DNA of 64,000 nucleotides from a virus. Lineage: Duplodnaviria; Heunggongvirae; Uroviricota; Caudoviricetes. The translations under genes were made by a program, and so were the position numbers. Below, one piece after another: positions 1 to 64,000 of the stretch; position 1 is the first letter of the stretch, and every line of letters starts with the position of its first letter. Under the pieces are notes generated by a model. That model had not been told where the DNA came from. It ran no database searches and saw nothing but the letters and a program-made list of their open reading frames with translations. The DNA is taken from the IMG/VR virus record IMGVR_UViG_3300013005_000022, positions 54,443 to 118,442 of that record. One strand, written 5' to 3'.

Positions 1-7933: not shown

Positions 7934-8149
7934 ATGGCATCAGAATTTCATACAACTCGTAGAGGATCTAAATTTTACGATTTCGATCTTCCAAAATTAG
8001 CCGAGCAATTAGAAAGAATTGCAAACGCTTTAGAAAGCAAAAATAAAATCGAAGAAAAACGATTGGTTCTAGAACAGAAAAAATTACTTAAAGAAAGCAA
8101 AGATGCCAGAATTACCGGAAGTAGCGAGGACAGCAACGAGTCTGAATGA
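7934..8149 (+). CDS. hypothetical protein (charged, coiled-coil-like)
   Basis: 71-aa ORF; 3' end overlaps the Fpg-like gene start. Confidence 0.4.
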   Translation: MASEFHTTRRGSKFYDFDLPKLAEQLERIANALESKNKIEEKRLVLEQKKLLKESKDARITGSSEDSNESE

Positions 8150-8921
8150 TAGAATGCAAAACTCAGAAATTTCTGAGATAAACATTTTATCGGGTAGATA
8201 CTCTAGACACGGAAACCCTCCAGGTTTTGATGAATTTATTAATAACCTTCCTATGAAGGTAGACAAAGTTTCCTTTTCTGGGAAACTTTTGATCTTTTAT
8301 TTGAAAGATAAAAACGACAAATCTTGGTTTATTTGGAATACTTTAGGAATGTCCGGTGGATGGAGATTAGAACATACAAAACACGGACATGTTGAAGTAA
8401 TAACCAATCAAGGTAAATTCTACTTTACTGACCCTAGAAATTTCGGTACCATGAGATTTACTGATTCCGAAGAACTTACTCGAAGAAAGGCAAATGGTAT
8501 TGGACCAAATCATTTACAACACGAAATTACTGATGAGTTATTCAAAACTCGTCTAATGAAATTTCCTCATCTAACTCTACCTGCCGTAATGATGAATCAA
8601 AATCTGATAGGTGGTATTGGTAATTACATTAAAGCCGAGGCACTCTATCGAGCTCGTCTATCACCTCATCGAACAGTTGAATCTTTAACTGATACAGATT
8701 TTAGTTTACTAAATGAATCGGTTAGAGAAGTAATCGTTGGATCTTATGAAAATCGAGGAGCTACTATACGAACATATGCTGGACTTGATGGTGAATCAGG
8801 AGATTTTCCATTCTTCTTCAAAGTTTATGGAAGAAAGACATGTGAAGCCGGTCATCCAGTAATTACTGAAGGAACCCAAGACGGAAGAACTACATGGTGG
8901 GTTCCACAAATTCAAATCTAA
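8103..8921 (+). CDS. formamidopyrimidine-DNA glycosylase / endonuclease VIII family (Fpg/Nei)
   Basis: N-terminus MPELPEV is the Fpg/Nei catalytic signature (Pro2, Glu3, Glu6); ~270 aa with an H2TH-like central region. Confidence 0.75.
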   Translation: MPELPEVARTATSLNDRMQNSEISEINILSGRYSRHGNPPGFDEFINNLPMKVDKVSFSGKLLIFYLKDKNDKSWFIWNTLGMSGGWRLEHTKHGHVEVITNQGKFYFTDPRNFGTMRFTDSEELTRRKANGIGPNHLQHEITDELFKTRLMKFPHLTLPAVMMNQNLIGGIGNYIKAEALYRARLSPHRTVESLTDTDFSLLNESVREVIVGSYENRGATIRTYAGLDGESGDFPFFFKVYGRKTCEAGHPVITEGTQDGRTTWWVPQIQI

Positions 8922-8934
8922 TCATATAATCATT

Positions 8935-9348
8935 ATGGAATTATTCGATCTTGTCAGAACTATGTTTTCTGATCCAAATAAATATGCAAAGCTATCTTAT
9001 CATGATAAAGCCAAAAACTTTTTTATGATTCAAAGATTCATGTCTATAAAATACCCAACTACTGCTCAATCACTTAATCGAGTAGGTGCAAATCCTGGTG
9101 CTGTTGTTGATCTATGGCAACTCGTCGCTTCGAGATTTAGCAAAGTTCCTGGATGGATATATACAAAGACTAAGAAAGTATCTACAGGAACCGAAAAGCG
9201 ATGGAAACCAGATGCAGAACTTGCAACGATATGGATGCAAAGAAATGCAGTTGGCCAAAGAGAATTAGACGAATGTATTCGATATCGTCCAGACGAAATG
9301 AAAAAACTTTTCAAATCGCTAGAAAAACAGATTGGAATGTATGACTGA
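8935..9348 (+). CDS. hypothetical protein
   Basis: 137-aa ORF. Confidence 0.5.
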   Translation: MELFDLVRTMFSDPNKYAKLSYHDKAKNFFMIQRFMSIKYPTTAQSLNRVGANPGAVVDLWQLVASRFSKVPGWIYTKTKKVSTGTEKRWKPDAELATIWMQRNAVGQRELDECIRYRPDEMKKLFKSLEKQIGMYD

Positions 9349-9994
9349 TTACATATCACCGTTAGTACAACCTTTAATTCTCGAAATATTCCTATACCAA
9401 AACAACTACAAAGATCGTTTACTGGTATCTGAGTTACGAAAGAAAACCAACATCATCCAAAATGGAGAAGATGAAAATTCGTTTTTTGTTAAGGCGGATG
9501 ATGTGTTTCTGGTGATTACTTCCAAGTTTGCCAAAGATCTAGATATATTCAGAAATTCATCAGATAAAACTCTCTTTAAGAATGCCACTTCCATTTACTT
9601 TTTAGATACTATTCTATCGAGATTTCAATCTCTAAAGTACTTCAAAGTGAATGTTTCTCAATCTACTAATTTTAGTCGAGAGAAAGAAAATATCATCAAT
9701 TTTGATTATCGTATAGCACATTCTCGAATAGATCTAACTGCAGATTTTGATGGTGTAGATCTATTTTTAATGGAATGTATCCTTCGAGATATTGGGGTCT
9801 TTACATATGATATTCTTAAACCAAAGGCCTTTACCGAGATACAAGCACACGATTTAATAGATAAACTGTCCATTTATGCCTCTACCCTCGAAGAAGGCAG
9901 CGAAGAATTCGAAATCATTCATAGAATCCTTATGATTATCGGTCCAAAACTAGAGAAGGATAATTCAATCCTGCTTCTAATTGTTAAGAAGTAA
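9332..9994 (+). CDS. hypothetical protein
   Basis: 220-aa ORF. Confidence 0.5.
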   Translation: MECMTDYISPLVQPLILEIFLYQNNYKDRLLVSELRKKTNIIQNGEDENSFFVKADDVFLVITSKFAKDLDIFRNSSDKTLFKNATSIYFLDTILSRFQSLKYFKVNVSQSTNFSREKENIINFDYRIAHSRIDLTADFDGVDLFLMECILRDIGVFTYDILKPKAFTEIQAHDLIDKLSIYASTLEEGSEEFEIIHRILMIIGPKLEKDNSILLLIVKK

Positions 9995-10025
9995 GTTGAA
10001 TATATAAAAAAACATATTCCCGCGA

Positions 10026-10427
10026 ATGTCAGGACAAAATCCACTAGTAGACAAAAGATTTGAGGAAATCTTATCAGCAATTCAAACAATCCAATCGAAA
10101 TTACCGAATGGGGAAATAGAGAGCATGAAATCGATGATTGTGTCTATGCAAATAGATCAAAAGGTGATAAAAGAGGATCTAGAATATTTCAAAAAACGAT
10201 TATTTAATCCGGATGATGGTGTAATCGTAAGAATCAACAAAAATACCGACTCCATTGAAAGATTTGGGAAAGAAGTAGAAGATATAATCGATGATTATCC
10301 TAAAATCCTTTCTAGACTAGAATCTCTTGAATCGTGGAGAGACGGAGTAAACAAAGCACTTTGGATAATTTACACATCTATTATAGGTTTGATTCTTACT
10401 GCAGTTTTCGGCATTATTTTAAAATAA
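10026..10427 (+). CDS. hypothetical protein with C-terminal transmembrane helix
   Basis: Hydrophobic C-terminus WIIYTSIIGLILTAVFGIIL. Confidence 0.5.
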   Translation: MSGQNPLVDKRFEEILSAIQTIQSKLPNGEIESMKSMIVSMQIDQKVIKEDLEYFKKRLFNPDDGVIVRINKNTDSIERFGKEVEDIIDDYPKILSRLESLESWRDGVNKALWIIYTSIIGLILTAVFGIILK

Positions 10428-10436
10428 TCAAGCTCA

Positions 10437-12260
10437 ATGAGATATTTACTCAATATATCTGCAAACAATAACACTTACAAAGCTAACGACACATTAGTCG
10501 TTAAGTTATCAGAAGCATTTGATCTAATTGGATCTATACAATCAATTTCATTTGATTTTTCTCCCTTAGATACCGCTGAAAATGGCCACGATATTTCTAT
10601 TCGTTGGTCATATGATAATATGGTATGGGCAGCTTGGGAACCTTGGTCTGTGCGAACTACATCAGTAGCAAATCAACAGGACCTAATTGATAAAATCATT
10701 ACTGGTCACGATAGTTTCTTCTTAGAGTTTCGTTTAACTCGTTATGGAACCGACGTAGGAACGAGAACTCTTACTCAAATGGCAATGGAATATGAGACTA
10801 GAAATCCTGCTGAACAAATGGTGGAATCGCCTTTTGGAAAGGCCTCTTGTTATGCTCAATGTTCGCCATCTCAAAATTTCTATACTGGAGTTAGAATCGA
10901 TTGCGATCCAAGACTTCTATTTCAACCTTACAATTTAATGAATCCAGCAATCAACTTCTATCGAGAAGCTGCTTGTGCTGTATCTGAGATGTTTGGTCAT
11001 TGTGTTCGTTATTTCAAAACTCAAGCCGATACGGCTTCGGCTGATGCAGTACTTAAGGAATACTCTTTATTCAACGTGACTGATGTTAAAGACATCAAAA
11101 TCATGGTGCCGGATAACACATTCCCTGATAACTCAATATCTTTCTTACCTTATGATATGGATTTCGGTGAAGGTATTGAAATTCATATTGTTAGAGATCA
11201 CTTCGAAAGAGCATTCGGTGTAGATGATTTACCTGAACAAAAAGATTATCTGTACTTTCCTTTAATTGATCGTATGTTTGAAGTTCATTCGGCATATTTA
11301 TACAGAGACTTTATGATGTCTCAAGTTTATTACAAAGTAATGCTTTATAAATGGCAGGATAAACTTAACGTAATGAGAGATATCAAAGAGATCAATGATT
11401 ATGTAGATAACTTAACTGAAAACTTTGATGAGGTTCTTCAACCAGAAATTGACAAAGAATTCTTGAAAATAACAAAGCCTGATCAATATACAACAGTAAA
11501 CATTGGAGGATTTGATAAAGTTAGATCTCTTGTTAATAAAGATCTACAAATAAAAACATATGACTTAAATAACTACTTCACCGTAGTTGGTAAATACTTC
11601 TATGAATTGAATGCTGGAATTAAGCAAAATGAATTAGCCGTGAAATATAAATTAGCCGTAAATAGACCTGTAAAAGAACATACTGCATTTTCTGCATGGT
11701 TCAAACCTCTTAAATCAAATTGGACAAGTCAAACAAATACTTATGATACCTTATTGAATGGATATAATGATGATGAGAATAAAGGTTATCAAATTAATTT
11801 GCTTTATAACAATGTCAATAATACCGTTGTAACTAGCGGGATTGAAGTTAAGATCAATAATCAAACTCTTCAATTTAATCATAACTTCCCTCAACTAAAT
11901 AGAGAAGAATGGTATGCTATAGTGGTTAATCAACTTAATGACTTTTCACAAGCATCAGTACATATTTGGAAAATGAAATGGTCCCAAGCGGCTCCAACTG
12001 CACAAAAGACTACGGATCTTCAGTTAGTCTATACCGAAAATGTTTCGATGATACCAGAAGAAGTAAAACCTACCTCAACCGCTTTCTCTTTATTAGGAGG
12101 AACTATTGGAATAACCAATGTAAGAATTTGGAACGAATCCATTGAAGAAGAAAAACAGCCAGTGGTTCTAAATCAATATGTAGTAAGAGATTCTCATTTA
12201 TCTTTGGCGATAGACAATGCTATACCTCCACTTAGATTAGTTAAAGAGTATGTTAGATAA
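10437..12260 (+). CDS. hypothetical protein (large, possibly structural)
   Basis: 607-aa ORF upstream of the packaging/tail genes; no motif recognised. Confidence 0.55.
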   Translation: MRYLLNISANNNTYKANDTLVVKLSEAFDLIGSIQSISFDFSPLDTAENGHDISIRWSYDNMVWAAWEPWSVRTTSVANQQDLIDKIITGHDSFFLEFRLTRYGTDVGTRTLTQMAMEYETRNPAEQMVESPFGKASCYAQCSPSQNFYTGVRIDCDPRLLFQPYNLMNPAINFYREAACAVSEMFGHCVRYFKTQADTASADAVLKEYSLFNVTDVKDIKIMVPDNTFPDNSISFLPYDMDFGEGIEIHIVRDHFERAFGVDDLPEQKDYLYFPLIDRMFEVHSAYLYRDFMMSQVYYKVMLYKWQDKLNVMRDIKEINDYVDNLTENFDEVLQPEIDKEFLKITKPDQYTTVNIGGFDKVRSLVNKDLQIKTYDLNNYFTVVGKYFYELNAGIKQNELAVKYKLAVNRPVKEHTAFSAWFKPLKSNWTSQTNTYDTLLNGYNDDENKGYQINLLYNNVNNTVVTSGIEVKINNQTLQFNHNFPQLNREEWYAIVVNQLNDFSQASVHIWKMKWSQAAPTAQKTTDLQLVYTENVSMIPEEVKPTSTAFSLLGGTIGITNVRIWNESIEEEKQPVVLNQYVVRDSHLSLAIDNAIPPLRLVKEYVR

Positions 12261-12445
12261 TGAAATGGGAAGAATGAAGGAGAATTACCTAGTAACTTAC
12301 TAGTACTGCCTGAAGAACTATATTATTTCCTCGATCACCTTAGATAAAGGTTATATGTTAATAATCACTGGTCAGATTCAGTACATTCTTTGATTCATTT
12401 AAGCTTTTTTTGCAAATAATAATAAAACCGAAGAGATGCTATTAG

Positions 12446-13093
12446 ATGCATCCACAAATAACTATGGAAGATAAAAACGATCCAGTAAGAAAATCTATAG
12501 ATGATTTGTTAGCAGAAGATCAACAATCAAATTCTACTCCAGTATTGTCAGGAGGAGGATTACCTGCATTTCAAGTAACAGATCCTTTAGATTATGACGG
12601 AGAAAAAGATATAGCACAAAACAAAGCTAAGAAGTTAATGAATTCTCTTTTGAAATTCTACCTATCACAGGAGTTAATACAAAAGAATGAATACATTACA
12701 CTCAAAGCTAAAATTGATGTAATGACAATGAGTAATCTAATGTTTCAGATGAGAACTGCTGAACATGCTATTGTTACTTTATTACGATCAATTGATGCTG
12801 GTGAAGCTTCTCCACGTATGTTTGAAGTTCTTGGCGGTTTACAAAAAACCATGTTAGATATTATGAAACATCAAACACTTCATATGATGGCTGCTGAAGA
12901 GAACATGAAAAAACTTAAACGTGATATTGATATCTATGGAGATTCAATTGATATCACACCAAAAGATTCAAAACCGCAGATTGCAACCGTTAATAGAGGA
13001 ACTAGAAATTTAATGAGAGACATTCAATCTGAAATCAATGGAGAAGAAATCGAAGAAACGGATTTTGACTCAGAAAATCAAGATGAACTATAA
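12446..13093 (+). CDS. hypothetical protein (acidic C-terminus; small-terminase candidate by position only)
   Basis: 215-aa ORF two genes upstream of the large terminase. Confidence 0.45.
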   Translation: MHPQITMEDKNDPVRKSIDDLLAEDQQSNSTPVLSGGGLPAFQVTDPLDYDGEKDIAQNKAKKLMNSLLKFYLSQELIQKNEYITLKAKIDVMTMSNLMFQMRTAEHAIVTLLRSIDAGEASPRMFEVLGGLQKTMLDIMKHQTLHMMAAEENMKKLKRDIDIYGDSIDITPKDSKPQIATVNRGTRNLMRDIQSEINGEEIEETDFDSENQDEL

Positions 13094-13771
13094 ATGATTA
13101 AGCCAATTAAAGGTACATTTAAAACCTTTCATGATTACATTAAAATTACCGGACATAACGATAAAGAGCTAGATCCCAAGCAATTCACTAGAATTGATAC
13201 GGAAGAGAAGGTCCTTTATCTAACTTTTGATACATGTCCAACCAGCATAGTAGATTTTAGTATCATCAATTGGTTAATAGAAAATAAAATACCAGCAACA
13301 ATATTCCTAAATATTGAATGGTATAAAGAAAACAAATCAAAAGACCTATCATTCTTACAATCACCGCAATTTGAAATCGGTGGTCATGGATACGAACATA
13401 AACGTCCTGCCAATCAAGATTTCCGAGAACAAACATATGATATTGATTCTTGTGTAAATTTTATTGAGAATGAGGTAAAACGAAAGGTAAAATGGTATCG
13501 TTCACCTTACGGAAAACCTAACGAAGACACATTTAATATCCTAGATCCTTTAGGAATTAGATATGCATCTTGGGCAGGACATGTATTCGATAAGAGTGCA
13601 CCAGAGTTACCTAATCCAAACAAAGTTGCATTAGCTTATTTAGCACAAAATACTCAGCCTGGAAATATTCTCGTATTTCATATTAATGGTGAAGGATTTA
13701 ATTCGCTTGAGATCTTAAAGATTGCATATACTTGGGCAACTGAACATGGATATTCGTTCAAAAAGCTATAA
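13094..13771 (+). CDS. polysaccharide deacetylase (NodB/CE4)-like protein
   Basis: LTFDTCP (TFDDG-like motif 1) and GGHGYEH (HxxxH-like motif 2) in NodB order; weak. Confidence 0.35.
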   Translation: MIKPIKGTFKTFHDYIKITGHNDKELDPKQFTRIDTEEKVLYLTFDTCPTSIVDFSIINWLIENKIPATIFLNIEWYKENKSKDLSFLQSPQFEIGGHGYEHKRPANQDFREQTYDIDSCVNFIENEVKRKVKWYRSPYGKPNEDTFNILDPLGIRYASWAGHVFDKSAPELPNPNKVALAYLAQNTQPGNILVFHINGEGFNSLEILKIAYTWATEHGYSFKKL

Positions 13772-13774
13772 TTT

Positions 13775-15565
13775 ATGTTTAAAGTAAAAGAATATAAAGA
13801 GGAAAATTCCGAAGATGATAAAGTAATATGGACTTCCGCGAAAGTTGAAAAACTCCTTGTGGCAATGGAAGAAGGTTATGCTACGGCAGAACATCCATTT
13901 TATGAAGGAGATCCAAATTATCGAAAAGGAAATATCGTCTTTGAATATACGGATTGGGAATACGAAGAAATAAAGAAATGTGCTAAAGACATCATTCATT
14001 TTGCCAATCATTATTGTACAGTAATGACCGATGAAGGTTATATGAAAATTAATCTTCGTCCTTACCAAGAAGATGTACTTCGATCATATCAAGCAAATAG
14101 ATGGAATATCTTTATGGCATCTCGTCAGATTGGTAAAACCATCACATCATCAATCTTCTTAACTTGGTATCTCCTATTTCACTTTGATAAAAACGTACTT
14201 CTTATGTCCAATAAGGGTGCCACCACCAAAGAAATCATGGATAAGATCAAAGCTATCGTTGAAGGTCTTCCATTCTTCTTAAAACCAGGTGTTAATAAGA
14301 AAGACGTTATGACCATGATATTTGATAATAAATGTCGTATCATTGGTCAGAATACTACAAAAACTGGTGGTATTGGATTTACCATCCATTTGCTATTTAT
14401 AGATGAGTTTGCGCACATTCCAGAAGGAATTAAGAGAACCTTCTACGAAAATGTATACCCAACGCTATCATCATCTAAAATATCCAGAGTAATCATAACG
14501 AGTACGCCTAATGGATTTGATCTATTTCATGATTTATACAGTTCAGCTGTCGATGGAACTAACGAATATAAAGCGATGCGAGTCGATTGGTGGCAGGTTC
14601 CTGGTAGAGATGAAGAATGGAAAGAGAGAGAGATTGCTAATTTAGGTTCGCTTGAAGCATTTAATCAACAATATGGTTGTCAATTCTTATCGTCATCGAA
14701 TCTTCTACTTTCATCCGATGAACTTAAAAGACTTAAGAGAGATGAGGTTGAATATATATTCCATGAATTTGATGCACTCGATGATTTAGGTTTAGATTAT
14801 TCTCAACTAAAATGGCACCCAGATTTTGATCCATTATATATTGAAGATCCCAAAAGATTTTTTGTATTTGGAATAGATCTGGCCGAAGGAATAGGACGCG
14901 ACCATTCAGTGATAAATATATTCGAACTTGATTCTTTATCATACGAAGATATCGAAAAACTAGAATCTCCTGGTGGAATCACTGACTTCTTTTCGTTAAA
15001 GCAAGTCGGTTTATTTCGTTCAAATATACATTCAATCGAGAATTTTGCAAAAGTTCTTTATACAATGTCGGTTAAAATATTTGAACAAGAAAATCTTCGT
15101 TTAGTTATTGAGTACAATGTTTATGGTGCAGAGTTGATGAAAAACCTGATTACGCTTTATCCAACATCCAATGATTTTGATGAGGATTCGGTAGTTAGAT
15201 ATCACCATCGAGTAGGAGCCAAAGTTAAACAACCCGGTCTTCGATTGAACAAAGATCTTAAAAAGATTTATTGTGAAAAGATGAAAGCCTTAGTTATGTC
15301 TGGTAAAATCCAGCTAAATGAGAAACAATCTATACACGAAGCCTCTTTGTTTTCTAGAAATCCTACTGGAACATATTCAGCACAAACTGGAAATGATGAC
15401 ATCATCATGACAGCAGTTTCGGTATCATCTTTCTTTGATACTTTAGATTTTGCCGATATCGTAGAAGAGTTCTTCGAATTCTTAGACGATGAAAAAATTG
15501 CCAAAATTGAAGAGATGATAGATGAAATCGGAGATGACAATGGAGAAATATATGATATTTTTTAG
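13775..15565 (+). CDS. terminase large subunit
   Basis: Walker A MASRQIGKT; Walker B LLFIDEFAHI; ~600 aa; immediately upstream of the tail sheath as in T4 (gp17-gp18-gp19). Confidence 0.8.
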   Translation: MFKVKEYKEENSEDDKVIWTSAKVEKLLVAMEEGYATAEHPFYEGDPNYRKGNIVFEYTDWEYEEIKKCAKDIIHFANHYCTVMTDEGYMKINLRPYQEDVLRSYQANRWNIFMASRQIGKTITSSIFLTWYLLFHFDKNVLLMSNKGATTKEIMDKIKAIVEGLPFFLKPGVNKKDVMTMIFDNKCRIIGQNTTKTGGIGFTIHLLFIDEFAHIPEGIKRTFYENVYPTLSSSKISRVIITSTPNGFDLFHDLYSSAVDGTNEYKAMRVDWWQVPGRDEEWKEREIANLGSLEAFNQQYGCQFLSSSNLLLSSDELKRLKRDEVEYIFHEFDALDDLGLDYSQLKWHPDFDPLYIEDPKRFFVFGIDLAEGIGRDHSVINIFELDSLSYEDIEKLESPGGITDFFSLKQVGLFRSNIHSIENFAKVLYTMSVKIFEQENLRLVIEYNVYGAELMKNLITLYPTSNDFDEDSVVRYHHRVGAKVKQPGLRLNKDLKKIYCEKMKALVMSGKIQLNEKQSIHEASLFSRNPTGTYSAQTGNDDIIMTAVSVSSFFDTLDFADIVEEFFEFLDDEKIAKIEEMIDEIGDDNGEIYDIF

Positions 15566-15620
15566 TCACCTAATACATATCAGAAAATCCCAGATATATA
15601 ATTAAAAATAACGACGACCA

Positions 15621-18600
15621 ATGGCAATATCACCTAGTCTACAACAATTCAAATCCTCAGGTGTCTATCGTTTGGAATTTGACAAAAGTCAAATTACCAA
15701 CATCCCATCTGAGACAATCCGTTTAATTATCGGATTCTCAAAAAAAGGACCTTTTAATACTCCGGTTCTTTGTAAAGACACTGTCTTCTTCAAAGAAATT
15801 TTCGGAGATATTGATACTACATTAGAAAGAAAAGGTTCGTTCTTCCACAGAACGGCTCTTGTTTCTCTTGATCGTGGTCCGGTTATTGTATTGAACCTAT
15901 TGAATCTTGACGATACTTTAGATCAATCACAATTCCGTTCTATTTCTACTGCGTCTTGGCAAGCCAATTCACCAGTTAAATATGCTCCAGTATCAAATTA
16001 CTTTAACCAAGATAAATTCTGGTTTACTGATGCTCAAGCACTTATTGACACTGCTGATAACTCTGATTACCAATCAGTTGTTGCTCAAAGATTACTTAAC
16101 GTTGCAAACGTTGGTAGAAAAAACATCTCAATTTTTACTAAGAAATCAACAACTTTAGGTTTTGATGTATTAGCTAAAGATTGGTACGGAACTGGTAAAG
16201 TGCCAGATTTCATCAATGAAAACGATTACATCTCTGATTACATGATCGATTTGATTATCGTTGAAGGTGACTTCTCGGATTACCAATCCCTTGCAATCGA
16301 TCCTATCTACGGAACTTACTTCGATTCAACTGGTTTAAAAACAACCATCACTGATTCTTTTGGAAATTCTTTAGACGGATTAACTCAATTCTTAAACTTA
16401 AATTCAGTTAACGTACTTGGTGTTTACACTGGTTGTTTAATTCCTGAATTCCAAGACAAAAATGGTAATAACCTTTTCATCCAAGATCTAGTTAACCTAG
16501 AAACTTCTAAGACTGGTTTATTACTAGGTATTAACCAAGAAACTATCGATGATGCTCCTGAAACTATTGGAGATGATTTGATCGACTTAGTTGGTCACGG
16601 TATTGAATCTGAAGAACCAACTGTGGTAGATTTCTTATCTTACTACGGTTCAATCGTATCTGCAATTCCTTATGTAGCTGCAACCGGTATTTATAGCTTA
16701 GTAGTTGGTGCTACTTATAGTTCTACTCTATGTGCTGGTGCTCAGGCTATGATGATCGCTTCTGCTTCATTAACCGGCGCTTCTTCTACAAACGGTTGGA
16801 ACTCTAACGTAGGTCACTTTGATACTTTATTAGTATATGGTCCTTCTGCTTCACTTCCTGCTGGTTATTCTTCTAAATTTACTAGTGCTACTGAATTCGC
16901 TACTTTCCGTACCGATATCTCAGTAGATAACACATTTATTAAAGCCGGTGCTTCGAATGGTGTTGCAGGTGCTTCAGGTAACTACTCTTACTTATCATCT
17001 GAATCTTATGATTCTTCAACGGATATCTTAACACTTAAGATCTCTAACGTTGCTGGTGCTGGTGTTACTGGTCCTACTTCAGTTGCTCAAGGTTACTATC
17101 GTTTATTCGCTACAGGATTAACTGCTGGTGGTACTGCTTCTTTACCTCTTATCAAATCAGTAAATTTCAACTTCGCTGAAGGTGGTAATTTATTCAATGG
17201 GGTTGCAAATGATCTTTATCAAGCTAACCTTTCAGGTATTATAACTGATGGAGATAAAATTAAAATCAACAACACTGGAGCTACTGCAGTTGCTTATGCT
17301 GAATTCACTAGAGTTACTGCAAACGACTTTACCGGTGCTACCTTTACTAATGCTGCTGCATTCGGTAATGAGGCTCCTGTATTAAATGCATTCACTAACT
17401 ACATTGAAGTTAATGCTTATACTAACTCAGATTTAAGTAGTGGAGCTACTGCAATTCTTCCACAAACAACTTATGTGGTTAACACTTTAACTGGTGATAT
17501 CAACGAATCTTTCCCTCTATGGGGTGGAACTTCTTACACAAATCCTACTAACGTAGTTTGGGTAGATAATGGTTCTACTGGTCCTTTAGGATTGAATGGT
17601 TTCAATGGTCAAATCATTAAAAATCAATTGTTACTTGAGAACTTCGGTGGAACTGGTGGTGCTACAACTATCAATCCTACTACTGGAAAATCTCGTTTAA
17701 CTAGAATTCTTTCAGTTAGTGAAGTATCTGATCCTACATCTGCTCTTTACAAAAAGATCAAGATTACAACCGTAGATCCTATCTACATTTCAGGAACTAG
17801 TGAAATTGAAAGATATAAAGAGGCTTCTAACTTTGTAACCCACTACCGTGTTACTGCACTTAAAGGTTATACTTTAAGAAGTGGACAAATGCCTGATGGA
17901 AGTACTACTCGTCAAAATGAGATTCTAGATGTTATGTACAATAGTAATATCGCGGCTGCTCTTGCTGATCGTGAAACTATTACTTTCCGTTACATCATCG
18001 ATTCATTCCAAGGAACAATCGAACCTGCAACTAAGATTCGTTTAACTAAACTTGCTAAGAATCGTCAATCCGCATTGGCAATCTGTAATATGCCTTCGGT
18101 GAAACAATTTAAAGATAGTACCAACCCTCTATTCAAATTAAACTCATCTACTCAATTTGATGCTGCTTATATTGCTGATGGTGGTAACCTTTCATTGAAT
18201 CCTTCTAACATATTCACTTTACCAGGTATTGCTGATGGTGCTAACTACTCTGCTTTCTATGGTCCTAACTTAACTATCAGAGAAGCTGGAAAAAATACTT
18301 CAGTTCCTTCTGCCGCTTATGTTGGTAACCTTTATATCGACAAATACACACAAGCACTTCCTTACTCAATCGTTGCTGGTCCTCGTAGAGGTGTGGTAAC
18401 AGGAACTGGTCTTGTAGGTGTTGAATATAATTTCGATAGAACAGATCTAGATTCAATTGAACCATTTGGTTACAACGCAATCGTTAACAAAAGAGGTTTT
18501 GGTTTAACTATTAACGCTAACCAAACTGCTCAACAAACTATAAAATCCGCTCTTTCACAAGTTCACGTAAGAGAGTTGTTAATTTACATCCAAGACGGAA

Positions 18601-18881
18601 TTGAGGCTATCCTTAAAAATTACCGTTGGGAATTCAATACTGCTAACAATCGTTTAGAAATTAAAACTTTAGCAGATAACTTCCTATCACAAATTCTTGC
18701 TGATGGTGGAGTTTACGACTTCCAAAACATCATGGATACTACTAACAACACTACTGAGATCATTGATAACAACTTTGGAATCCTTGATACTTACATCGAA
18801 CCTGTTAGAGGAATGGGTATCTTAGTTCACAGAACTACAATTCTAAGAACTGGTGCTATTTCAACTGGTAACTTTATGTAA
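15621..18881 (+). CDS. tail sheath protein (T4 gp18-like, with large insertions)
   Basis: N-terminus MAISPSLQQFKSSGV vs T4 gp18 MTLLSPGIELKETTV; C-terminal region collinear with the gp18 C-terminus including an identical DTTNNT segment; followed by a tube-like gene. Confidence 0.75.
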   Translation: MAISPSLQQFKSSGVYRLEFDKSQITNIPSETIRLIIGFSKKGPFNTPVLCKDTVFFKEIFGDIDTTLERKGSFFHRTALVSLDRGPVIVLNLLNLDDTLDQSQFRSISTASWQANSPVKYAPVSNYFNQDKFWFTDAQALIDTADNSDYQSVVAQRLLNVANVGRKNISIFTKKSTTLGFDVLAKDWYGTGKVPDFINENDYISDYMIDLIIVEGDFSDYQSLAIDPIYGTYFDSTGLKTTITDSFGNSLDGLTQFLNLNSVNVLGVYTGCLIPEFQDKNGNNLFIQDLVNLETSKTGLLLGINQETIDDAPETIGDDLIDLVGHGIESEEPTVVDFLSYYGSIVSAIPYVAATGIYSLVVGATYSSTLCAGAQAMMIASASLTGASSTNGWNSNVGHFDTLLVYGPSASLPAGYSSKFTSATEFATFRTDISVDNTFIKAGASNGVAGASGNYSYLSSESYDSSTDILTLKISNVAGAGVTGPTSVAQGYYRLFATGLTAGGTASLPLIKSVNFNFAEGGNLFNGVANDLYQANLSGIITDGDKIKINNTGATAVAYAEFTRVTANDFTGATFTNAAAFGNEAPVLNAFTNYIEVNAYTNSDLSSGATAILPQTTYVVNTLTGDINESFPLWGGTSYTNPTNVVWVDNGSTGPLGLNGFNGQIIKNQLLLENFGGTGGATTINPTTGKSRLTRILSVSEVSDPTSALYKKIKITTVDPIYISGTSEIERYKEASNFVTHYRVTALKGYTLRSGQMPDGSTTRQNEILDVMYNSNIAAALADRETITFRYIIDSFQGTIEPATKIRLTKLAKNRQSALAICNMPSVKQFKDSTNPLFKLNSSTQFDAAYIADGGNLSLNPSNIFTLPGIADGANYSAFYGPNLTIREAGKNTSVPSAAYVGNLYIDKYTQALPYSIVAGPRRGVVTGTGLVGVEYNFDRTDLDSIEPFGYNAIVNKRGFGLTINANQTAQQTIKSALSQVHVRELLIYIQDGIEAILKNYRWEFNTANNRLEIKTLADNFLSQILADGGVYDFQNIMDTTNNTTEIIDNNFGILDTYIEPVRGMGILVHRTTILRTGAISTGNFM

Positions 18882-18892
18882 TATTTGATGAA

Positions 18893-18916
18893 GCTAGGAT
18901 CCGCAAGGATCCTAGC
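18893..18916 (+). terminator. stable GNRA-capped stem-loop without U-tract (processing/stability element or weak terminator)
   Basis: GCTAGGATCC-GCAA-GGATCCTAGC perfect 10-bp stem directly after the sheath gene. Confidence 0.35.
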
Positions 18917-18975
18917 CAATTCTTTAACGAAGCACTAAGATAAATAATAAAATACACAAAAAAAGCAAATAAACA

Positions 18976-19530
18976 ATGCCAGGATTACCACATTTTCTAA
19001 ACAGTAAAGCGGCTACTAAATACTACGAACCGTTTTATCAAAACTTGTTTGAGGTAAACATTCTTCCACCATCATCTATTTCTGGTGGAGAAATCTTGAT
19101 TGAGCATGTAAACAAAATTGCAGGTTTAACACAAGATAGAGGTTCAGAAGCAACCACTCAACAATACAAGTTCGCTAAAAGATCTTATGCAATGGGAGTT
19201 CCTACTGATACTGTTACTGATTTAACAGTTAGTTTCTCTCTTAACTTAAATGACGCAAACGAACTTTACGTATACAAAACTTTACGCGATTGGTTCCGTT
19301 TAATCTATAACCCACTTACCGGTGAACAAGGTTTAAAGAAAGATTATGTAGGTACACTCGTTGTTACAAACTACAATCGTGCCGGAGATATTTTCTGGCA
19401 ACGTACTTTCCATGACTGTTTCCCTACAGGAGATATCGGAGAACTAGCTTCTGATTACTCAGGTGGTGAAAAAGTTGATATGCCAGACATTAAATTCCGT
19501 TCTGACTGGTGGGAAGAAAACATCGTTTAA
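18976..19530 (+). CDS. tail tube protein (T4 gp19-like)
   Basis: 184 aa; NLFEVNILP vs T4 gp19 NLFQVEISYL; C-terminus ends in W-rich ...SDWWEENIV (gp19 ...LDYWE); located after the sheath. Confidence 0.55.
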   Translation: MPGLPHFLNSKAATKYYEPFYQNLFEVNILPPSSISGGEILIEHVNKIAGLTQDRGSEATTQQYKFAKRSYAMGVPTDTVTDLTVSFSLNLNDANELYVYKTLRDWFRLIYNPLTGEQGLKKDYVGTLVVTNYNRAGDIFWQRTFHDCFPTGDIGELASDYSGGEKVDMPDIKFRSDWWEENIV

Positions 19531-19544
19531 TCTCAATCTACTAA

Positions 19545-19570
19545 AACATTTTAAAGAGAACTCGAAAGGG
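19545..19570 (+). terminator. intrinsic terminator
   Basis: AGAGAAC-TCGAAAGG-GTTCTCT followed by TTTTG. Confidence 0.6.
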
Positions 19571-19627
19571 TTCTCTTTTGTTGTATAATCATATAAGTAA
19601 GAGATAAATATAAAAACAAAAGAACTT

Positions 19628-20038
19628 GTGGAGAACCACATACCTACATTCGAATCATTTTTAAACGAATCAAAAGCCGTTGATTCCGCAATGGATAAAA
19701 TAGAAGTTTTGCCTAAAGGATCTACATTCGAAGATGCAAAACGAATAGATGGTATATTCGATAGAAGCAAACATACTTGGAGTGAAGTTATTGAAACTTT
19801 TGAAAAAAACCAAAAGGCGGCAAAACCTAAAATGGTAAATGTAAAAGATATTCAAATAACTCAACCAAATATTCAAAGTAATAAAGTAAAGGCAATGATT
19901 GAAAAATACAACAAATTGCCTTTAATTAATGTAGTTCAATTTCCTGATGGATTGGCAATATATGATGGACATCATCGTCTATTAACTGCTTGGTCCATGG
20001 GAGAAACTAAAATCAAAGTTAATCTCGTAAAAATATAA
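19628..20038 (+). CDS. HIPTFE-FLNE family protein 1 with ParB-like nuclease domain
   Basis: GTG start; N-terminus ENHIPTFESFLNESK; C-terminal FPDGLAIYDGHHRLLTAW matches the ParB/Srx DGHHR motif. Confidence 0.6.
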   Translation: MENHIPTFESFLNESKAVDSAMDKIEVLPKGSTFEDAKRIDGIFDRSKHTWSEVIETFEKNQKAAKPKMVNVKDIQITQPNIQSNKVKAMIEKYNKLPLINVVQFPDGLAIYDGHHRLLTAWSMGETKIKVNLVKI

Positions 20039-20044
20039 AACATA

Positions 20045-20263
20045 ATGGGACACATACCAACATTTAACGAATTTTTAAACGAATCCAAAAAGCACAAATT
20101 AAGTGTAGGTGATTGGGTTGAATTTGATAACGATAAAGCTAGAGTAGAAAAGGTTTACTTTGCTCGTAACGGTAATGCCATGTATACTATCGGTAGTTCT
20201 AAACACGGAAATATTGATGTTGAAGCTGAAGATCTAGACGAAAACAAAACAAAAACCGCATAA
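20045..20263 (+). CDS. HIPTFE-FLNE family protein 2
   Basis: N-terminus MGHIPTFNEFLNESK; C-terminus unrelated. Confidence 0.55.
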   Translation: MGHIPTFNEFLNESKKHKLSVGDWVEFDNDKARVEKVYFARNGNAMYTIGSSKHGNIDVEAEDLDENKTKTA

Positions 20264-20739
20264 TGAACAATCACATACCTACATTTGATACATTTCTTAA
20301 TGAAGAAAGAGTATATGGAATGTTCAATGACTCTCAAGGAAAACCATCTAAAATATCACAAGAAATTCTAGATATTTGTTTAAAAGCATTTCCCAAAACT
20401 ATCATTGATAATATTGAATCAGTAGAAGCTGCTGGTTATGGAAAAACCAACATGGTTTCGCCTCCTACTATTTCTAATAAAGGTCAATCACGAGGTTATA
20501 ACGATTACACATCAATTACATTAATCTTTCAAAAACCAATGGGTAGAATGAAAGTTACCGAAATGTCAGTTGGTATTCGTAAAAGAACTTCTGGTCCTGG
20601 AACCGGATATATCGCAATTGATATGACTGCTAGTGGTCATATGATTCCTGGAGCTGAATGTGCAGTTGAATTCTGGTCAGATGATCCAGTTCATTTTTTA
20701 GATAAATTATACAATGAAAAAATCAAAGCATTTTTATAA
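20263..20739 (+). CDS. HIPTFE-FLNE family protein 3
   Basis: N-terminus MNNHIPTFDTFLNEER; C-terminus unrelated. Confidence 0.55.
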   Translation: MNNHIPTFDTFLNEERVYGMFNDSQGKPSKISQEILDICLKAFPKTIIDNIESVEAAGYGKTNMVSPPTISNKGQSRGYNDYTSITLIFQKPMGRMKVTEMSVGIRKRTSGPGTGYIAIDMTASGHMIPGAECAVEFWSDDPVHFLDKLYNEKIKAFL

Positions 20740-20996
20740 TGAAACATATACCTACATTCGAAGACTTCTTAAATGAAGGATTTATTAAACCTTATGGTGA
20801 GAAAATGAAAGTTGAAGACTTTGCTAAAATCGAGGTAGGGAGTGAAATTCTTTATGCTGGTGCACCTTATGAAGTTGTTAAAAACGATGGAGTTACTCTA
20901 CATTTGAAACCTTCTAAGAATTCTTATGGAATCACCGGAAAAGCTCATAAAGTTAATTTCTCTATGTTCAATACCGCTGGAGCAATCCGTGATTAG
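20739..20996 (+). CDS. HIPTFE-FLNE family protein 4
   Basis: N-terminus MKHIPTFEDFLNEG; C-terminus unrelated. Confidence 0.55.
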   Translation: MKHIPTFEDFLNEGFIKPYGEKMKVEDFAKIEVGSEILYAGAPYEVVKNDGVTLHLKPSKNSYGITGKAHKVNFSMFNTAGAIRD

Positions 20997-21082
20997 ATGA
21001 ATCTTCATAAATTTCAAATCATATAATTAATACTATAAGTCTAAGGACATGATCCGCTTGTAGTAAAAAATATCTACATGTT

Positions 21083-22444
21083 TTGAAATTAAGACAAGGG
21101 TTATTATTCCTAAAATCTCTACACACCAGATCTAAATCCGATGAAGAAGTTCTTCAATGGATTGAATCTAGACGATCATTAGTTAAGCATACAATTCAAC
21201 AAATTGATCTTAATAAACTAAATGGTTGGAAATTCTACGATCATAAAATTGAACATACTTCTGGTAAATTCTATCAAATTCATATTAGACGTAATGAGTT
21301 AGATGGAAGAGGATGGGATCAACCTATAATCAATCAACCTGAAATAGGTATTCTGGGATTTATTACCAAACAAATCAATGGGGTACTTCATTTTCTAGTT
21401 CAAGCTAAAATTGAACCAGGAAATATCAATATAGTTCAGCTATCACCTACTGTACAATCCACTAAAAGTAATTTTACAAAAGTTCATGGTGGAGCACTTA
21501 CACCATTTGTAGAATACTTCTTAAAAGGCGAATCGAGAATCCTAGTGGATCAGCTACAATCCGAACAAGCTAGTAGATTTTTTCAAAAACGTAATCGTAA
21601 TATCATCATCGAAGTTGAAGATGAGTTATCACATGAAAATTATTTATGGATGACCCTTGGAGATCTTGTTGCATTAACTAGATATCCTAATACAGTGAAC
21701 ATGGATAGTCGAACCGTTTTAAGTTGTATTCACTTTGGTTCATATTCATTTGAACATTTAGAGCTAAGAGATTTTCTTGGTGGAATTCAACATGATTCCT
21801 CTTGGATAGATTCTCTACTTCGTAAAGACGTATATCAGAAATCATATCCAGAAATTCTATCTTTAATCACCGATCTTAAGTTTAGAAGAGAGGCTTCAAC
21901 CAAGCTAATTTATCTTTCGGAAACACATGATTGGAATTTAATAGATGGTAAGATAGTACACAAAGATGAGAAGTATTTCGACGTAGTGGGTTATCGTATA
22001 TTCATTGAAAATCGTGAATCTTCTCAATGGGATCAACCTCTTATTCAACCTAAATCTACTGGAATATGTTGTTTCTTTGCTCGTAAATTTGATGGAGTAT
22101 TTCACTTATTAGTTCAACTAAAAGATGAAATTGGATCTTTTGATGGTGTTGAAATGGCACCAACAATTCAAATGTCTGAAGAAAATCTAGATCTATCTCC
22201 TTTCTTTGAGCAATACAGCTCTTTAATAAATACTGATTCTGTTTTATTTGATGTTATGCAATCCGAAGAAGGTGGAAGATTTTATCAAGAACAAAATAGA
22301 AATATTGTCATAGAAGTTAATGAAGATTTAGAACTTCCAAGGAATTACATTTGGATGACTCTTAATCAACTAAAAACCTTCTTACAATATAACAATTACG
22401 TGAACATACAAACACGTTCAATAATGTCATCTTTACCTTTATGA
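21083..22444 (+). CDS. NDP-hexose 2,3-dehydratase (EvaA/TylX3-like)
   Basis: 453 aa with internal duplication typical of this family: QPEIGILGFITK...GVLHFLVQAKIEPGN and QPKSTGICCFFARKFDGVFHLLVQLKDEIG, each followed by ...RNRNI(I/V)IEV. Confidence 0.75.
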   Translation: MKLRQGLLFLKSLHTRSKSDEEVLQWIESRRSLVKHTIQQIDLNKLNGWKFYDHKIEHTSGKFYQIHIRRNELDGRGWDQPIINQPEIGILGFITKQINGVLHFLVQAKIEPGNINIVQLSPTVQSTKSNFTKVHGGALTPFVEYFLKGESRILVDQLQSEQASRFFQKRNRNIIIEVEDELSHENYLWMTLGDLVALTRYPNTVNMDSRTVLSCIHFGSYSFEHLELRDFLGGIQHDSSWIDSLLRKDVYQKSYPEILSLITDLKFRREASTKLIYLSETHDWNLIDGKIVHKDEKYFDVVGYRIFIENRESSQWDQPLIQPKSTGICCFFARKFDGVFHLLVQLKDEIGSFDGVEMAPTIQMSEENLDLSPFFEQYSSLINTDSVLFDVMQSEEGGRFYQEQNRNIVIEVNEDLELPRNYIWMTLNQLKTFLQYNNYVNIQTRSIMSSLPL

Positions 22445-23397
22445 AAGTAGCTATACTAAATTGCTCAGATATTGGAAAACGCAGAATGATTCCTGCATTT
22501 CAGGCAATCCCAGGTATTGAAGTAGTTATTGTTTGTAGTAGAGATATTCATAAAGCTCAAAGATATGCAGAGGAATTTGGAATTCCAAAATGGACAGACA
22601 ATCCGGATGATATTATTGGAGTTGATCTAGTTTATATCTCATCGCCTCCATCTGAACATTTTGATTCTATTAAAACATTTTTACGAAGAAAAATTAATGT
22701 TCTTTGTGAAAAATCCCTAACAATAGATGCCTATCAAACAACATATCTAATTAATTTAGCAGATAAAAACGGAGTTATACTTCAAGAAAATTATGGATTC
22801 CCTTTTCATACTCAATGGAACTGGATAAATGAAAATCTTAATCGAATAGGTGAGATCTTATACATTAGAAGTGGATTTGAATTTCCTCCAAGAGACACAA
22901 AAACAGATTTTCGTTATAAGGCTGCTCTTGGTGGTGGTGCTCTTTTTGATGCCGGTGGATACCCCATCAAGTTAGCTTCTTTGCTAATGGGAACACCACA
23001 AAGGCTAGATGCGGTTACTCATCTATCAAAATCTCTAGATATCGATCTTTCAGGAAGAACATTTATCATCGATGATATGGGAATATCTGCATTTTTAACC
23101 TGGAGTTTTGAATCAACTTATCGTTGTGACGTGGAAATCGTTGGAACTCGAGGAACTATTAAAGCGGATAAAATATTTACTCCTAGAGTAGATGAATCTG
23201 TTAAAGTAAGCCTTTCTCTTATTGAAGGAAATGTTAACGAATCACATGAATTTGTTTGCGATCATTTCGTGGAACTTATTCGAGATCTTAAAATCAAGAT
23301 AGAGAATAAAGATAATTCTCATCATAAAAGTATATTAAAACAATCAAATTGGCAAACATATGTATCGTCTACTAGTATCAGAACCTTCACTAACTAA
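22441..23397 (+). CDS. Gfo/Idh/MocA-family NAD(P)-dependent oxidoreductase (sugar ketoreductase candidate)
   Basis: N-terminal Rossmann MKVAILNCSDIGKRRMIPAF...VVIVCSRD; EKSLT (EKP-like) motif; family size. Confidence 0.6.
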   Translation: MKVAILNCSDIGKRRMIPAFQAIPGIEVVIVCSRDIHKAQRYAEEFGIPKWTDNPDDIIGVDLVYISSPPSEHFDSIKTFLRRKINVLCEKSLTIDAYQTTYLINLADKNGVILQENYGFPFHTQWNWINENLNRIGEILYIRSGFEFPPRDTKTDFRYKAALGGGALFDAGGYPIKLASLLMGTPQRLDAVTHLSKSLDIDLSGRTFIIDDMGISAFLTWSFESTYRCDVEIVGTRGTIKADKIFTPRVDESVKVSLSLIEGNVNESHEFVCDHFVELIRDLKIKIENKDNSHHKSILKQSNWQTYVSSTSIRTFTN

Positions 23398-24442
23398 CTT
23401 TGAGGAATTTGCAAATCTTGCAAAAGAAGTTTGGGAAAGTGGAATCCTAACACATAACGGACCTAAAGTCAAAGAACTTGAACAAAGGTTAAAAGAACAA
23501 TGGCAGATTCCTCATCTATCATTAGTTACAAACGGAACTATTGCACTCGAAGTTGCAATGAGAGCTTTAGAACTTCCTAAAGGAAGTGAAATTATTACAA
23601 CTCCATTTACCTGGATTGCAACGGCATCGGCTATTCAATGGCAAGATTATGAACCTATTTTTGTTGATATTGATCCTTATACACTTAATATCGATCCATC
23701 TAAAATTGAAGAAAAAATCACAGAAAGAACATCTGCTATTTTAGCAGTTCATGTATTTTCAAATCCATGTGATGTGGTTTCTATTCAAGAAATTGCAGAT
23801 AAACATGCATTAAAAGTTATTTACGATGGTGCTCATGCCGTTGGTGTAAAATTCAGAGGTGTAGATCTTTCTCAATTCGGAGATATTACAACTCATTCAT
23901 ATCATGCAACAAAAATTTACAATACTGGTGAAGGTGGATCTATCATTACCAGAAATCCTGAGCTAGCTAAACGTATAGAAAGACTTCGTTTCTTTGGTCA
24001 TAACGAAACGAAAGATATTGTACATGAAGGAACTAATGCTAAAATGCATGAGATATCTGCAGCAATGGGATTAGCTAATTTGAAGATGTTACCTAAAACG
24101 ATTATACATCGACAGTTACTAACTCTTATGTATAAACATCGTATGGATGGTCTTCCGGTTCGTTTTCAAGAAATCAATAAAGACTCTTATAATTACTCAT
24201 ATTTCCCAATCATATTTGAATCAGAAGAACAATGTCTTAAAGTATATGCGGCATTAGAAGCAATTAAAATTATGCCTCGTCGTTACTTCTATCCATCGGT
24301 TAATGAATTCAAAATTTTTGATTCTCAACCATGTCCAGTTAGTGAAGATGTTTCAAAAAGAGTTCTTTGCCTACCATGTCATGATGGTGTAACTCTTATG
24401 GATATCGATGAAATTACCGCAACTATAATTAAAACCTTCTAA
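23360..24442 (+). CDS. DegT/DnrJ/EryC1/StrS-family PLP-dependent sugar aminotransferase
   Basis: Family signature around the PLP lysine: DITTHSYHATKIYNTGEGG; N-terminal GPKVKELEQRL. Confidence 0.8.
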   Translation: MYRLLVSEPSLTNFEEFANLAKEVWESGILTHNGPKVKELEQRLKEQWQIPHLSLVTNGTIALEVAMRALELPKGSEIITTPFTWIATASAIQWQDYEPIFVDIDPYTLNIDPSKIEEKITERTSAILAVHVFSNPCDVVSIQEIADKHALKVIYDGAHAVGVKFRGVDLSQFGDITTHSYHATKIYNTGEGGSIITRNPELAKRIERLRFFGHNETKDIVHEGTNAKMHEISAAMGLANLKMLPKTIIHRQLLTLMYKHRMDGLPVRFQEINKDSYNYSYFPIIFESEEQCLKVYAALEAIKIMPRRYFYPSVNEFKIFDSQPCPVSEDVSKRVLCLPCHDGVTLMDIDEITATIIKTF

Positions 24443-24443
24443 T

Positions 24444-25058
24444 ATGCACATAGTTATAGGAGCTAATGGATTAGCTAAACAAGTACTTCCTTTGTATAAT
24501 AGAAATCCTCGAGTTATCTTCTTTGATGATACTGATGAAGCAGAAGAGAACCTATATGAGCATAAAATCATTCACGAACTTCAACCAATAAAGGACTATA
24601 TTTCAGAAGGTGGTGATGTAATTTTCTCAATTTGTATTGGAAATCCTAAATGGCGAGAGTACTTCTTTAATCATCTAGTTAACTTAGGCGCCACACCAAT
24701 TAATATCTTATCGGAATTATCTTCCATTCAAGAGAGATCCGAGATTGACACAGGGAACATCTTATTAGACTATACCTTGGTGGAAACTGATGCAAAAATT
24801 GGAATAGGCAATCTTATAAATTGTTATGCAGGTTTATTCCATGATTCAGAAATTGGAGACTTTAATGAGATCATGCCAGGAGCTAAAATTCTAGGCGGTG
24901 CCAAAATTGGAAACTTTTGTAGAATAGGAACTAATGCAACAATTCTTCCAAAAATCCAAATTTGCTCTGGTGTTATTATTGGAGCCGGAGCCGTGGTAAC
25001 CAAAAATATTACCGAGCCAGGAACTTATATTGGAATTCCTGCAAGGAAACAAGGATAA
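24444..25058 (+). CDS. NeuD/PglD-family hexapeptide-repeat sugar N-acetyltransferase
   Basis: N-terminal MHIVIGANGLAKQV Rossmann-like; C-terminal left-handed beta-helix hexapeptide repeats (IGNFCRIGTNATI.. IGAGAVV). Confidence 0.7.
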   Translation: MHIVIGANGLAKQVLPLYNRNPRVIFFDDTDEAEENLYEHKIIHELQPIKDYISEGGDVIFSICIGNPKWREYFFNHLVNLGATPINILSELSSIQERSEIDTGNILLDYTLVETDAKIGIGNLINCYAGLFHDSEIGDFNEIMPGAKILGGAKIGNFCRIGTNATILPKIQICSGVIIGAGAVVTKNITEPGTYIGIPARKQG

Positions 25059-25080
25059 ATAACAAAATACAACAATATTA

Positions 25081-25962
25081 ATGGAATTTTTAAAGTATAA
25101 AAACTTCGTTCTTAATGAGCAAACTAAATGGGTTAATTTAGAAACCGTTAACGAAGCTGCACTTACTGCTACTCCAGATAAAGGTGTTAAGTTTGGTATC
25201 TGTATCACTACTTACAAAATTGATTCTGGTGGTAGACAAAATCACATGTCCACCGAAAAAGTTCTGAGAGAATGTTTAGAGTCAGTTAAAGCACAGAGTT
25301 GGCCAGAATGGAAAGTCTACATCATGGGTGATGCATATCCACAAGAAGAATGGCCGGAAATTGAAAAACTTGCTGCATCTATCGTTCCAAAAGATAAACT
25401 TTGGATGGATAATTTAAAAACGCCGGGAGAAAGAGACAAATATGATGGATCTATCCCGCATCTGACTGGAGGAAACACAGCGGCAAACGCTACCATCGCT
25501 CAAATGAAAAAAGATGGTATTAAATATTTTGCACGTCTTGACCATGATGATGCCTGGAAAACTGACCATTTAAAAACTCATGCTACCGCATATACACAAT
25601 ACCCAGAAGTTGTTTATAGTTTAACACAAGCCCGTAAGAAAAGAGTTAAAGGCGATACCGGTTCATACATGTATTTCCCGGACAAAGGAACTTATGAGAA
25701 TGCGGAGAATAACTACACTTTAGGTCTTGGTGGACAATGTCATTCTGCAATGACTTGGAAAATGGAACCTTTAAAATATATCAAGTATCGTACTTGGGAT
25801 CAGCAAAAAGCTACGCAACCACGTAGAAAAGAATGCTTTCCTGGCGATTGGGATAACACCGAAAGAATTAAAAGAATCGTAGAAGATGATAGTAACAAGC
25901 ACTCGATGATTTACATTCCAAAGTTAACTGTAAAATATCGAAATTCAGAAGGAAAATTCTAA
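25081..25962 (+). CDS. GT-A fold glycosyltransferase (family 2-like)
   Basis: KFGICITTYKIDSGGR...LESVKAQSWPEWKVYIMGD and DxDD-type motif ARLDHDDAW. Confidence 0.5.
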   Translation: MEFLKYKNFVLNEQTKWVNLETVNEAALTATPDKGVKFGICITTYKIDSGGRQNHMSTEKVLRECLESVKAQSWPEWKVYIMGDAYPQEEWPEIEKLAASIVPKDKLWMDNLKTPGERDKYDGSIPHLTGGNTAANATIAQMKKDGIKYFARLDHDDAWKTDHLKTHATAYTQYPEVVYSLTQARKKRVKGDTGSYMYFPDKGTYENAENNYTLGLGGQCHSAMTWKMEPLKYIKYRTWDQQKATQPRRKECFPGDWDNTERIKRIVEDDSNKHSMIYIPKLTVKYRNSEGKF

Positions 25963-25963
25963 C

Positions 25964-26539
25964 ATGAAAAAACTACTATTCTTATTAATCTTATGTCTTC
26001 CATTTTTTGGATATTCGCAAGATACATTAGTAAAACGACCAATCTATACTGTAAAGTATTCCCAATCTCTACAACAACCTCTTTGGTTAGAGTATTCAGT
26101 CAAGCACCGTGATTGTGGAGCAAAACGAGATGGAATGGATTTTTATACCGAAAAAGGAATTACAACAAGCGACAATGCTGATTATGCTGAGAACGTATAC
26201 GATAAAGGTCATATGGCTCCTGCAGCAGATTTCTGTGTTAATCGCGAAACTCTATTACTAACATTCTCATATTTGAATTGCGCTCTACAACACTACAAAT
26301 TAAATAGAGGAGTTTGGAAACAACTCGAAGCAAACGAACGTGAGTGGTCTAAAACTGATTCATTAATTATTCGAATCGATGTTATATTTGAAAAGGGTGC
26401 CACTAAATTACCTAGTGGAGCAACGATCCCTACTGCTTTTAGAAAGACCATCACATTCTATAACGCTAAAAAGAAGGTTGTTTACTACTTCAAAAATGAA
26501 CCTCCTACAAAACCACTAGATGCTTATCTAGTTAAATAA
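25964..26539 (+). CDS. secreted DNA/RNA non-specific endonuclease (Serratia/EndoG family)
   Basis: Signal peptide MKKLLFLLILCLPFFGYSQ; active-site-like YDKGHMAPAADF (DRGHxAP motif). Confidence 0.6.
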   Translation: MKKLLFLLILCLPFFGYSQDTLVKRPIYTVKYSQSLQQPLWLEYSVKHRDCGAKRDGMDFYTEKGITTSDNADYAENVYDKGHMAPAADFCVNRETLLLTFSYLNCALQHYKLNRGVWKQLEANEREWSKTDSLIIRIDVIFEKGATKLPSGATIPTAFRKTITFYNAKKKVVYYFKNEPPTKPLDAYLVK

Positions 26540-26546
26540 CATAAAA

Positions 26547-26634
26547 TTGTTAATAACTTTCAGACCCGAGATTTTTTAATCTCGGGTTTTTGTTTTATAT
26601 TTGTAATATCAAATTAAATATAAAACACATATAC
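26547..26634 (+). promoter_or_regulatory. conserved promoter cassette with embedded terminator hairpin, copy 3 of 8
   Basis: TTGTTAATAACTTT; hairpin GACCCGAGATTTTTTAATCTCGGGTTTTTG; TATATTTGTAATATCAAATTAAATA. Confidence 0.65.
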
Positions 26635-27027
26635 ATGCAAAAGATTAGTGCTCAAGTTGTTCTCATTAATGAGGAAGGAAAAATTCTCTGTGTTTCTAGA
26701 AAAGATAATCATTCTGATTTTGGTTTACCTGGTGGTAAAGCCGATCCTGAAGATAATGGTGATCCTATTCTAACTGCAATACGAGAAACAAAGGAAGAAA
26801 CCGGTTTAGATGTACATGATCTAAAACTTATATTTGCAATTCACAAATATGGTTACATGAATTATACATTTGTAGCCAAGTATTCTGGTGAAATCAATTT
26901 TGACGAACCACACATTGTTAAATGGGCACCAATCAAATTAGCAACTGAAGGAACCTTCGGTGTATACAATCAATTAGTTGCCGAATCCTTAAGAGATTCA
27001 AATTACGAATTTATTAGACACTTTTAA
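26635..27027 (+). CDS. NUDIX hydrolase
   Basis: Nudix box GGKADPEDNGDPILTAIRETKEETGL (Gx5Ex7REUxEExGU); start moved to the ATG after the promoter core. Confidence 0.85.
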   Translation: MQKISAQVVLINEEGKILCVSRKDNHSDFGLPGGKADPEDNGDPILTAIRETKEETGLDVHDLKLIFAIHKYGYMNYTFVAKYSGEINFDEPHIVKWAPIKLATEGTFGVYNQLVAESLRDSNYEFIRHF

Positions 27028-27071
27028 TTTAATGTGTCGCTATCTAGAGACTTTATTCGATTAATGAAAAA

Positions 27072-27158
27072 ATGTTAATAACTTTTTTCAAAAAGATTTT
27101 TTTATTCCCAAAAGTTTTATTATATTTGTTATATCAAATTAATTAAAAATATCATATC
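27072..27158 (+). promoter_or_regulatory. conserved promoter cassette, copy 4 of 8
   Basis: TGTTAATAACTTT ... TATATTTGTTATATCAAATTAATTAAAAATA. Confidence 0.55.
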
Positions 27159-27578
27159 ATGAGCGATTACAAAAAATGGATGAATCAAAAACAATCAGAG
27201 GTAAGAATAACAATTTCTCCTTCTCCTCTTGAATATTCTGCAATCATGAAAGAGTATTCATTACTAACCGGATCAACCAATTATTACGATAATCCTGATC
27301 TTTATAATGAAATTAGCAATCGTATTCGAAAAGAAATTATCCTAGAAAATGTTTCTTTAAACGAAGCTCAAGCTTTCGCCGAACCTATCAGAATTGCATT
27401 TCCTGATCAAGGTGTTTCGCTTCATGCTGGTGAAAATTCCTTCATAGGTAATACATCTTGGAACGATCAATTAAAAATGTTCTTCGAATACCCAACATTT
27501 ACTGAAATTGGTAAAACCATAATGGAAAATCGTAAAGCCGAAGCAAACGCAATGGGAATTCAAGCATCTTGGGAATAA
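27159..27578 (+). CDS. hypothetical protein
   Basis: 139-aa ORF after a promoter cassette. Confidence 0.5.
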   Translation: MSDYKKWMNQKQSEVRITISPSPLEYSAIMKEYSLLTGSTNYYDNPDLYNEISNRIRKEIILENVSLNEAQAFAEPIRIAFPDQGVSLHAGENSFIGNTSWNDQLKMFFEYPTFTEIGKTIMENRKAEANAMGIQASWE

Positions 27579-27600
27579 TCTAATAACTAAAAAAATCTAT

Positions 27601-27843
27601 ATGAACGCATTCTACGATAATTTAAAAGGAGTTGAACGAGTAATGTATAAAACGGCATTTAACTTCCATATCAAATACCATGACGGTGCTACCGAAGATA
27701 CTGCACACGAAGCTGGAATAAAAGAACTAGAAAGATTGGGAAGAATTCGCAAAGAAGCGGATCAACCACAAACTTACGTAGATCTTTCAACCGGTCGTAA
27801 ATTCCGTTCAACCGAAGCAGATCTTATATCTAGTAACTCTTAA
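27601..27843 (+). CDS. hypothetical protein
   Basis: 80-aa ORF. Confidence 0.45.
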   Translation: MNAFYDNLKGVERVMYKTAFNFHIKYHDGATEDTAHEAGIKELERLGRIRKEADQPQTYVDLSTGRKFRSTEADLISSNS

Positions 27844-27862
27844 CATCATATAATTTATAACT

Positions 27863-28105
27863 ATGAAAAAAATACTCACATCAGTTTTAATTATTGCTTC
27901 TATCGCATCATCTTGTAAAGAACCAAAAAGTAAAACCGTGGTTAATCACGTTGTCAAATCTATTGATACTAGTTCACGATGGAATCCAACCATTCAGCAA
28001 ATGGAACCAATCTATACATATCATTACGAAGATGGTGATAGCGTAAAGACTACAAAAGATTTTAGAATCGGTGATACCGTCCCATACATATATTATAAAT
28101 ACTAA
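27863..28105 (+). CDS. small lipoprotein
   Basis: Lipoprotein signal MKKILTSVLIIASIASSC. Confidence 0.5.
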   Translation: MKKILTSVLIIASIASSCKEPKSKTVVNHVVKSIDTSSRWNPTIQQMEPIYTYHYEDGDSVKTTKDFRIGDTVPYIYYKY

Positions 28106-28114
28106 TCGTTTCGA

Positions 28115-29950
28115 ATGAAAGCAGTAGACATAAGTAAAAAATACGAATTGCTCGATGAAATTCAACACGTCTTAAAAAGACCGGGAATGTACATCGGATC
28201 AACAAAACCCCATCAATCATCAGAGTACTTCTTAACAAATGGAAAATTCCAAAAAGAAGAAATAGAATTCAATCCTGGCTTCTTAAAGTTATTCGATGAA
28301 ATTGTTTCCAATTCAGTCGATGAATCCAAAAGAAATAAAACTCTAGATACCATCGTTATAAACATCAATGAAAAAACAAACGAAGTTACCATTTGGGATA
28401 ATGGTGGAATTCCGGTTATTCAACATACCGAACACAAGCAATGGATTCCCGAACTAATCTTCTCGAATCTTCGTGCTGGTTCAAATTTCGATGATACTCA
28501 ATCTCGTACAGTTGCCGGTACCAATGGTGTAGGTTCTACATTAACTAACATCTTTTCCAAGAAATTTACCGTCAAAACCGCTGATGGTAAAAATCAATTC
28601 ATTCAGACTTTTACCGACAATATGGGTAAAAGAACAGAACCTAAAATCACAAACTCTGAAAGGAAATTTACTGAAATATCTTATATCGCAGATCTAGAAC
28701 AATTTGGAATGCAATCAATTGGTGACGAACATATCAAAATGATTCGTAAACGTTTAATTGATATTGCTGCTGCAAATCCTGGTCTTCGAGTAACTTTCAA
28801 TAAAGAGAAGTTTCGTTTCAAATCATTTTTAGAATATGTTAAATTATACGTCGATGATGCTTTATTCGAATCTTCAGAAAATTGGGAATTCGCTTTTGCA
28901 CCGTCAAATGGTTCTTTCCAATCTGTTTCCTTTGTTAATTCCATTGAAACTAAAGATGGTGGAACTCATATCAATTATATCTTAAATCAAGCGGTTGAAA
29001 AACTTCGAGTTCTAATCAAGAAAAGACACAAAGTCGAAGTAAAACCTGCAGAAATTCGTAATCACATCTTTTTGTTTGTGAATGCAACGGTATTCAATCC
29101 GGCATTCTCATCACAAACAAAAGAAAAGCTAATTACAGAACCTAAAGATTTTGGATCTTCTCACATCCTTTCAGATAAACTTGCAATGCGTATCTTTCAA
29201 TCAGAAATTGTAAAATCTTTACTTGATTGGATTGATCGTAAAAAAGATGCTGAGGAAAGAGCACAACTTCGTAAACTAAACAAAAATCTAGATACCACCA
29301 AGATTCAGAAATTAATCGATGCAAAATCTAGAGGTGATCGTGATAAATGTGTACTCGGTATCTTCGAAGGAATGAGTGCATTAAGTGCCGTTCGTAAATT
29401 TAGAGATCCACAATCATTCGGTGCATTTCCACTCAAAGGTAAGTTTCTAAATGTTAATGAATTAAAACCTTCTGATGTTATTAAGAATCGTGAAGTAGTC
29501 GATCTTATGGGTTCTCTTGGACTTCGTTTAGGTGAAGCACCTGAAAATCTTCGTTATGGTAAGATTTACATATATACCGATGCTGATCCAGATGGTGATG
29601 CAATCGCTGCTCTGTTAATTAATTTCTTCGCTAAATTTTGGCCAGAACTATTTACCGAAAATCGAATTTTTAGAATTATGACACCTATTGTAGTTGCTCA
29701 AAAAGGAAAACAAACAATGAGTTTCTACACCAATGGTGATTATCATAAATGGTTTAATGAAATTGATCCAAAACCTTGGTCTATCGAATACAAAAAAGGA
29801 CTTGCATCTCTTGAAGATGTGGAATATAACGATATCATTCGTAACCCAAATACCTTATTGATTAGCAGTGATAAGCTATTCAAACAAACTCTATCCGAAT
29901 GGTTCGGTGGAGATTCTGCCCCTAGAAAAGCAAAATTGTTAAAAGCGTAA
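28115..29950 (+). CDS. type II DNA topoisomerase, ATPase/Toprim subunit (T4 gp39-like / GyrB-like)
   Basis: GHKL ATPase N-domain; Toprim acidic cluster IYTDADPDGDAIAALL; 611 aa; followed by the GyrA-like subunit. Confidence 0.85.
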   Translation: MKAVDISKKYELLDEIQHVLKRPGMYIGSTKPHQSSEYFLTNGKFQKEEIEFNPGFLKLFDEIVSNSVDESKRNKTLDTIVININEKTNEVTIWDNGGIPVIQHTEHKQWIPELIFSNLRAGSNFDDTQSRTVAGTNGVGSTLTNIFSKKFTVKTADGKNQFIQTFTDNMGKRTEPKITNSERKFTEISYIADLEQFGMQSIGDEHIKMIRKRLIDIAAANPGLRVTFNKEKFRFKSFLEYVKLYVDDALFESSENWEFAFAPSNGSFQSVSFVNSIETKDGGTHINYILNQAVEKLRVLIKKRHKVEVKPAEIRNHIFLFVNATVFNPAFSSQTKEKLITEPKDFGSSHILSDKLAMRIFQSEIVKSLLDWIDRKKDAEERAQLRKLNKNLDTTKIQKLIDAKSRGDRDKCVLGIFEGMSALSAVRKFRDPQSFGAFPLKGKFLNVNELKPSDVIKNREVVDLMGSLGLRLGEAPENLRYGKIYIYTDADPDGDAIAALLINFFAKFWPELFTENRIFRIMTPIVVAQKGKQTMSFYTNGDYHKWFNEIDPKPWSIEYKKGLASLEDVEYNDIIRNPNTLLISSDKLFKQTLSEWFGGDSAPRKAKLLKA

Positions 29951-29954
29951 ATAT

Positions 29955-31313
29955 ATGAAAGTAGCCGAACAAAAAGTAAAGTCAGTAACTGAATATCTCG
30001 ATACTGAATATTTAAGTTATGCAAAATATGTAGTAGAGAATCGAGCAATTCCATCCGTTATCGATGGATTTAAACCAACCCAAAGAAAGATTATTTTTAC
30101 AGCAAACCGTGCATGGAAGAATGGAACAGAAAAACCATTTAAGATTTTTCAATTAAGTGGTAAGGTTGCGGTTGAATCTTTTTATCATCATGGTAATGCA
30201 TCGCTTGATGCTGCAATTATTGGTATGGCACAATCATTTAAGAACTCCCTACCTCTTCTTGAAGAGATTGGTCAATTTGGTTCTTTACGATCTCCTGAAG
30301 CTGGTGCTCCTCGTTACATCTCTACCAAGTTATCTAAAAACTTCAGATTGCTTTATAAAGATTTCGAGTTACTTACACCTCGAATGGAAGAAGGAAATGA
30401 AATTGAACCTGAATACTTCTTACCTATTATTCCTACTGTTTTATTGAATGGATCTTCTGGTATTGCGGTTGGTTTCGCAACTAACATTCTAAATAGAAAT
30501 CCTATAGATTTAATTGATGCTTGTCTTGCGGTCGTTAATGGTAAGAAATATAAAGAACCTTTGCCTTGGTGGAAAGACTTTAATGGAAAGGTTGAAAAAG
30601 TCGATGGCAGTGCATCATCATTTGTATTTCGTGGAATTTACGATGTGAAAGATACCACAACCGTAGAAATCTCTGAACTTCCACCTTCAATGACCCTTGA
30701 GAAATACGACAATATACTTAATGGTCTTTTGGAAAAAGGAATCATTCGTCATTATGATGATAATTGTTCAAATGGAATTAGCTATACCGTAAAAATTGGT
30801 AGAGCAGAAATGAAACAACATCAACCTCGTCTTGAAGGTTATTTGAAAATGGCTGAAGCTGAAACCGAAAATCTAACTTGCCTAGATGAAAATGGTAAGC
30901 TAATTATCTTCAAGAATGTAAATGAAATTATCAATTACTTTGTTAACTTTCGTCTAAGTTATTACGACAAAAGAAAACAATACTACATTGATTTATATAC
31001 ACGAGACTTAATCAGATTATCAAATCGTGCTAGATTTATTAAAATGGTTGTTGATGGTAAACTAAAAATTAATAACATTCCAAAAGCGCAAATTGAAGCC
31101 GAATTGATTAAACATAAATTCGATCAGTTAGATGGTTCATTTACATATTTACTATCTATGCCTATTCATTCATTAACGAAAGAAAAAATCGATGAACTAC
31201 TTAAAGATGTTGAATCTAAAAAAGCAGAAATCGAAGAAATCAAAAAGTTAACGAAGGAAGAATGGTATAAACAAGATCTTATGGCTCTTAAAAAATCATT
31301 ACAAACTAAATAA
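29955..31313 (+). CDS. type II DNA topoisomerase, DNA breakage-reunion subunit (T4 gp52-like / GyrA N-terminal-like)
   Basis: FKPTQRKIIF (GyrA LKPVHRR-like); active-site region GAPRYISTKLS (RY catalytic tyrosine context). Confidence 0.8.
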   Translation: MKVAEQKVKSVTEYLDTEYLSYAKYVVENRAIPSVIDGFKPTQRKIIFTANRAWKNGTEKPFKIFQLSGKVAVESFYHHGNASLDAAIIGMAQSFKNSLPLLEEIGQFGSLRSPEAGAPRYISTKLSKNFRLLYKDFELLTPRMEEGNEIEPEYFLPIIPTVLLNGSSGIAVGFATNILNRNPIDLIDACLAVVNGKKYKEPLPWWKDFNGKVEKVDGSASSFVFRGIYDVKDTTTVEISELPPSMTLEKYDNILNGLLEKGIIRHYDDNCSNGISYTVKIGRAEMKQHQPRLEGYLKMAEAETENLTCLDENGKLIIFKNVNEIINYFVNFRLSYYDKRKQYYIDLYTRDLIRLSNRARFIKMVVDGKLKINNIPKAQIEAELIKHKFDQLDGSFTYLLSMPIHSLTKEKIDELLKDVESKKAEIEEIKKLTKEEWYKQDLMALKKSLQTK

Positions 31314-31320
31314 TCAAACA

Positions 31321-31614
31321 ATGAATTACAAAAAACTATTCTTGGATGGTCTAATTATAGTAGCCATCTTAACCGCATTAATTCCAACAACGAATTTAAT
31401 CTATCAGCTAATGAATACTCCATCAGATATCGCTTTCATCGGGCCAGTTCTTTGGTTTGGTGTGATAGCTTTATCTTTATGGCTTATTATACAAAGAGCA
31501 AAATCAATTAGTACTAATTATAATCAATCAAAAGTATGGGAACCTACTCAGAAAAAAGTCATTGGGAAATCCAAAGAGAAAAAGAAAGAGAACAAGAAAA
31601 ACAAGAACAATTAA
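31321..31614 (+). CDS. small membrane protein
   Basis: Two transmembrane helices; Lys-rich C-terminus. Confidence 0.45.
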   Translation: MNYKKLFLDGLIIVAILTALIPTTNLIYQLMNTPSDIAFIGPVLWFGVIALSLWLIIQRAKSISTNYNQSKVWEPTQKKVIGKSKEKKKENKKNKNN

Positions 31615-31637
31615 ACAAACAATTAAAAATCAAAAAA

Positions 31638-32480
31638 ATGGTAAAGAAAATTTTAATCGGAATTGGTGCATTTATTGCATTGATAATTCTATTTCAATCA
31701 TGTGAAAGAATCGATGCAGGACATGTTGGTGTAAAAGTTAATTTGTATGGAAGCGGTAAAGGTGTAGATGATGTTACTGAATGTACTGGTGTAGTATTCT
31801 ATAATCCTCTATCTACTAAGATTTATGAATTTCCAACTTACATTCAACACAAAGAATACAAGAAAACTGAAGATGTTGATAATTCATTTATCGTAAACTC
31901 GAAAGATGGTAGTGAATTTAGCGTTTCACCAATCATGAATTATTCAGTTCAACGTGATAAAGTTCCTGCAATCTTTGCCAAATATCGTAGATCTCTTCCA
32001 GAAATTGAGGAAGGATTTTTAAAGACCGCGGTATATGATGCATTCCGATTGGCAACTAATAAATACACAGCGGATGAATTAATATCTAATCGAGCAGTAT
32101 TTGAAATTGAAGTTCGTCGATTATTAGAAGGACAATTATTGAAAGAAGGATTCATTATCAATCAATTTACATCAAATCTAATTTATCCTGAAACTTTTAA
32201 ACGTTCAATTGAAGCTAAAAACAATGCAGTACAATCTGCACTAAGAGCAGAAAATGAAGTTAAAACCGCTGAAGCACAAGCCAAAATTAAGATTGCAACT
32301 GCAAATGGTAATGCTCAAGCTATGTTAACTGCCGCAAAAGCTGAAGCCGAAGCAAATAGTTTAAAACAGAAAACTATTACGCCAATGCTACTTCAATTAG
32401 AGTGGATTAACAAATGGAACGGAAAGTTACCAGAAACCATGTTAGGTGACAAAACATCTTCCATGATTGGCATTAAATAA
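31638..32480 (+). CDS. SPFH/band-7 (prohibitin/HflC-like) lipoprotein
   Basis: Start moved to the internal ATG giving lipoprotein signal MVKKILIGIGAFIALIILFQSC; C-terminal Ala/Glu-rich coiled coil typical of SPFH proteins. Confidence 0.55.
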   Translation: MVKKILIGIGAFIALIILFQSCERIDAGHVGVKVNLYGSGKGVDDVTECTGVVFYNPLSTKIYEFPTYIQHKEYKKTEDVDNSFIVNSKDGSEFSVSPIMNYSVQRDKVPAIFAKYRRSLPEIEEGFLKTAVYDAFRLATNKYTADELISNRAVFEIEVRRLLEGQLLKEGFIINQFTSNLIYPETFKRSIEAKNNAVQSALRAENEVKTAEAQAKIKIATANGNAQAMLTAAKAEAEANSLKQKTITPMLLQLEWINKWNGKLPETMLGDKTSSMIGIK

Positions 32481-32493
32481 CAACAAATCAACA

Positions 32494-32522
32494 AAGAGCG
32501 AGTCTTCAGGCTCGCTTTTTTA
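32494..32522 (+). terminator. intrinsic terminator
   Basis: GAGCGAG-TCTTCAGG-CTCGCTC-like stem followed by TTTTTT. Confidence 0.65.
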
Positions 32523-32757
32523 GGGTCCTTTTTAGGATGGCTTGTAGATAATTCCCTAACATATAACTTGAATGTACTTCTCGGATCAAAAGATGACATC
32601 TGTTGATATGTGGATATTTAGTTAATGAAAATTCTTATGGAATTAATTCGGGTCTTTAGAGATATCTCTATTTGATTGATGTTTTTAGATTATATTATTC
32701 CTATATTAATATACTATTTTATTATAGATCTCGAATATATAAAATAAAATCAAGGTA

Positions 32758-33000
32758 ATGAAAGAGAACAAAGATAGAAAATACCAAGTTCTTCTTTCTC
32801 CTTCAGATGACCATAAGTTAAAAAACATTATCATCAATTATTCATCGGTGAAAGGTCAATTAATGACGGCATCAGCTTATATTCGAGAAATGATTAACAA
32901 TCATATAAGAGAATATGAAGGAGAACAAAATTCGTTTGTGAACGAACGAGTTAAAGAAATTATTAGTCAAACTAAACAAACTACAAAAAACGAACAGTAA
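32758..33000 (+). CDS. hypothetical protein
   Basis: 80-aa ORF starting a new operon after a terminator and AT-rich spacer. Confidence 0.45.
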   Translation: MKENKDRKYQVLLSPSDDHKLKNIIINYSSVKGQLMTASAYIREMINNHIREYEGEQNSFVNERVKEIISQTKQTTKNEQ

Positions 33001-33003
33001 ATC

Positions 33004-33966
33004 ATGAGCGAAAAAAACAATTATGAGGTTGGGATGGGTGATTTAGAGAATCGCGAATTCCGCCAAGAAACACAAATTGACGAACAGGAACAAAAACCTA
33101 CGTCATTAGGTAAAGCTAGAGATTATGCAGATCGAGGATCTGAAGAACCGGCATTACTACCAGGTTACCACGAAATTTATGCAGAACAATTTCCATCTAA
33201 AGGGTTATTTTATCCAGAAGGAACTCGTTTCATGATTCGTGCTGCAGCAGTAAAAGAAATTAGACACTTCTCTACGATAGATGAACAAAATCCATTTTCC
33301 GTAGATGAAGCACTAAATGAAATTCTTAATGGATGTATGCAAATTCGTGTACCAGGCCGTCAAGCATCTTTTAAAGATCTTAAAGAAGAAGATCGTATTT
33401 TCATAATCATGGCTATCCGTGAATTAACCTTCTTAAAAGGAGAAAATCGTCTAATGCTTAGTGTTACATGTAAAGAATGTAATACGGATAATGACCTTGA
33501 TATTCGCAATGATGCATTCGAATCAACTCCATTAGAAGAAACAATCATGAGATATTACGACCCAGAAACTCGTATTTTTAATGTACAAACTAAATCGTCA
33601 GGTAATATTAAATTGTCTCCGCCATCAATTGGTATTATGCGTGAGGTAACTAAATACATTCAAAAGACTCAACAAGAAGGAAAGAAATTAGATCAATCAT
33701 TTATTAAAGTTCTTCCTTACATGGTTCAAGAATGGAGAGGTTTCACCGAAACATCTATTAAGAATATGGAAGTTGAATTTATGCGTTGGGATACCACTAA
33801 ATATCAGACAATGAGCAAACTAACAGAGATGACTCGAGTTGGTGTAAAAGAAGAGCTAAGTCATAATTGCTCAAAGTGCGGTACGGAGTTGCGCACTCCC
33901 ATTAGCTTTCCCGGAGGTATCAAAAGTCTTTTCGTTATTTCAGATATCTCTGGAGAACTTATTTAA
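33004..33966 (+). CDS. hypothetical protein with C-terminal zinc ribbon (tail assembly candidate by position)
   Basis: CKECNTD...CSKCGTEL Cys4 ribbon; two genes upstream of the tape-measure-like gene. Confidence 0.5.
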   Translation: MSEKNNYEVGMGDLENREFRQETQIDEQEQKPTSLGKARDYADRGSEEPALLPGYHEIYAEQFPSKGLFYPEGTRFMIRAAAVKEIRHFSTIDEQNPFSVDEALNEILNGCMQIRVPGRQASFKDLKEEDRIFIIMAIRELTFLKGENRLMLSVTCKECNTDNDLDIRNDAFESTPLEETIMRYYDPETRIFNVQTKSSGNIKLSPPSIGIMREVTKYIQKTQQEGKKLDQSFIKVLPYMVQEWRGFTETSIKNMEVEFMRWDTTKYQTMSKLTEMTRVGVKEELSHNCSKCGTELRTPISFPGGIKSLFVISDISGELI

Positions 33967-33991
33967 GACTAAAACTTATCTACTATATCAT

Positions 33992-34225
33992 TTGCGACTA
34001 CAGCCTTCAGAAATTGAAGGCATGTCGTATTATGAGTACGAATATATCACACAGAACTTGATAGATATATTAAAGGAGAAACAAGCTGCCGAAGAAAATT
34101 CTCAAAAAGGACAGACTGACAGTATGAATGTTAATTCCATGTTGAAAGATGCTAAACGAAGTTTACCGGCAATGCCTAGTTCGTTATCATCATTCCCTGG
34201 AATACCTTCCTCGTTAAAAATATAA
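33992..34225 (+). CDS. hypothetical protein (tail assembly chaperone candidate by position)
   Basis: 77-aa ORF directly before the tape-measure-like gene. Confidence 0.4.
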   Translation: MRLQPSEIEGMSYYEYEYITQNLIDILKEKQAAEENSQKGQTDSMNVNSMLKDAKRSLPAMPSSLSSFPGIPSSLKI

Positions 34226-34235
34226 CCTACGATAA

Positions 34236-37200
34236 TTGAGCGCTAGACAAGTAAATGCACAAGAAGCAATCGTTTCCATTACATCCAAGATGGAAGCGAT
34301 GCTTCAATCTGTGCAACAGCAATACGATCAATCAGTTACTTTGTTAACTCAATTGAACACCACAATGACTGTGGATGTTGGACAGGAGCTTAAGAAACAA
34401 ACTTCTATCCTTATGGCAATTGAGACCAAGTTAGGGTCTCAGGGTGGTGGTGCTGGAGAAGATAAAGTTCTAGGAAAAAACCTTGAGATACTTTCAACCG
34501 GTTTGAATAAACTTGTTTCAGCCGCTGCCAAAATTAAGCCTAAATCCGGTGAAAAGGTAAAGGAATTTTTAGGTAATATAGCCGAAGGTTTAATTAGTAT
34601 AACAGAAAAAATCGACGAAAAGAAAGCCGAAGCTATTTCCAATCTTATTTCAACATTAGGAAAAGGCGTTCTTCTATTCGGATTGACAATGACTCTGTAT
34701 TCAATATTAGGACCGACTGCAATGATCGGTGCTACCTTGTTTGGATTGACTGTAAGATTATTGATGAAATCTGCTGGAGTAGTAGATGAAAATTCTGTCA
34801 AAGGAATGGCTGCCGTTGCCAGTTTAGGATTAGGAGTTTTATACTTCGGTTTAGCAATGACTCTATATGTAATTCTTGCAGTACCGGCAATGTTAGGTGC
34901 TGTTTTATTTGGATTGACCGTTAGACTCTTAATGAAATCTGCTGGAGTAGTAGATGAAAATTCTGTCAAAGGAATGGCTGCGGTTGCGGCTTTAGGTTTA
35001 GGAGTTTTATACTTTGGTTTAGCATTGACCTTCTATGCCGTTCTTGCAGTACCGGCAATGTTAGGTGCTGTTTTATTTGGATTAACTGTTAGGCTCTTAA
35101 TAAAATCTGCCGGTATGGCCGATGCAAAATCGGTTGCTGGAATGCAAGCCCTAGTAGGGCTTGGAAAATCTATTTTAATATTCGGATTAGTTATGTTAGC
35201 CTTAACTATTATAATGCCGATTGTTCTTGTTGGTGCTCTACTCCTTTCATTAACTTTTAAACTTCTATCATGGGGTCTAAAAGAAATGGGTGAAAAGAAT
35301 GTTCGAAAAGGAATTGTAAATATTGCTCTTGGATCTATTGCTATTATCATTTTAGGTCTAACTATTATTGCATTCGCTGCTCAAGTTCCAGTAATGAGTT
35401 CACTTTATGTTCTACTTACTCTTGGTGCATTTGCATTAGCATTCTATGTAATAGGTAAATATTTTGATAACATCTTACGAGGTGCATTAGCGGTTGCCGC
35501 TATAGGGTTAGGTATTGCATTCTTGGCTTTAGGTTTATATTTCTATAAAGAAGTTGGAATGACATGGGAATCTACCGCAATGTTAGGTGCCACTATTGTA
35601 GGTCTTGGTCTTGCTATGTGGGGCTTTGGTAAATTCGCTACCGAAATTTCGAAAGGTGCACTTGCACTTGCAGAAGTTTCTGTTGCCTTTATAATATTTG
35701 GAGTTGGATTAGCTATTATGGGTGCTGCCGTTAAACAACTCTCTTGGGAGAATATTGCAATGATTGGTGCAGTAATCGTTGGAATGGGTCTTATTGCAAC
35801 CGTCTTAGGTATTGGTCCTATTCCTGGTTTTGCTATGGCTGGTGCTGCCGTTCTAGTTGTTCTAGGTGCTGCATTGGTAGTATTCTCTGTAGGATTCTTG
35901 ATTATTGCTACTGCAATGCAATTACTTGATGCTAAATCGATTGTGAATATGGGTAATGCAATTACCACTATTGGAATGTCAATGGTTCCTATTGGTTTAA
36001 TGTCTCCTCTAGTTATTTTAGGATCTGCTGCAATGGTTATTGCCGGTGCCGCATTAGTTCCTTTAACTATAGGCCTTGGTATTTTCCGAGCTATTGGATG
36101 GAAACCTTCGGATGGTGTCGCTTTAGAAAATGCAATGGGTGCTGTTATTAACGGTTTCCTTGGAGGACCTATGCCTGGTGGTATTTTAGCCGGAATTAAA
36201 TTTGCTGCCGGTGCCGCTGCTAGAGCTGCATTACTATTCATAACCGTTCCACCAATGATTCTTGCTGGTGTTGCTTTATTATCAATATCTTTAGGACTTG
36301 CCGCATTTAAGAAGATTGGATTTACTCCTACAGATTCTGCAAATATGGAAGCTGCTATCGGAGGTATCGTTGGAGCATTTTCATTAGTTACTGACAAAGA
36401 ACGTCAGAAGAAAATGGGAATCAATGTCAACTGGCAAGATTTAATGCTTGGTATTATGGCACTTTCTAATGCTGGAAATACCCTATCTTCTTTAGCAAAA
36501 GGTATACAAGCATTCGCTAATCTATCTGTTATAGAATATGAGGTAGTTGGTGCCGGAACTAAAGATGCCAAAATCGTTCCTAAAGGAGTTACCAAATTAT
36601 CGAAATCTGATTTTGAATTAGCTGCCTATGGTATGGCTCAAGTAATTTCTGCAATTGCTGAACCATTCGCTTTAGTAGGTCGATTAGAAAAAGGTGAATC
36701 TACCGGAAATCCATTCTACGATGCAATATTTGGTGGTGGATTTGTATCATCTGGTGTTAGTGCATTAGCTAGATCAGGAGATACTCTTGTTAATTTAGCA
36801 AAAGGAGTTAAAGCCTTTGCTAATCTAGAAATAACTGAATTTGAGGTTATTAATGCCGGAACTAAAAATGCTAAATTAGTTCCTAAATCAGTTAAGAAAA
36901 TGACTAAAACTGACTTCATTACTGCCGGTGAAAATATTGCCGAAATTATTGGAGTTGTTGCCAAAGCCTTTGCCGACGTTGGTAGAATGGAATCTAACTC
37001 TAGTGGTTGGTTCTCTGGTGGATTTATCTCTAAAGGGGTTCAAGCACTTGCTGGTGTTGGTGATAATCTAAAGAATATTACGGAATCTGTTTTGATGATG
37101 GCTAACCGTCAAATACCTCAATTTGAGGTAATCAATCCAGGAACCAAAGATGCTAAAGTTGTTCCTGCTAAACCTTTACAAATTACGGATAGAGATCTTA

Positions 37201-38252
37201 CTAACGCGGCAACTACGATTATGGATATTCTCCAGGTTGTTGCTAGAGGATTCTATGATATTGGTAAAATGGAAGATGATTCGTCTTCTTTCTGGGGTGA
37301 TGGATATATCACAAAAGGGGTTGCGGCTATTGGAGGAATCGGTGATACGGTTTCTAAAGTTACCGAATCGGTTATGAAAATCGCAACCGGAACATTTACT
37401 CCTATGACTGCAGTTGGTAGTGGGAAAGATACTAAACTAGTACCTGGAACTCCTATCAAAGTTACAGATGCAATGTTGAAATCCGCTGCACAGACCATCA
37501 ATTCAATTCTTAATATTTTAGGACATGGAATGTACAAATTTGGTAAATTCTATGAGAGTAATGCAGATACATTCGATGCCGCTTTCAGTGCCGTACCAAC
37601 AATGGCCGATGCAATAGGTAAATTTGCAGAAGTTAATGAAAAATGGTCTAAGATAACTGATGCGGAAAAAGGTCTACAATCATTTAGAAATTTCAATCAA
37701 TCGGTGATGGATATGTATGATCCTAAAAAGCAAAAATCTCTTCCTGAACAAGCTCAATATATGTTACTATTCGTTAAAGGAATAGAAAGACTGGCTGCAC
37801 CAGCCGAACAACTCGGTAAGGTTGCATCTAACGTAGAACGTATAGAAAAAGCAATGAAAAATATCAAAACACATGTTAATGGATTTGATATGGAAAGACT
37901 TACTAAAACCGATTCAATGTTTAAGTCAATGGCAATTCTATCTAAGAGTCCAGAAGCCATGGCTGCTAGAATTAACGATACACTTAAAGAAGCATTCGAA
38001 GAATTTGGTAAAGCTCTTTCTACCGCAATTAAGGAAGCCGGTGCTGCATCAGGTGGTGGTGTTCCAGTAGGAGATACTCCTCCAACCGGAAATCCACCAG
38101 TAAATCCTAAAGGAGGTAATCCACAAGGAAATCCTAAAGGAACTACAACCCCATCTATTACTCCGGCAATGATACAACAAGCAATGTCTGCTGCATTAAG
38201 TAGTGCAACTCTTACGGTGAAACCTGCCACTAATTCTCAATGGCCAGGATAA
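34236..38252 (+). CDS. tape measure-like protein with internal repeats and transmembrane-like Gly/Ala-rich segments
   Basis: 1338 aa; ~56-aa tandem repeats (GLTVRLLMKSAGVVDENSVKGMAAVA..LGLGVLYFGLAMTLY..); four C-terminal repeats of ..AFANL..E(F/Y)EV(I/V)..GTK(D/N)AK.VPK..; Pro/Gly-rich tail; preceded by chaperone-sized ORFs. Confidence 0.55.
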   Translation: MSARQVNAQEAIVSITSKMEAMLQSVQQQYDQSVTLLTQLNTTMTVDVGQELKKQTSILMAIETKLGSQGGGAGEDKVLGKNLEILSTGLNKLVSAAAKIKPKSGEKVKEFLGNIAEGLISITEKIDEKKAEAISNLISTLGKGVLLFGLTMTLYSILGPTAMIGATLFGLTVRLLMKSAGVVDENSVKGMAAVASLGLGVLYFGLAMTLYVILAVPAMLGAVLFGLTVRLLMKSAGVVDENSVKGMAAVAALGLGVLYFGLALTFYAVLAVPAMLGAVLFGLTVRLLIKSAGMADAKSVAGMQALVGLGKSILIFGLVMLALTIIMPIVLVGALLLSLTFKLLSWGLKEMGEKNVRKGIVNIALGSIAIIILGLTIIAFAAQVPVMSSLYVLLTLGAFALAFYVIGKYFDNILRGALAVAAIGLGIAFLALGLYFYKEVGMTWESTAMLGATIVGLGLAMWGFGKFATEISKGALALAEVSVAFIIFGVGLAIMGAAVKQLSWENIAMIGAVIVGMGLIATVLGIGPIPGFAMAGAAVLVVLGAALVVFSVGFLIIATAMQLLDAKSIVNMGNAITTIGMSMVPIGLMSPLVILGSAAMVIAGAALVPLTIGLGIFRAIGWKPSDGVALENAMGAVINGFLGGPMPGGILAGIKFAAGAAARAALLFITVPPMILAGVALLSISLGLAAFKKIGFTPTDSANMEAAIGGIVGAFSLVTDKERQKKMGINVNWQDLMLGIMALSNAGNTLSSLAKGIQAFANLSVIEYEVVGAGTKDAKIVPKGVTKLSKSDFELAAYGMAQVISAIAEPFALVGRLEKGESTGNPFYDAIFGGGFVSSGVSALARSGDTLVNLAKGVKAFANLEITEFEVINAGTKNAKLVPKSVKKMTKTDFITAGENIAEIIGVVAKAFADVGRMESNSSGWFSGGFISKGVQALAGVGDNLKNITESVLMMANRQIPQFEVINPGTKDAKVVPAKPLQITDRDLTNAATTIMDILQVVARGFYDIGKMEDDSSSFWGDGYITKGVAAIGGIGDTVSKVTESVMKIATGTFTPMTAVGSGKDTKLVPGTPIKVTDAMLKSAAQTINSILNILGHGMYKFGKFYESNADTFDAAFSAVPTMADAIGKFAEVNEKWSKITDAEKGLQSFRNFNQSVMDMYDPKKQKSLPEQAQYMLLFVKGIERLAAPAEQLGKVASNVERIEKAMKNIKTHVNGFDMERLTKTDSMFKSMAILSKSPEAMAARINDTLKEAFEEFGKALSTAIKEAGAASGGGVPVGDTPPTGNPPVNPKGGNPQGNPKGTTTPSITPAMIQQAMSAALSSATLTVKPATNSQWPG
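34677..35110 (+). repeat. ~168-bp tandem DNA repeat (~2.6 copies) inside the tape-measure-like gene
   Basis: Near-identical DNA units begin at ~34677, ~34846 and ~35013. Confidence 0.7.
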
Positions 38253-38282
38253 CATGGCTAAATAAACATAAACAAATAATAC

Positions 38283-39029
38283 ATGGCTAAAAGAAGAAAA
38301 AGTTACCAAGAGGAAGAGCAAGATTATCAAGAAATAATCAATCACTTCCAACCAAATCAACCCATTCTTGAAAAGTACAAAATTGAAATTAAACCAAAAA
38401 GTGAAAATCAAAAGATTCTCGTAGATCTAATTAGAGACAAAGAGATAGTAATATGTTCGGGTCCAGCTGGTACTGGTAAAACTTTCTTAGCTTGCGTCCA
38501 AGCTCTTAAGTTATTCAAATCAGAATTTAAGTATCGTAAAATAGTTCTTGTAAAATCTGTTACAACTCTTAAAGATGAAGAAATAGGTTTCCTAAAAGGA
38601 ACTATGGAAGAGAAAATGGAACCTTTCGTTTATTCATTCTTTCATAACTTTGAGAAGATTCTTCCTAAAAGCGTTATCAAAAATTTAAAAGATTCTCAAT
38701 CAATTGAAGTTCTTCCTCTTGCATATATGCGAGGAATTAACCTAGATAATTGTATTGTAATTATAGACGAATGTCAAAACATTACACCCGACAATATGAG
38801 AACTATTATGACTCGTATTGGTGAAAATTGTAAGATGATATTCTTGGGAGATGAAGGTCAAATCGATTTAAAGAACAAAAGAAACTCTTCTCTCCAATTA
38901 ATCATGGAGAAATTTGCTGATGTTCCGGCTATTGGTTGTATTCGTTTCACTGAAGAAGACACCGTTAGAAATCCTTTAATCAGAAAAATTGAAGAGGTAT
39001 TTAGATCTATTTCTAATCCTACTGCATAA
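38283..39029 (+). CDS. phoH: PhoH-like ATPase
   Basis: Walker A GPAGTGKTFLA; PhoH-like length and conserved downstream segments (LPLAYMRG, IIDECQN). Confidence 0.85.
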   Translation: MAKRRKSYQEEEQDYQEIINHFQPNQPILEKYKIEIKPKSENQKILVDLIRDKEIVICSGPAGTGKTFLACVQALKLFKSEFKYRKIVLVKSVTTLKDEEIGFLKGTMEEKMEPFVYSFFHNFEKILPKSVIKNLKDSQSIEVLPLAYMRGINLDNCIVIIDECQNITPDNMRTIMTRIGENCKMIFLGDEGQIDLKNKRNSSLQLIMEKFADVPAIGCIRFTEEDTVRNPLIRKIEEVFRSISNPTA

Positions 39030-39036
39030 AATAAGT

Positions 39037-39564
39037 ATGAAAAGAAAAAAGCCACGTATATTCTTAACATCTGATACTTTCTTCGGCAGACATCTGTCTG
39101 CTGTTGAAAGAAGATTCGAGAATACCGAAGATATGGAAGATTCTATGATTGATTTATGGAATGAGACCGTTGAAGAGACCGATGTGGTATATCATTTAGG
39201 AAATTTTGCATGGGATCCTATTTCAGCTGAGACTGCTATTAATTTCTTAAATGGTAAAATTTATTTTGTTGCTGGTAAACACGATACATTTCTTTCAACT
39301 ATATCTCTAATTAAAACCGGAGTTCACACTTTATATACCAATCAAGTTGGTACTCTACCAAGCCAAAATCTTATATTCACTCATTGGCCGATGTTAGATT
39401 GGCCTGGAAAAGAAGATGGATTTATGCAATTCCATGCCGGCGATTCGCCTACAAATATTGAAGAACAACGAATAAATGTTAATTGTAAGAATTGGGGTTT
39501 AAAGCCGGTTGATCTTGATACTATTCTAGATATCGTTAAAATAACAAAACATAGTAAAAAATGA
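39037..39564 (+). CDS. calcineurin-like metallophosphoesterase paralog with degenerate metal-binding motifs
   Basis: IFLTSDTFFG (DxH-like), YHLGNF (GD-like), FVAGKHD (GNHD-like), FTHWP (GH-like); start moved to ATG 39037. Confidence 0.45.
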   Translation: MKRKKPRIFLTSDTFFGRHLSAVERRFENTEDMEDSMIDLWNETVEETDVVYHLGNFAWDPISAETAINFLNGKIYFVAGKHDTFLSTISLIKTGVHTLYTNQVGTLPSQNLIFTHWPMLDWPGKEDGFMQFHAGDSPTNIEEQRINVNCKNWGLKPVDLDTILDIVKITKHSKK

Positions 39565-39815
39565 AAACGTTTGCAGATCTAACATTTACATCTTATTTAG
39601 ATGGACAAGGAACACAAGCTCGACTTCAATTCACTAATGGATATGGTATATATGTCTTTAAAACTCCGTGGACTATTGGTGGTACATCAGGAAATTATTG
39701 CGGAGCGGTTCTTAGTTCGAATGGTCTTTTAGACCCTAGCACATCAGTTCCAGATCAATACGATTTAACAGAAACTGAAGTTACTCAAATGATGGCTTCG
39801 GTACAAGAATTATAA
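39561..39815 (+). CDS. hypothetical protein
   Basis: 84-aa ORF. Confidence 0.45.
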   Translation: MKTFADLTFTSYLDGQGTQARLQFTNGYGIYVFKTPWTIGGTSGNYCGAVLSSNGLLDPSTSVPDQYDLTETEVTQMMASVQEL

Positions 39816-39823
39816 AATATAAA

Positions 39824-39839
39824 CATAGAGCCTCACTCT
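39824..39839. repeat. left arm of a 16/17-bp inverted repeat flanking ORF 39918-40724
   Basis: CATAGAGCCTCACTCT; partner at 40728-40745 reads AGAGTGAGGCCTCTATG (reverse complement with 1-nt indel). Confidence 0.8.
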
Positions 39840-39917
39840 TGTTTGTCTTGGGTTTAATCAACCTTAGAGTAGTCTATCCGGCTACAAAAAGATTAACAAC
39901 AAAAACAAAGGTAAAAA

Positions 39918-40724
39918 ATGTACACAATTAACACAACAGCAGCGAAGTGTGAAGCACACATCGCAATGAATCGAAGCCGACTTAAGTCGTATTCAAACAA
40001 TTACTATCTTAAAGACTCTTCAAATTTTGAGATAGAACTATTCAATCCTCATGCACATTCAGTTTTAGCTAAGATTAAAATGAATGGCAGCTACATCTCT
40101 AATTCAGGATTGGTAATTAAACCGGGTCAAAGAGTATTTCTTTCTCGCTACCTAGATTCAAATAACAGTTTCTTATTCGAGACTTATGATATTGAATCTG
40201 ATAATGAAGTTGCAAAGAAGGCTATTGAAAACAATGGATCTATAGAAATTGAGTTTTATTATGAAGTTTCTAATTTTATTGGTAAACCTTATTGGGTATC
40301 TAGCGGATCTTCTCTACTAGGTAACACCGGAAATGGAATTTATTATAGCCATTCCGGCAATATCAATTACACAAATGACGTTACCTTCACCTCAATTAAC
40401 ACAAACAACTTTGATTCAATTAACACAAACATGCCGATTGCCGGTAGTTTATCAAACACTAGCAATGGAAGTAATCTAATGAATGTCAGCTCTAAAATAG
40501 AGACTGGAAGAATAGAAAAGGGTGGATCTACTAAACAGAAATTTGAAACGGATAATGGAAGTTATAACGTATTCTATTCTGAGTTATTGGCTATTAAATT
40601 ACTCCCTTCGTCAGCCAAACCGATTGAGGTTTCTGAAATTCGTACATATTGTACCGGATGTGGAACTCGAATGAAAAAACAAACATGGAAATTCTGCCCT
40701 AATTGCGGAACTAAAATTGACTAA
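39918..40724 (+). CDS. hypothetical protein with Asn/Ser-rich region and C-terminal zinc ribbon
   Basis: CTGCGTRMKKQTWKFCPNCGTKID; flanked by inverted repeats. Confidence 0.55.
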   Translation: MYTINTTAAKCEAHIAMNRSRLKSYSNNYYLKDSSNFEIELFNPHAHSVLAKIKMNGSYISNSGLVIKPGQRVFLSRYLDSNNSFLFETYDIESDNEVAKKAIENNGSIEIEFYYEVSNFIGKPYWVSSGSSLLGNTGNGIYYSHSGNINYTNDVTFTSINTNNFDSINTNMPIAGSLSNTSNGSNLMNVSSKIETGRIEKGGSTKQKFETDNGSYNVFYSELLAIKLLPSSAKPIEVSEIRTYCTGCGTRMKKQTWKFCPNCGTKID

Positions 40725-40727
40725 TTA

Positions 40728-40745
40728 GAGAGTGAGGCCTCTATG
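40728..40745. repeat. right arm of the inverted repeat flanking ORF 39918-40724
   Basis: AGAGTGAGGCCTCTATG. Confidence 0.8.
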
Positions 40746-40752
40746 TTTTAAA

Positions 40753-40836
40753 TTGTTAATAACTTTCCAATCCGAGATTTTTTAATTTCGGATTTTTTTA
40801 TTATATTTGTAATATCAAATTAAATAAAAAACAATT
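40753..40836 (+). promoter_or_regulatory. conserved promoter cassette with hairpin, copy 5 of 8
   Basis: TTGTTAATAACTTT; hairpin AATCCGAGATTTTTTAATTTCGGATTTTTTT; TATATTTGTAATATCAAATTAAATA. Confidence 0.65.
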
Positions 40837-41037
40837 ATGGAATCAATTAAATTAGACTACAGCAAAATCTCAAACGTATTCGTAGGTGGAATCGATATGG
40901 AAGATTTTCCAGATTTTTGCGATGCTTACATCGAATCTGCCGATTATGGAAATCGTGAAATGACCGACGAAGAACTAGAAATTCTTAACGAAGACGGTAG
41001 CTTTATTTCTGAACATGCACACTCTCAAATTTTTTAA
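40837..41037 (+). CDS. hypothetical acidic protein
   Basis: 66-aa ORF after a promoter cassette. Confidence 0.45.
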   Translation: MESIKLDYSKISNVFVGGIDMEDFPDFCDAYIESADYGNREMTDEELEILNEDGSFISEHAHSQIF

Positions 41038-41197
41038 TATGATAATTTACATGATACAAACTCTTCAATTACTAGCTAACACAAGAGGAGAAGAATTCGT
41101 AAAGGCGATTGCTGAATGTGGAAGATTCCAGCAAACAAAAGATGGTGTTCCATTCTTGATAATTGAAGATGAAGATAAACTTAATACGTTGATATAA
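41015..41197 (+). CDS. hypothetical protein
   Basis: 60-aa ORF; start uncertain. Confidence 0.35.
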   Translation: MHTLKFFNMIIYMIQTLQLLANTRGEEFVKAIAECGRFQQTKDGVPFLIIEDEDKLNTLI

Positions 41198-41198
41198 A

Positions 41199-41690
41199 AT
41201 GGGAAAATTACGAAATTACGAAAAGATTAAATGGAAGCCTTTTCAAATTCGAGAAGGTAACATTTCAGTAACCAACTATTGGACAGATAAAGACGGAAAG
41301 AAATATCCTGTTCAATCTCATCTAGATATTCCTAGATATTCATTCTTTGAAATTCTTAAATGGGAGCCTAATGGTTATTATGGCAAACTTCAAGATTACC
41401 TAAACGATGGTTGGGTAATCTCATTTGGTGGAGATTTTCTTCAAAAAGATAGAACCTCAATTTCTCTTTCATTCTTCACTGAAAGTCCTGAATCATGTTT
41501 CATGCTTGCATCTTGGGAAAACATGGACCATGATGAAAAGTCACCTGATTTAAAATTCGTAGGATGTCGTCCAATGAATTTAACTGAAGATGAACAAATG
41601 ATATTTATGAAACTTGCAAAAGCAGGACAAGAGCATATCGAAGAAATTTTGAATACTTTTAACGAAGAAGATTATGATAACTGGAATTAA
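41199..41690 (+). CDS. hypothetical protein
   Basis: 163-aa ORF. Confidence 0.5.
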   Translation: MGKLRNYEKIKWKPFQIREGNISVTNYWTDKDGKKYPVQSHLDIPRYSFFEILKWEPNGYYGKLQDYLNDGWVISFGGDFLQKDRTSISLSFFTESPESCFMLASWENMDHDEKSPDLKFVGCRPMNLTEDEQMIFMKLAKAGQEHIEEILNTFNEEDYDNWN

Positions 41691-42036
41691 ATACTCAACC
41701 AGAATAGTCTTTATTCTAAAGACGGTAGTTATTAAAATTCCTGTAAGTAGAAGAGGTTATCTTCAAGGACTTAATGAAAAACGGATATGGGACAAGTACA
41801 AAGACATTACTTCGCTAGCAGAACTGAAATGGATGTGTATGGGTATCGTATGCCAGAAGAAATATAACACCATTTCGTCAATACCAACTAGAGTAGTTAA
41901 ACGTAACAAAGCATCTATGCCGGAATTTGATTTCGATAATTGCGATCTTTACAATCCAGAAAATTGGGGAATAGATGGTAAGAAATATATTCTACTAGAT
42001 TATGGAGTTAATGAACATATAGCCGGTTTATACTAA
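41674..42036 (+). CDS. hypothetical protein
   Basis: 120-aa ORF. Confidence 0.45.
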   Translation: MITGIKYSTRIVFILKTVVIKIPVSRRGYLQGLNEKRIWDKYKDITSLAELKWMCMGIVCQKKYNTISSIPTRVVKRNKASMPEFDFDNCDLYNPENWGIDGKKYILLDYGVNEHIAGLY

Positions 42037-42044
42037 ACACTAAA

Positions 42045-42126
42045 TTGTTAATAACTTTCCACAAAAAAATTTTTTTATTCCAAAAAAAAGTATTATATTT
42101 GTAATATCAAATTAAATAAAAACAAT
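42045..42126 (+). promoter_or_regulatory. conserved promoter cassette, copy 6 of 8
   Basis: TTGTTAATAACTTT ... TATATTTGTAATATCAAATTAAATAAAAAC. Confidence 0.6.
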
Positions 42127-42405
42127 ATGAACAATTCTCTTCAATCTGGTAATTACATGAAAGTTACTCCAGTTCGTTTATTCTTAGCAATGTACCCAAT
42201 CGAGTGTATGAATGCTAATAAACTAGAAAAACATATGGGTGAATATGATGTTTACTTTAAAACATCTGATCTTAAAACCATTATGTCTGATTCTATATTT
42301 CGCGAATTAGAATGTGAGGTTACCACGCACATGATTCTTTCCGAACCAGAAAAGCAATCTTATTACAACAACGAATTAACATACGATCAAATCGCTACTC
42401 GTTAA
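42127..42405 (+). CDS. hypothetical protein
   Basis: 92-aa ORF after a promoter cassette. Confidence 0.45.
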   Translation: MNNSLQSGNYMKVTPVRLFLAMYPIECMNANKLEKHMGEYDVYFKTSDLKTIMSDSIFRELECEVTTHMILSEPEKQSYYNNELTYDQIATR

Positions 42406-42406
42406 T

Positions 42407-42498
42407 TTGTTAATAACTTTCCCACAATAAATTTTACTTTTTGGTAAACTTTTATTATATTATTAATATAAAATAAAAACTTAAATATCATACAGACT
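42407..42498 (+). promoter_or_regulatory. divergent promoter cassette, copy 7 of 8, upstream of the sigma factor gene
   Basis: Upstream box TTGTTAATAACTTT retained; core diverged to TTATTATATTATTAATATAAAATAAAAAC. Confidence 0.5.
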
Positions 42499-43098
42499 AT
42501 GGCTAAAAACGAATCATTAAAGGAATTAGGAATCGAGTTTAAAGAAACTAGATCAGAACGAGTATTCACCGATTTATATCATCGTCTTAAACCAGGGTTA
42601 ACAAATTACGTATTTCAAATCGTAAAAGATTACGATATGTCTAATCATATTGTTTCTAGCGTAATGTCTGAGGTTTATAACAAAATCGATAAATACGATC
42701 CTAAATGGCATATCTCTACATGGATTTATCGTATTGCATATACACATGCTTGTGGTTATCTTCGAGCTAAAAAAGTTCAACGAACGGTTTCTCTATCCGC
42801 ATTCGATAACGATGAAAATCGCAATCGTCTACATAAACTAGAATTCGATTCTATCGAAGATCACCGTGATGCTATTGAAAAACGTGAAGATGAAGATGCG
42901 GAAAAAGCTCATGTTAATTATCTTCGTACAATCGTCGATAATTTACCAATTGAATATCGTGAAGTGGTTGTGGAAAAATTCTACAATGATTTAAAGTATG
43001 ATGAAATCGCTGCCAAGCTAAATATTCCACTTCATACCGTAAAAAACCGAATTTCACGAGGTAAACGAATCATTCAAGAGGAACTCACCAAAAAATAA
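42499..43098 (+). CDS. RNA polymerase sigma factor, sigma-70 family (ECF-like)
   Basis: Region 2-like YRIAYTHACGYLR; region 4 HTH DLKYDEIAAKLNIPLHTVKNRISRGKRIIQEEL. Confidence 0.75.
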   Translation: MAKNESLKELGIEFKETRSERVFTDLYHRLKPGLTNYVFQIVKDYDMSNHIVSSVMSEVYNKIDKYDPKWHISTWIYRIAYTHACGYLRAKKVQRTVSLSAFDNDENRNRLHKLEFDSIEDHRDAIEKREDEDAEKAHVNYLRTIVDNLPIEYREVVVEKFYNDLKYDEIAAKLNIPLHTVKNRISRGKRIIQEELTKK

Positions 43099-43114
43099 TT
43101 AATACCTATTTATT

Positions 43115-43147
43115 CAATTGTCACTTATCATTGATAGGTGACAATTG
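43115..43147. promoter_or_regulatory. perfect 10-bp inverted repeat (operator/terminator candidate) between the sigma factor gene and the secreted-protein operon
   Basis: CAATTGTCAC-N13-GTGACAATTG. Confidence 0.5.
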
Positions 43148-43221
43148 ATGTTTCTACTCAACGCTGGTAGTAAGCATCTTTTTCATCACTTTTAAGATAC
43201 ATATCTTAAAACAAACACAAA

Positions 43222-45144
43222 ATGAAGAAATTGCTTAAATCATTTTTACTGATGATTATTTTAGCTCTTCCGATTCTTACATTTGCACAATCCGGTCCAC
43301 CGGCACCAAGTGCAGGAATTTGGGCTTTAATAGATACTAACTATACAGTTGGTACTTCAACAGTAGGAATCTCTCAGGCTAAAATCACTCTAAAAAATAC
43401 AACGGCTACTTTATATACCGGTGTTCAATTTAGAGTATTTTACGACAAAAATGCTTTCTCATCAGCATCAGTTGCTTTGTTAGGATCTACTACAAATTTA
43501 TATTTACAATCAGTAGATAACAACACAGCAGGTTATGTGACTATCTCTTTAGTTTATACAGGAAGTAGTTCTGCATATACATTAGCCGATGGAGAAAGAT
43601 TTGAACTTACGTTTAACCACGTATCTCCGGCAGCATTCTATGCTTTGCCATCGATCAGTGCATTAACTTGGACTGGTTCTGCTACTTACACTCAAGTGGC
43701 TGCTGAACAAAGTGGTTTAGATACCACTTTAAGTTTACACAGCTATGGTGGAAACTGGTTACGTCCAGAACTTGATTACCATGGTACATTTACTAACGTA
43801 ACTGGTACTGGTGCAAAAAACCTTACTCTTGCATTAGAGAAAAAAGTTAAGATTGGTGGAACATGGGGAACTCATGCAACATACATAACAGACATTAATG
43901 GAGACTTTGCATTCTCAGAAATTATCGATACAACATATTATGATGTTCGTTTAGCAGTTCAAGGAGATTCCATGACTGTTGGTAACGTTATTTCAACTGC
44001 CGATGCTCAGTTAATTAATCAATGGGTTCTTGGTGGAGCTACTCCTACAGGATTCGATTTTTATACCGGAGATGTTAATGGATCTAATGGAATATCGATC
44101 ACTGATGCTTATGGAGTATTTGGAAGAATCGCTGGTAGATTCTCTACTTGGCCTAACTCAGTTAAAGATGTTAAATTCTTTACCGCTGCTGAATATGCAA
44201 CTATTACCGGAACACCATCAACAAACTTTACTGGATCTATCCCCGGAGTTACCAACTTCTATTTTGATATTCTACCTGGAGCACCTGATAGTGTAACTTA
44301 TTATGTATGTGTACCTGGTGATGCAAATGGAACCGGTTATAATATGGCTCGTTTAACCCCAATTGACGTGGTAATCAATCCACCAGCTGGAACTCCTGCA
44401 CAACAAGAAAACGTAGTAGATATGAAAGTTGAATATGACTTTCCTACATCTTCTATGGAAGTTAGATTACCTTCATTATCAGTTAAAGAAGGAAACCTGG
44501 TAGAACTTCCTGTTAGTGTACATACAAATGGTCAAGATATTTCTGCTTTACAACTTTCAATGTTATACGATCAAACTCTTTTACAATTCAAAGATGTTCA
44601 AAACTCACCAAAAGCAATGTTTTGGATGTCTTCTATCAATCCTACTGGAGGTATTGTAGAATGGTCTGGATATGACCCATCAGCGAACAAATCATATATG
44701 ATACCTGATGGTTATGAAGTATTCACTCTTCGTTTTTTGGCTCTTAAACCTCAAAATGAATGGAATCAATCACCTTTATATACAACTAGAAAATTTTCAG
44801 GAAATTCAAATTCTAAAGACATGACAATTACTCCAGCTAATGGAATTCTAATTGTTGCTAAAATGGCAAATGTTGGTGGAATCTTAGACGAAAGAGAAAT
44901 GACAGTTTTTCCTAATCCTACTACCGGAGAAATCACGGTAGAGTTTAGTGTAAAACAGACTGGTCCAGTTAAGTTATATATAGTAGGTATGAACGGAGTT
45001 ATATCTCATGTAATTCTTGATAGAGATATGCCAGAAGGTGAATACATTTATACTTCTAATATCAATCATCTTACTCAAGGAATATATGTGGCTTCATTAC
45101 AAGCTAAAAATCAAAAAAACTCTGCTAAAATAATTAAAAACTAA
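43222..45144 (+). CDS. secreted protein with type IX secretion system C-terminal sorting domain
   Basis: Signal peptide MKKLLKSFLLMIILALPILTFAQ; C-terminal ~80 aa VFPNPTTGEITVEF...VKLYIVGMNGVI...LTQGIYVASLQAKN..SAKIIKN matches the T9SS type-A CTD pattern. Confidence 0.75.
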   Translation: MKKLLKSFLLMIILALPILTFAQSGPPAPSAGIWALIDTNYTVGTSTVGISQAKITLKNTTATLYTGVQFRVFYDKNAFSSASVALLGSTTNLYLQSVDNNTAGYVTISLVYTGSSSAYTLADGERFELTFNHVSPAAFYALPSISALTWTGSATYTQVAAEQSGLDTTLSLHSYGGNWLRPELDYHGTFTNVTGTGAKNLTLALEKKVKIGGTWGTHATYITDINGDFAFSEIIDTTYYDVRLAVQGDSMTVGNVISTADAQLINQWVLGGATPTGFDFYTGDVNGSNGISITDAYGVFGRIAGRFSTWPNSVKDVKFFTAAEYATITGTPSTNFTGSIPGVTNFYFDILPGAPDSVTYYVCVPGDANGTGYNMARLTPIDVVINPPAGTPAQQENVVDMKVEYDFPTSSMEVRLPSLSVKEGNLVELPVSVHTNGQDISALQLSMLYDQTLLQFKDVQNSPKAMFWMSSINPTGGIVEWSGYDPSANKSYMIPDGYEVFTLRFLALKPQNEWNQSPLYTTRKFSGNSNSKDMTITPANGILIVAKMANVGGILDEREMTVFPNPTTGEITVEFSVKQTGPVKLYIVGMNGVISHVILDRDMPEGEYIYTSNINHLTQGIYVASLQAKNQKNSAKIIKN

Positions 45145-45470
45145 TGTCAGAAGAAACACAAGATCACAATGACGGAACTTGGTCAGGTCTAAAGAAAACT
45201 CTTATTGGAACAATTTCTACAGCAGTACTTGCTGGAGGAACTTGGTTAACCACTACTTTATTTAATGGCGGTAGTGACGATAAAGAAGAAACTAAAACTG
45301 AACAGGCTGCTCCAGCTCCTGTTATTGTTAACGTTCAACAAAATCAAGAGAACACTCAAAAACAACAAAACAATGGTGGTACCAACACTATCATCAGAGA
45401 AAGAGTTATAGAGAAACCTGTTGAAAAGAAAGAAGAAAAGAAAAAAGAATCTGAGGATGCTCCTTGGTAA
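45144..45470 (+). CDS. membrane-anchored protein with disordered Lys/Glu-rich tail
   Basis: One transmembrane helix (LIGTISTAVLAGGTWLTTTLF); start overlaps upstream stop. Confidence 0.45.
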   Translation: MSEETQDHNDGTWSGLKKTLIGTISTAVLAGGTWLTTTLFNGGSDDKEETKTEQAAPAPVIVNVQQNQENTQKQQNNGGTNTIIRERVIEKPVEKKEEKKKESEDAPW

Positions 45471-45489
45471 ACTAAAAACAAATAAAAAA

Positions 45490-45780
45490 ATGGCTAAATT
45501 ACAAAACACCAAACCAAACTTCTTTAAGCGAATGTTTATGGATGATAATGATATTAATGAAAAATCTATCGTTGGATTCTGTGCATTTTTAGTAATGTGT
45601 ATTGCATTTGGAGTTGATATTTACACCGGAATTAAAGGTATGCCTTTTGAGATTAACGAATTCATTTTTGATGGATTTATGGTTATCACTTTAGGTGCAT
45701 TCGGTATTGCTTCAGTTGACAAATACATAACTGGAAAGAAAGGCGTAAGTTCATCTAATGATGAGACTCCAGTAGAATAA
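45490..45780 (+). CDS. small membrane protein
   Basis: Start moved to the internal ATG after the upstream stop; two hydrophobic helices. Confidence 0.45.
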   Translation: MAKLQNTKPNFFKRMFMDDNDINEKSIVGFCAFLVMCIAFGVDIYTGIKGMPFEINEFIFDGFMVITLGAFGIASVDKYITGKKGVSSSNDETPVE

Positions 45781-45793
45781 AAAAATAAAAAAC

Positions 45794-46513
45794 ATGAAAG
45801 CACTTATAACTTTTATAATGCTGATATTTTTTGCTCAAACTAGTATTGCTCAGATTGGCACCGTCAAGTCTGAGCAATACCAAGCAGAGTTTGAGAAGAA
45901 GCAATCACTCGATGCTTTACCAGAATATACAGACACAATCAAGATTCCTATTCAGATTCTTAAAATCGGAATCAATGAAGAGTTATACGAAATGTATCCT
46001 GAATTGAAAGATAAAAGAGTTGGATTAGGAGTAACTAATATTGTTCTTGAATATCTCGAATACACCAATCGTTTCGTTTTTACTGAAGATAAACTTGAAA
46101 TTAAAGAGCGAATGGTTCAACAATTTAAAGCATCTGATAAAGGCTTTACTGAAAATAAAATCGACGGTAGAGGAAAGATTAAGTTAGCTAAATACTTTGT
46201 GTATATAGAAGTCTATGATTTTTCGGTATCCGATGATGAAGTTGTAAAGATTAACGGAGAATCCAAGACTACTCAGATAACTCGTTTAGGATTACAAGTT
46301 AAATTCGTAGATGCTGAAACCGGAGAGATTATTATGGGATCTGGACTCGGAGAAGCTACTACCGTTAAGACTGCTACTATTTTAGATGGGGTTGACGATA
46401 GTGATATTAAATTCAATCAATCACATATTGGTATAACTACCAAGAAATCTCTTGAAACGGCATCTTCTAGAATCGTTGCAAGAATGATAAAAAAAGGAAT
46501 TTTCAAATCGTAA
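45794..46513 (+). CDS. secreted hypothetical protein
   Basis: Signal peptide MKALITFIMLIFFAQTSIAQ. Confidence 0.55.
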   Translation: MKALITFIMLIFFAQTSIAQIGTVKSEQYQAEFEKKQSLDALPEYTDTIKIPIQILKIGINEELYEMYPELKDKRVGLGVTNIVLEYLEYTNRFVFTEDKLEIKERMVQQFKASDKGFTENKIDGRGKIKLAKYFVYIEVYDFSVSDDEVVKINGESKTTQITRLGLQVKFVDAETGEIIMGSGLGEATTVKTATILDGVDDSDIKFNQSHIGITTKKSLETASSRIVARMIKKGIFKS

Positions 46514-48208
46514 ATGTATGTTAGAAAATTCATATTCTTTTTTGTATTTTTGTTTATTACAATTGCAAGTTACGGTCAGACATTCAATTACTCGTATACT
46601 GACCCTTGTACTGGTGTAATAAAAACTATGCAGGTTCCATCAAATGGAATAACCATAACTTATTATGGACAAGTAAACACATTCCAACCATCAGATTTCT
46701 ATAATGGTGGTTTTGAGAGTTGGGCTCAAGGAGTCTATTCTTCATTTGGTAACAACAATCCATGTGCATCAGTGGTAGGTCTTCCTACTGGAATTAATAT
46801 TGCACAAAACACTGCAACTAATTTCTTAAGTATAGTAAATTCATTATCAGCTATTAGTGATTTGGCTGCATTGAATGGAGCTACCAATATTCTATCTGGA
46901 GTAGGTAGTGTATCAAATGCAAGTGGAAAAAAGGAAGAAAATAAAAAAGGAGGAAATGGTACACCAAATACTAACTCTGGAGGAAGTACACAAAATTCTG
47001 GAGGAAGCTCTACTACTCCAGGAACCTCAGGAAATCAAGGAACTTCTTCTGGAAGCTCAGGATCTTCTACTACACAAGGATCAAACAATACAGGTTCATC
47101 TCAATCACCTCAGACAGGAGGTCAATCGTCTCAGTCACCTGTAGGATCTCAACAAAATCAAACCGGAACAAATGGAAACAGTAGCAACAGTAGTACCAAT
47201 AGTAATTCTAGTGGGACTAGTAATACTAGCGGTAATACAAACAATACTCAACCTTCAACTGGGTCAAATCAAACCCAAACCGGAGGAACACAAACTGGCA
47301 ATACATCGTCTGGAAGCACAAATGCAAATAGCGGCAATGCTAATCAAGGTGGGAGTGGAACCTCAAGCGGCAATGGATCGAGCGGCCAAAATAGTAGCGG
47401 ATCATCTTCGTCCGGAGGATCTTCTGAAGGAAGTGGAACAGGAAATCAGCAAGGAGGAAGTGAAGCAACAAAAAGCGAAGAAGGCGGCAAAACGAACCTA
47501 GTTGGTGGATCGGTTGCATCTATAGGTAATTCAACTAATTCTGGAAGTGGATCTGCATCGAGCGAAAGTAGAAGACCAACTATACTTGCTAGTAGTGATT
47601 TGGTTGGATTTAATTTTAAAGATTCTGATGTTAGCAAAGGAGGTAAATTTACCGGAGGTTATACATCATTAAGATGGGATGGACAAAGATCTCACGGATT
47701 TTTAGTCGATTATACAACCGCTCTTAAAGGACCTAATGTTACTGCATTCTATGCATATATCAAGAAGAAAAGAATTGATTTGATATCAACTACTCTTACA
47801 TTAGGATTCGATAGAAAAACTTCAGTATATGGAACTTTGGCCGTAGGTCAAATGTGGAACATTGATAAAAAGAAAAAACTTAAAGCCGTTTACATGTTAA
47901 CCGGATCCTTTGGTAGTGTATACGAAGAAGCTTTCGTTGGAACCGCTGCAATTGCCGGTGTAATGTACGATTTAAAAGTTTCAAAACGAATAGATATTAA
48001 ACTAATGGGGCTATATGTCTATGCTCCTTATGTTAGTTATTATAATGACATACTACTAAAATCTCCTCATGTAGTTCTTCCTATCATTGGAACTAACATT
48101 GGACTTACGAAGAGATTTAAGTTAAACATAAATGGTGGTGGCGCTTGGGCACTAAACGAAAATGCACTGAACTACACCATAATGATGGGTACTAGATTTT
48201 TATTATGA
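46514..48208 (+). CDS. secreted protein: signal peptide, ~230-aa Ser/Gly/Thr/Asn/Gln low-complexity region, C-terminal outer-membrane beta-barrel-like domain
   Basis: Signal peptide ...ITIASYGQ; long low-complexity region; C-terminal alternating-hydrophobic strands ending ...GTRFLL (aromatic terminus typical of outer-membrane barrels). Confidence 0.55.
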   Translation: MYVRKFIFFFVFLFITIASYGQTFNYSYTDPCTGVIKTMQVPSNGITITYYGQVNTFQPSDFYNGGFESWAQGVYSSFGNNNPCASVVGLPTGINIAQNTATNFLSIVNSLSAISDLAALNGATNILSGVGSVSNASGKKEENKKGGNGTPNTNSGGSTQNSGGSSTTPGTSGNQGTSSGSSGSSTTQGSNNTGSSQSPQTGGQSSQSPVGSQQNQTGTNGNSSNSSTNSNSSGTSNTSGNTNNTQPSTGSNQTQTGGTQTGNTSSGSTNANSGNANQGGSGTSSGNGSSGQNSSGSSSSGGSSEGSGTGNQQGGSEATKSEEGGKTNLVGGSVASIGNSTNSGSGSASSESRRPTILASSDLVGFNFKDSDVSKGGKFTGGYTSLRWDGQRSHGFLVDYTTALKGPNVTAFYAYIKKKRIDLISTTLTLGFDRKTSVYGTLAVGQMWNIDKKKKLKAVYMLTGSFGSVYEEAFVGTAAIAGVMYDLKVSKRIDIKLMGLYVYAPYVSYYNDILLKSPHVVLPIIGTNIGLTKRFKLNINGGGAWALNENALNYTIMMGTRFLL

Positions 48209-49878
48209 GAAAGTTTATCACCACACTAATTGCCGTTTTGGTAACATGTGCTACATATGCACAAACGTTTACATATTCAGGCTACATCTATAACGCAAAT
48301 GGTACCGGAGCAGTAAATGTTCCAGTAAAGTTGTATAAGAGAACAACTCCAGTATTGACTGGATTCACATCTCAAACAAATTATAACGGTCACTCATATT
48401 ACCGATCAACTAGTAGTATGACTTGGACTGCTGCAAAAACTGCATGTGAAAATATGAACGGTCACTTAGCTACCGTATCTAATGCAGCGGAAAATAATTT
48501 CCTATTCAATACTTGGCCATCTGGTTGGATTGGTTATTATCAAGATAAGGTTGGTGGATATACTTATTCAGAACCGGCCGGTGGATATCGTTGGACTGAA
48601 AGTAAAGTAACTTCCGGATTAGCATCGGATTATGATGTTTCATCTTATACATCAGGATCTACTTTAACTGATATCAAATCAAGTATTAATGCCACTCTTT
48701 ATAATACTCCATCATACTCTAGTACAGGAGGAAAGTACTTAGCATTTAATGGATCTAATCAATATGCAATTACCGGCGATTTAGCTTCTAAATTCTCTTC
48801 AACTGCAATATCAGTAGTTACATGGATTTATCCTACAGGAAATGGTGTTATTGCATCAGAATTAAATATTGCAAGTCCTACATCCGGATGGCATGAATCT
48901 ATAATAGAAATCACTGGGTCTAATACTCTTCGAATCGGTCTTTGGAACGGAACTGGAATTACTCAATTAAGCACTGCTATTACTCTTAATACCTGGAATA
49001 TGGTTTGTATTACATATGATGGAACTACAATGAGAGGATATCTAAATAATGTGAGTTTTGGTAGTGTTAACTTTTCTCGTCAGGCAGCCTTTTTACATAG
49101 TGGTAATGGACAACAACATTTTGCATTCGGTTTAAGTGATGCAACCCATATGGGATCTGGTGCTTATGGTTCTTTTAGATTAGGACTTATTCAATTTTTC
49201 GATAGAGCAATTACCGTTGATGAAATTGATAGAACTTTCAATTTTTATGCATACCGTTATCGAACAAACCAATATACAAATTGGAATCCCGGAGAACCTA
49301 ATGATGCAGGAACCGAAGACTATGCTCAATTTGTTGGTGGTGGAAAATGGAATGATCTTCCGAATATGTCTCTTCCTTATGTGATTGAATTTGATTATGT
49401 TGTTGGATTTACTTCATGGGTTTTACATCAAACAGTTTATACGAATTCATCAGGATTCTATTCATTTTCTCAGGCATCAAATCCATCAGTTGAATGGTAT
49501 ATACAAATTGATGCACCTACTCCTGTAACTATTCATCAAACTTCGGATTTAAGTTCAATAGGAAATATTGTATTAGGTAGTACTACCAAGAAATCTTTAC
49601 ATTGGAATATGTTCGATGTGAATAACGATGGAAATATAACAGTATCCGATGCATACTATGTGAGTGGAAAGAAAAATGGAATATTTGCCAGTTGGATAGG
49701 ATCTCAAAGATCTGCTCTATATACGATTGCTCAATTTAATGCACTTAATTCTGGAACAACTAATTTAAAGGCAACATATCCAGGAGTAAGTTCTTTTACG
49801 ATATCTACTCCAGTGAGTGGCGGATCTACAAATTATTATCTAATAGCTCCAGGTTATGCTGGACAAGTAACATATTAA
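48205..49878 (+). CDS. secreted C-type lectin-like protein with large inserted domain
   Basis: Signal peptide ...VTCATYAQ; CTLD N-half WTAAKTACENMNGHLATVSNAAENNFL..WIGYYQD and C-half WNPGEPNDAGTEDYAQFVGGGKWNDLP separated by a ~230-aa insertion. Confidence 0.6.
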   Translation: MRKFITTLIAVLVTCATYAQTFTYSGYIYNANGTGAVNVPVKLYKRTTPVLTGFTSQTNYNGHSYYRSTSSMTWTAAKTACENMNGHLATVSNAAENNFLFNTWPSGWIGYYQDKVGGYTYSEPAGGYRWTESKVTSGLASDYDVSSYTSGSTLTDIKSSINATLYNTPSYSSTGGKYLAFNGSNQYAITGDLASKFSSTAISVVTWIYPTGNGVIASELNIASPTSGWHESIIEITGSNTLRIGLWNGTGITQLSTAITLNTWNMVCITYDGTTMRGYLNNVSFGSVNFSRQAAFLHSGNGQQHFAFGLSDATHMGSGAYGSFRLGLIQFFDRAITVDEIDRTFNFYAYRYRTNQYTNWNPGEPNDAGTEDYAQFVGGGKWNDLPNMSLPYVIEFDYVVGFTSWVLHQTVYTNSSGFYSFSQASNPSVEWYIQIDAPTPVTIHQTSDLSSIGNIVLGSTTKKSLHWNMFDVNNDGNITVSDAYYVSGKKNGIFASWIGSQRSALYTIAQFNALNSGTTNLKATYPGVSSFTISTPVSGGSTNYYLIAPGYAGQVTY

Positions 49879-49883
49879 ATATC

Positions 49884-50339
49884 ATGAAAAAACTACTTCT
49901 TTTATTACTACTTTTGCCAATCCTATCATTTGGACAAATCAATCCATGTGTTCATGTGGATTCGATATACTCAACCGCCAAATTTAAGGAAATGGGAAAT
50001 CGAGATATTCGTTTCGGTATCAAACAAATGGCTGAAGATATTCTATCTGAAAAATACTGCATCAATGCATCATCGCCGGATGTAGATATTGAGGTGTTCT
50101 TCTTCGGTTTGCCTAGAACTACAATTAGAATAGTTGGTGTTGAAAAGACTAATCAGATAACACAAGTTGGGATTCGTATTTATTATAACGGTTCAAAATA
50201 TGAAGCATACGGAGAATCCGATACTGAAATTAGAACTATAATGTTAGAGGTTGCAGAAGGTCAAATGCCATTCTCTAAAATGACAATATCCAATGCAATA
50301 AAAAAAGCACTAGTATCATGCGTATCACAAATGCCTTAA
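49884..50339 (+). CDS. secreted hypothetical protein
   Basis: Signal peptide MKKLLLLLLLLPILSFGQ. Confidence 0.5.
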   Translation: MKKLLLLLLLLPILSFGQINPCVHVDSIYSTAKFKEMGNRDIRFGIKQMAEDILSEKYCINASSPDVDIEVFFFGLPRTTIRIVGVEKTNQITQVGIRIYYNGSKYEAYGESDTEIRTIMLEVAEGQMPFSKMTISNAIKKALVSCVSQMP

Positions 50340-50782
50340 TCTTCTTTCTTCTTCTTTTACCTACATTAACATTTGGACAAATTACAGTTCAAGATGTTGG
50401 TGATAGATGGAAGGCTAAAGTTGATTCGGCAATTGAATTAATAAAGAAGACAGATACCATATCGTATCAAATTCTGATTGAGAATTGTAAAGATGTTGAA
50501 TTTATTATTGGTAAGTACTCAACTACAAAACCTCCTTATACGATTGCAATAACCACTAAAGACATGAACCTAAATTCAATCAATAATATTGCTGCGGTTT
50601 TGGTTCATGAATCCTATCATCTTTTTATATACAATAACAAGATACGTTACTCTATTAACGAAGAAGAGGCAGTTTGTTATCAAAGAGAATATGATTTCCT
50701 ATGTAAGCTATCCGATGTTGAAGATTGGTTATTCCTTAATGCCATGAATAACATCATTCTTTATCGAACTCCGAAGAAGTAA
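50318..50782 (+). CDS. secreted small protein with HExxH motif (zincin-like candidate)
   Basis: Signal peptide ...LPTLTFGQ; VLVHESYHLF contains HExxH. Confidence 0.45.
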   Translation: MRITNALIFFLLLLPTLTFGQITVQDVGDRWKAKVDSAIELIKKTDTISYQILIENCKDVEFIIGKYSTTKPPYTIAITTKDMNLNSINNIAAVLVHESYHLFIYNNKIRYSINEEEAVCYQREYDFLCKLSDVEDWLFLNAMNNIILYRTPKK

Positions 50783-50833
50783 CCGTTTTATTGAAAAGTT
50801 CATATAATTTATAATTGAACTAAAACAAACCCC

Positions 50834-50977
50834 ATGAAAAGATTATTTATTATTGGTGGAATTCTTATGATTCTATCGGGAATTGCAGGCTGGATTTATG
50901 GCTCGTATAAAGCAGATGAAATTCTTAAAGAGGATTCATATCAAGAATCTATGATGATACCTAATAGAAGCAAATAA
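50834..50977 (+). CDS. unannotated 47-aa membrane peptide
   Basis: MKRLFIIGGILMILSGIAGWIYGSYKADEILKEDSYQESMMIPNRSK; below the ORF-track length cutoff; stop overlaps the next ATG. Confidence 0.35.
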   Translation: MKRLFIIGGILMILSGIAGWIYGSYKADEILKEDSYQESMMIPNRSK

Positions 50978-51399
50978 TGGAATTACTTAACACACATCCA
51001 ATTAAGAAATCTGATTTAGGTTTCCATGGAAATCTATTCGGCGGAAAACTTCTTGCTTGGATTGATGCAGCGGCTGCCGGATTTGCCATGCAATTGTGTG
51101 ATTCTCCAAGAATGGTTACCGTAAGTATTGATAAATGTTATTTTGAACGTCCAGCGAAAGAAGGTAATTTGGTGAAAATTTACGGCAAGCCTAGTGAATT
51201 AGGATTTACTTCTATCACCATGTATCTTGAAGCTAGAGCACACAATGTTTATACCGGAAAGCAAACTCTAGTTCTTAAAACACAAATTAAATTTGTCCAT
51301 ATCGACGAAGAAGGAAATCCTATTCCTATTGGAGAGAAAGGGCGTATGAGAATAACTAAATTGTTAGAAAATGAAAACACCGCACCAACTAAAGATTGA
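50977..51399 (+). CDS. hotdog-fold acyl-CoA thioesterase (YciA-like)
   Basis: HGNLFGGKLLAWIDAAAAGFA matches the acyl-CoA hydrolase signature (HG.lFGG.lL.W.D). Confidence 0.7.
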   Translation: MELLNTHPIKKSDLGFHGNLFGGKLLAWIDAAAAGFAMQLCDSPRMVTVSIDKCYFERPAKEGNLVKIYGKPSELGFTSITMYLEARAHNVYTGKQTLVLKTQIKFVHIDEEGNPIPIGEKGRMRITKLLENENTAPTKD

Positions 51400-52012
51400 T
51401 TTTGATTTAGATGAATTCGATCAAAAGAAGAACCCAAAACGAATAAAAGATTTATTGAGTAATATCAATGATTGGTTATGGCAAAATGTAGGATGGAGAA
51501 TCCGCTACGTATATAGATCCATAAAGAATGTTATTCGTTGGATGCCAATTATTTGGAAAGATCAGGATTGGGATAGTAGTTACATATTTGAAATTCTTAA
51601 ATTCAAGTTAGCTAATCAAGCCAAATATATTGGCGGTCACGATCGACATACCACTGCAAAACGTGATGCTGAAATTATGATGACTTGCGTTAGGCTAATT
51701 GATAAAGTTCAAGATGAATTTTATGACGGTGAATATATGGACTATCACGAATCTAATTTTAGATTTGAACCTTGCGAAGATAAACCAGGTTATTCTGAAA
51801 TGCACATAGATGAAATCTCTAATCGATATCCCGAGTATTTTGCTAAATATCCTCGTCAATATAAACGAGCATTAGATCCAAATACTAAATGGTATTATAG
51901 CGAGAAATCAGATAAAACTATTGCAATGTGGATTGGTGATGAAAATCAAAAACGTGCACAAACTCTACTCTTCAAAATTATGAACGAAAACATCCGAAAA
52001 TGGTGGGATTGA
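51371..52012 (+). CDS. hypothetical protein
   Basis: 213-aa ORF. Confidence 0.5.
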   Translation: MKTPHQLKIDFDLDEFDQKKNPKRIKDLLSNINDWLWQNVGWRIRYVYRSIKNVIRWMPIIWKDQDWDSSYIFEILKFKLANQAKYIGGHDRHTTAKRDAEIMMTCVRLIDKVQDEFYDGEYMDYHESNFRFEPCEDKPGYSEMHIDEISNRYPEYFAKYPRQYKRALDPNTKWYYSEKSDKTIAMWIGDENQKRAQTLLFKIMNENIRKWWD

Positions 52013-52117
52013 TAATTAGAAGTACATACTTAATCATTAGATGTACTTCTCGGTTCATCTAATGACCTTAATAGAAAGAATAACTATTATATAGATTATC
52101 TTACAATAAGTACCCTA

Positions 52118-52220
52118 TTGTTAATAAACTACCAAAAATTGTTAATAACTTTTTGACCCGAGATTTTTTAATCTCGGGTTTTTGTTTTATATTTGTTATA
52201 TCAAATTAAATAATAAACAT
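52118..52220 (+). promoter_or_regulatory. conserved promoter cassette with hairpin, copy 8 of 8 (duplicated upstream box)
   Basis: TTGTTAATAAACT + TTGTTAATAACTTT; hairpin GACCCGAGATTTTTTAATCTCGGGTTTTTG; TATATTTGTTATATCAAATTAAATA. Confidence 0.65.
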
Positions 52221-52517
52221 ATGAAAAATTTACCTATTTACGCAAAAACTCTTTTACTTCAAGGCGCTTCAACAACCGGTACATTTACCGAAGGTTATTA
52301 CTTCGTTGAAGAACAAATCCGCGTAAAAGACTCAAAAACATTATTTGAATTTTGTCAATGGATCGATATAAACATAGGTGGAGCTGCTTCTGGTAACATT
52401 GATATGTTATTCTCTGCATTCAAAAATCCATTTAATGTTGAATATTCAACATATGTTGAATTAAACAAACAAGCAAATGAATTAGCAATCAAAATTCGTA
52501 ATATCAAATCTCTATAA
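52221..52517 (+). CDS. hypothetical protein
   Basis: Start moved to the ATG after the promoter core. Confidence 0.5.
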   Translation: MKNLPIYAKTLLLQGASTTGTFTEGYYFVEEQIRVKDSKTLFEFCQWIDINIGGAASGNIDMLFSAFKNPFNVEYSTYVELNKQANELAIKIRNIKSL

Positions 52518-52518
52518 T

Positions 52519-52743
52519 ATGTCTAATACGTTCAATACTCGACAAGATGTTATCAAAGCATTAGAAACTGAATTTTCTCATAAACCAGGAAGTTTCAATA
52601 ACAACGAAAAAACAAAGTCCAGAGAAAAATTCTGGACGTACAATCGTTTACTTCGTTTCTATTGGGATATCAAATGCGGTTTCAAAGAAACTTACCGAAC
52701 GCAATACAATAAACAAACTGGTTACTACGAACTTATAAAATAA
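52519..52743 (+). CDS. hypothetical protein
   Basis: 74-aa ORF. Confidence 0.45.
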   Translation: MSNTFNTRQDVIKALETEFSHKPGSFNNNEKTKSREKFWTYNRLLRFYWDIKCGFKETYRTQYNKQTGYYELIK

Positions 52744-52747
52744 AAAT

Positions 52748-53392
52748 ATGAAATTAGAAATTCCAAAAGGCGTAAACGTTTGGTTTACTTCAGATACACA
52801 TTACAATCACAAAAACATTTGTCGAGGTGTAAGTACATGGGAATCTGGAAGAGGAACTCGAGATTTTGCAAATCTGCAAAAGATGAACGAGGAAATCGTT
52901 AACCAAATCAACTCAAAGGTAATGGAAAATGATATTCTATTTCATCTTGGTGATTGGTCATTTGGTGGATTCGAATCTATTACTGAATTCCGTAATCGTA
53001 TTGTTTGCAAAAACATTCACTTGATTTTAGGTAATCATGACCATCACATCGAACACAATGTAGATGATGTTCAGGATTTATTTGCTTCGGTTAATCAATA
53101 CTTGAAATTTCAAATCAATATTAATCGAACCGCAAATAGCGTAGATAAACACAACTTCGTACTTTGTCATTATCCTCTTGGATCTTGGCACGATATGGCA
53201 ATGGGTGTAATACATCTACATGGTCACGTTCACCTTCCGTCTCATCTAAAAATAGGCGATGGAAAAGCAATGGATGTTGGTGTTGATGGAAATAACATGG
53301 CAGTATACTCATTACAAGAAATCGTAAACATAATGAAGAAACAACCAATTGCTTCTTTGCGTTTACCAAAAGATCATCACGAACAAAAATAA
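52748..53392 (+). CDS. calcineurin-like metallophosphoesterase
   Basis: Complete motif set: FTSDTHYNH (DxH), HLGDWSFGG (GD), LILGNHDHH (GNHD/E), HLHGHVHLPSH (GH, GHxH). Confidence 0.8.
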   Translation: MKLEIPKGVNVWFTSDTHYNHKNICRGVSTWESGRGTRDFANLQKMNEEIVNQINSKVMENDILFHLGDWSFGGFESITEFRNRIVCKNIHLILGNHDHHIEHNVDDVQDLFASVNQYLKFQININRTANSVDKHNFVLCHYPLGSWHDMAMGVIHLHGHVHLPSHLKIGDGKAMDVGVDGNNMAVYSLQEIVNIMKKQPIASLRLPKDHHEQK

Positions 53393-53404
53393 CATATAAA
53401 AAAT

Positions 53405-53812
53405 ATGAAAAAACTAATCTTACTTCGCGGATTACCAGGTGCTGGAAAATCAACATTAGCTAAAACATTTGAAGGTGCTAGTCACTTTGAAGCTGATATG
53501 TACTTTATGGATGAGAATTCAAATTACAACTTTGATGCTTCTAAATTAAGAGATGCTCATGCATGGTGCCAAAATTCAGTTAACGCCGCAATGACACTTA
53601 ACCATACTACTGGTGCTAATGAAACCATCGTGGTTTCTAATACCTTTACTCAAGAATGGGAAATGGAAGCATATACAAAAATGGCAGATCAATGGGGTTA
53701 TCGAGTATTCTCTTTAATCGTCGAGAATCGTCATGGTGGAGTTAATGCACATGGAGTACCAGAAGATAAATTGCAAATGATGAAAGATCGTTTTGAACTT
53801 AAATTAATATAA
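53405..53812 (+). CDS. P-loop kinase (polynucleotide-kinase-like)
   Basis: MKKLILLRGLPGAGKSTLAKTF resembles the T4 Pnk kinase N-terminus (MKKIILTIGCPGSGKSTWA); 135 aa. Confidence 0.55.
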   Translation: MKKLILLRGLPGAGKSTLAKTFEGASHFEADMYFMDENSNYNFDASKLRDAHAWCQNSVNAAMTLNHTTGANETIVVSNTFTQEWEMEAYTKMADQWGYRVFSLIVENRHGGVNAHGVPEDKLQMMKDRFELKLI

Positions 53813-53813
53813 C

Positions 53814-54032
53814 ATGAAAAATGACAGACACATTTGGGAAGGTTGGACGGTTCAATCTTTTATTGATGAATTACAACCTGTGTTTAATATGATAATCACT
53901 AATAGATCTCATATTAAACCTTTCAAAACCAAAGACGAACTTAAAACTTGGTGTAAGGAAAATCAACCTTATTACAAGAAACATATACCAGAAGTATATC
54001 AACATTTTTTAAGCTTAACTTCGTTAGACTAA
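53814..54032 (+). CDS. hypothetical protein
   Basis: 72-aa ORF. Confidence 0.4.
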   Translation: MKNDRHIWEGWTVQSFIDELQPVFNMIITNRSHIKPFKTKDELKTWCKENQPYYKKHIPEVYQHFLSLTSLD

Positions 54033-54033
54033 T

Positions 54034-54294
54034 ATGAAAAATATTGATATTGAATTAGATCGAATAAATGTTCGTTCTGAACAAATCCTTGATCGTCTAA
54101 AAGAAATTCAAGGAGAACGAACAACCATCAAATTCAAACTAAAAAACAATTTGATTGATTTCGTTTTAGGTGAGCTACAAATACAAACATTAGATTATGA
54201 AGCTCTTCTTTTGGTTGAGGAAACTGCTGAATTAGAATCCGATATTGTATTCGTTGAATTAATCGATGAATTAGATATTGATATACAAAGATAA
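54034..54294 (+). CDS. hypothetical acidic protein
   Basis: 86-aa ORF. Confidence 0.4.
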   Translation: MKNIDIELDRINVRSEQILDRLKEIQGERTTIKFKLKNNLIDFVLGELQIQTLDYEALLLVEETAELESDIVFVELIDELDIDIQR

Positions 54295-54303
54295 ACAAAT
54301 AAT

Positions 54304-54516
54304 ATGTCAGATATAACAAAATGCCCAGGTACCGATTGTCCTATAAAAGATGATTGTTATCGTTTCAATGCTGAATCAGGTTTCCGTCAATCATGGTTTA
54401 CTAAAGCTCCTGGAGAATTAAACGAAGGTAAATTTAGTTGCGATATGTATTGGGGTGAACATTCTGAAGGGATTTGGAATCAACTTATAGAAATAACAAA
54501 AGGAAACAAATCATGA
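54304..54516 (+). CDS. hypothetical Cys-containing small protein
   Basis: 70-aa ORF with CPGTDCP...C motif. Confidence 0.4.
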   Translation: MSDITKCPGTDCPIKDDCYRFNAESGFRQSWFTKAPGELNEGKFSCDMYWGEHSEGIWNQLIEITKGNKS

Positions 54517-55097
54517 AATTAAGAAACCAATTGAAGTACTTCTTCGAGAACTTTGAATTTTTAGGAGCGTACAACTCACCATTCCGATCACCAAAACCTC
54601 GTTTGTATATAGGAAAGGTTGCTATTGGTACTCCTTACTTCTTTCCTCGAAGATGGGTTAGGTATACTCATGATGATGCGGTTAAAGCAACGATTGATTC
54701 GATGAATGATCGTAAAAAGATAACACAATCTTTTGATACTTGGTATAACTCATATAGACGATATCGCAAAGCGATTCCTAAAAAAATTGGATTTGATTTT
54801 GTTCCTATGGGTTGGAAAACGAAATGGTCAGATACCGATTATCGTTTTGAATGGTCTCCGGTTTGGTCATTTGTTTTTTTCAAATGGCAAATTGCAATTA
54901 CTTTTATTGCACCAGAAATGCATCACTATTGGGAATGTTGGTTATTCTATACACGAAACACCGACAAAACTAAATCGATTGAAGAAAGAATTGCTCAATG
55001 TAGAGAAGAATTTCCGTGTATATGGAGCACCACAATAGAAGGAGAAACAACCAAAACATGTTATTGGGATAAGATCTTAAAAGATAAATGGTTGTAG
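54513..55097 (+). CDS. hypothetical protein
   Basis: Start moved to the ATG overlapping the upstream stop (MKLRNQ...). Confidence 0.5.
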   Translation: MKLRNQLKYFFENFEFLGAYNSPFRSPKPRLYIGKVAIGTPYFFPRRWVRYTHDDAVKATIDSMNDRKKITQSFDTWYNSYRRYRKAIPKKIGFDFVPMGWKTKWSDTDYRFEWSPVWSFVFFKWQIAITFIAPEMHHYWECWLFYTRNTDKTKSIEERIAQCREEFPCIWSTTIEGETTKTCYWDKILKDKWL

Positions 55098-55109
55098 CAT
55101 ATAATAAAT

Positions 55110-64000: not shown

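What the first reader, a model, noticed from the sequence alone, without database searches (positions are those of the whole stretch)
52748..53812. Metallophosphoesterase + P-loop kinase pair (Pnkp-like end-healing?), with two further phosphoesterase paralogs and HAD phosphatases
A complete-motif calcineurin-like phosphoesterase is followed by a small kinase whose N-terminus resembles T4 polynucleotide kinase. Bacterial Pnkp proteins fuse exactly these two activities (kinase and metallophosphoesterase) with a ligase for RNA repair. Additional paralogs lie at 56000-56662 (intact motifs) and 39037-39564 (degenerate motifs, possibly a non-catalytic binder), plus HAD-like phosphatases at 5529-6002 and 55110-55673. 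Alternatively, the phosphoesterases could degrade cyclic-nucleotide immune signals (an anti-CBASS/Pycsar-type role).
Basis: partly seen in the sequence, partly recalled or inferred. Interest (0 to 1): 0.55.

Follow-up and report, generated by a model that had tools for sequence, protein, structure and literature searches.

The report
Phage two-gene RNA end-healing module
A phage of Bacteroidota carries, side by side, a metal-dependent phosphoesterase and a miniature T4-like polynucleotide kinase that most likely clean up broken RNA ends so they can be rejoined. This is a widespread version of a repair system already known in outline, though these particular enzymes have not been tested in the laboratory.

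Summary
52748-53392 encodes a motif-complete calcineurin-like metallophosphoesterase (MPE1). Twelve bases downstream, 53405-53812 encodes a 135-aa P-loop kinase.

**Kinase identity.** Its only significant solved relatives, by profile and by predicted fold, are the T4 and Clostridium polynucleotide 5'-kinases.

**Gene linkage.** Kinase, MPE1 family and Rnl1 RNA ligase are mutually linked in viral contigs:
- 54-62% of dereplicated loci pair kinase and MPE1 within 1.6 kb.
- 60% of Rnl1 loci carry MPE1 within 3 kb.

**Further context evidence.**
- In a syntenic relative, a T4-type HAD_PNKP phosphatase replaces the MPE beside the kinase.
- All 17 long proteins among the 150 best kinase-family representatives are fusions: Rnl1 (6), HD (9), CNPase (1), Smr (1).

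**Conclusion.** The pair is best read as a split-gene Pnkp analogue, with 5'-kinase and 2',3'/3'-phosphoesterase activities. It is probably co-transcribed with a HAD_SAK_2 phosphatase and a second MPE.

**Open points.** No RNA ligase lies in the roughly 82 kb examined, and no enzyme has been assayed. The anti-CBASS alternative has no support for MPE1.

Phage RNA-repair toolkits of this type are already catalogued computationally (Iyer et al. 2021), so this is a new member of a known kind.

The parts
52155..52180 (+). Intrinsic terminator-like hairpin (11-bp stem followed by a T-run). It ends the upstream transcription unit.
   Evidence: sequence
52185..52210 (+). Copy of a 26-nt promoter-like motif, T[AT]TTATATTTGT[AT]ATATCAAATTAAA. 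It contains the Bacteroidota -7 element TAnnTTTG and is the likely start of the unit holding the pair.
   Evidence: 6 copies, all on the + strand, against 0 expected in 100 shuffles. Assigning the TAnnTTTG element to Bacteroidota promoters rests on my own knowledge.
52748..53392 (+). MPE1: 214-aa calcineurin-like metallophosphoesterase with all metal-ligand motifs intact and a family-specific invariant C-terminal D209-H210-H211 tail. Inferred to be a 2',3'-cyclic phosphodiesterase / 3'-phosphatase for end healing.
   Evidence: linkage to the kinase and Rnl1; nearest solved homolog is Aquifex aq_1665 (1xm7), of unknown function
53405..53812 (+). Minimal 135-aa P-loop kinase of the T4 Pnk type. 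Features: Walker A G9-x2-G12-x-G14-K15-S16-T17, candidate general base D31, S78-N79-T80, and E107-N108-R109-H110. Inferred to be a 5'-OH polynucleotide kinase.
53814..54294 (+). Two small ORFs (72 aa and 86 aa) of unknown function. They are conserved at 86% and 94% in the closest relative, L101, in the same position.
54513..55097 (+). 194-aa protein of unknown function with no family match. It is conserved (63%) at the same position in L101.
55110..55673 (+). HAD_SAK_2 phosphatase, the standalone 'Swiss-army-knife' RNA-repair HAD. Its DxD motif (D7-N-D9) is intact. Probably a linear 3'/2'-phosphate phosphatase.
   Evidence: Pfam PF18143 E=7e-22; role as described in PMC7824862; 85% identical in L101
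56000..56662 (+). MPE2: 220-aa motif-intact metallophosphoesterase of a different family (phrog_1649, weakly YfcE-like). It is a full-length match to the PADLOC candidate defence family PDC-S10. Its role is unresolved.
39037..39564 (+). Degenerate MPE1-family paralog directly after a PhoH-like ATPase gene (38283-39029). Four or more metal-ligand positions are replaced. It belongs to a conserved pseudo-enzyme subfamily with the motif 'LGNFAWDP'. It is not in the same operon.

Best explanation
The two genes form a split-gene analogue of polynucleotide kinase-phosphatase (Pnkp), carried by a phage that infects Bacteroidota.

**Proposed mechanism.** Host ribonucleases such as anticodon nucleases, HEPN RNases or toxin RNases cut tRNA or other RNA. 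The cuts leave 2',3'-cyclic-phosphate (or 3'-phosphate) and 5'-OH ends.
- The metallophosphoesterase (52748-53392) opens and removes the 3'-terminal phosphate to give a 3'-OH.
- The 135-aa T4-Pnk-like kinase (53405-53812) transfers the gamma-phosphate of an NTP to the 5'-OH.
- The healed 3'-OH/5'-PO4 ends become substrates for an ATP-dependent RNA ligase. In many relatives this ligase is an Rnl1 encoded next to the pair.

**Operon.** The pair is probably co-transcribed from a promoter-like motif at about 52.2 kb. The same unit appears to hold a standalone HAD_SAK_2 phosphatase and a second metallophosphoesterase, giving a multi-phosphoesterase end-processing operon.

**Shown.** Domain identities, intact catalytic motifs, fold similarity of the kinase to polynucleotide kinases, conserved gene linkage, fusions, and the partner swap.

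**Inferred.** The substrates (RNA ends), the division of labour among the phosphoesterases, and the identity of the ligase, which was not found in this genome segment.
For: **1. Kinase identity.**
- The family profile hits only the T4 Pnk kinase domain significantly in the PDB (E=4.5e-5, residues 1-105). D31 aligns with the T4 general base D35, and S78-N79-T80 aligns with T4 S84-D85-T86.
- The AF2 model (pLDDT 86.7) has T4 Pnk as its top 15 Foldseek hits (E about 5e-7, TM 0.72-0.74). C. thermocellum Pnk follows at ranks 16-20; PSTK, Pnkp1 and mammalian PNKP appear lower, interspersed with other P-loop kinases.

**2. Rosetta stone.** All 17 proteins of at least 297 aa among the 150 best family representatives (E<=4e-32, out of 1.84 billion) are fusions. 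Partners are Rnl1 (6), HD phosphohydrolase (9, the HD-Pnk architecture), 2H CNPase (1) and an Smr protein (1).

**3. Linkage.**
- Kinase-anchored, 59 dereplicated viral loci: motif-intact MPE1 within 1.6 kb in 54%, adjacent in 25%, Rnl1 within 8 kb in 41%.
- MPE1-anchored, 52 loci: kinase within 1.6 kb in 62%.
- Rnl1-anchored, 45 loci, +-3 kb: MPE1 in 60%, kinase in 47%, both in 33%.
- Cultured phages: Aeromonas phiA009 has MPE-Rnl1-kinase as consecutive genes. Pseudomonas Amme-3 has HD-MPE-x-x-Rnl1-kinase.

**4. Non-orthologous displacement.** Contig L007 is syntenic with window 45144-50764 (up to 81% aa) and its kinase is 76% identical. It has a HAD_PNKP phosphatase (PF25109) 4 nt upstream of the kinase where the window has the MPE, and Rnl1 lies 5 kb downstream.

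**5. Operon context.** A terminator at 52155-52180 is followed by the promoter-like motif at 52185-52210. No + strand terminator follows up to 58500. HAD_SAK_2 lies at 55110. The order is conserved in the 254-kb relative L101.

**6. Genome-wide toolkit.** A TROVE/Ro60-like protein, SmpB and a CCA-adding enzyme lie at 1.3-4.5 kb. A cREC_REC protein lies about 1 kb past the window end. These match the phage RNA-repair repertoire described in PMC7824862.
Against: - No enzyme of either family has been assayed, as far as the searched literature shows.
- No Rnl1, Rnl2 or RtcB was detected in the window or in about 8 kb upstream and about 10 kb downstream. The only ligase-like gene (332-844) sits in a DNA-replication context in relatives.
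- 37% of kinase loci, including the closest relative L101, also lack Rnl1 within 8 kb. The pair may therefore act without a dedicated ligase.
- The kinase lacks the T4 acceptor-binding Arg38 (F34 is invariant) and has Asn where T4 has the essential Asp85.
- The MPE's nearest solved homolog has no known function. Its AF2 model found no significant structural match.
- T4 Pnkp and HD-Pnk also act on DNA ends, so RNA specificity is not established.
- The locus sets are the 80 best matches per query, not random samples. The chance baseline is a rough estimate.
Confidence: 0.65

Rival explanations
1. DNA end processing. The pair restores 3'-OH/5'-PO4 at DNA strand breaks, for example after base-excision or nuclease damage, for sealing by the phage DNA ligase. 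It would then belong to replication and repair rather than RNA repair.
For: - T4 Pnkp and Runella HD-Pnk act on DNA as well as RNA ends. HD-Pnk is described as a DNA/RNA end-healing enzyme (PMC6097658).
- The window encodes an Fpg/Nei glycosylase-lyase (8103-8921), whose products carry 3'-phosphate ends. It also encodes a 5'-3' exonuclease and a ligase-type NTase (332-844).
- In Amme-3 and phiA009 a DNA ligase lies 1-3 kb from the module.
Against: - The conserved neighbours and fusion partners are Rnl1-type RNA ligases, not DNA ligases.
- The pair is 44-52 kb from the window's replication and repair genes.
- It is co-located with HAD_SAK_2, a family defined by RNA-repair contexts.
Confidence: 0.12
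2. Ligase-independent RNA-end remodelling. The pair does not feed a ligase. It erases 2',3'-cyclic-phosphate / 5'-OH termini that act as danger signals for CARF/RtcR-type sensors, or it converts ends so that fragments can be handled by the CCA-adding enzyme, the Ro60-like protein or 5'-P-dependent exonucleases.
For: - No RNA ligase was found in about 82 kb of this genome, nor within 8 kb of the pair in L101. 37% of kinase loci likewise lack Rnl1.
- The genome encodes a CCA-adding enzyme, a TROVE protein, SmpB and a cRec protein.
- The kinase resembles the P-loop module of a CARF-PD-(D/E)XK type III CRISPR accessory protein (E=1e-12).
- PMC7824862 raises the idea that cyclic-phosphate RNA ends could act as signals.
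Against: - The unseen remainder of the genome may hold Rnl1. It lies 5 kb or more away in L007.
- A 5'-kinase is not needed merely to remove a cyclic-phosphate signal.
- Linkage with Rnl1 is the dominant pattern across the family.
Confidence: 0.1
3. Anti-signalling phosphodiesterase. MPE1, and/or the other phosphoesterases, degrade cyclic (oligo)nucleotide immune messengers of CBASS, Pycsar or type III CRISPR.
For: - The MPE superfamily includes cyclic-nucleotide phosphodiesterases. MPE2 shows weak YfcE and cAMP-phosphodiesterase similarity below the curated cutoffs.
- PMC7824862 predicts such a role for a different calcineurin-like family, the T5 A1 orthologs.
Against: - MPE1 is linked to a polynucleotide kinase and to Rnl1, and is interchangeable with HAD_PNKP. 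None of this is expected for a messenger-degrading enzyme.
- MPE1 has no match in PADLOC.
- By my own knowledge, the characterised anti-CBASS and anti-Pycsar enzymes belong to the 2H (Acb1) and MBL (Apyc1) folds, not the MPE fold.
Confidence: 0.06
4. Nucleotide metabolism. The kinase is a nucleoside or (d)NMP kinase and the MPE is a nucleotidase, working in dNTP pool remodelling or NAD+ salvage.
For: - AAA_33 is a broad kinase family. There is a weak dTMP-kinase hit (E=0.008, far below the cutoff).
- In Amme-3 the kinase is followed by Prs and Nampt NAD-salvage genes.
- The window has an NT5C nucleotidase and a Nudix gene elsewhere.
Against: - Profile and fold searches rank polynucleotide kinases first. 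Nucleotide kinases rank lower with worse TM scores.
- The identifiable fusion partners are RNA ligase and RNA-end phosphoesterases (16 of 17 long proteins), plus one Smr protein. None is a nucleotide-metabolism enzyme.
Confidence: 0.04

Closest known systems
Bacteriophage T4 Pnkp (PseT) + Rnl1 tRNA repair pathway
   Same: - It has the same logic: a phage-encoded 5'-kinase and a 3'-phosphatase heal nuclease-cut tRNA for sealing by Rnl1.
- The window kinase's closest solved relative by sequence profile and by fold is the T4 Pnk kinase domain.
- Relatives of the window pair sit next to Rnl1 (PF09511).
   Different: - T4 fuses the kinase to a DxDxT HAD phosphatase in one 301-aa protein. Here the kinase is a standalone 135-aa protein and the adjacent phosphatase is a binuclear metallophosphoesterase.
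- T4 Arg38 and Asp85 are not conserved; the window has F34 and N79.
- No Rnl1 was found in this genome segment.
Bacterial Pnkp (Clostridium thermocellum Pnkp/Hen1) and Pnkp1-Rnl-Hen1
   Same: It combines a P-loop polynucleotide kinase with a metallophosphoesterase that removes 2',3'-cyclic and 3'-phosphates (PMC3675462 and PMC2190708 abstracts). CthPnk ranks 16-20 in the kinase fold search.
   Different: - Those are single polypeptides (kinase-MPE-ligase) or defined heterohexamers with the Hen1 methyltransferase.
- Here the genes are separate, with no ligase domain and no Hen1 detected.
- The window MPE profile does not reach CthPnkp or lambda phosphatase in the PDB; it finds only aq_1665.
Runella slithyformis HD-Pnk (bifunctional 2',3'-phosphoesterase HD domain + 5'-OH polynucleotide kinase)
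   Same: - Nine close representatives of the window's kinase family are HD-kinase or kinase-HD fusions, the architecture described for HD-Pnk (PMC6097658).
- Like HD-Pnk, the module is often encoded beside an ATP-dependent ligase.
- Pseudomonas phage Amme-3 has HD, MPE, Rnl1 and the kinase in one cluster.
   Different: - The window has an MPE, not an HD domain, and it is a separate gene.
- I could not obtain the Runella sequence to test direct orthology.
Phage RNA-repair toolkits predicted by comparative genomics (Burroughs & Aravind 2016; Iyer et al. 2021, PMC7824862)
   Same: These papers describe phage ATP-grasp RNA ligases acting with polynucleotide kinases and phosphatases. [quoted passage not shown] The same repertoire includes cRec, TROVE, CCA-adding enzyme and PhoH. 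Every one of these components is present in or next to this window.
   Different: - The description is a one-sentence mention, with no analysis of the specific MPE family (aq_1665-like, phrog_547) or of the 135-aa kinase family (phrog_2071).
- The quantified three-way linkage, the MPE/HAD_PNKP swap and the ligase-less arrangement are not given in the passages I could read.

Membership tests
T4-type 5'-OH polynucleotide kinase (P-loop Pnk) | Walker A motif GxxGxGK[ST] at the N-terminus | tested here: met
   G9-L-P-G12-A-G14-K15-S16-T17. G9, G12, G14, K15, S16 and T17 are invariant in 28 homologs.
T4-type 5'-OH polynucleotide kinase (P-loop Pnk) | Catalytic Asp general base about 20 residues after the P-loop Lys (T4 D35, Cth D38) | tested here: met
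   D31 is invariant and aligns with T4 D35 in the profile-PDB alignment.
T4-type 5'-OH polynucleotide kinase (P-loop Pnk) | Acceptor-binding Arg38 and essential Asp85 of T4 Pnk | tested here: not met
   The aligned positions are F34 (invariant) and N79 (invariant S78-N79-T80). The essentiality of T4 R38 and D85 rests on my own knowledge of the T4 literature.
T4-type 5'-OH polynucleotide kinase (P-loop Pnk) | Lid arginines contacting the NTP phosphates (T4 R122/R126) | tested here: inconclusive
   Invariant R109 (in the E-N-R-H motif) and R129 are candidates. The profile alignment stops at residue 105, and the model's lowest-confidence 10-residue blocks are residues 111-120 and 131-135.
T4-type 5'-OH polynucleotide kinase (P-loop Pnk) | Fold closest to polynucleotide kinases rather than to other P-loop kinases | tested here: met
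   The top 15 Foldseek hits are T4 Pnk (TM 0.72-0.74), followed by CthPnk at ranks 16-20. Adenylate, UMP-CMP and APS kinases score TM 0.45-0.57.
T4-type 5'-OH polynucleotide kinase (P-loop Pnk) | Phosphoryl transfer from NTP to the 5'-OH of an oligonucleotide | not testable with these tools
   This needs a biochemical assay.
Calcineurin-like metallophosphoesterase superfamily | Motifs DxH / GD / GNH[DE] / H / GH / GHxH that bind a binuclear metal centre | tested here: met
   MPE1 has D16xH18, G68D69, G95N96H97D98, H141 and H158-G-H160-V-H162, all invariant in 30 homologs. MPE2 is also intact. 39037-39564 fails, having lost four or more ligand positions.
Bacterial Pnkp (kinase-MPE-ligase, Hen1-associated) | Kinase, phosphatase and ligase modules in one polypeptide | tested here: not met
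   The two genes are separate, with a 12-nt spacer, and there is no ligase domain.
Bacterial Pnkp (kinase-MPE-ligase, Hen1-associated) | Phosphatase module of the lambda-phosphatase-like MPE family | tested here: not met
   The MPE1 family profile against the PDB (E<=1) finds only Aquifex aq_1665 (1xm7). It finds no CthPnkp or lambda-Pase chain.
Bacterial Pnkp (kinase-MPE-ligase, Hen1-associated) | Partner Hen1 RNA 2'-O-methyltransferase gene | tested here: inconclusive
   No methyltransferase hit appeared in any Pfam or PHROG scan of window ORFs. Not every small ORF was scanned and the genome is incomplete.
T4 Pnkp (kinase fused to HAD phosphatase) | DxDxT acyl-phosphatase domain fused C-terminally to the kinase | tested here: not met
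   The kinase ends at residue 135. The HAD proteins of the window are separate genes 1.3 kb and 47 kb away. Relative L007 has a separate HAD_PNKP gene adjacent to the kinase.
Phage Rnl1-centred heal-and-seal RNA repair cassette | Rnl1-type RNA ligase (PF09511) encoded with the healing enzymes | tested here: not met
   tblastn with five Rnl1 sequences and a local Rnl1 HMM find nothing in the window or in L091/L094/L095. It is present in 41% of related kinase loci. The rest of the genome is unseen.
Anti-CBASS / anti-Pycsar nucleases (Acb1, Apyc1) | 2H phosphodiesterase fold (Acb1) or metallo-beta-lactamase fold (Apyc1) | tested here: not met
   MPE1 and MPE2 match only Metallophos families. The fold assignments of Acb1 and Apyc1 are from my own knowledge.

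The most novel reading that the evidence does not exclude
In this phage lineage the MPE-kinase pair works without any dedicated RNA ligase. The window genome and its 254-kb relative both lack Rnl1 near the pair. Instead the pair would act with HAD_SAK_2, the PDC-S10-type MPE, cRec, the CCA-adding enzyme and a Ro60/TROVE protein with a candidate Y-like RNA. Together these would form a ligase-independent RNA-end surveillance system. It would erase 2',3'-cyclic-phosphate / 5'-OH termini, either as danger signals or as blocks to 3'-end rebuilding, rather than rejoining the fragments.
Probability: 0.12. Interest if true: 0.55.

Novelty: new member of a known kind. Interest (0 to 1): 0.3.

Why it matters
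If the inference holds, the phrog_2071 kinase family and the phrog_547 MPE family are a common but biochemically untested way for phages to undo host RNA-cleaving defences. Homologs occur in 623 and 1,276 GenBank phage records respectively, and in hundreds of viral metagenome contigs.

- Most of these genes are annotated only as 'ATPase', 'AAA domain protein', 'phosphoesterase' or 'hypothetical'. The linkage data here would justify re-annotation.
- The 135-aa kinase would be among the smallest polynucleotide kinases, which could make it useful as a reagent.
- The MPE/HAD_PNKP/HD interchange next to one conserved kinase is a clear natural example of non-orthologous displacement in a counter-defence pathway.

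It does not open a new kind of biology, because the pathway logic has been known since T4 and the toolkit has been surveyed computationally.

Tried and rejected
- **Megablast of the region against GenBank phages:** no match, so no annotated near-identical genome could be used.
- **Single-sequence PDB searches:** both proteins gave only non-significant hits. Profiles were needed.
- **AF2 model of MPE1:** pLDDT was 77.7, but Foldseek found no significant PDB match, not even its sequence homolog 1xm7. I judged the topology unreliable and used no structural argument for MPE1.
- **NCBIfam:** nothing above the curated cutoffs for MPE1, the kinase, HAD_SAK_2 or the degenerate MPE.
- **Search for an RNA ligase.**
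  - tblastn with five Rnl1 sequences, a local Rnl1 HMM, and Pfam/PHROG scans of about 50 window ORFs found only the 170-aa ligase-type NTase at 332-844.
  - I first considered this NTase as the sealing enzyme because it lies next to the TROVE/SmpB/CCA genes.
  - I then down-weighted it. In four relatives it sits among the clamp loader, 5'-3' exonuclease and Fpg genes, with the TROVE block absent. It is most likely a replicative DNA ligase subunit.
- **Genome walking.** The exact genome is not in IMG/VR. An exact 50-mer scan of metagenome contigs found nothing. The capped Rnl1 scan did not list the 254-kb relative, which is inconclusive.
- **Rfam:** no hits at gathering thresholds in the whole window. 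A permissive scan of 780-1320 found only terminator-like chance hits. ARAGORN found no tRNA or tmRNA.
- **Covariation test of the candidate ncRNA:** only 3 distinct sequences were available, with 1 compensatory pair, so the result is inconclusive.
- **Sigma-70 promoter scan:** fewer hits than in shuffles (17 against 39), so it is uninformative for a Bacteroidota phage.
- **Unavailable papers:** Burroughs & Aravind 2016 and Munir & Shuman 2017 are not held.
Full report
**What is there**

The window is a phage-like genome segment of about 33% G+C, with essentially every gene on the + strand. It has no near-identical relative in GenBank phages. Its closest cultured relatives at the protein level are Flavobacterium phage immuto and Cellulophaga phages. 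A phage protein carries a T9SS Por_Secre_tail domain, which points to a Bacteroidota host.

At the coordinates given there are two ORFs separated by 12 nt:

- **52748-53392 (214 aa).** This matches Pfam Metallophos (E=4e-8, above the curated cutoff) and phrog_547 (E=5e-45).
- **53405-53812 (135 aa).** This matches AAA_33 (E=1.9e-11), phrog_2071 'ATPase' (E=3e-39) and, more weakly, phrog_505 'polynucleotide kinase' (E=6e-8).

The alignment shows that MPE1 carries every canonical metallophosphoesterase motif: DxH, GD, GNHD, H and HGHxH. These are invariant across 30 homologs.

| Coordinates | Identity | Evidence |
|---|---|---|
| 56000-56662 | Motif-intact MPE of another family: 25% identity to MPE1, phrog_1649, full-length match to PADLOC candidate defence family PDC-S10 (E=8e-86) | |
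| 39037-39564 | Genuine MPE1-family paralog (phrog_547 E=9e-24) with at least four metal-ligand positions replaced | |
| 55110-55673 | HAD_SAK_2, the 'Swiss-army-knife' RNA-repair HAD (E=7e-22) | |
| 5529-6002 | NT5C-type deoxyribonucleotidase | |

The degenerate state of 39037-39564 is shared by its own homologs, which carry the motif 'LGNFAWDP'. It is therefore a conserved pseudo-enzyme subfamily rather than a decaying gene.

**Identity of the kinase**

A single-sequence search finds T4 Pnk only through the P-loop (E=0.19).

- A family profile makes the T4 Pnk kinase domain the only significant PDB hit (E=4.5e-5).
- That alignment spans residues 1-105. It places the invariant D31 on the T4 general base D35, and S78-N79-T80 on T4 S84-D85-T86.
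- A confident AF2 model (pLDDT 86.7, pTM 0.81) has T4 Pnk as its 15 best Foldseek hits (TM 0.72-0.74).
- C. thermocellum Pnk follows at ranks 16-20. The tRNA kinase PSTK, Pnkp1 and mammalian PNKP appear lower, interspersed with other P-loop kinases. Nucleotide kinases score clearly worse.

Two residues that matter in T4 (Arg38, Asp85) are not conserved; the window has F34 and N79. The protein is thus a distinct, very compact branch of the Pnk-like kinases, not a T4 Pnk orthologue.

**Fusion partners of the kinase family**

An exhaustive profile search of 1.84 billion representatives found 11,093 relatives. Among the best 150, all 17 proteins of 297 aa or more are fusions:

- six with Rnl1 RNA ligase, in both domain orders;
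- nine with an HD phosphohydrolase, in both orders;
- one with a 2H CNPase;
- one with an Smr protein.

Sixteen of the 17 partners supply another activity of RNA end-healing and sealing. The HD fusion is the architecture of the biochemically characterised Runella HD-Pnk end-healing enzyme, which has a 2',3'-phosphoesterase HD domain and a 5'-OH polynucleotide kinase domain (PMC6097658).

**Gene neighbourhoods in cultured phages and close relatives**

- In Aeromonas phage phiA009 the order is MPE (annotated hypothetical) - Rnl1 - kinase.
- In Pseudomonas phage Amme-3 the order is HD - MPE - two small genes - Rnl1 - kinase.
- In metagenomic relatives whose kinases are 71-73% identical to the window's, the order is MPE - small ORFs - kinase - Rnl1.

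**Quantified linkage**

I quantified the association with locally built profile HMMs on three sets of 80 viral-contig loci. Each set was dereplicated at 90% identity of the anchor protein.

| Anchor gene | Dereplicated loci | Result |
|---|---|---|
| Kinase | 59 | Motif-intact MPE1 within 1.6 kb in 54%, adjacent in 25%; intact MPE1 or HAD_PNKP in 61%; Rnl1 within 8 kb in 41% |
| MPE1 | 52 | Kinase within 1.6 kb in 62%, within 8 kb in 71% |
| Rnl1 (+-3 kb) | 45 | MPE1 in 60%, kinase in 47%, both in 33% |

For a single-copy gene in a genome of about 100 kb, I estimate the chance expectation at roughly 3-4%. This is an estimate, not a computed null.

These sets have limits. They are the best matches rather than random samples, ORF calling was naive, and the HMMs were built iteratively from few seeds.

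**Partner swap**

Contig L007 is syntenic with window 45144-50764 (up to 81% amino-acid identity) and its kinase is 76% identical.

- Where the window has the MPE, L007 has a HAD_PNKP phosphatase (PF25109) ending 4 nt before the kinase. Pfam names this family for the phosphatase domain of Pnkp-type enzymes.
- Rnl1 lies 5 kb downstream in L007.
- The same HAD_PNKP-kinase adjacency recurs in L019 and L081, and L053 has Rnl1-HAD_PNKP-kinase.
- Loci whose nearby MPE is the degenerate paralog (L071, L074, L075) also carry a HAD_PNKP 4-5 kb away.

This non-orthologous displacement is the best single argument that MPE1 performs the 3'-end-healing job.

**Operon and genome context**

- A strong terminator (52155-52180) is followed at once by a copy of a 26-nt motif.
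- That motif occurs six times in the window, always on the + strand, against none expected. It contains the Bacteroidota -7 promoter element.
- No + strand terminator follows before 58500.
- The unit therefore probably runs from two small variable ORFs through MPE1, the kinase, three small ORFs, a 194-aa protein of unknown function, HAD_SAK_2, a small membrane-like ORF and MPE2.
- The order MPE1-kinase-...-HAD_SAK_2-MPE2 is conserved in the closest relative, L101 from a 254-kb viral contig.
- In L101 the neighbours are 85-95% identical but the kinase is only 60% identical. This suggests allele exchange at that position.

Elsewhere the genome encodes a TROVE/Ro60-like protein, SmpB and a CCA-adding-type nucleotidyltransferase at 1.3-4.5 kb. 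A PhoH-like ATPase lies next to the degenerate MPE. A cREC_REC protein lies about 1 kb beyond the window end. This is essentially the full phage RNA-repair and ribosome-rescue repertoire listed by Iyer et al. 2021 (PMC7824862).

**What is missing**

No Rnl1, Rnl2 or RtcB was found in the window or in about 8 kb upstream and about 10 kb downstream of it.

- The only ligase-like gene is a length-conserved 170-aa NTase-only protein at 332-844. It has all five nucleotidyltransferase motifs and no OB domain.
- In four relatives it sits among the clamp loader, 5'-3' exonuclease and Fpg genes, with the TROVE block absent.
- It most likely belongs to DNA replication, not RNA sealing.
- 37% of kinase loci, and L101, likewise lack Rnl1 nearby.

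Either the ligase lies in the unseen remainder of the genome, as it lies 5 kb away in L007, or this lineage uses the healed ends differently. This is the main open point and the basis of the 'novel case'.

**Rival explanations**

- **DNA-end repair** is the strongest rival, because Pnkp-type enzymes act on DNA too and the phage has an Fpg/Nei lyase. However, the conserved partners are RNA ligases and an RNA-repair HAD.
- **Anti-CBASS/Pycsar** has no positive evidence for MPE1 and does not explain the kinase, Rnl1 or HAD_PNKP relationships. It remains conceivable for MPE2, whose family (PDC-S10) is only a candidate defence family and is also reported in freshwater jumbophages.
- **Nucleotide metabolism** is disfavoured by the fold ranking and by the fusion partners.

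**Comparison with what is known, and verdict**

The pair works like T4 Pnkp or bacterial Pnkp but is a member of neither family.

- The genes are separate and the phosphatase is not a HAD.
- There is no ligase domain and no Hen1 was seen.
- The MPE belongs to the uncharacterised aq_1665-like family rather than the lambda-phosphatase-like family.

The concept is already in the comparative-genomics literature, including one sentence noting that calcineurin-like domains sometimes replace HAD phosphatases in phage RNA repair. I therefore rate this a new member of a known kind, of modest interest (0.3).

Its value lies in the quantified three-way linkage, the partner swap, and the re-annotation it supports for two very common phage gene families. 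My confidence that the pair is a polynucleotide (most likely RNA) end-healing module is 0.65. None of the activities has been tested experimentally.

Noticed in passing
window 845-6400 (TROVE 1295-2881, SmpB 2933-3373, TrmB-like wHTH 3421-3771, CCA-adding-type NTase 3783-4514, NT5C 5529-6002): An 'RNA-maintenance island' sits between the mini-ligase and the 5'-3' exonuclease gene. In four relatives those two genes are neighbours and the island is absent. SmpB is present, but neither ARAGORN nor Rfam found a tmRNA in the window.
   Followed up: partly
window ~960-1257 (ORF-free gap 845-1294 upstream of the TROVE gene): This is a candidate structured ncRNA, possibly a Y-RNA-like partner of the Ro60/TROVE protein.
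- The gap has no ORF of 31 aa or more.
- The MFE z-score is -3.9, with 0 of 100 shuffles folding as well, and the region ends in a terminator hairpin at about 1229-1257.
- The terminator stem shows a compensatory C-G to U-A change in L261.
- A core of about 125 nt (CAAGTGGT[AT]AGC ... [AG]GTTACTTCG ... CATTCCCTTGA ... AGAGTTAC[AT]TCG) is conserved in L266, where TROVE is only 62% identical. There it lies between a tRNA cluster and TROVE.
- There is no Rfam match, and covariation with 3 sequences is inconclusive.
   Followed up: partly
window 332-844 (and the 161-aa ORF ending at 328, complete in L094:3193-3678): This is a 170-aa ATP-dependent ligase-type nucleotidyltransferase. It has motifs I (K26-W-R-G, an unusual Arg in place of the usual Asp), III, IIIa, IV and V, all invariant. 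The protein ends exactly at motif V, so there is no OB domain. The family is length-conserved at 170-171 aa across 21 clusters. It is always preceded by an uncharacterised protein of about 160-183 aa, which may be a separately encoded second subunit.
   Followed up: partly
window 3424, 6050, 26593, 40799, 42091, 52185 (+ strand): The 26-nt motif T[AT]TTATATTTGT[AT]ATATCAAATTAAA occurs six times, against 0 expected in 100 shuffles, always just upstream of a gene. It contains TAnnTTTG and is probably a phage promoter class recognised by the Bacteroidota host sigma factor or by the phage sigma factor encoded at 42499-43098.
   Followed up: partly
window 56000-56662: The second metallophosphoesterase is a full-length match (E=8e-86) to PADLOC PDC-S10, a single-gene candidate anti-phage defence family. 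Here it is encoded by a phage, inside the end-healing operon. PDC-S10 hits in jumbophages are also reported in a 2026 preprint.
   Followed up: partly
window 53405-53812: The kinase matches the N-terminal P-loop module of the PADLOC model 'CARF4--CARF_PDDEXK_AAA', a type III CRISPR accessory protein (E=1e-12). The same kinase module therefore also appears on the defence side, fused to a CARF sensor and a nuclease.
   Followed up: no
window 38283-39564; L071/L074/L075 ~6280-6810; L110 3-341: The degenerate MPE1 paralog forms a conserved pseudo-enzyme subfamily with the motif 'LGNFAWDP'. In the window it directly follows, and may overlap, a PhoH-like ATPase gene. In L071, L074 and L075 it lies 1.2 kb from the kinase.
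   Followed up: partly
L091:11495-11968 (about 1 kb past the window end, same genome): A cREC_REC (PF20274) protein is encoded here. Iyer et al. 2021 predict this domain to open 2',3'-cyclic phosphates and find it linked to RNA ligases. It would be another end-processing enzyme in this phage.
   Followed up: no
window 53405-53812 compared with L101:8658-9059: In the collinear 254-kb relative the flanking genes are 85-95% identical, but the kinase is only 60% identical and the 194-aa unknown protein 63%. In L007 the kinase is 76% identical while the phosphatase partner is a different fold. This points to cassette-level recombination within the module.
   Followed up: no
window 52748-53392, residues 200-214: The MPE1 family has an invariant C-terminal P200...D209-H210-H211 tail, plus invariant W147, C25 and C87. 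None of these belongs to the canonical MPE motifs. The DHH tail is kept even in the distant Pseudomonas and Aeromonas phage homologs. It may be an extra metal site or a partner-contact site.
   Followed up: no
window 43222-45144, 21083-26000 and 58198-63210: A phage-encoded cohesin plus T9SS sorting-domain protein is present. So are two large sugar-modification gene sets: an NDP-sugar dehydratase/aminotransferase/acetyltransferase-like run (read by eye from the translations) and a set of several glycosyltransferases, an epimerase and a DegT aminotransferase. These are possibly for host-surface or virion glycan modification.
   Followed up: no
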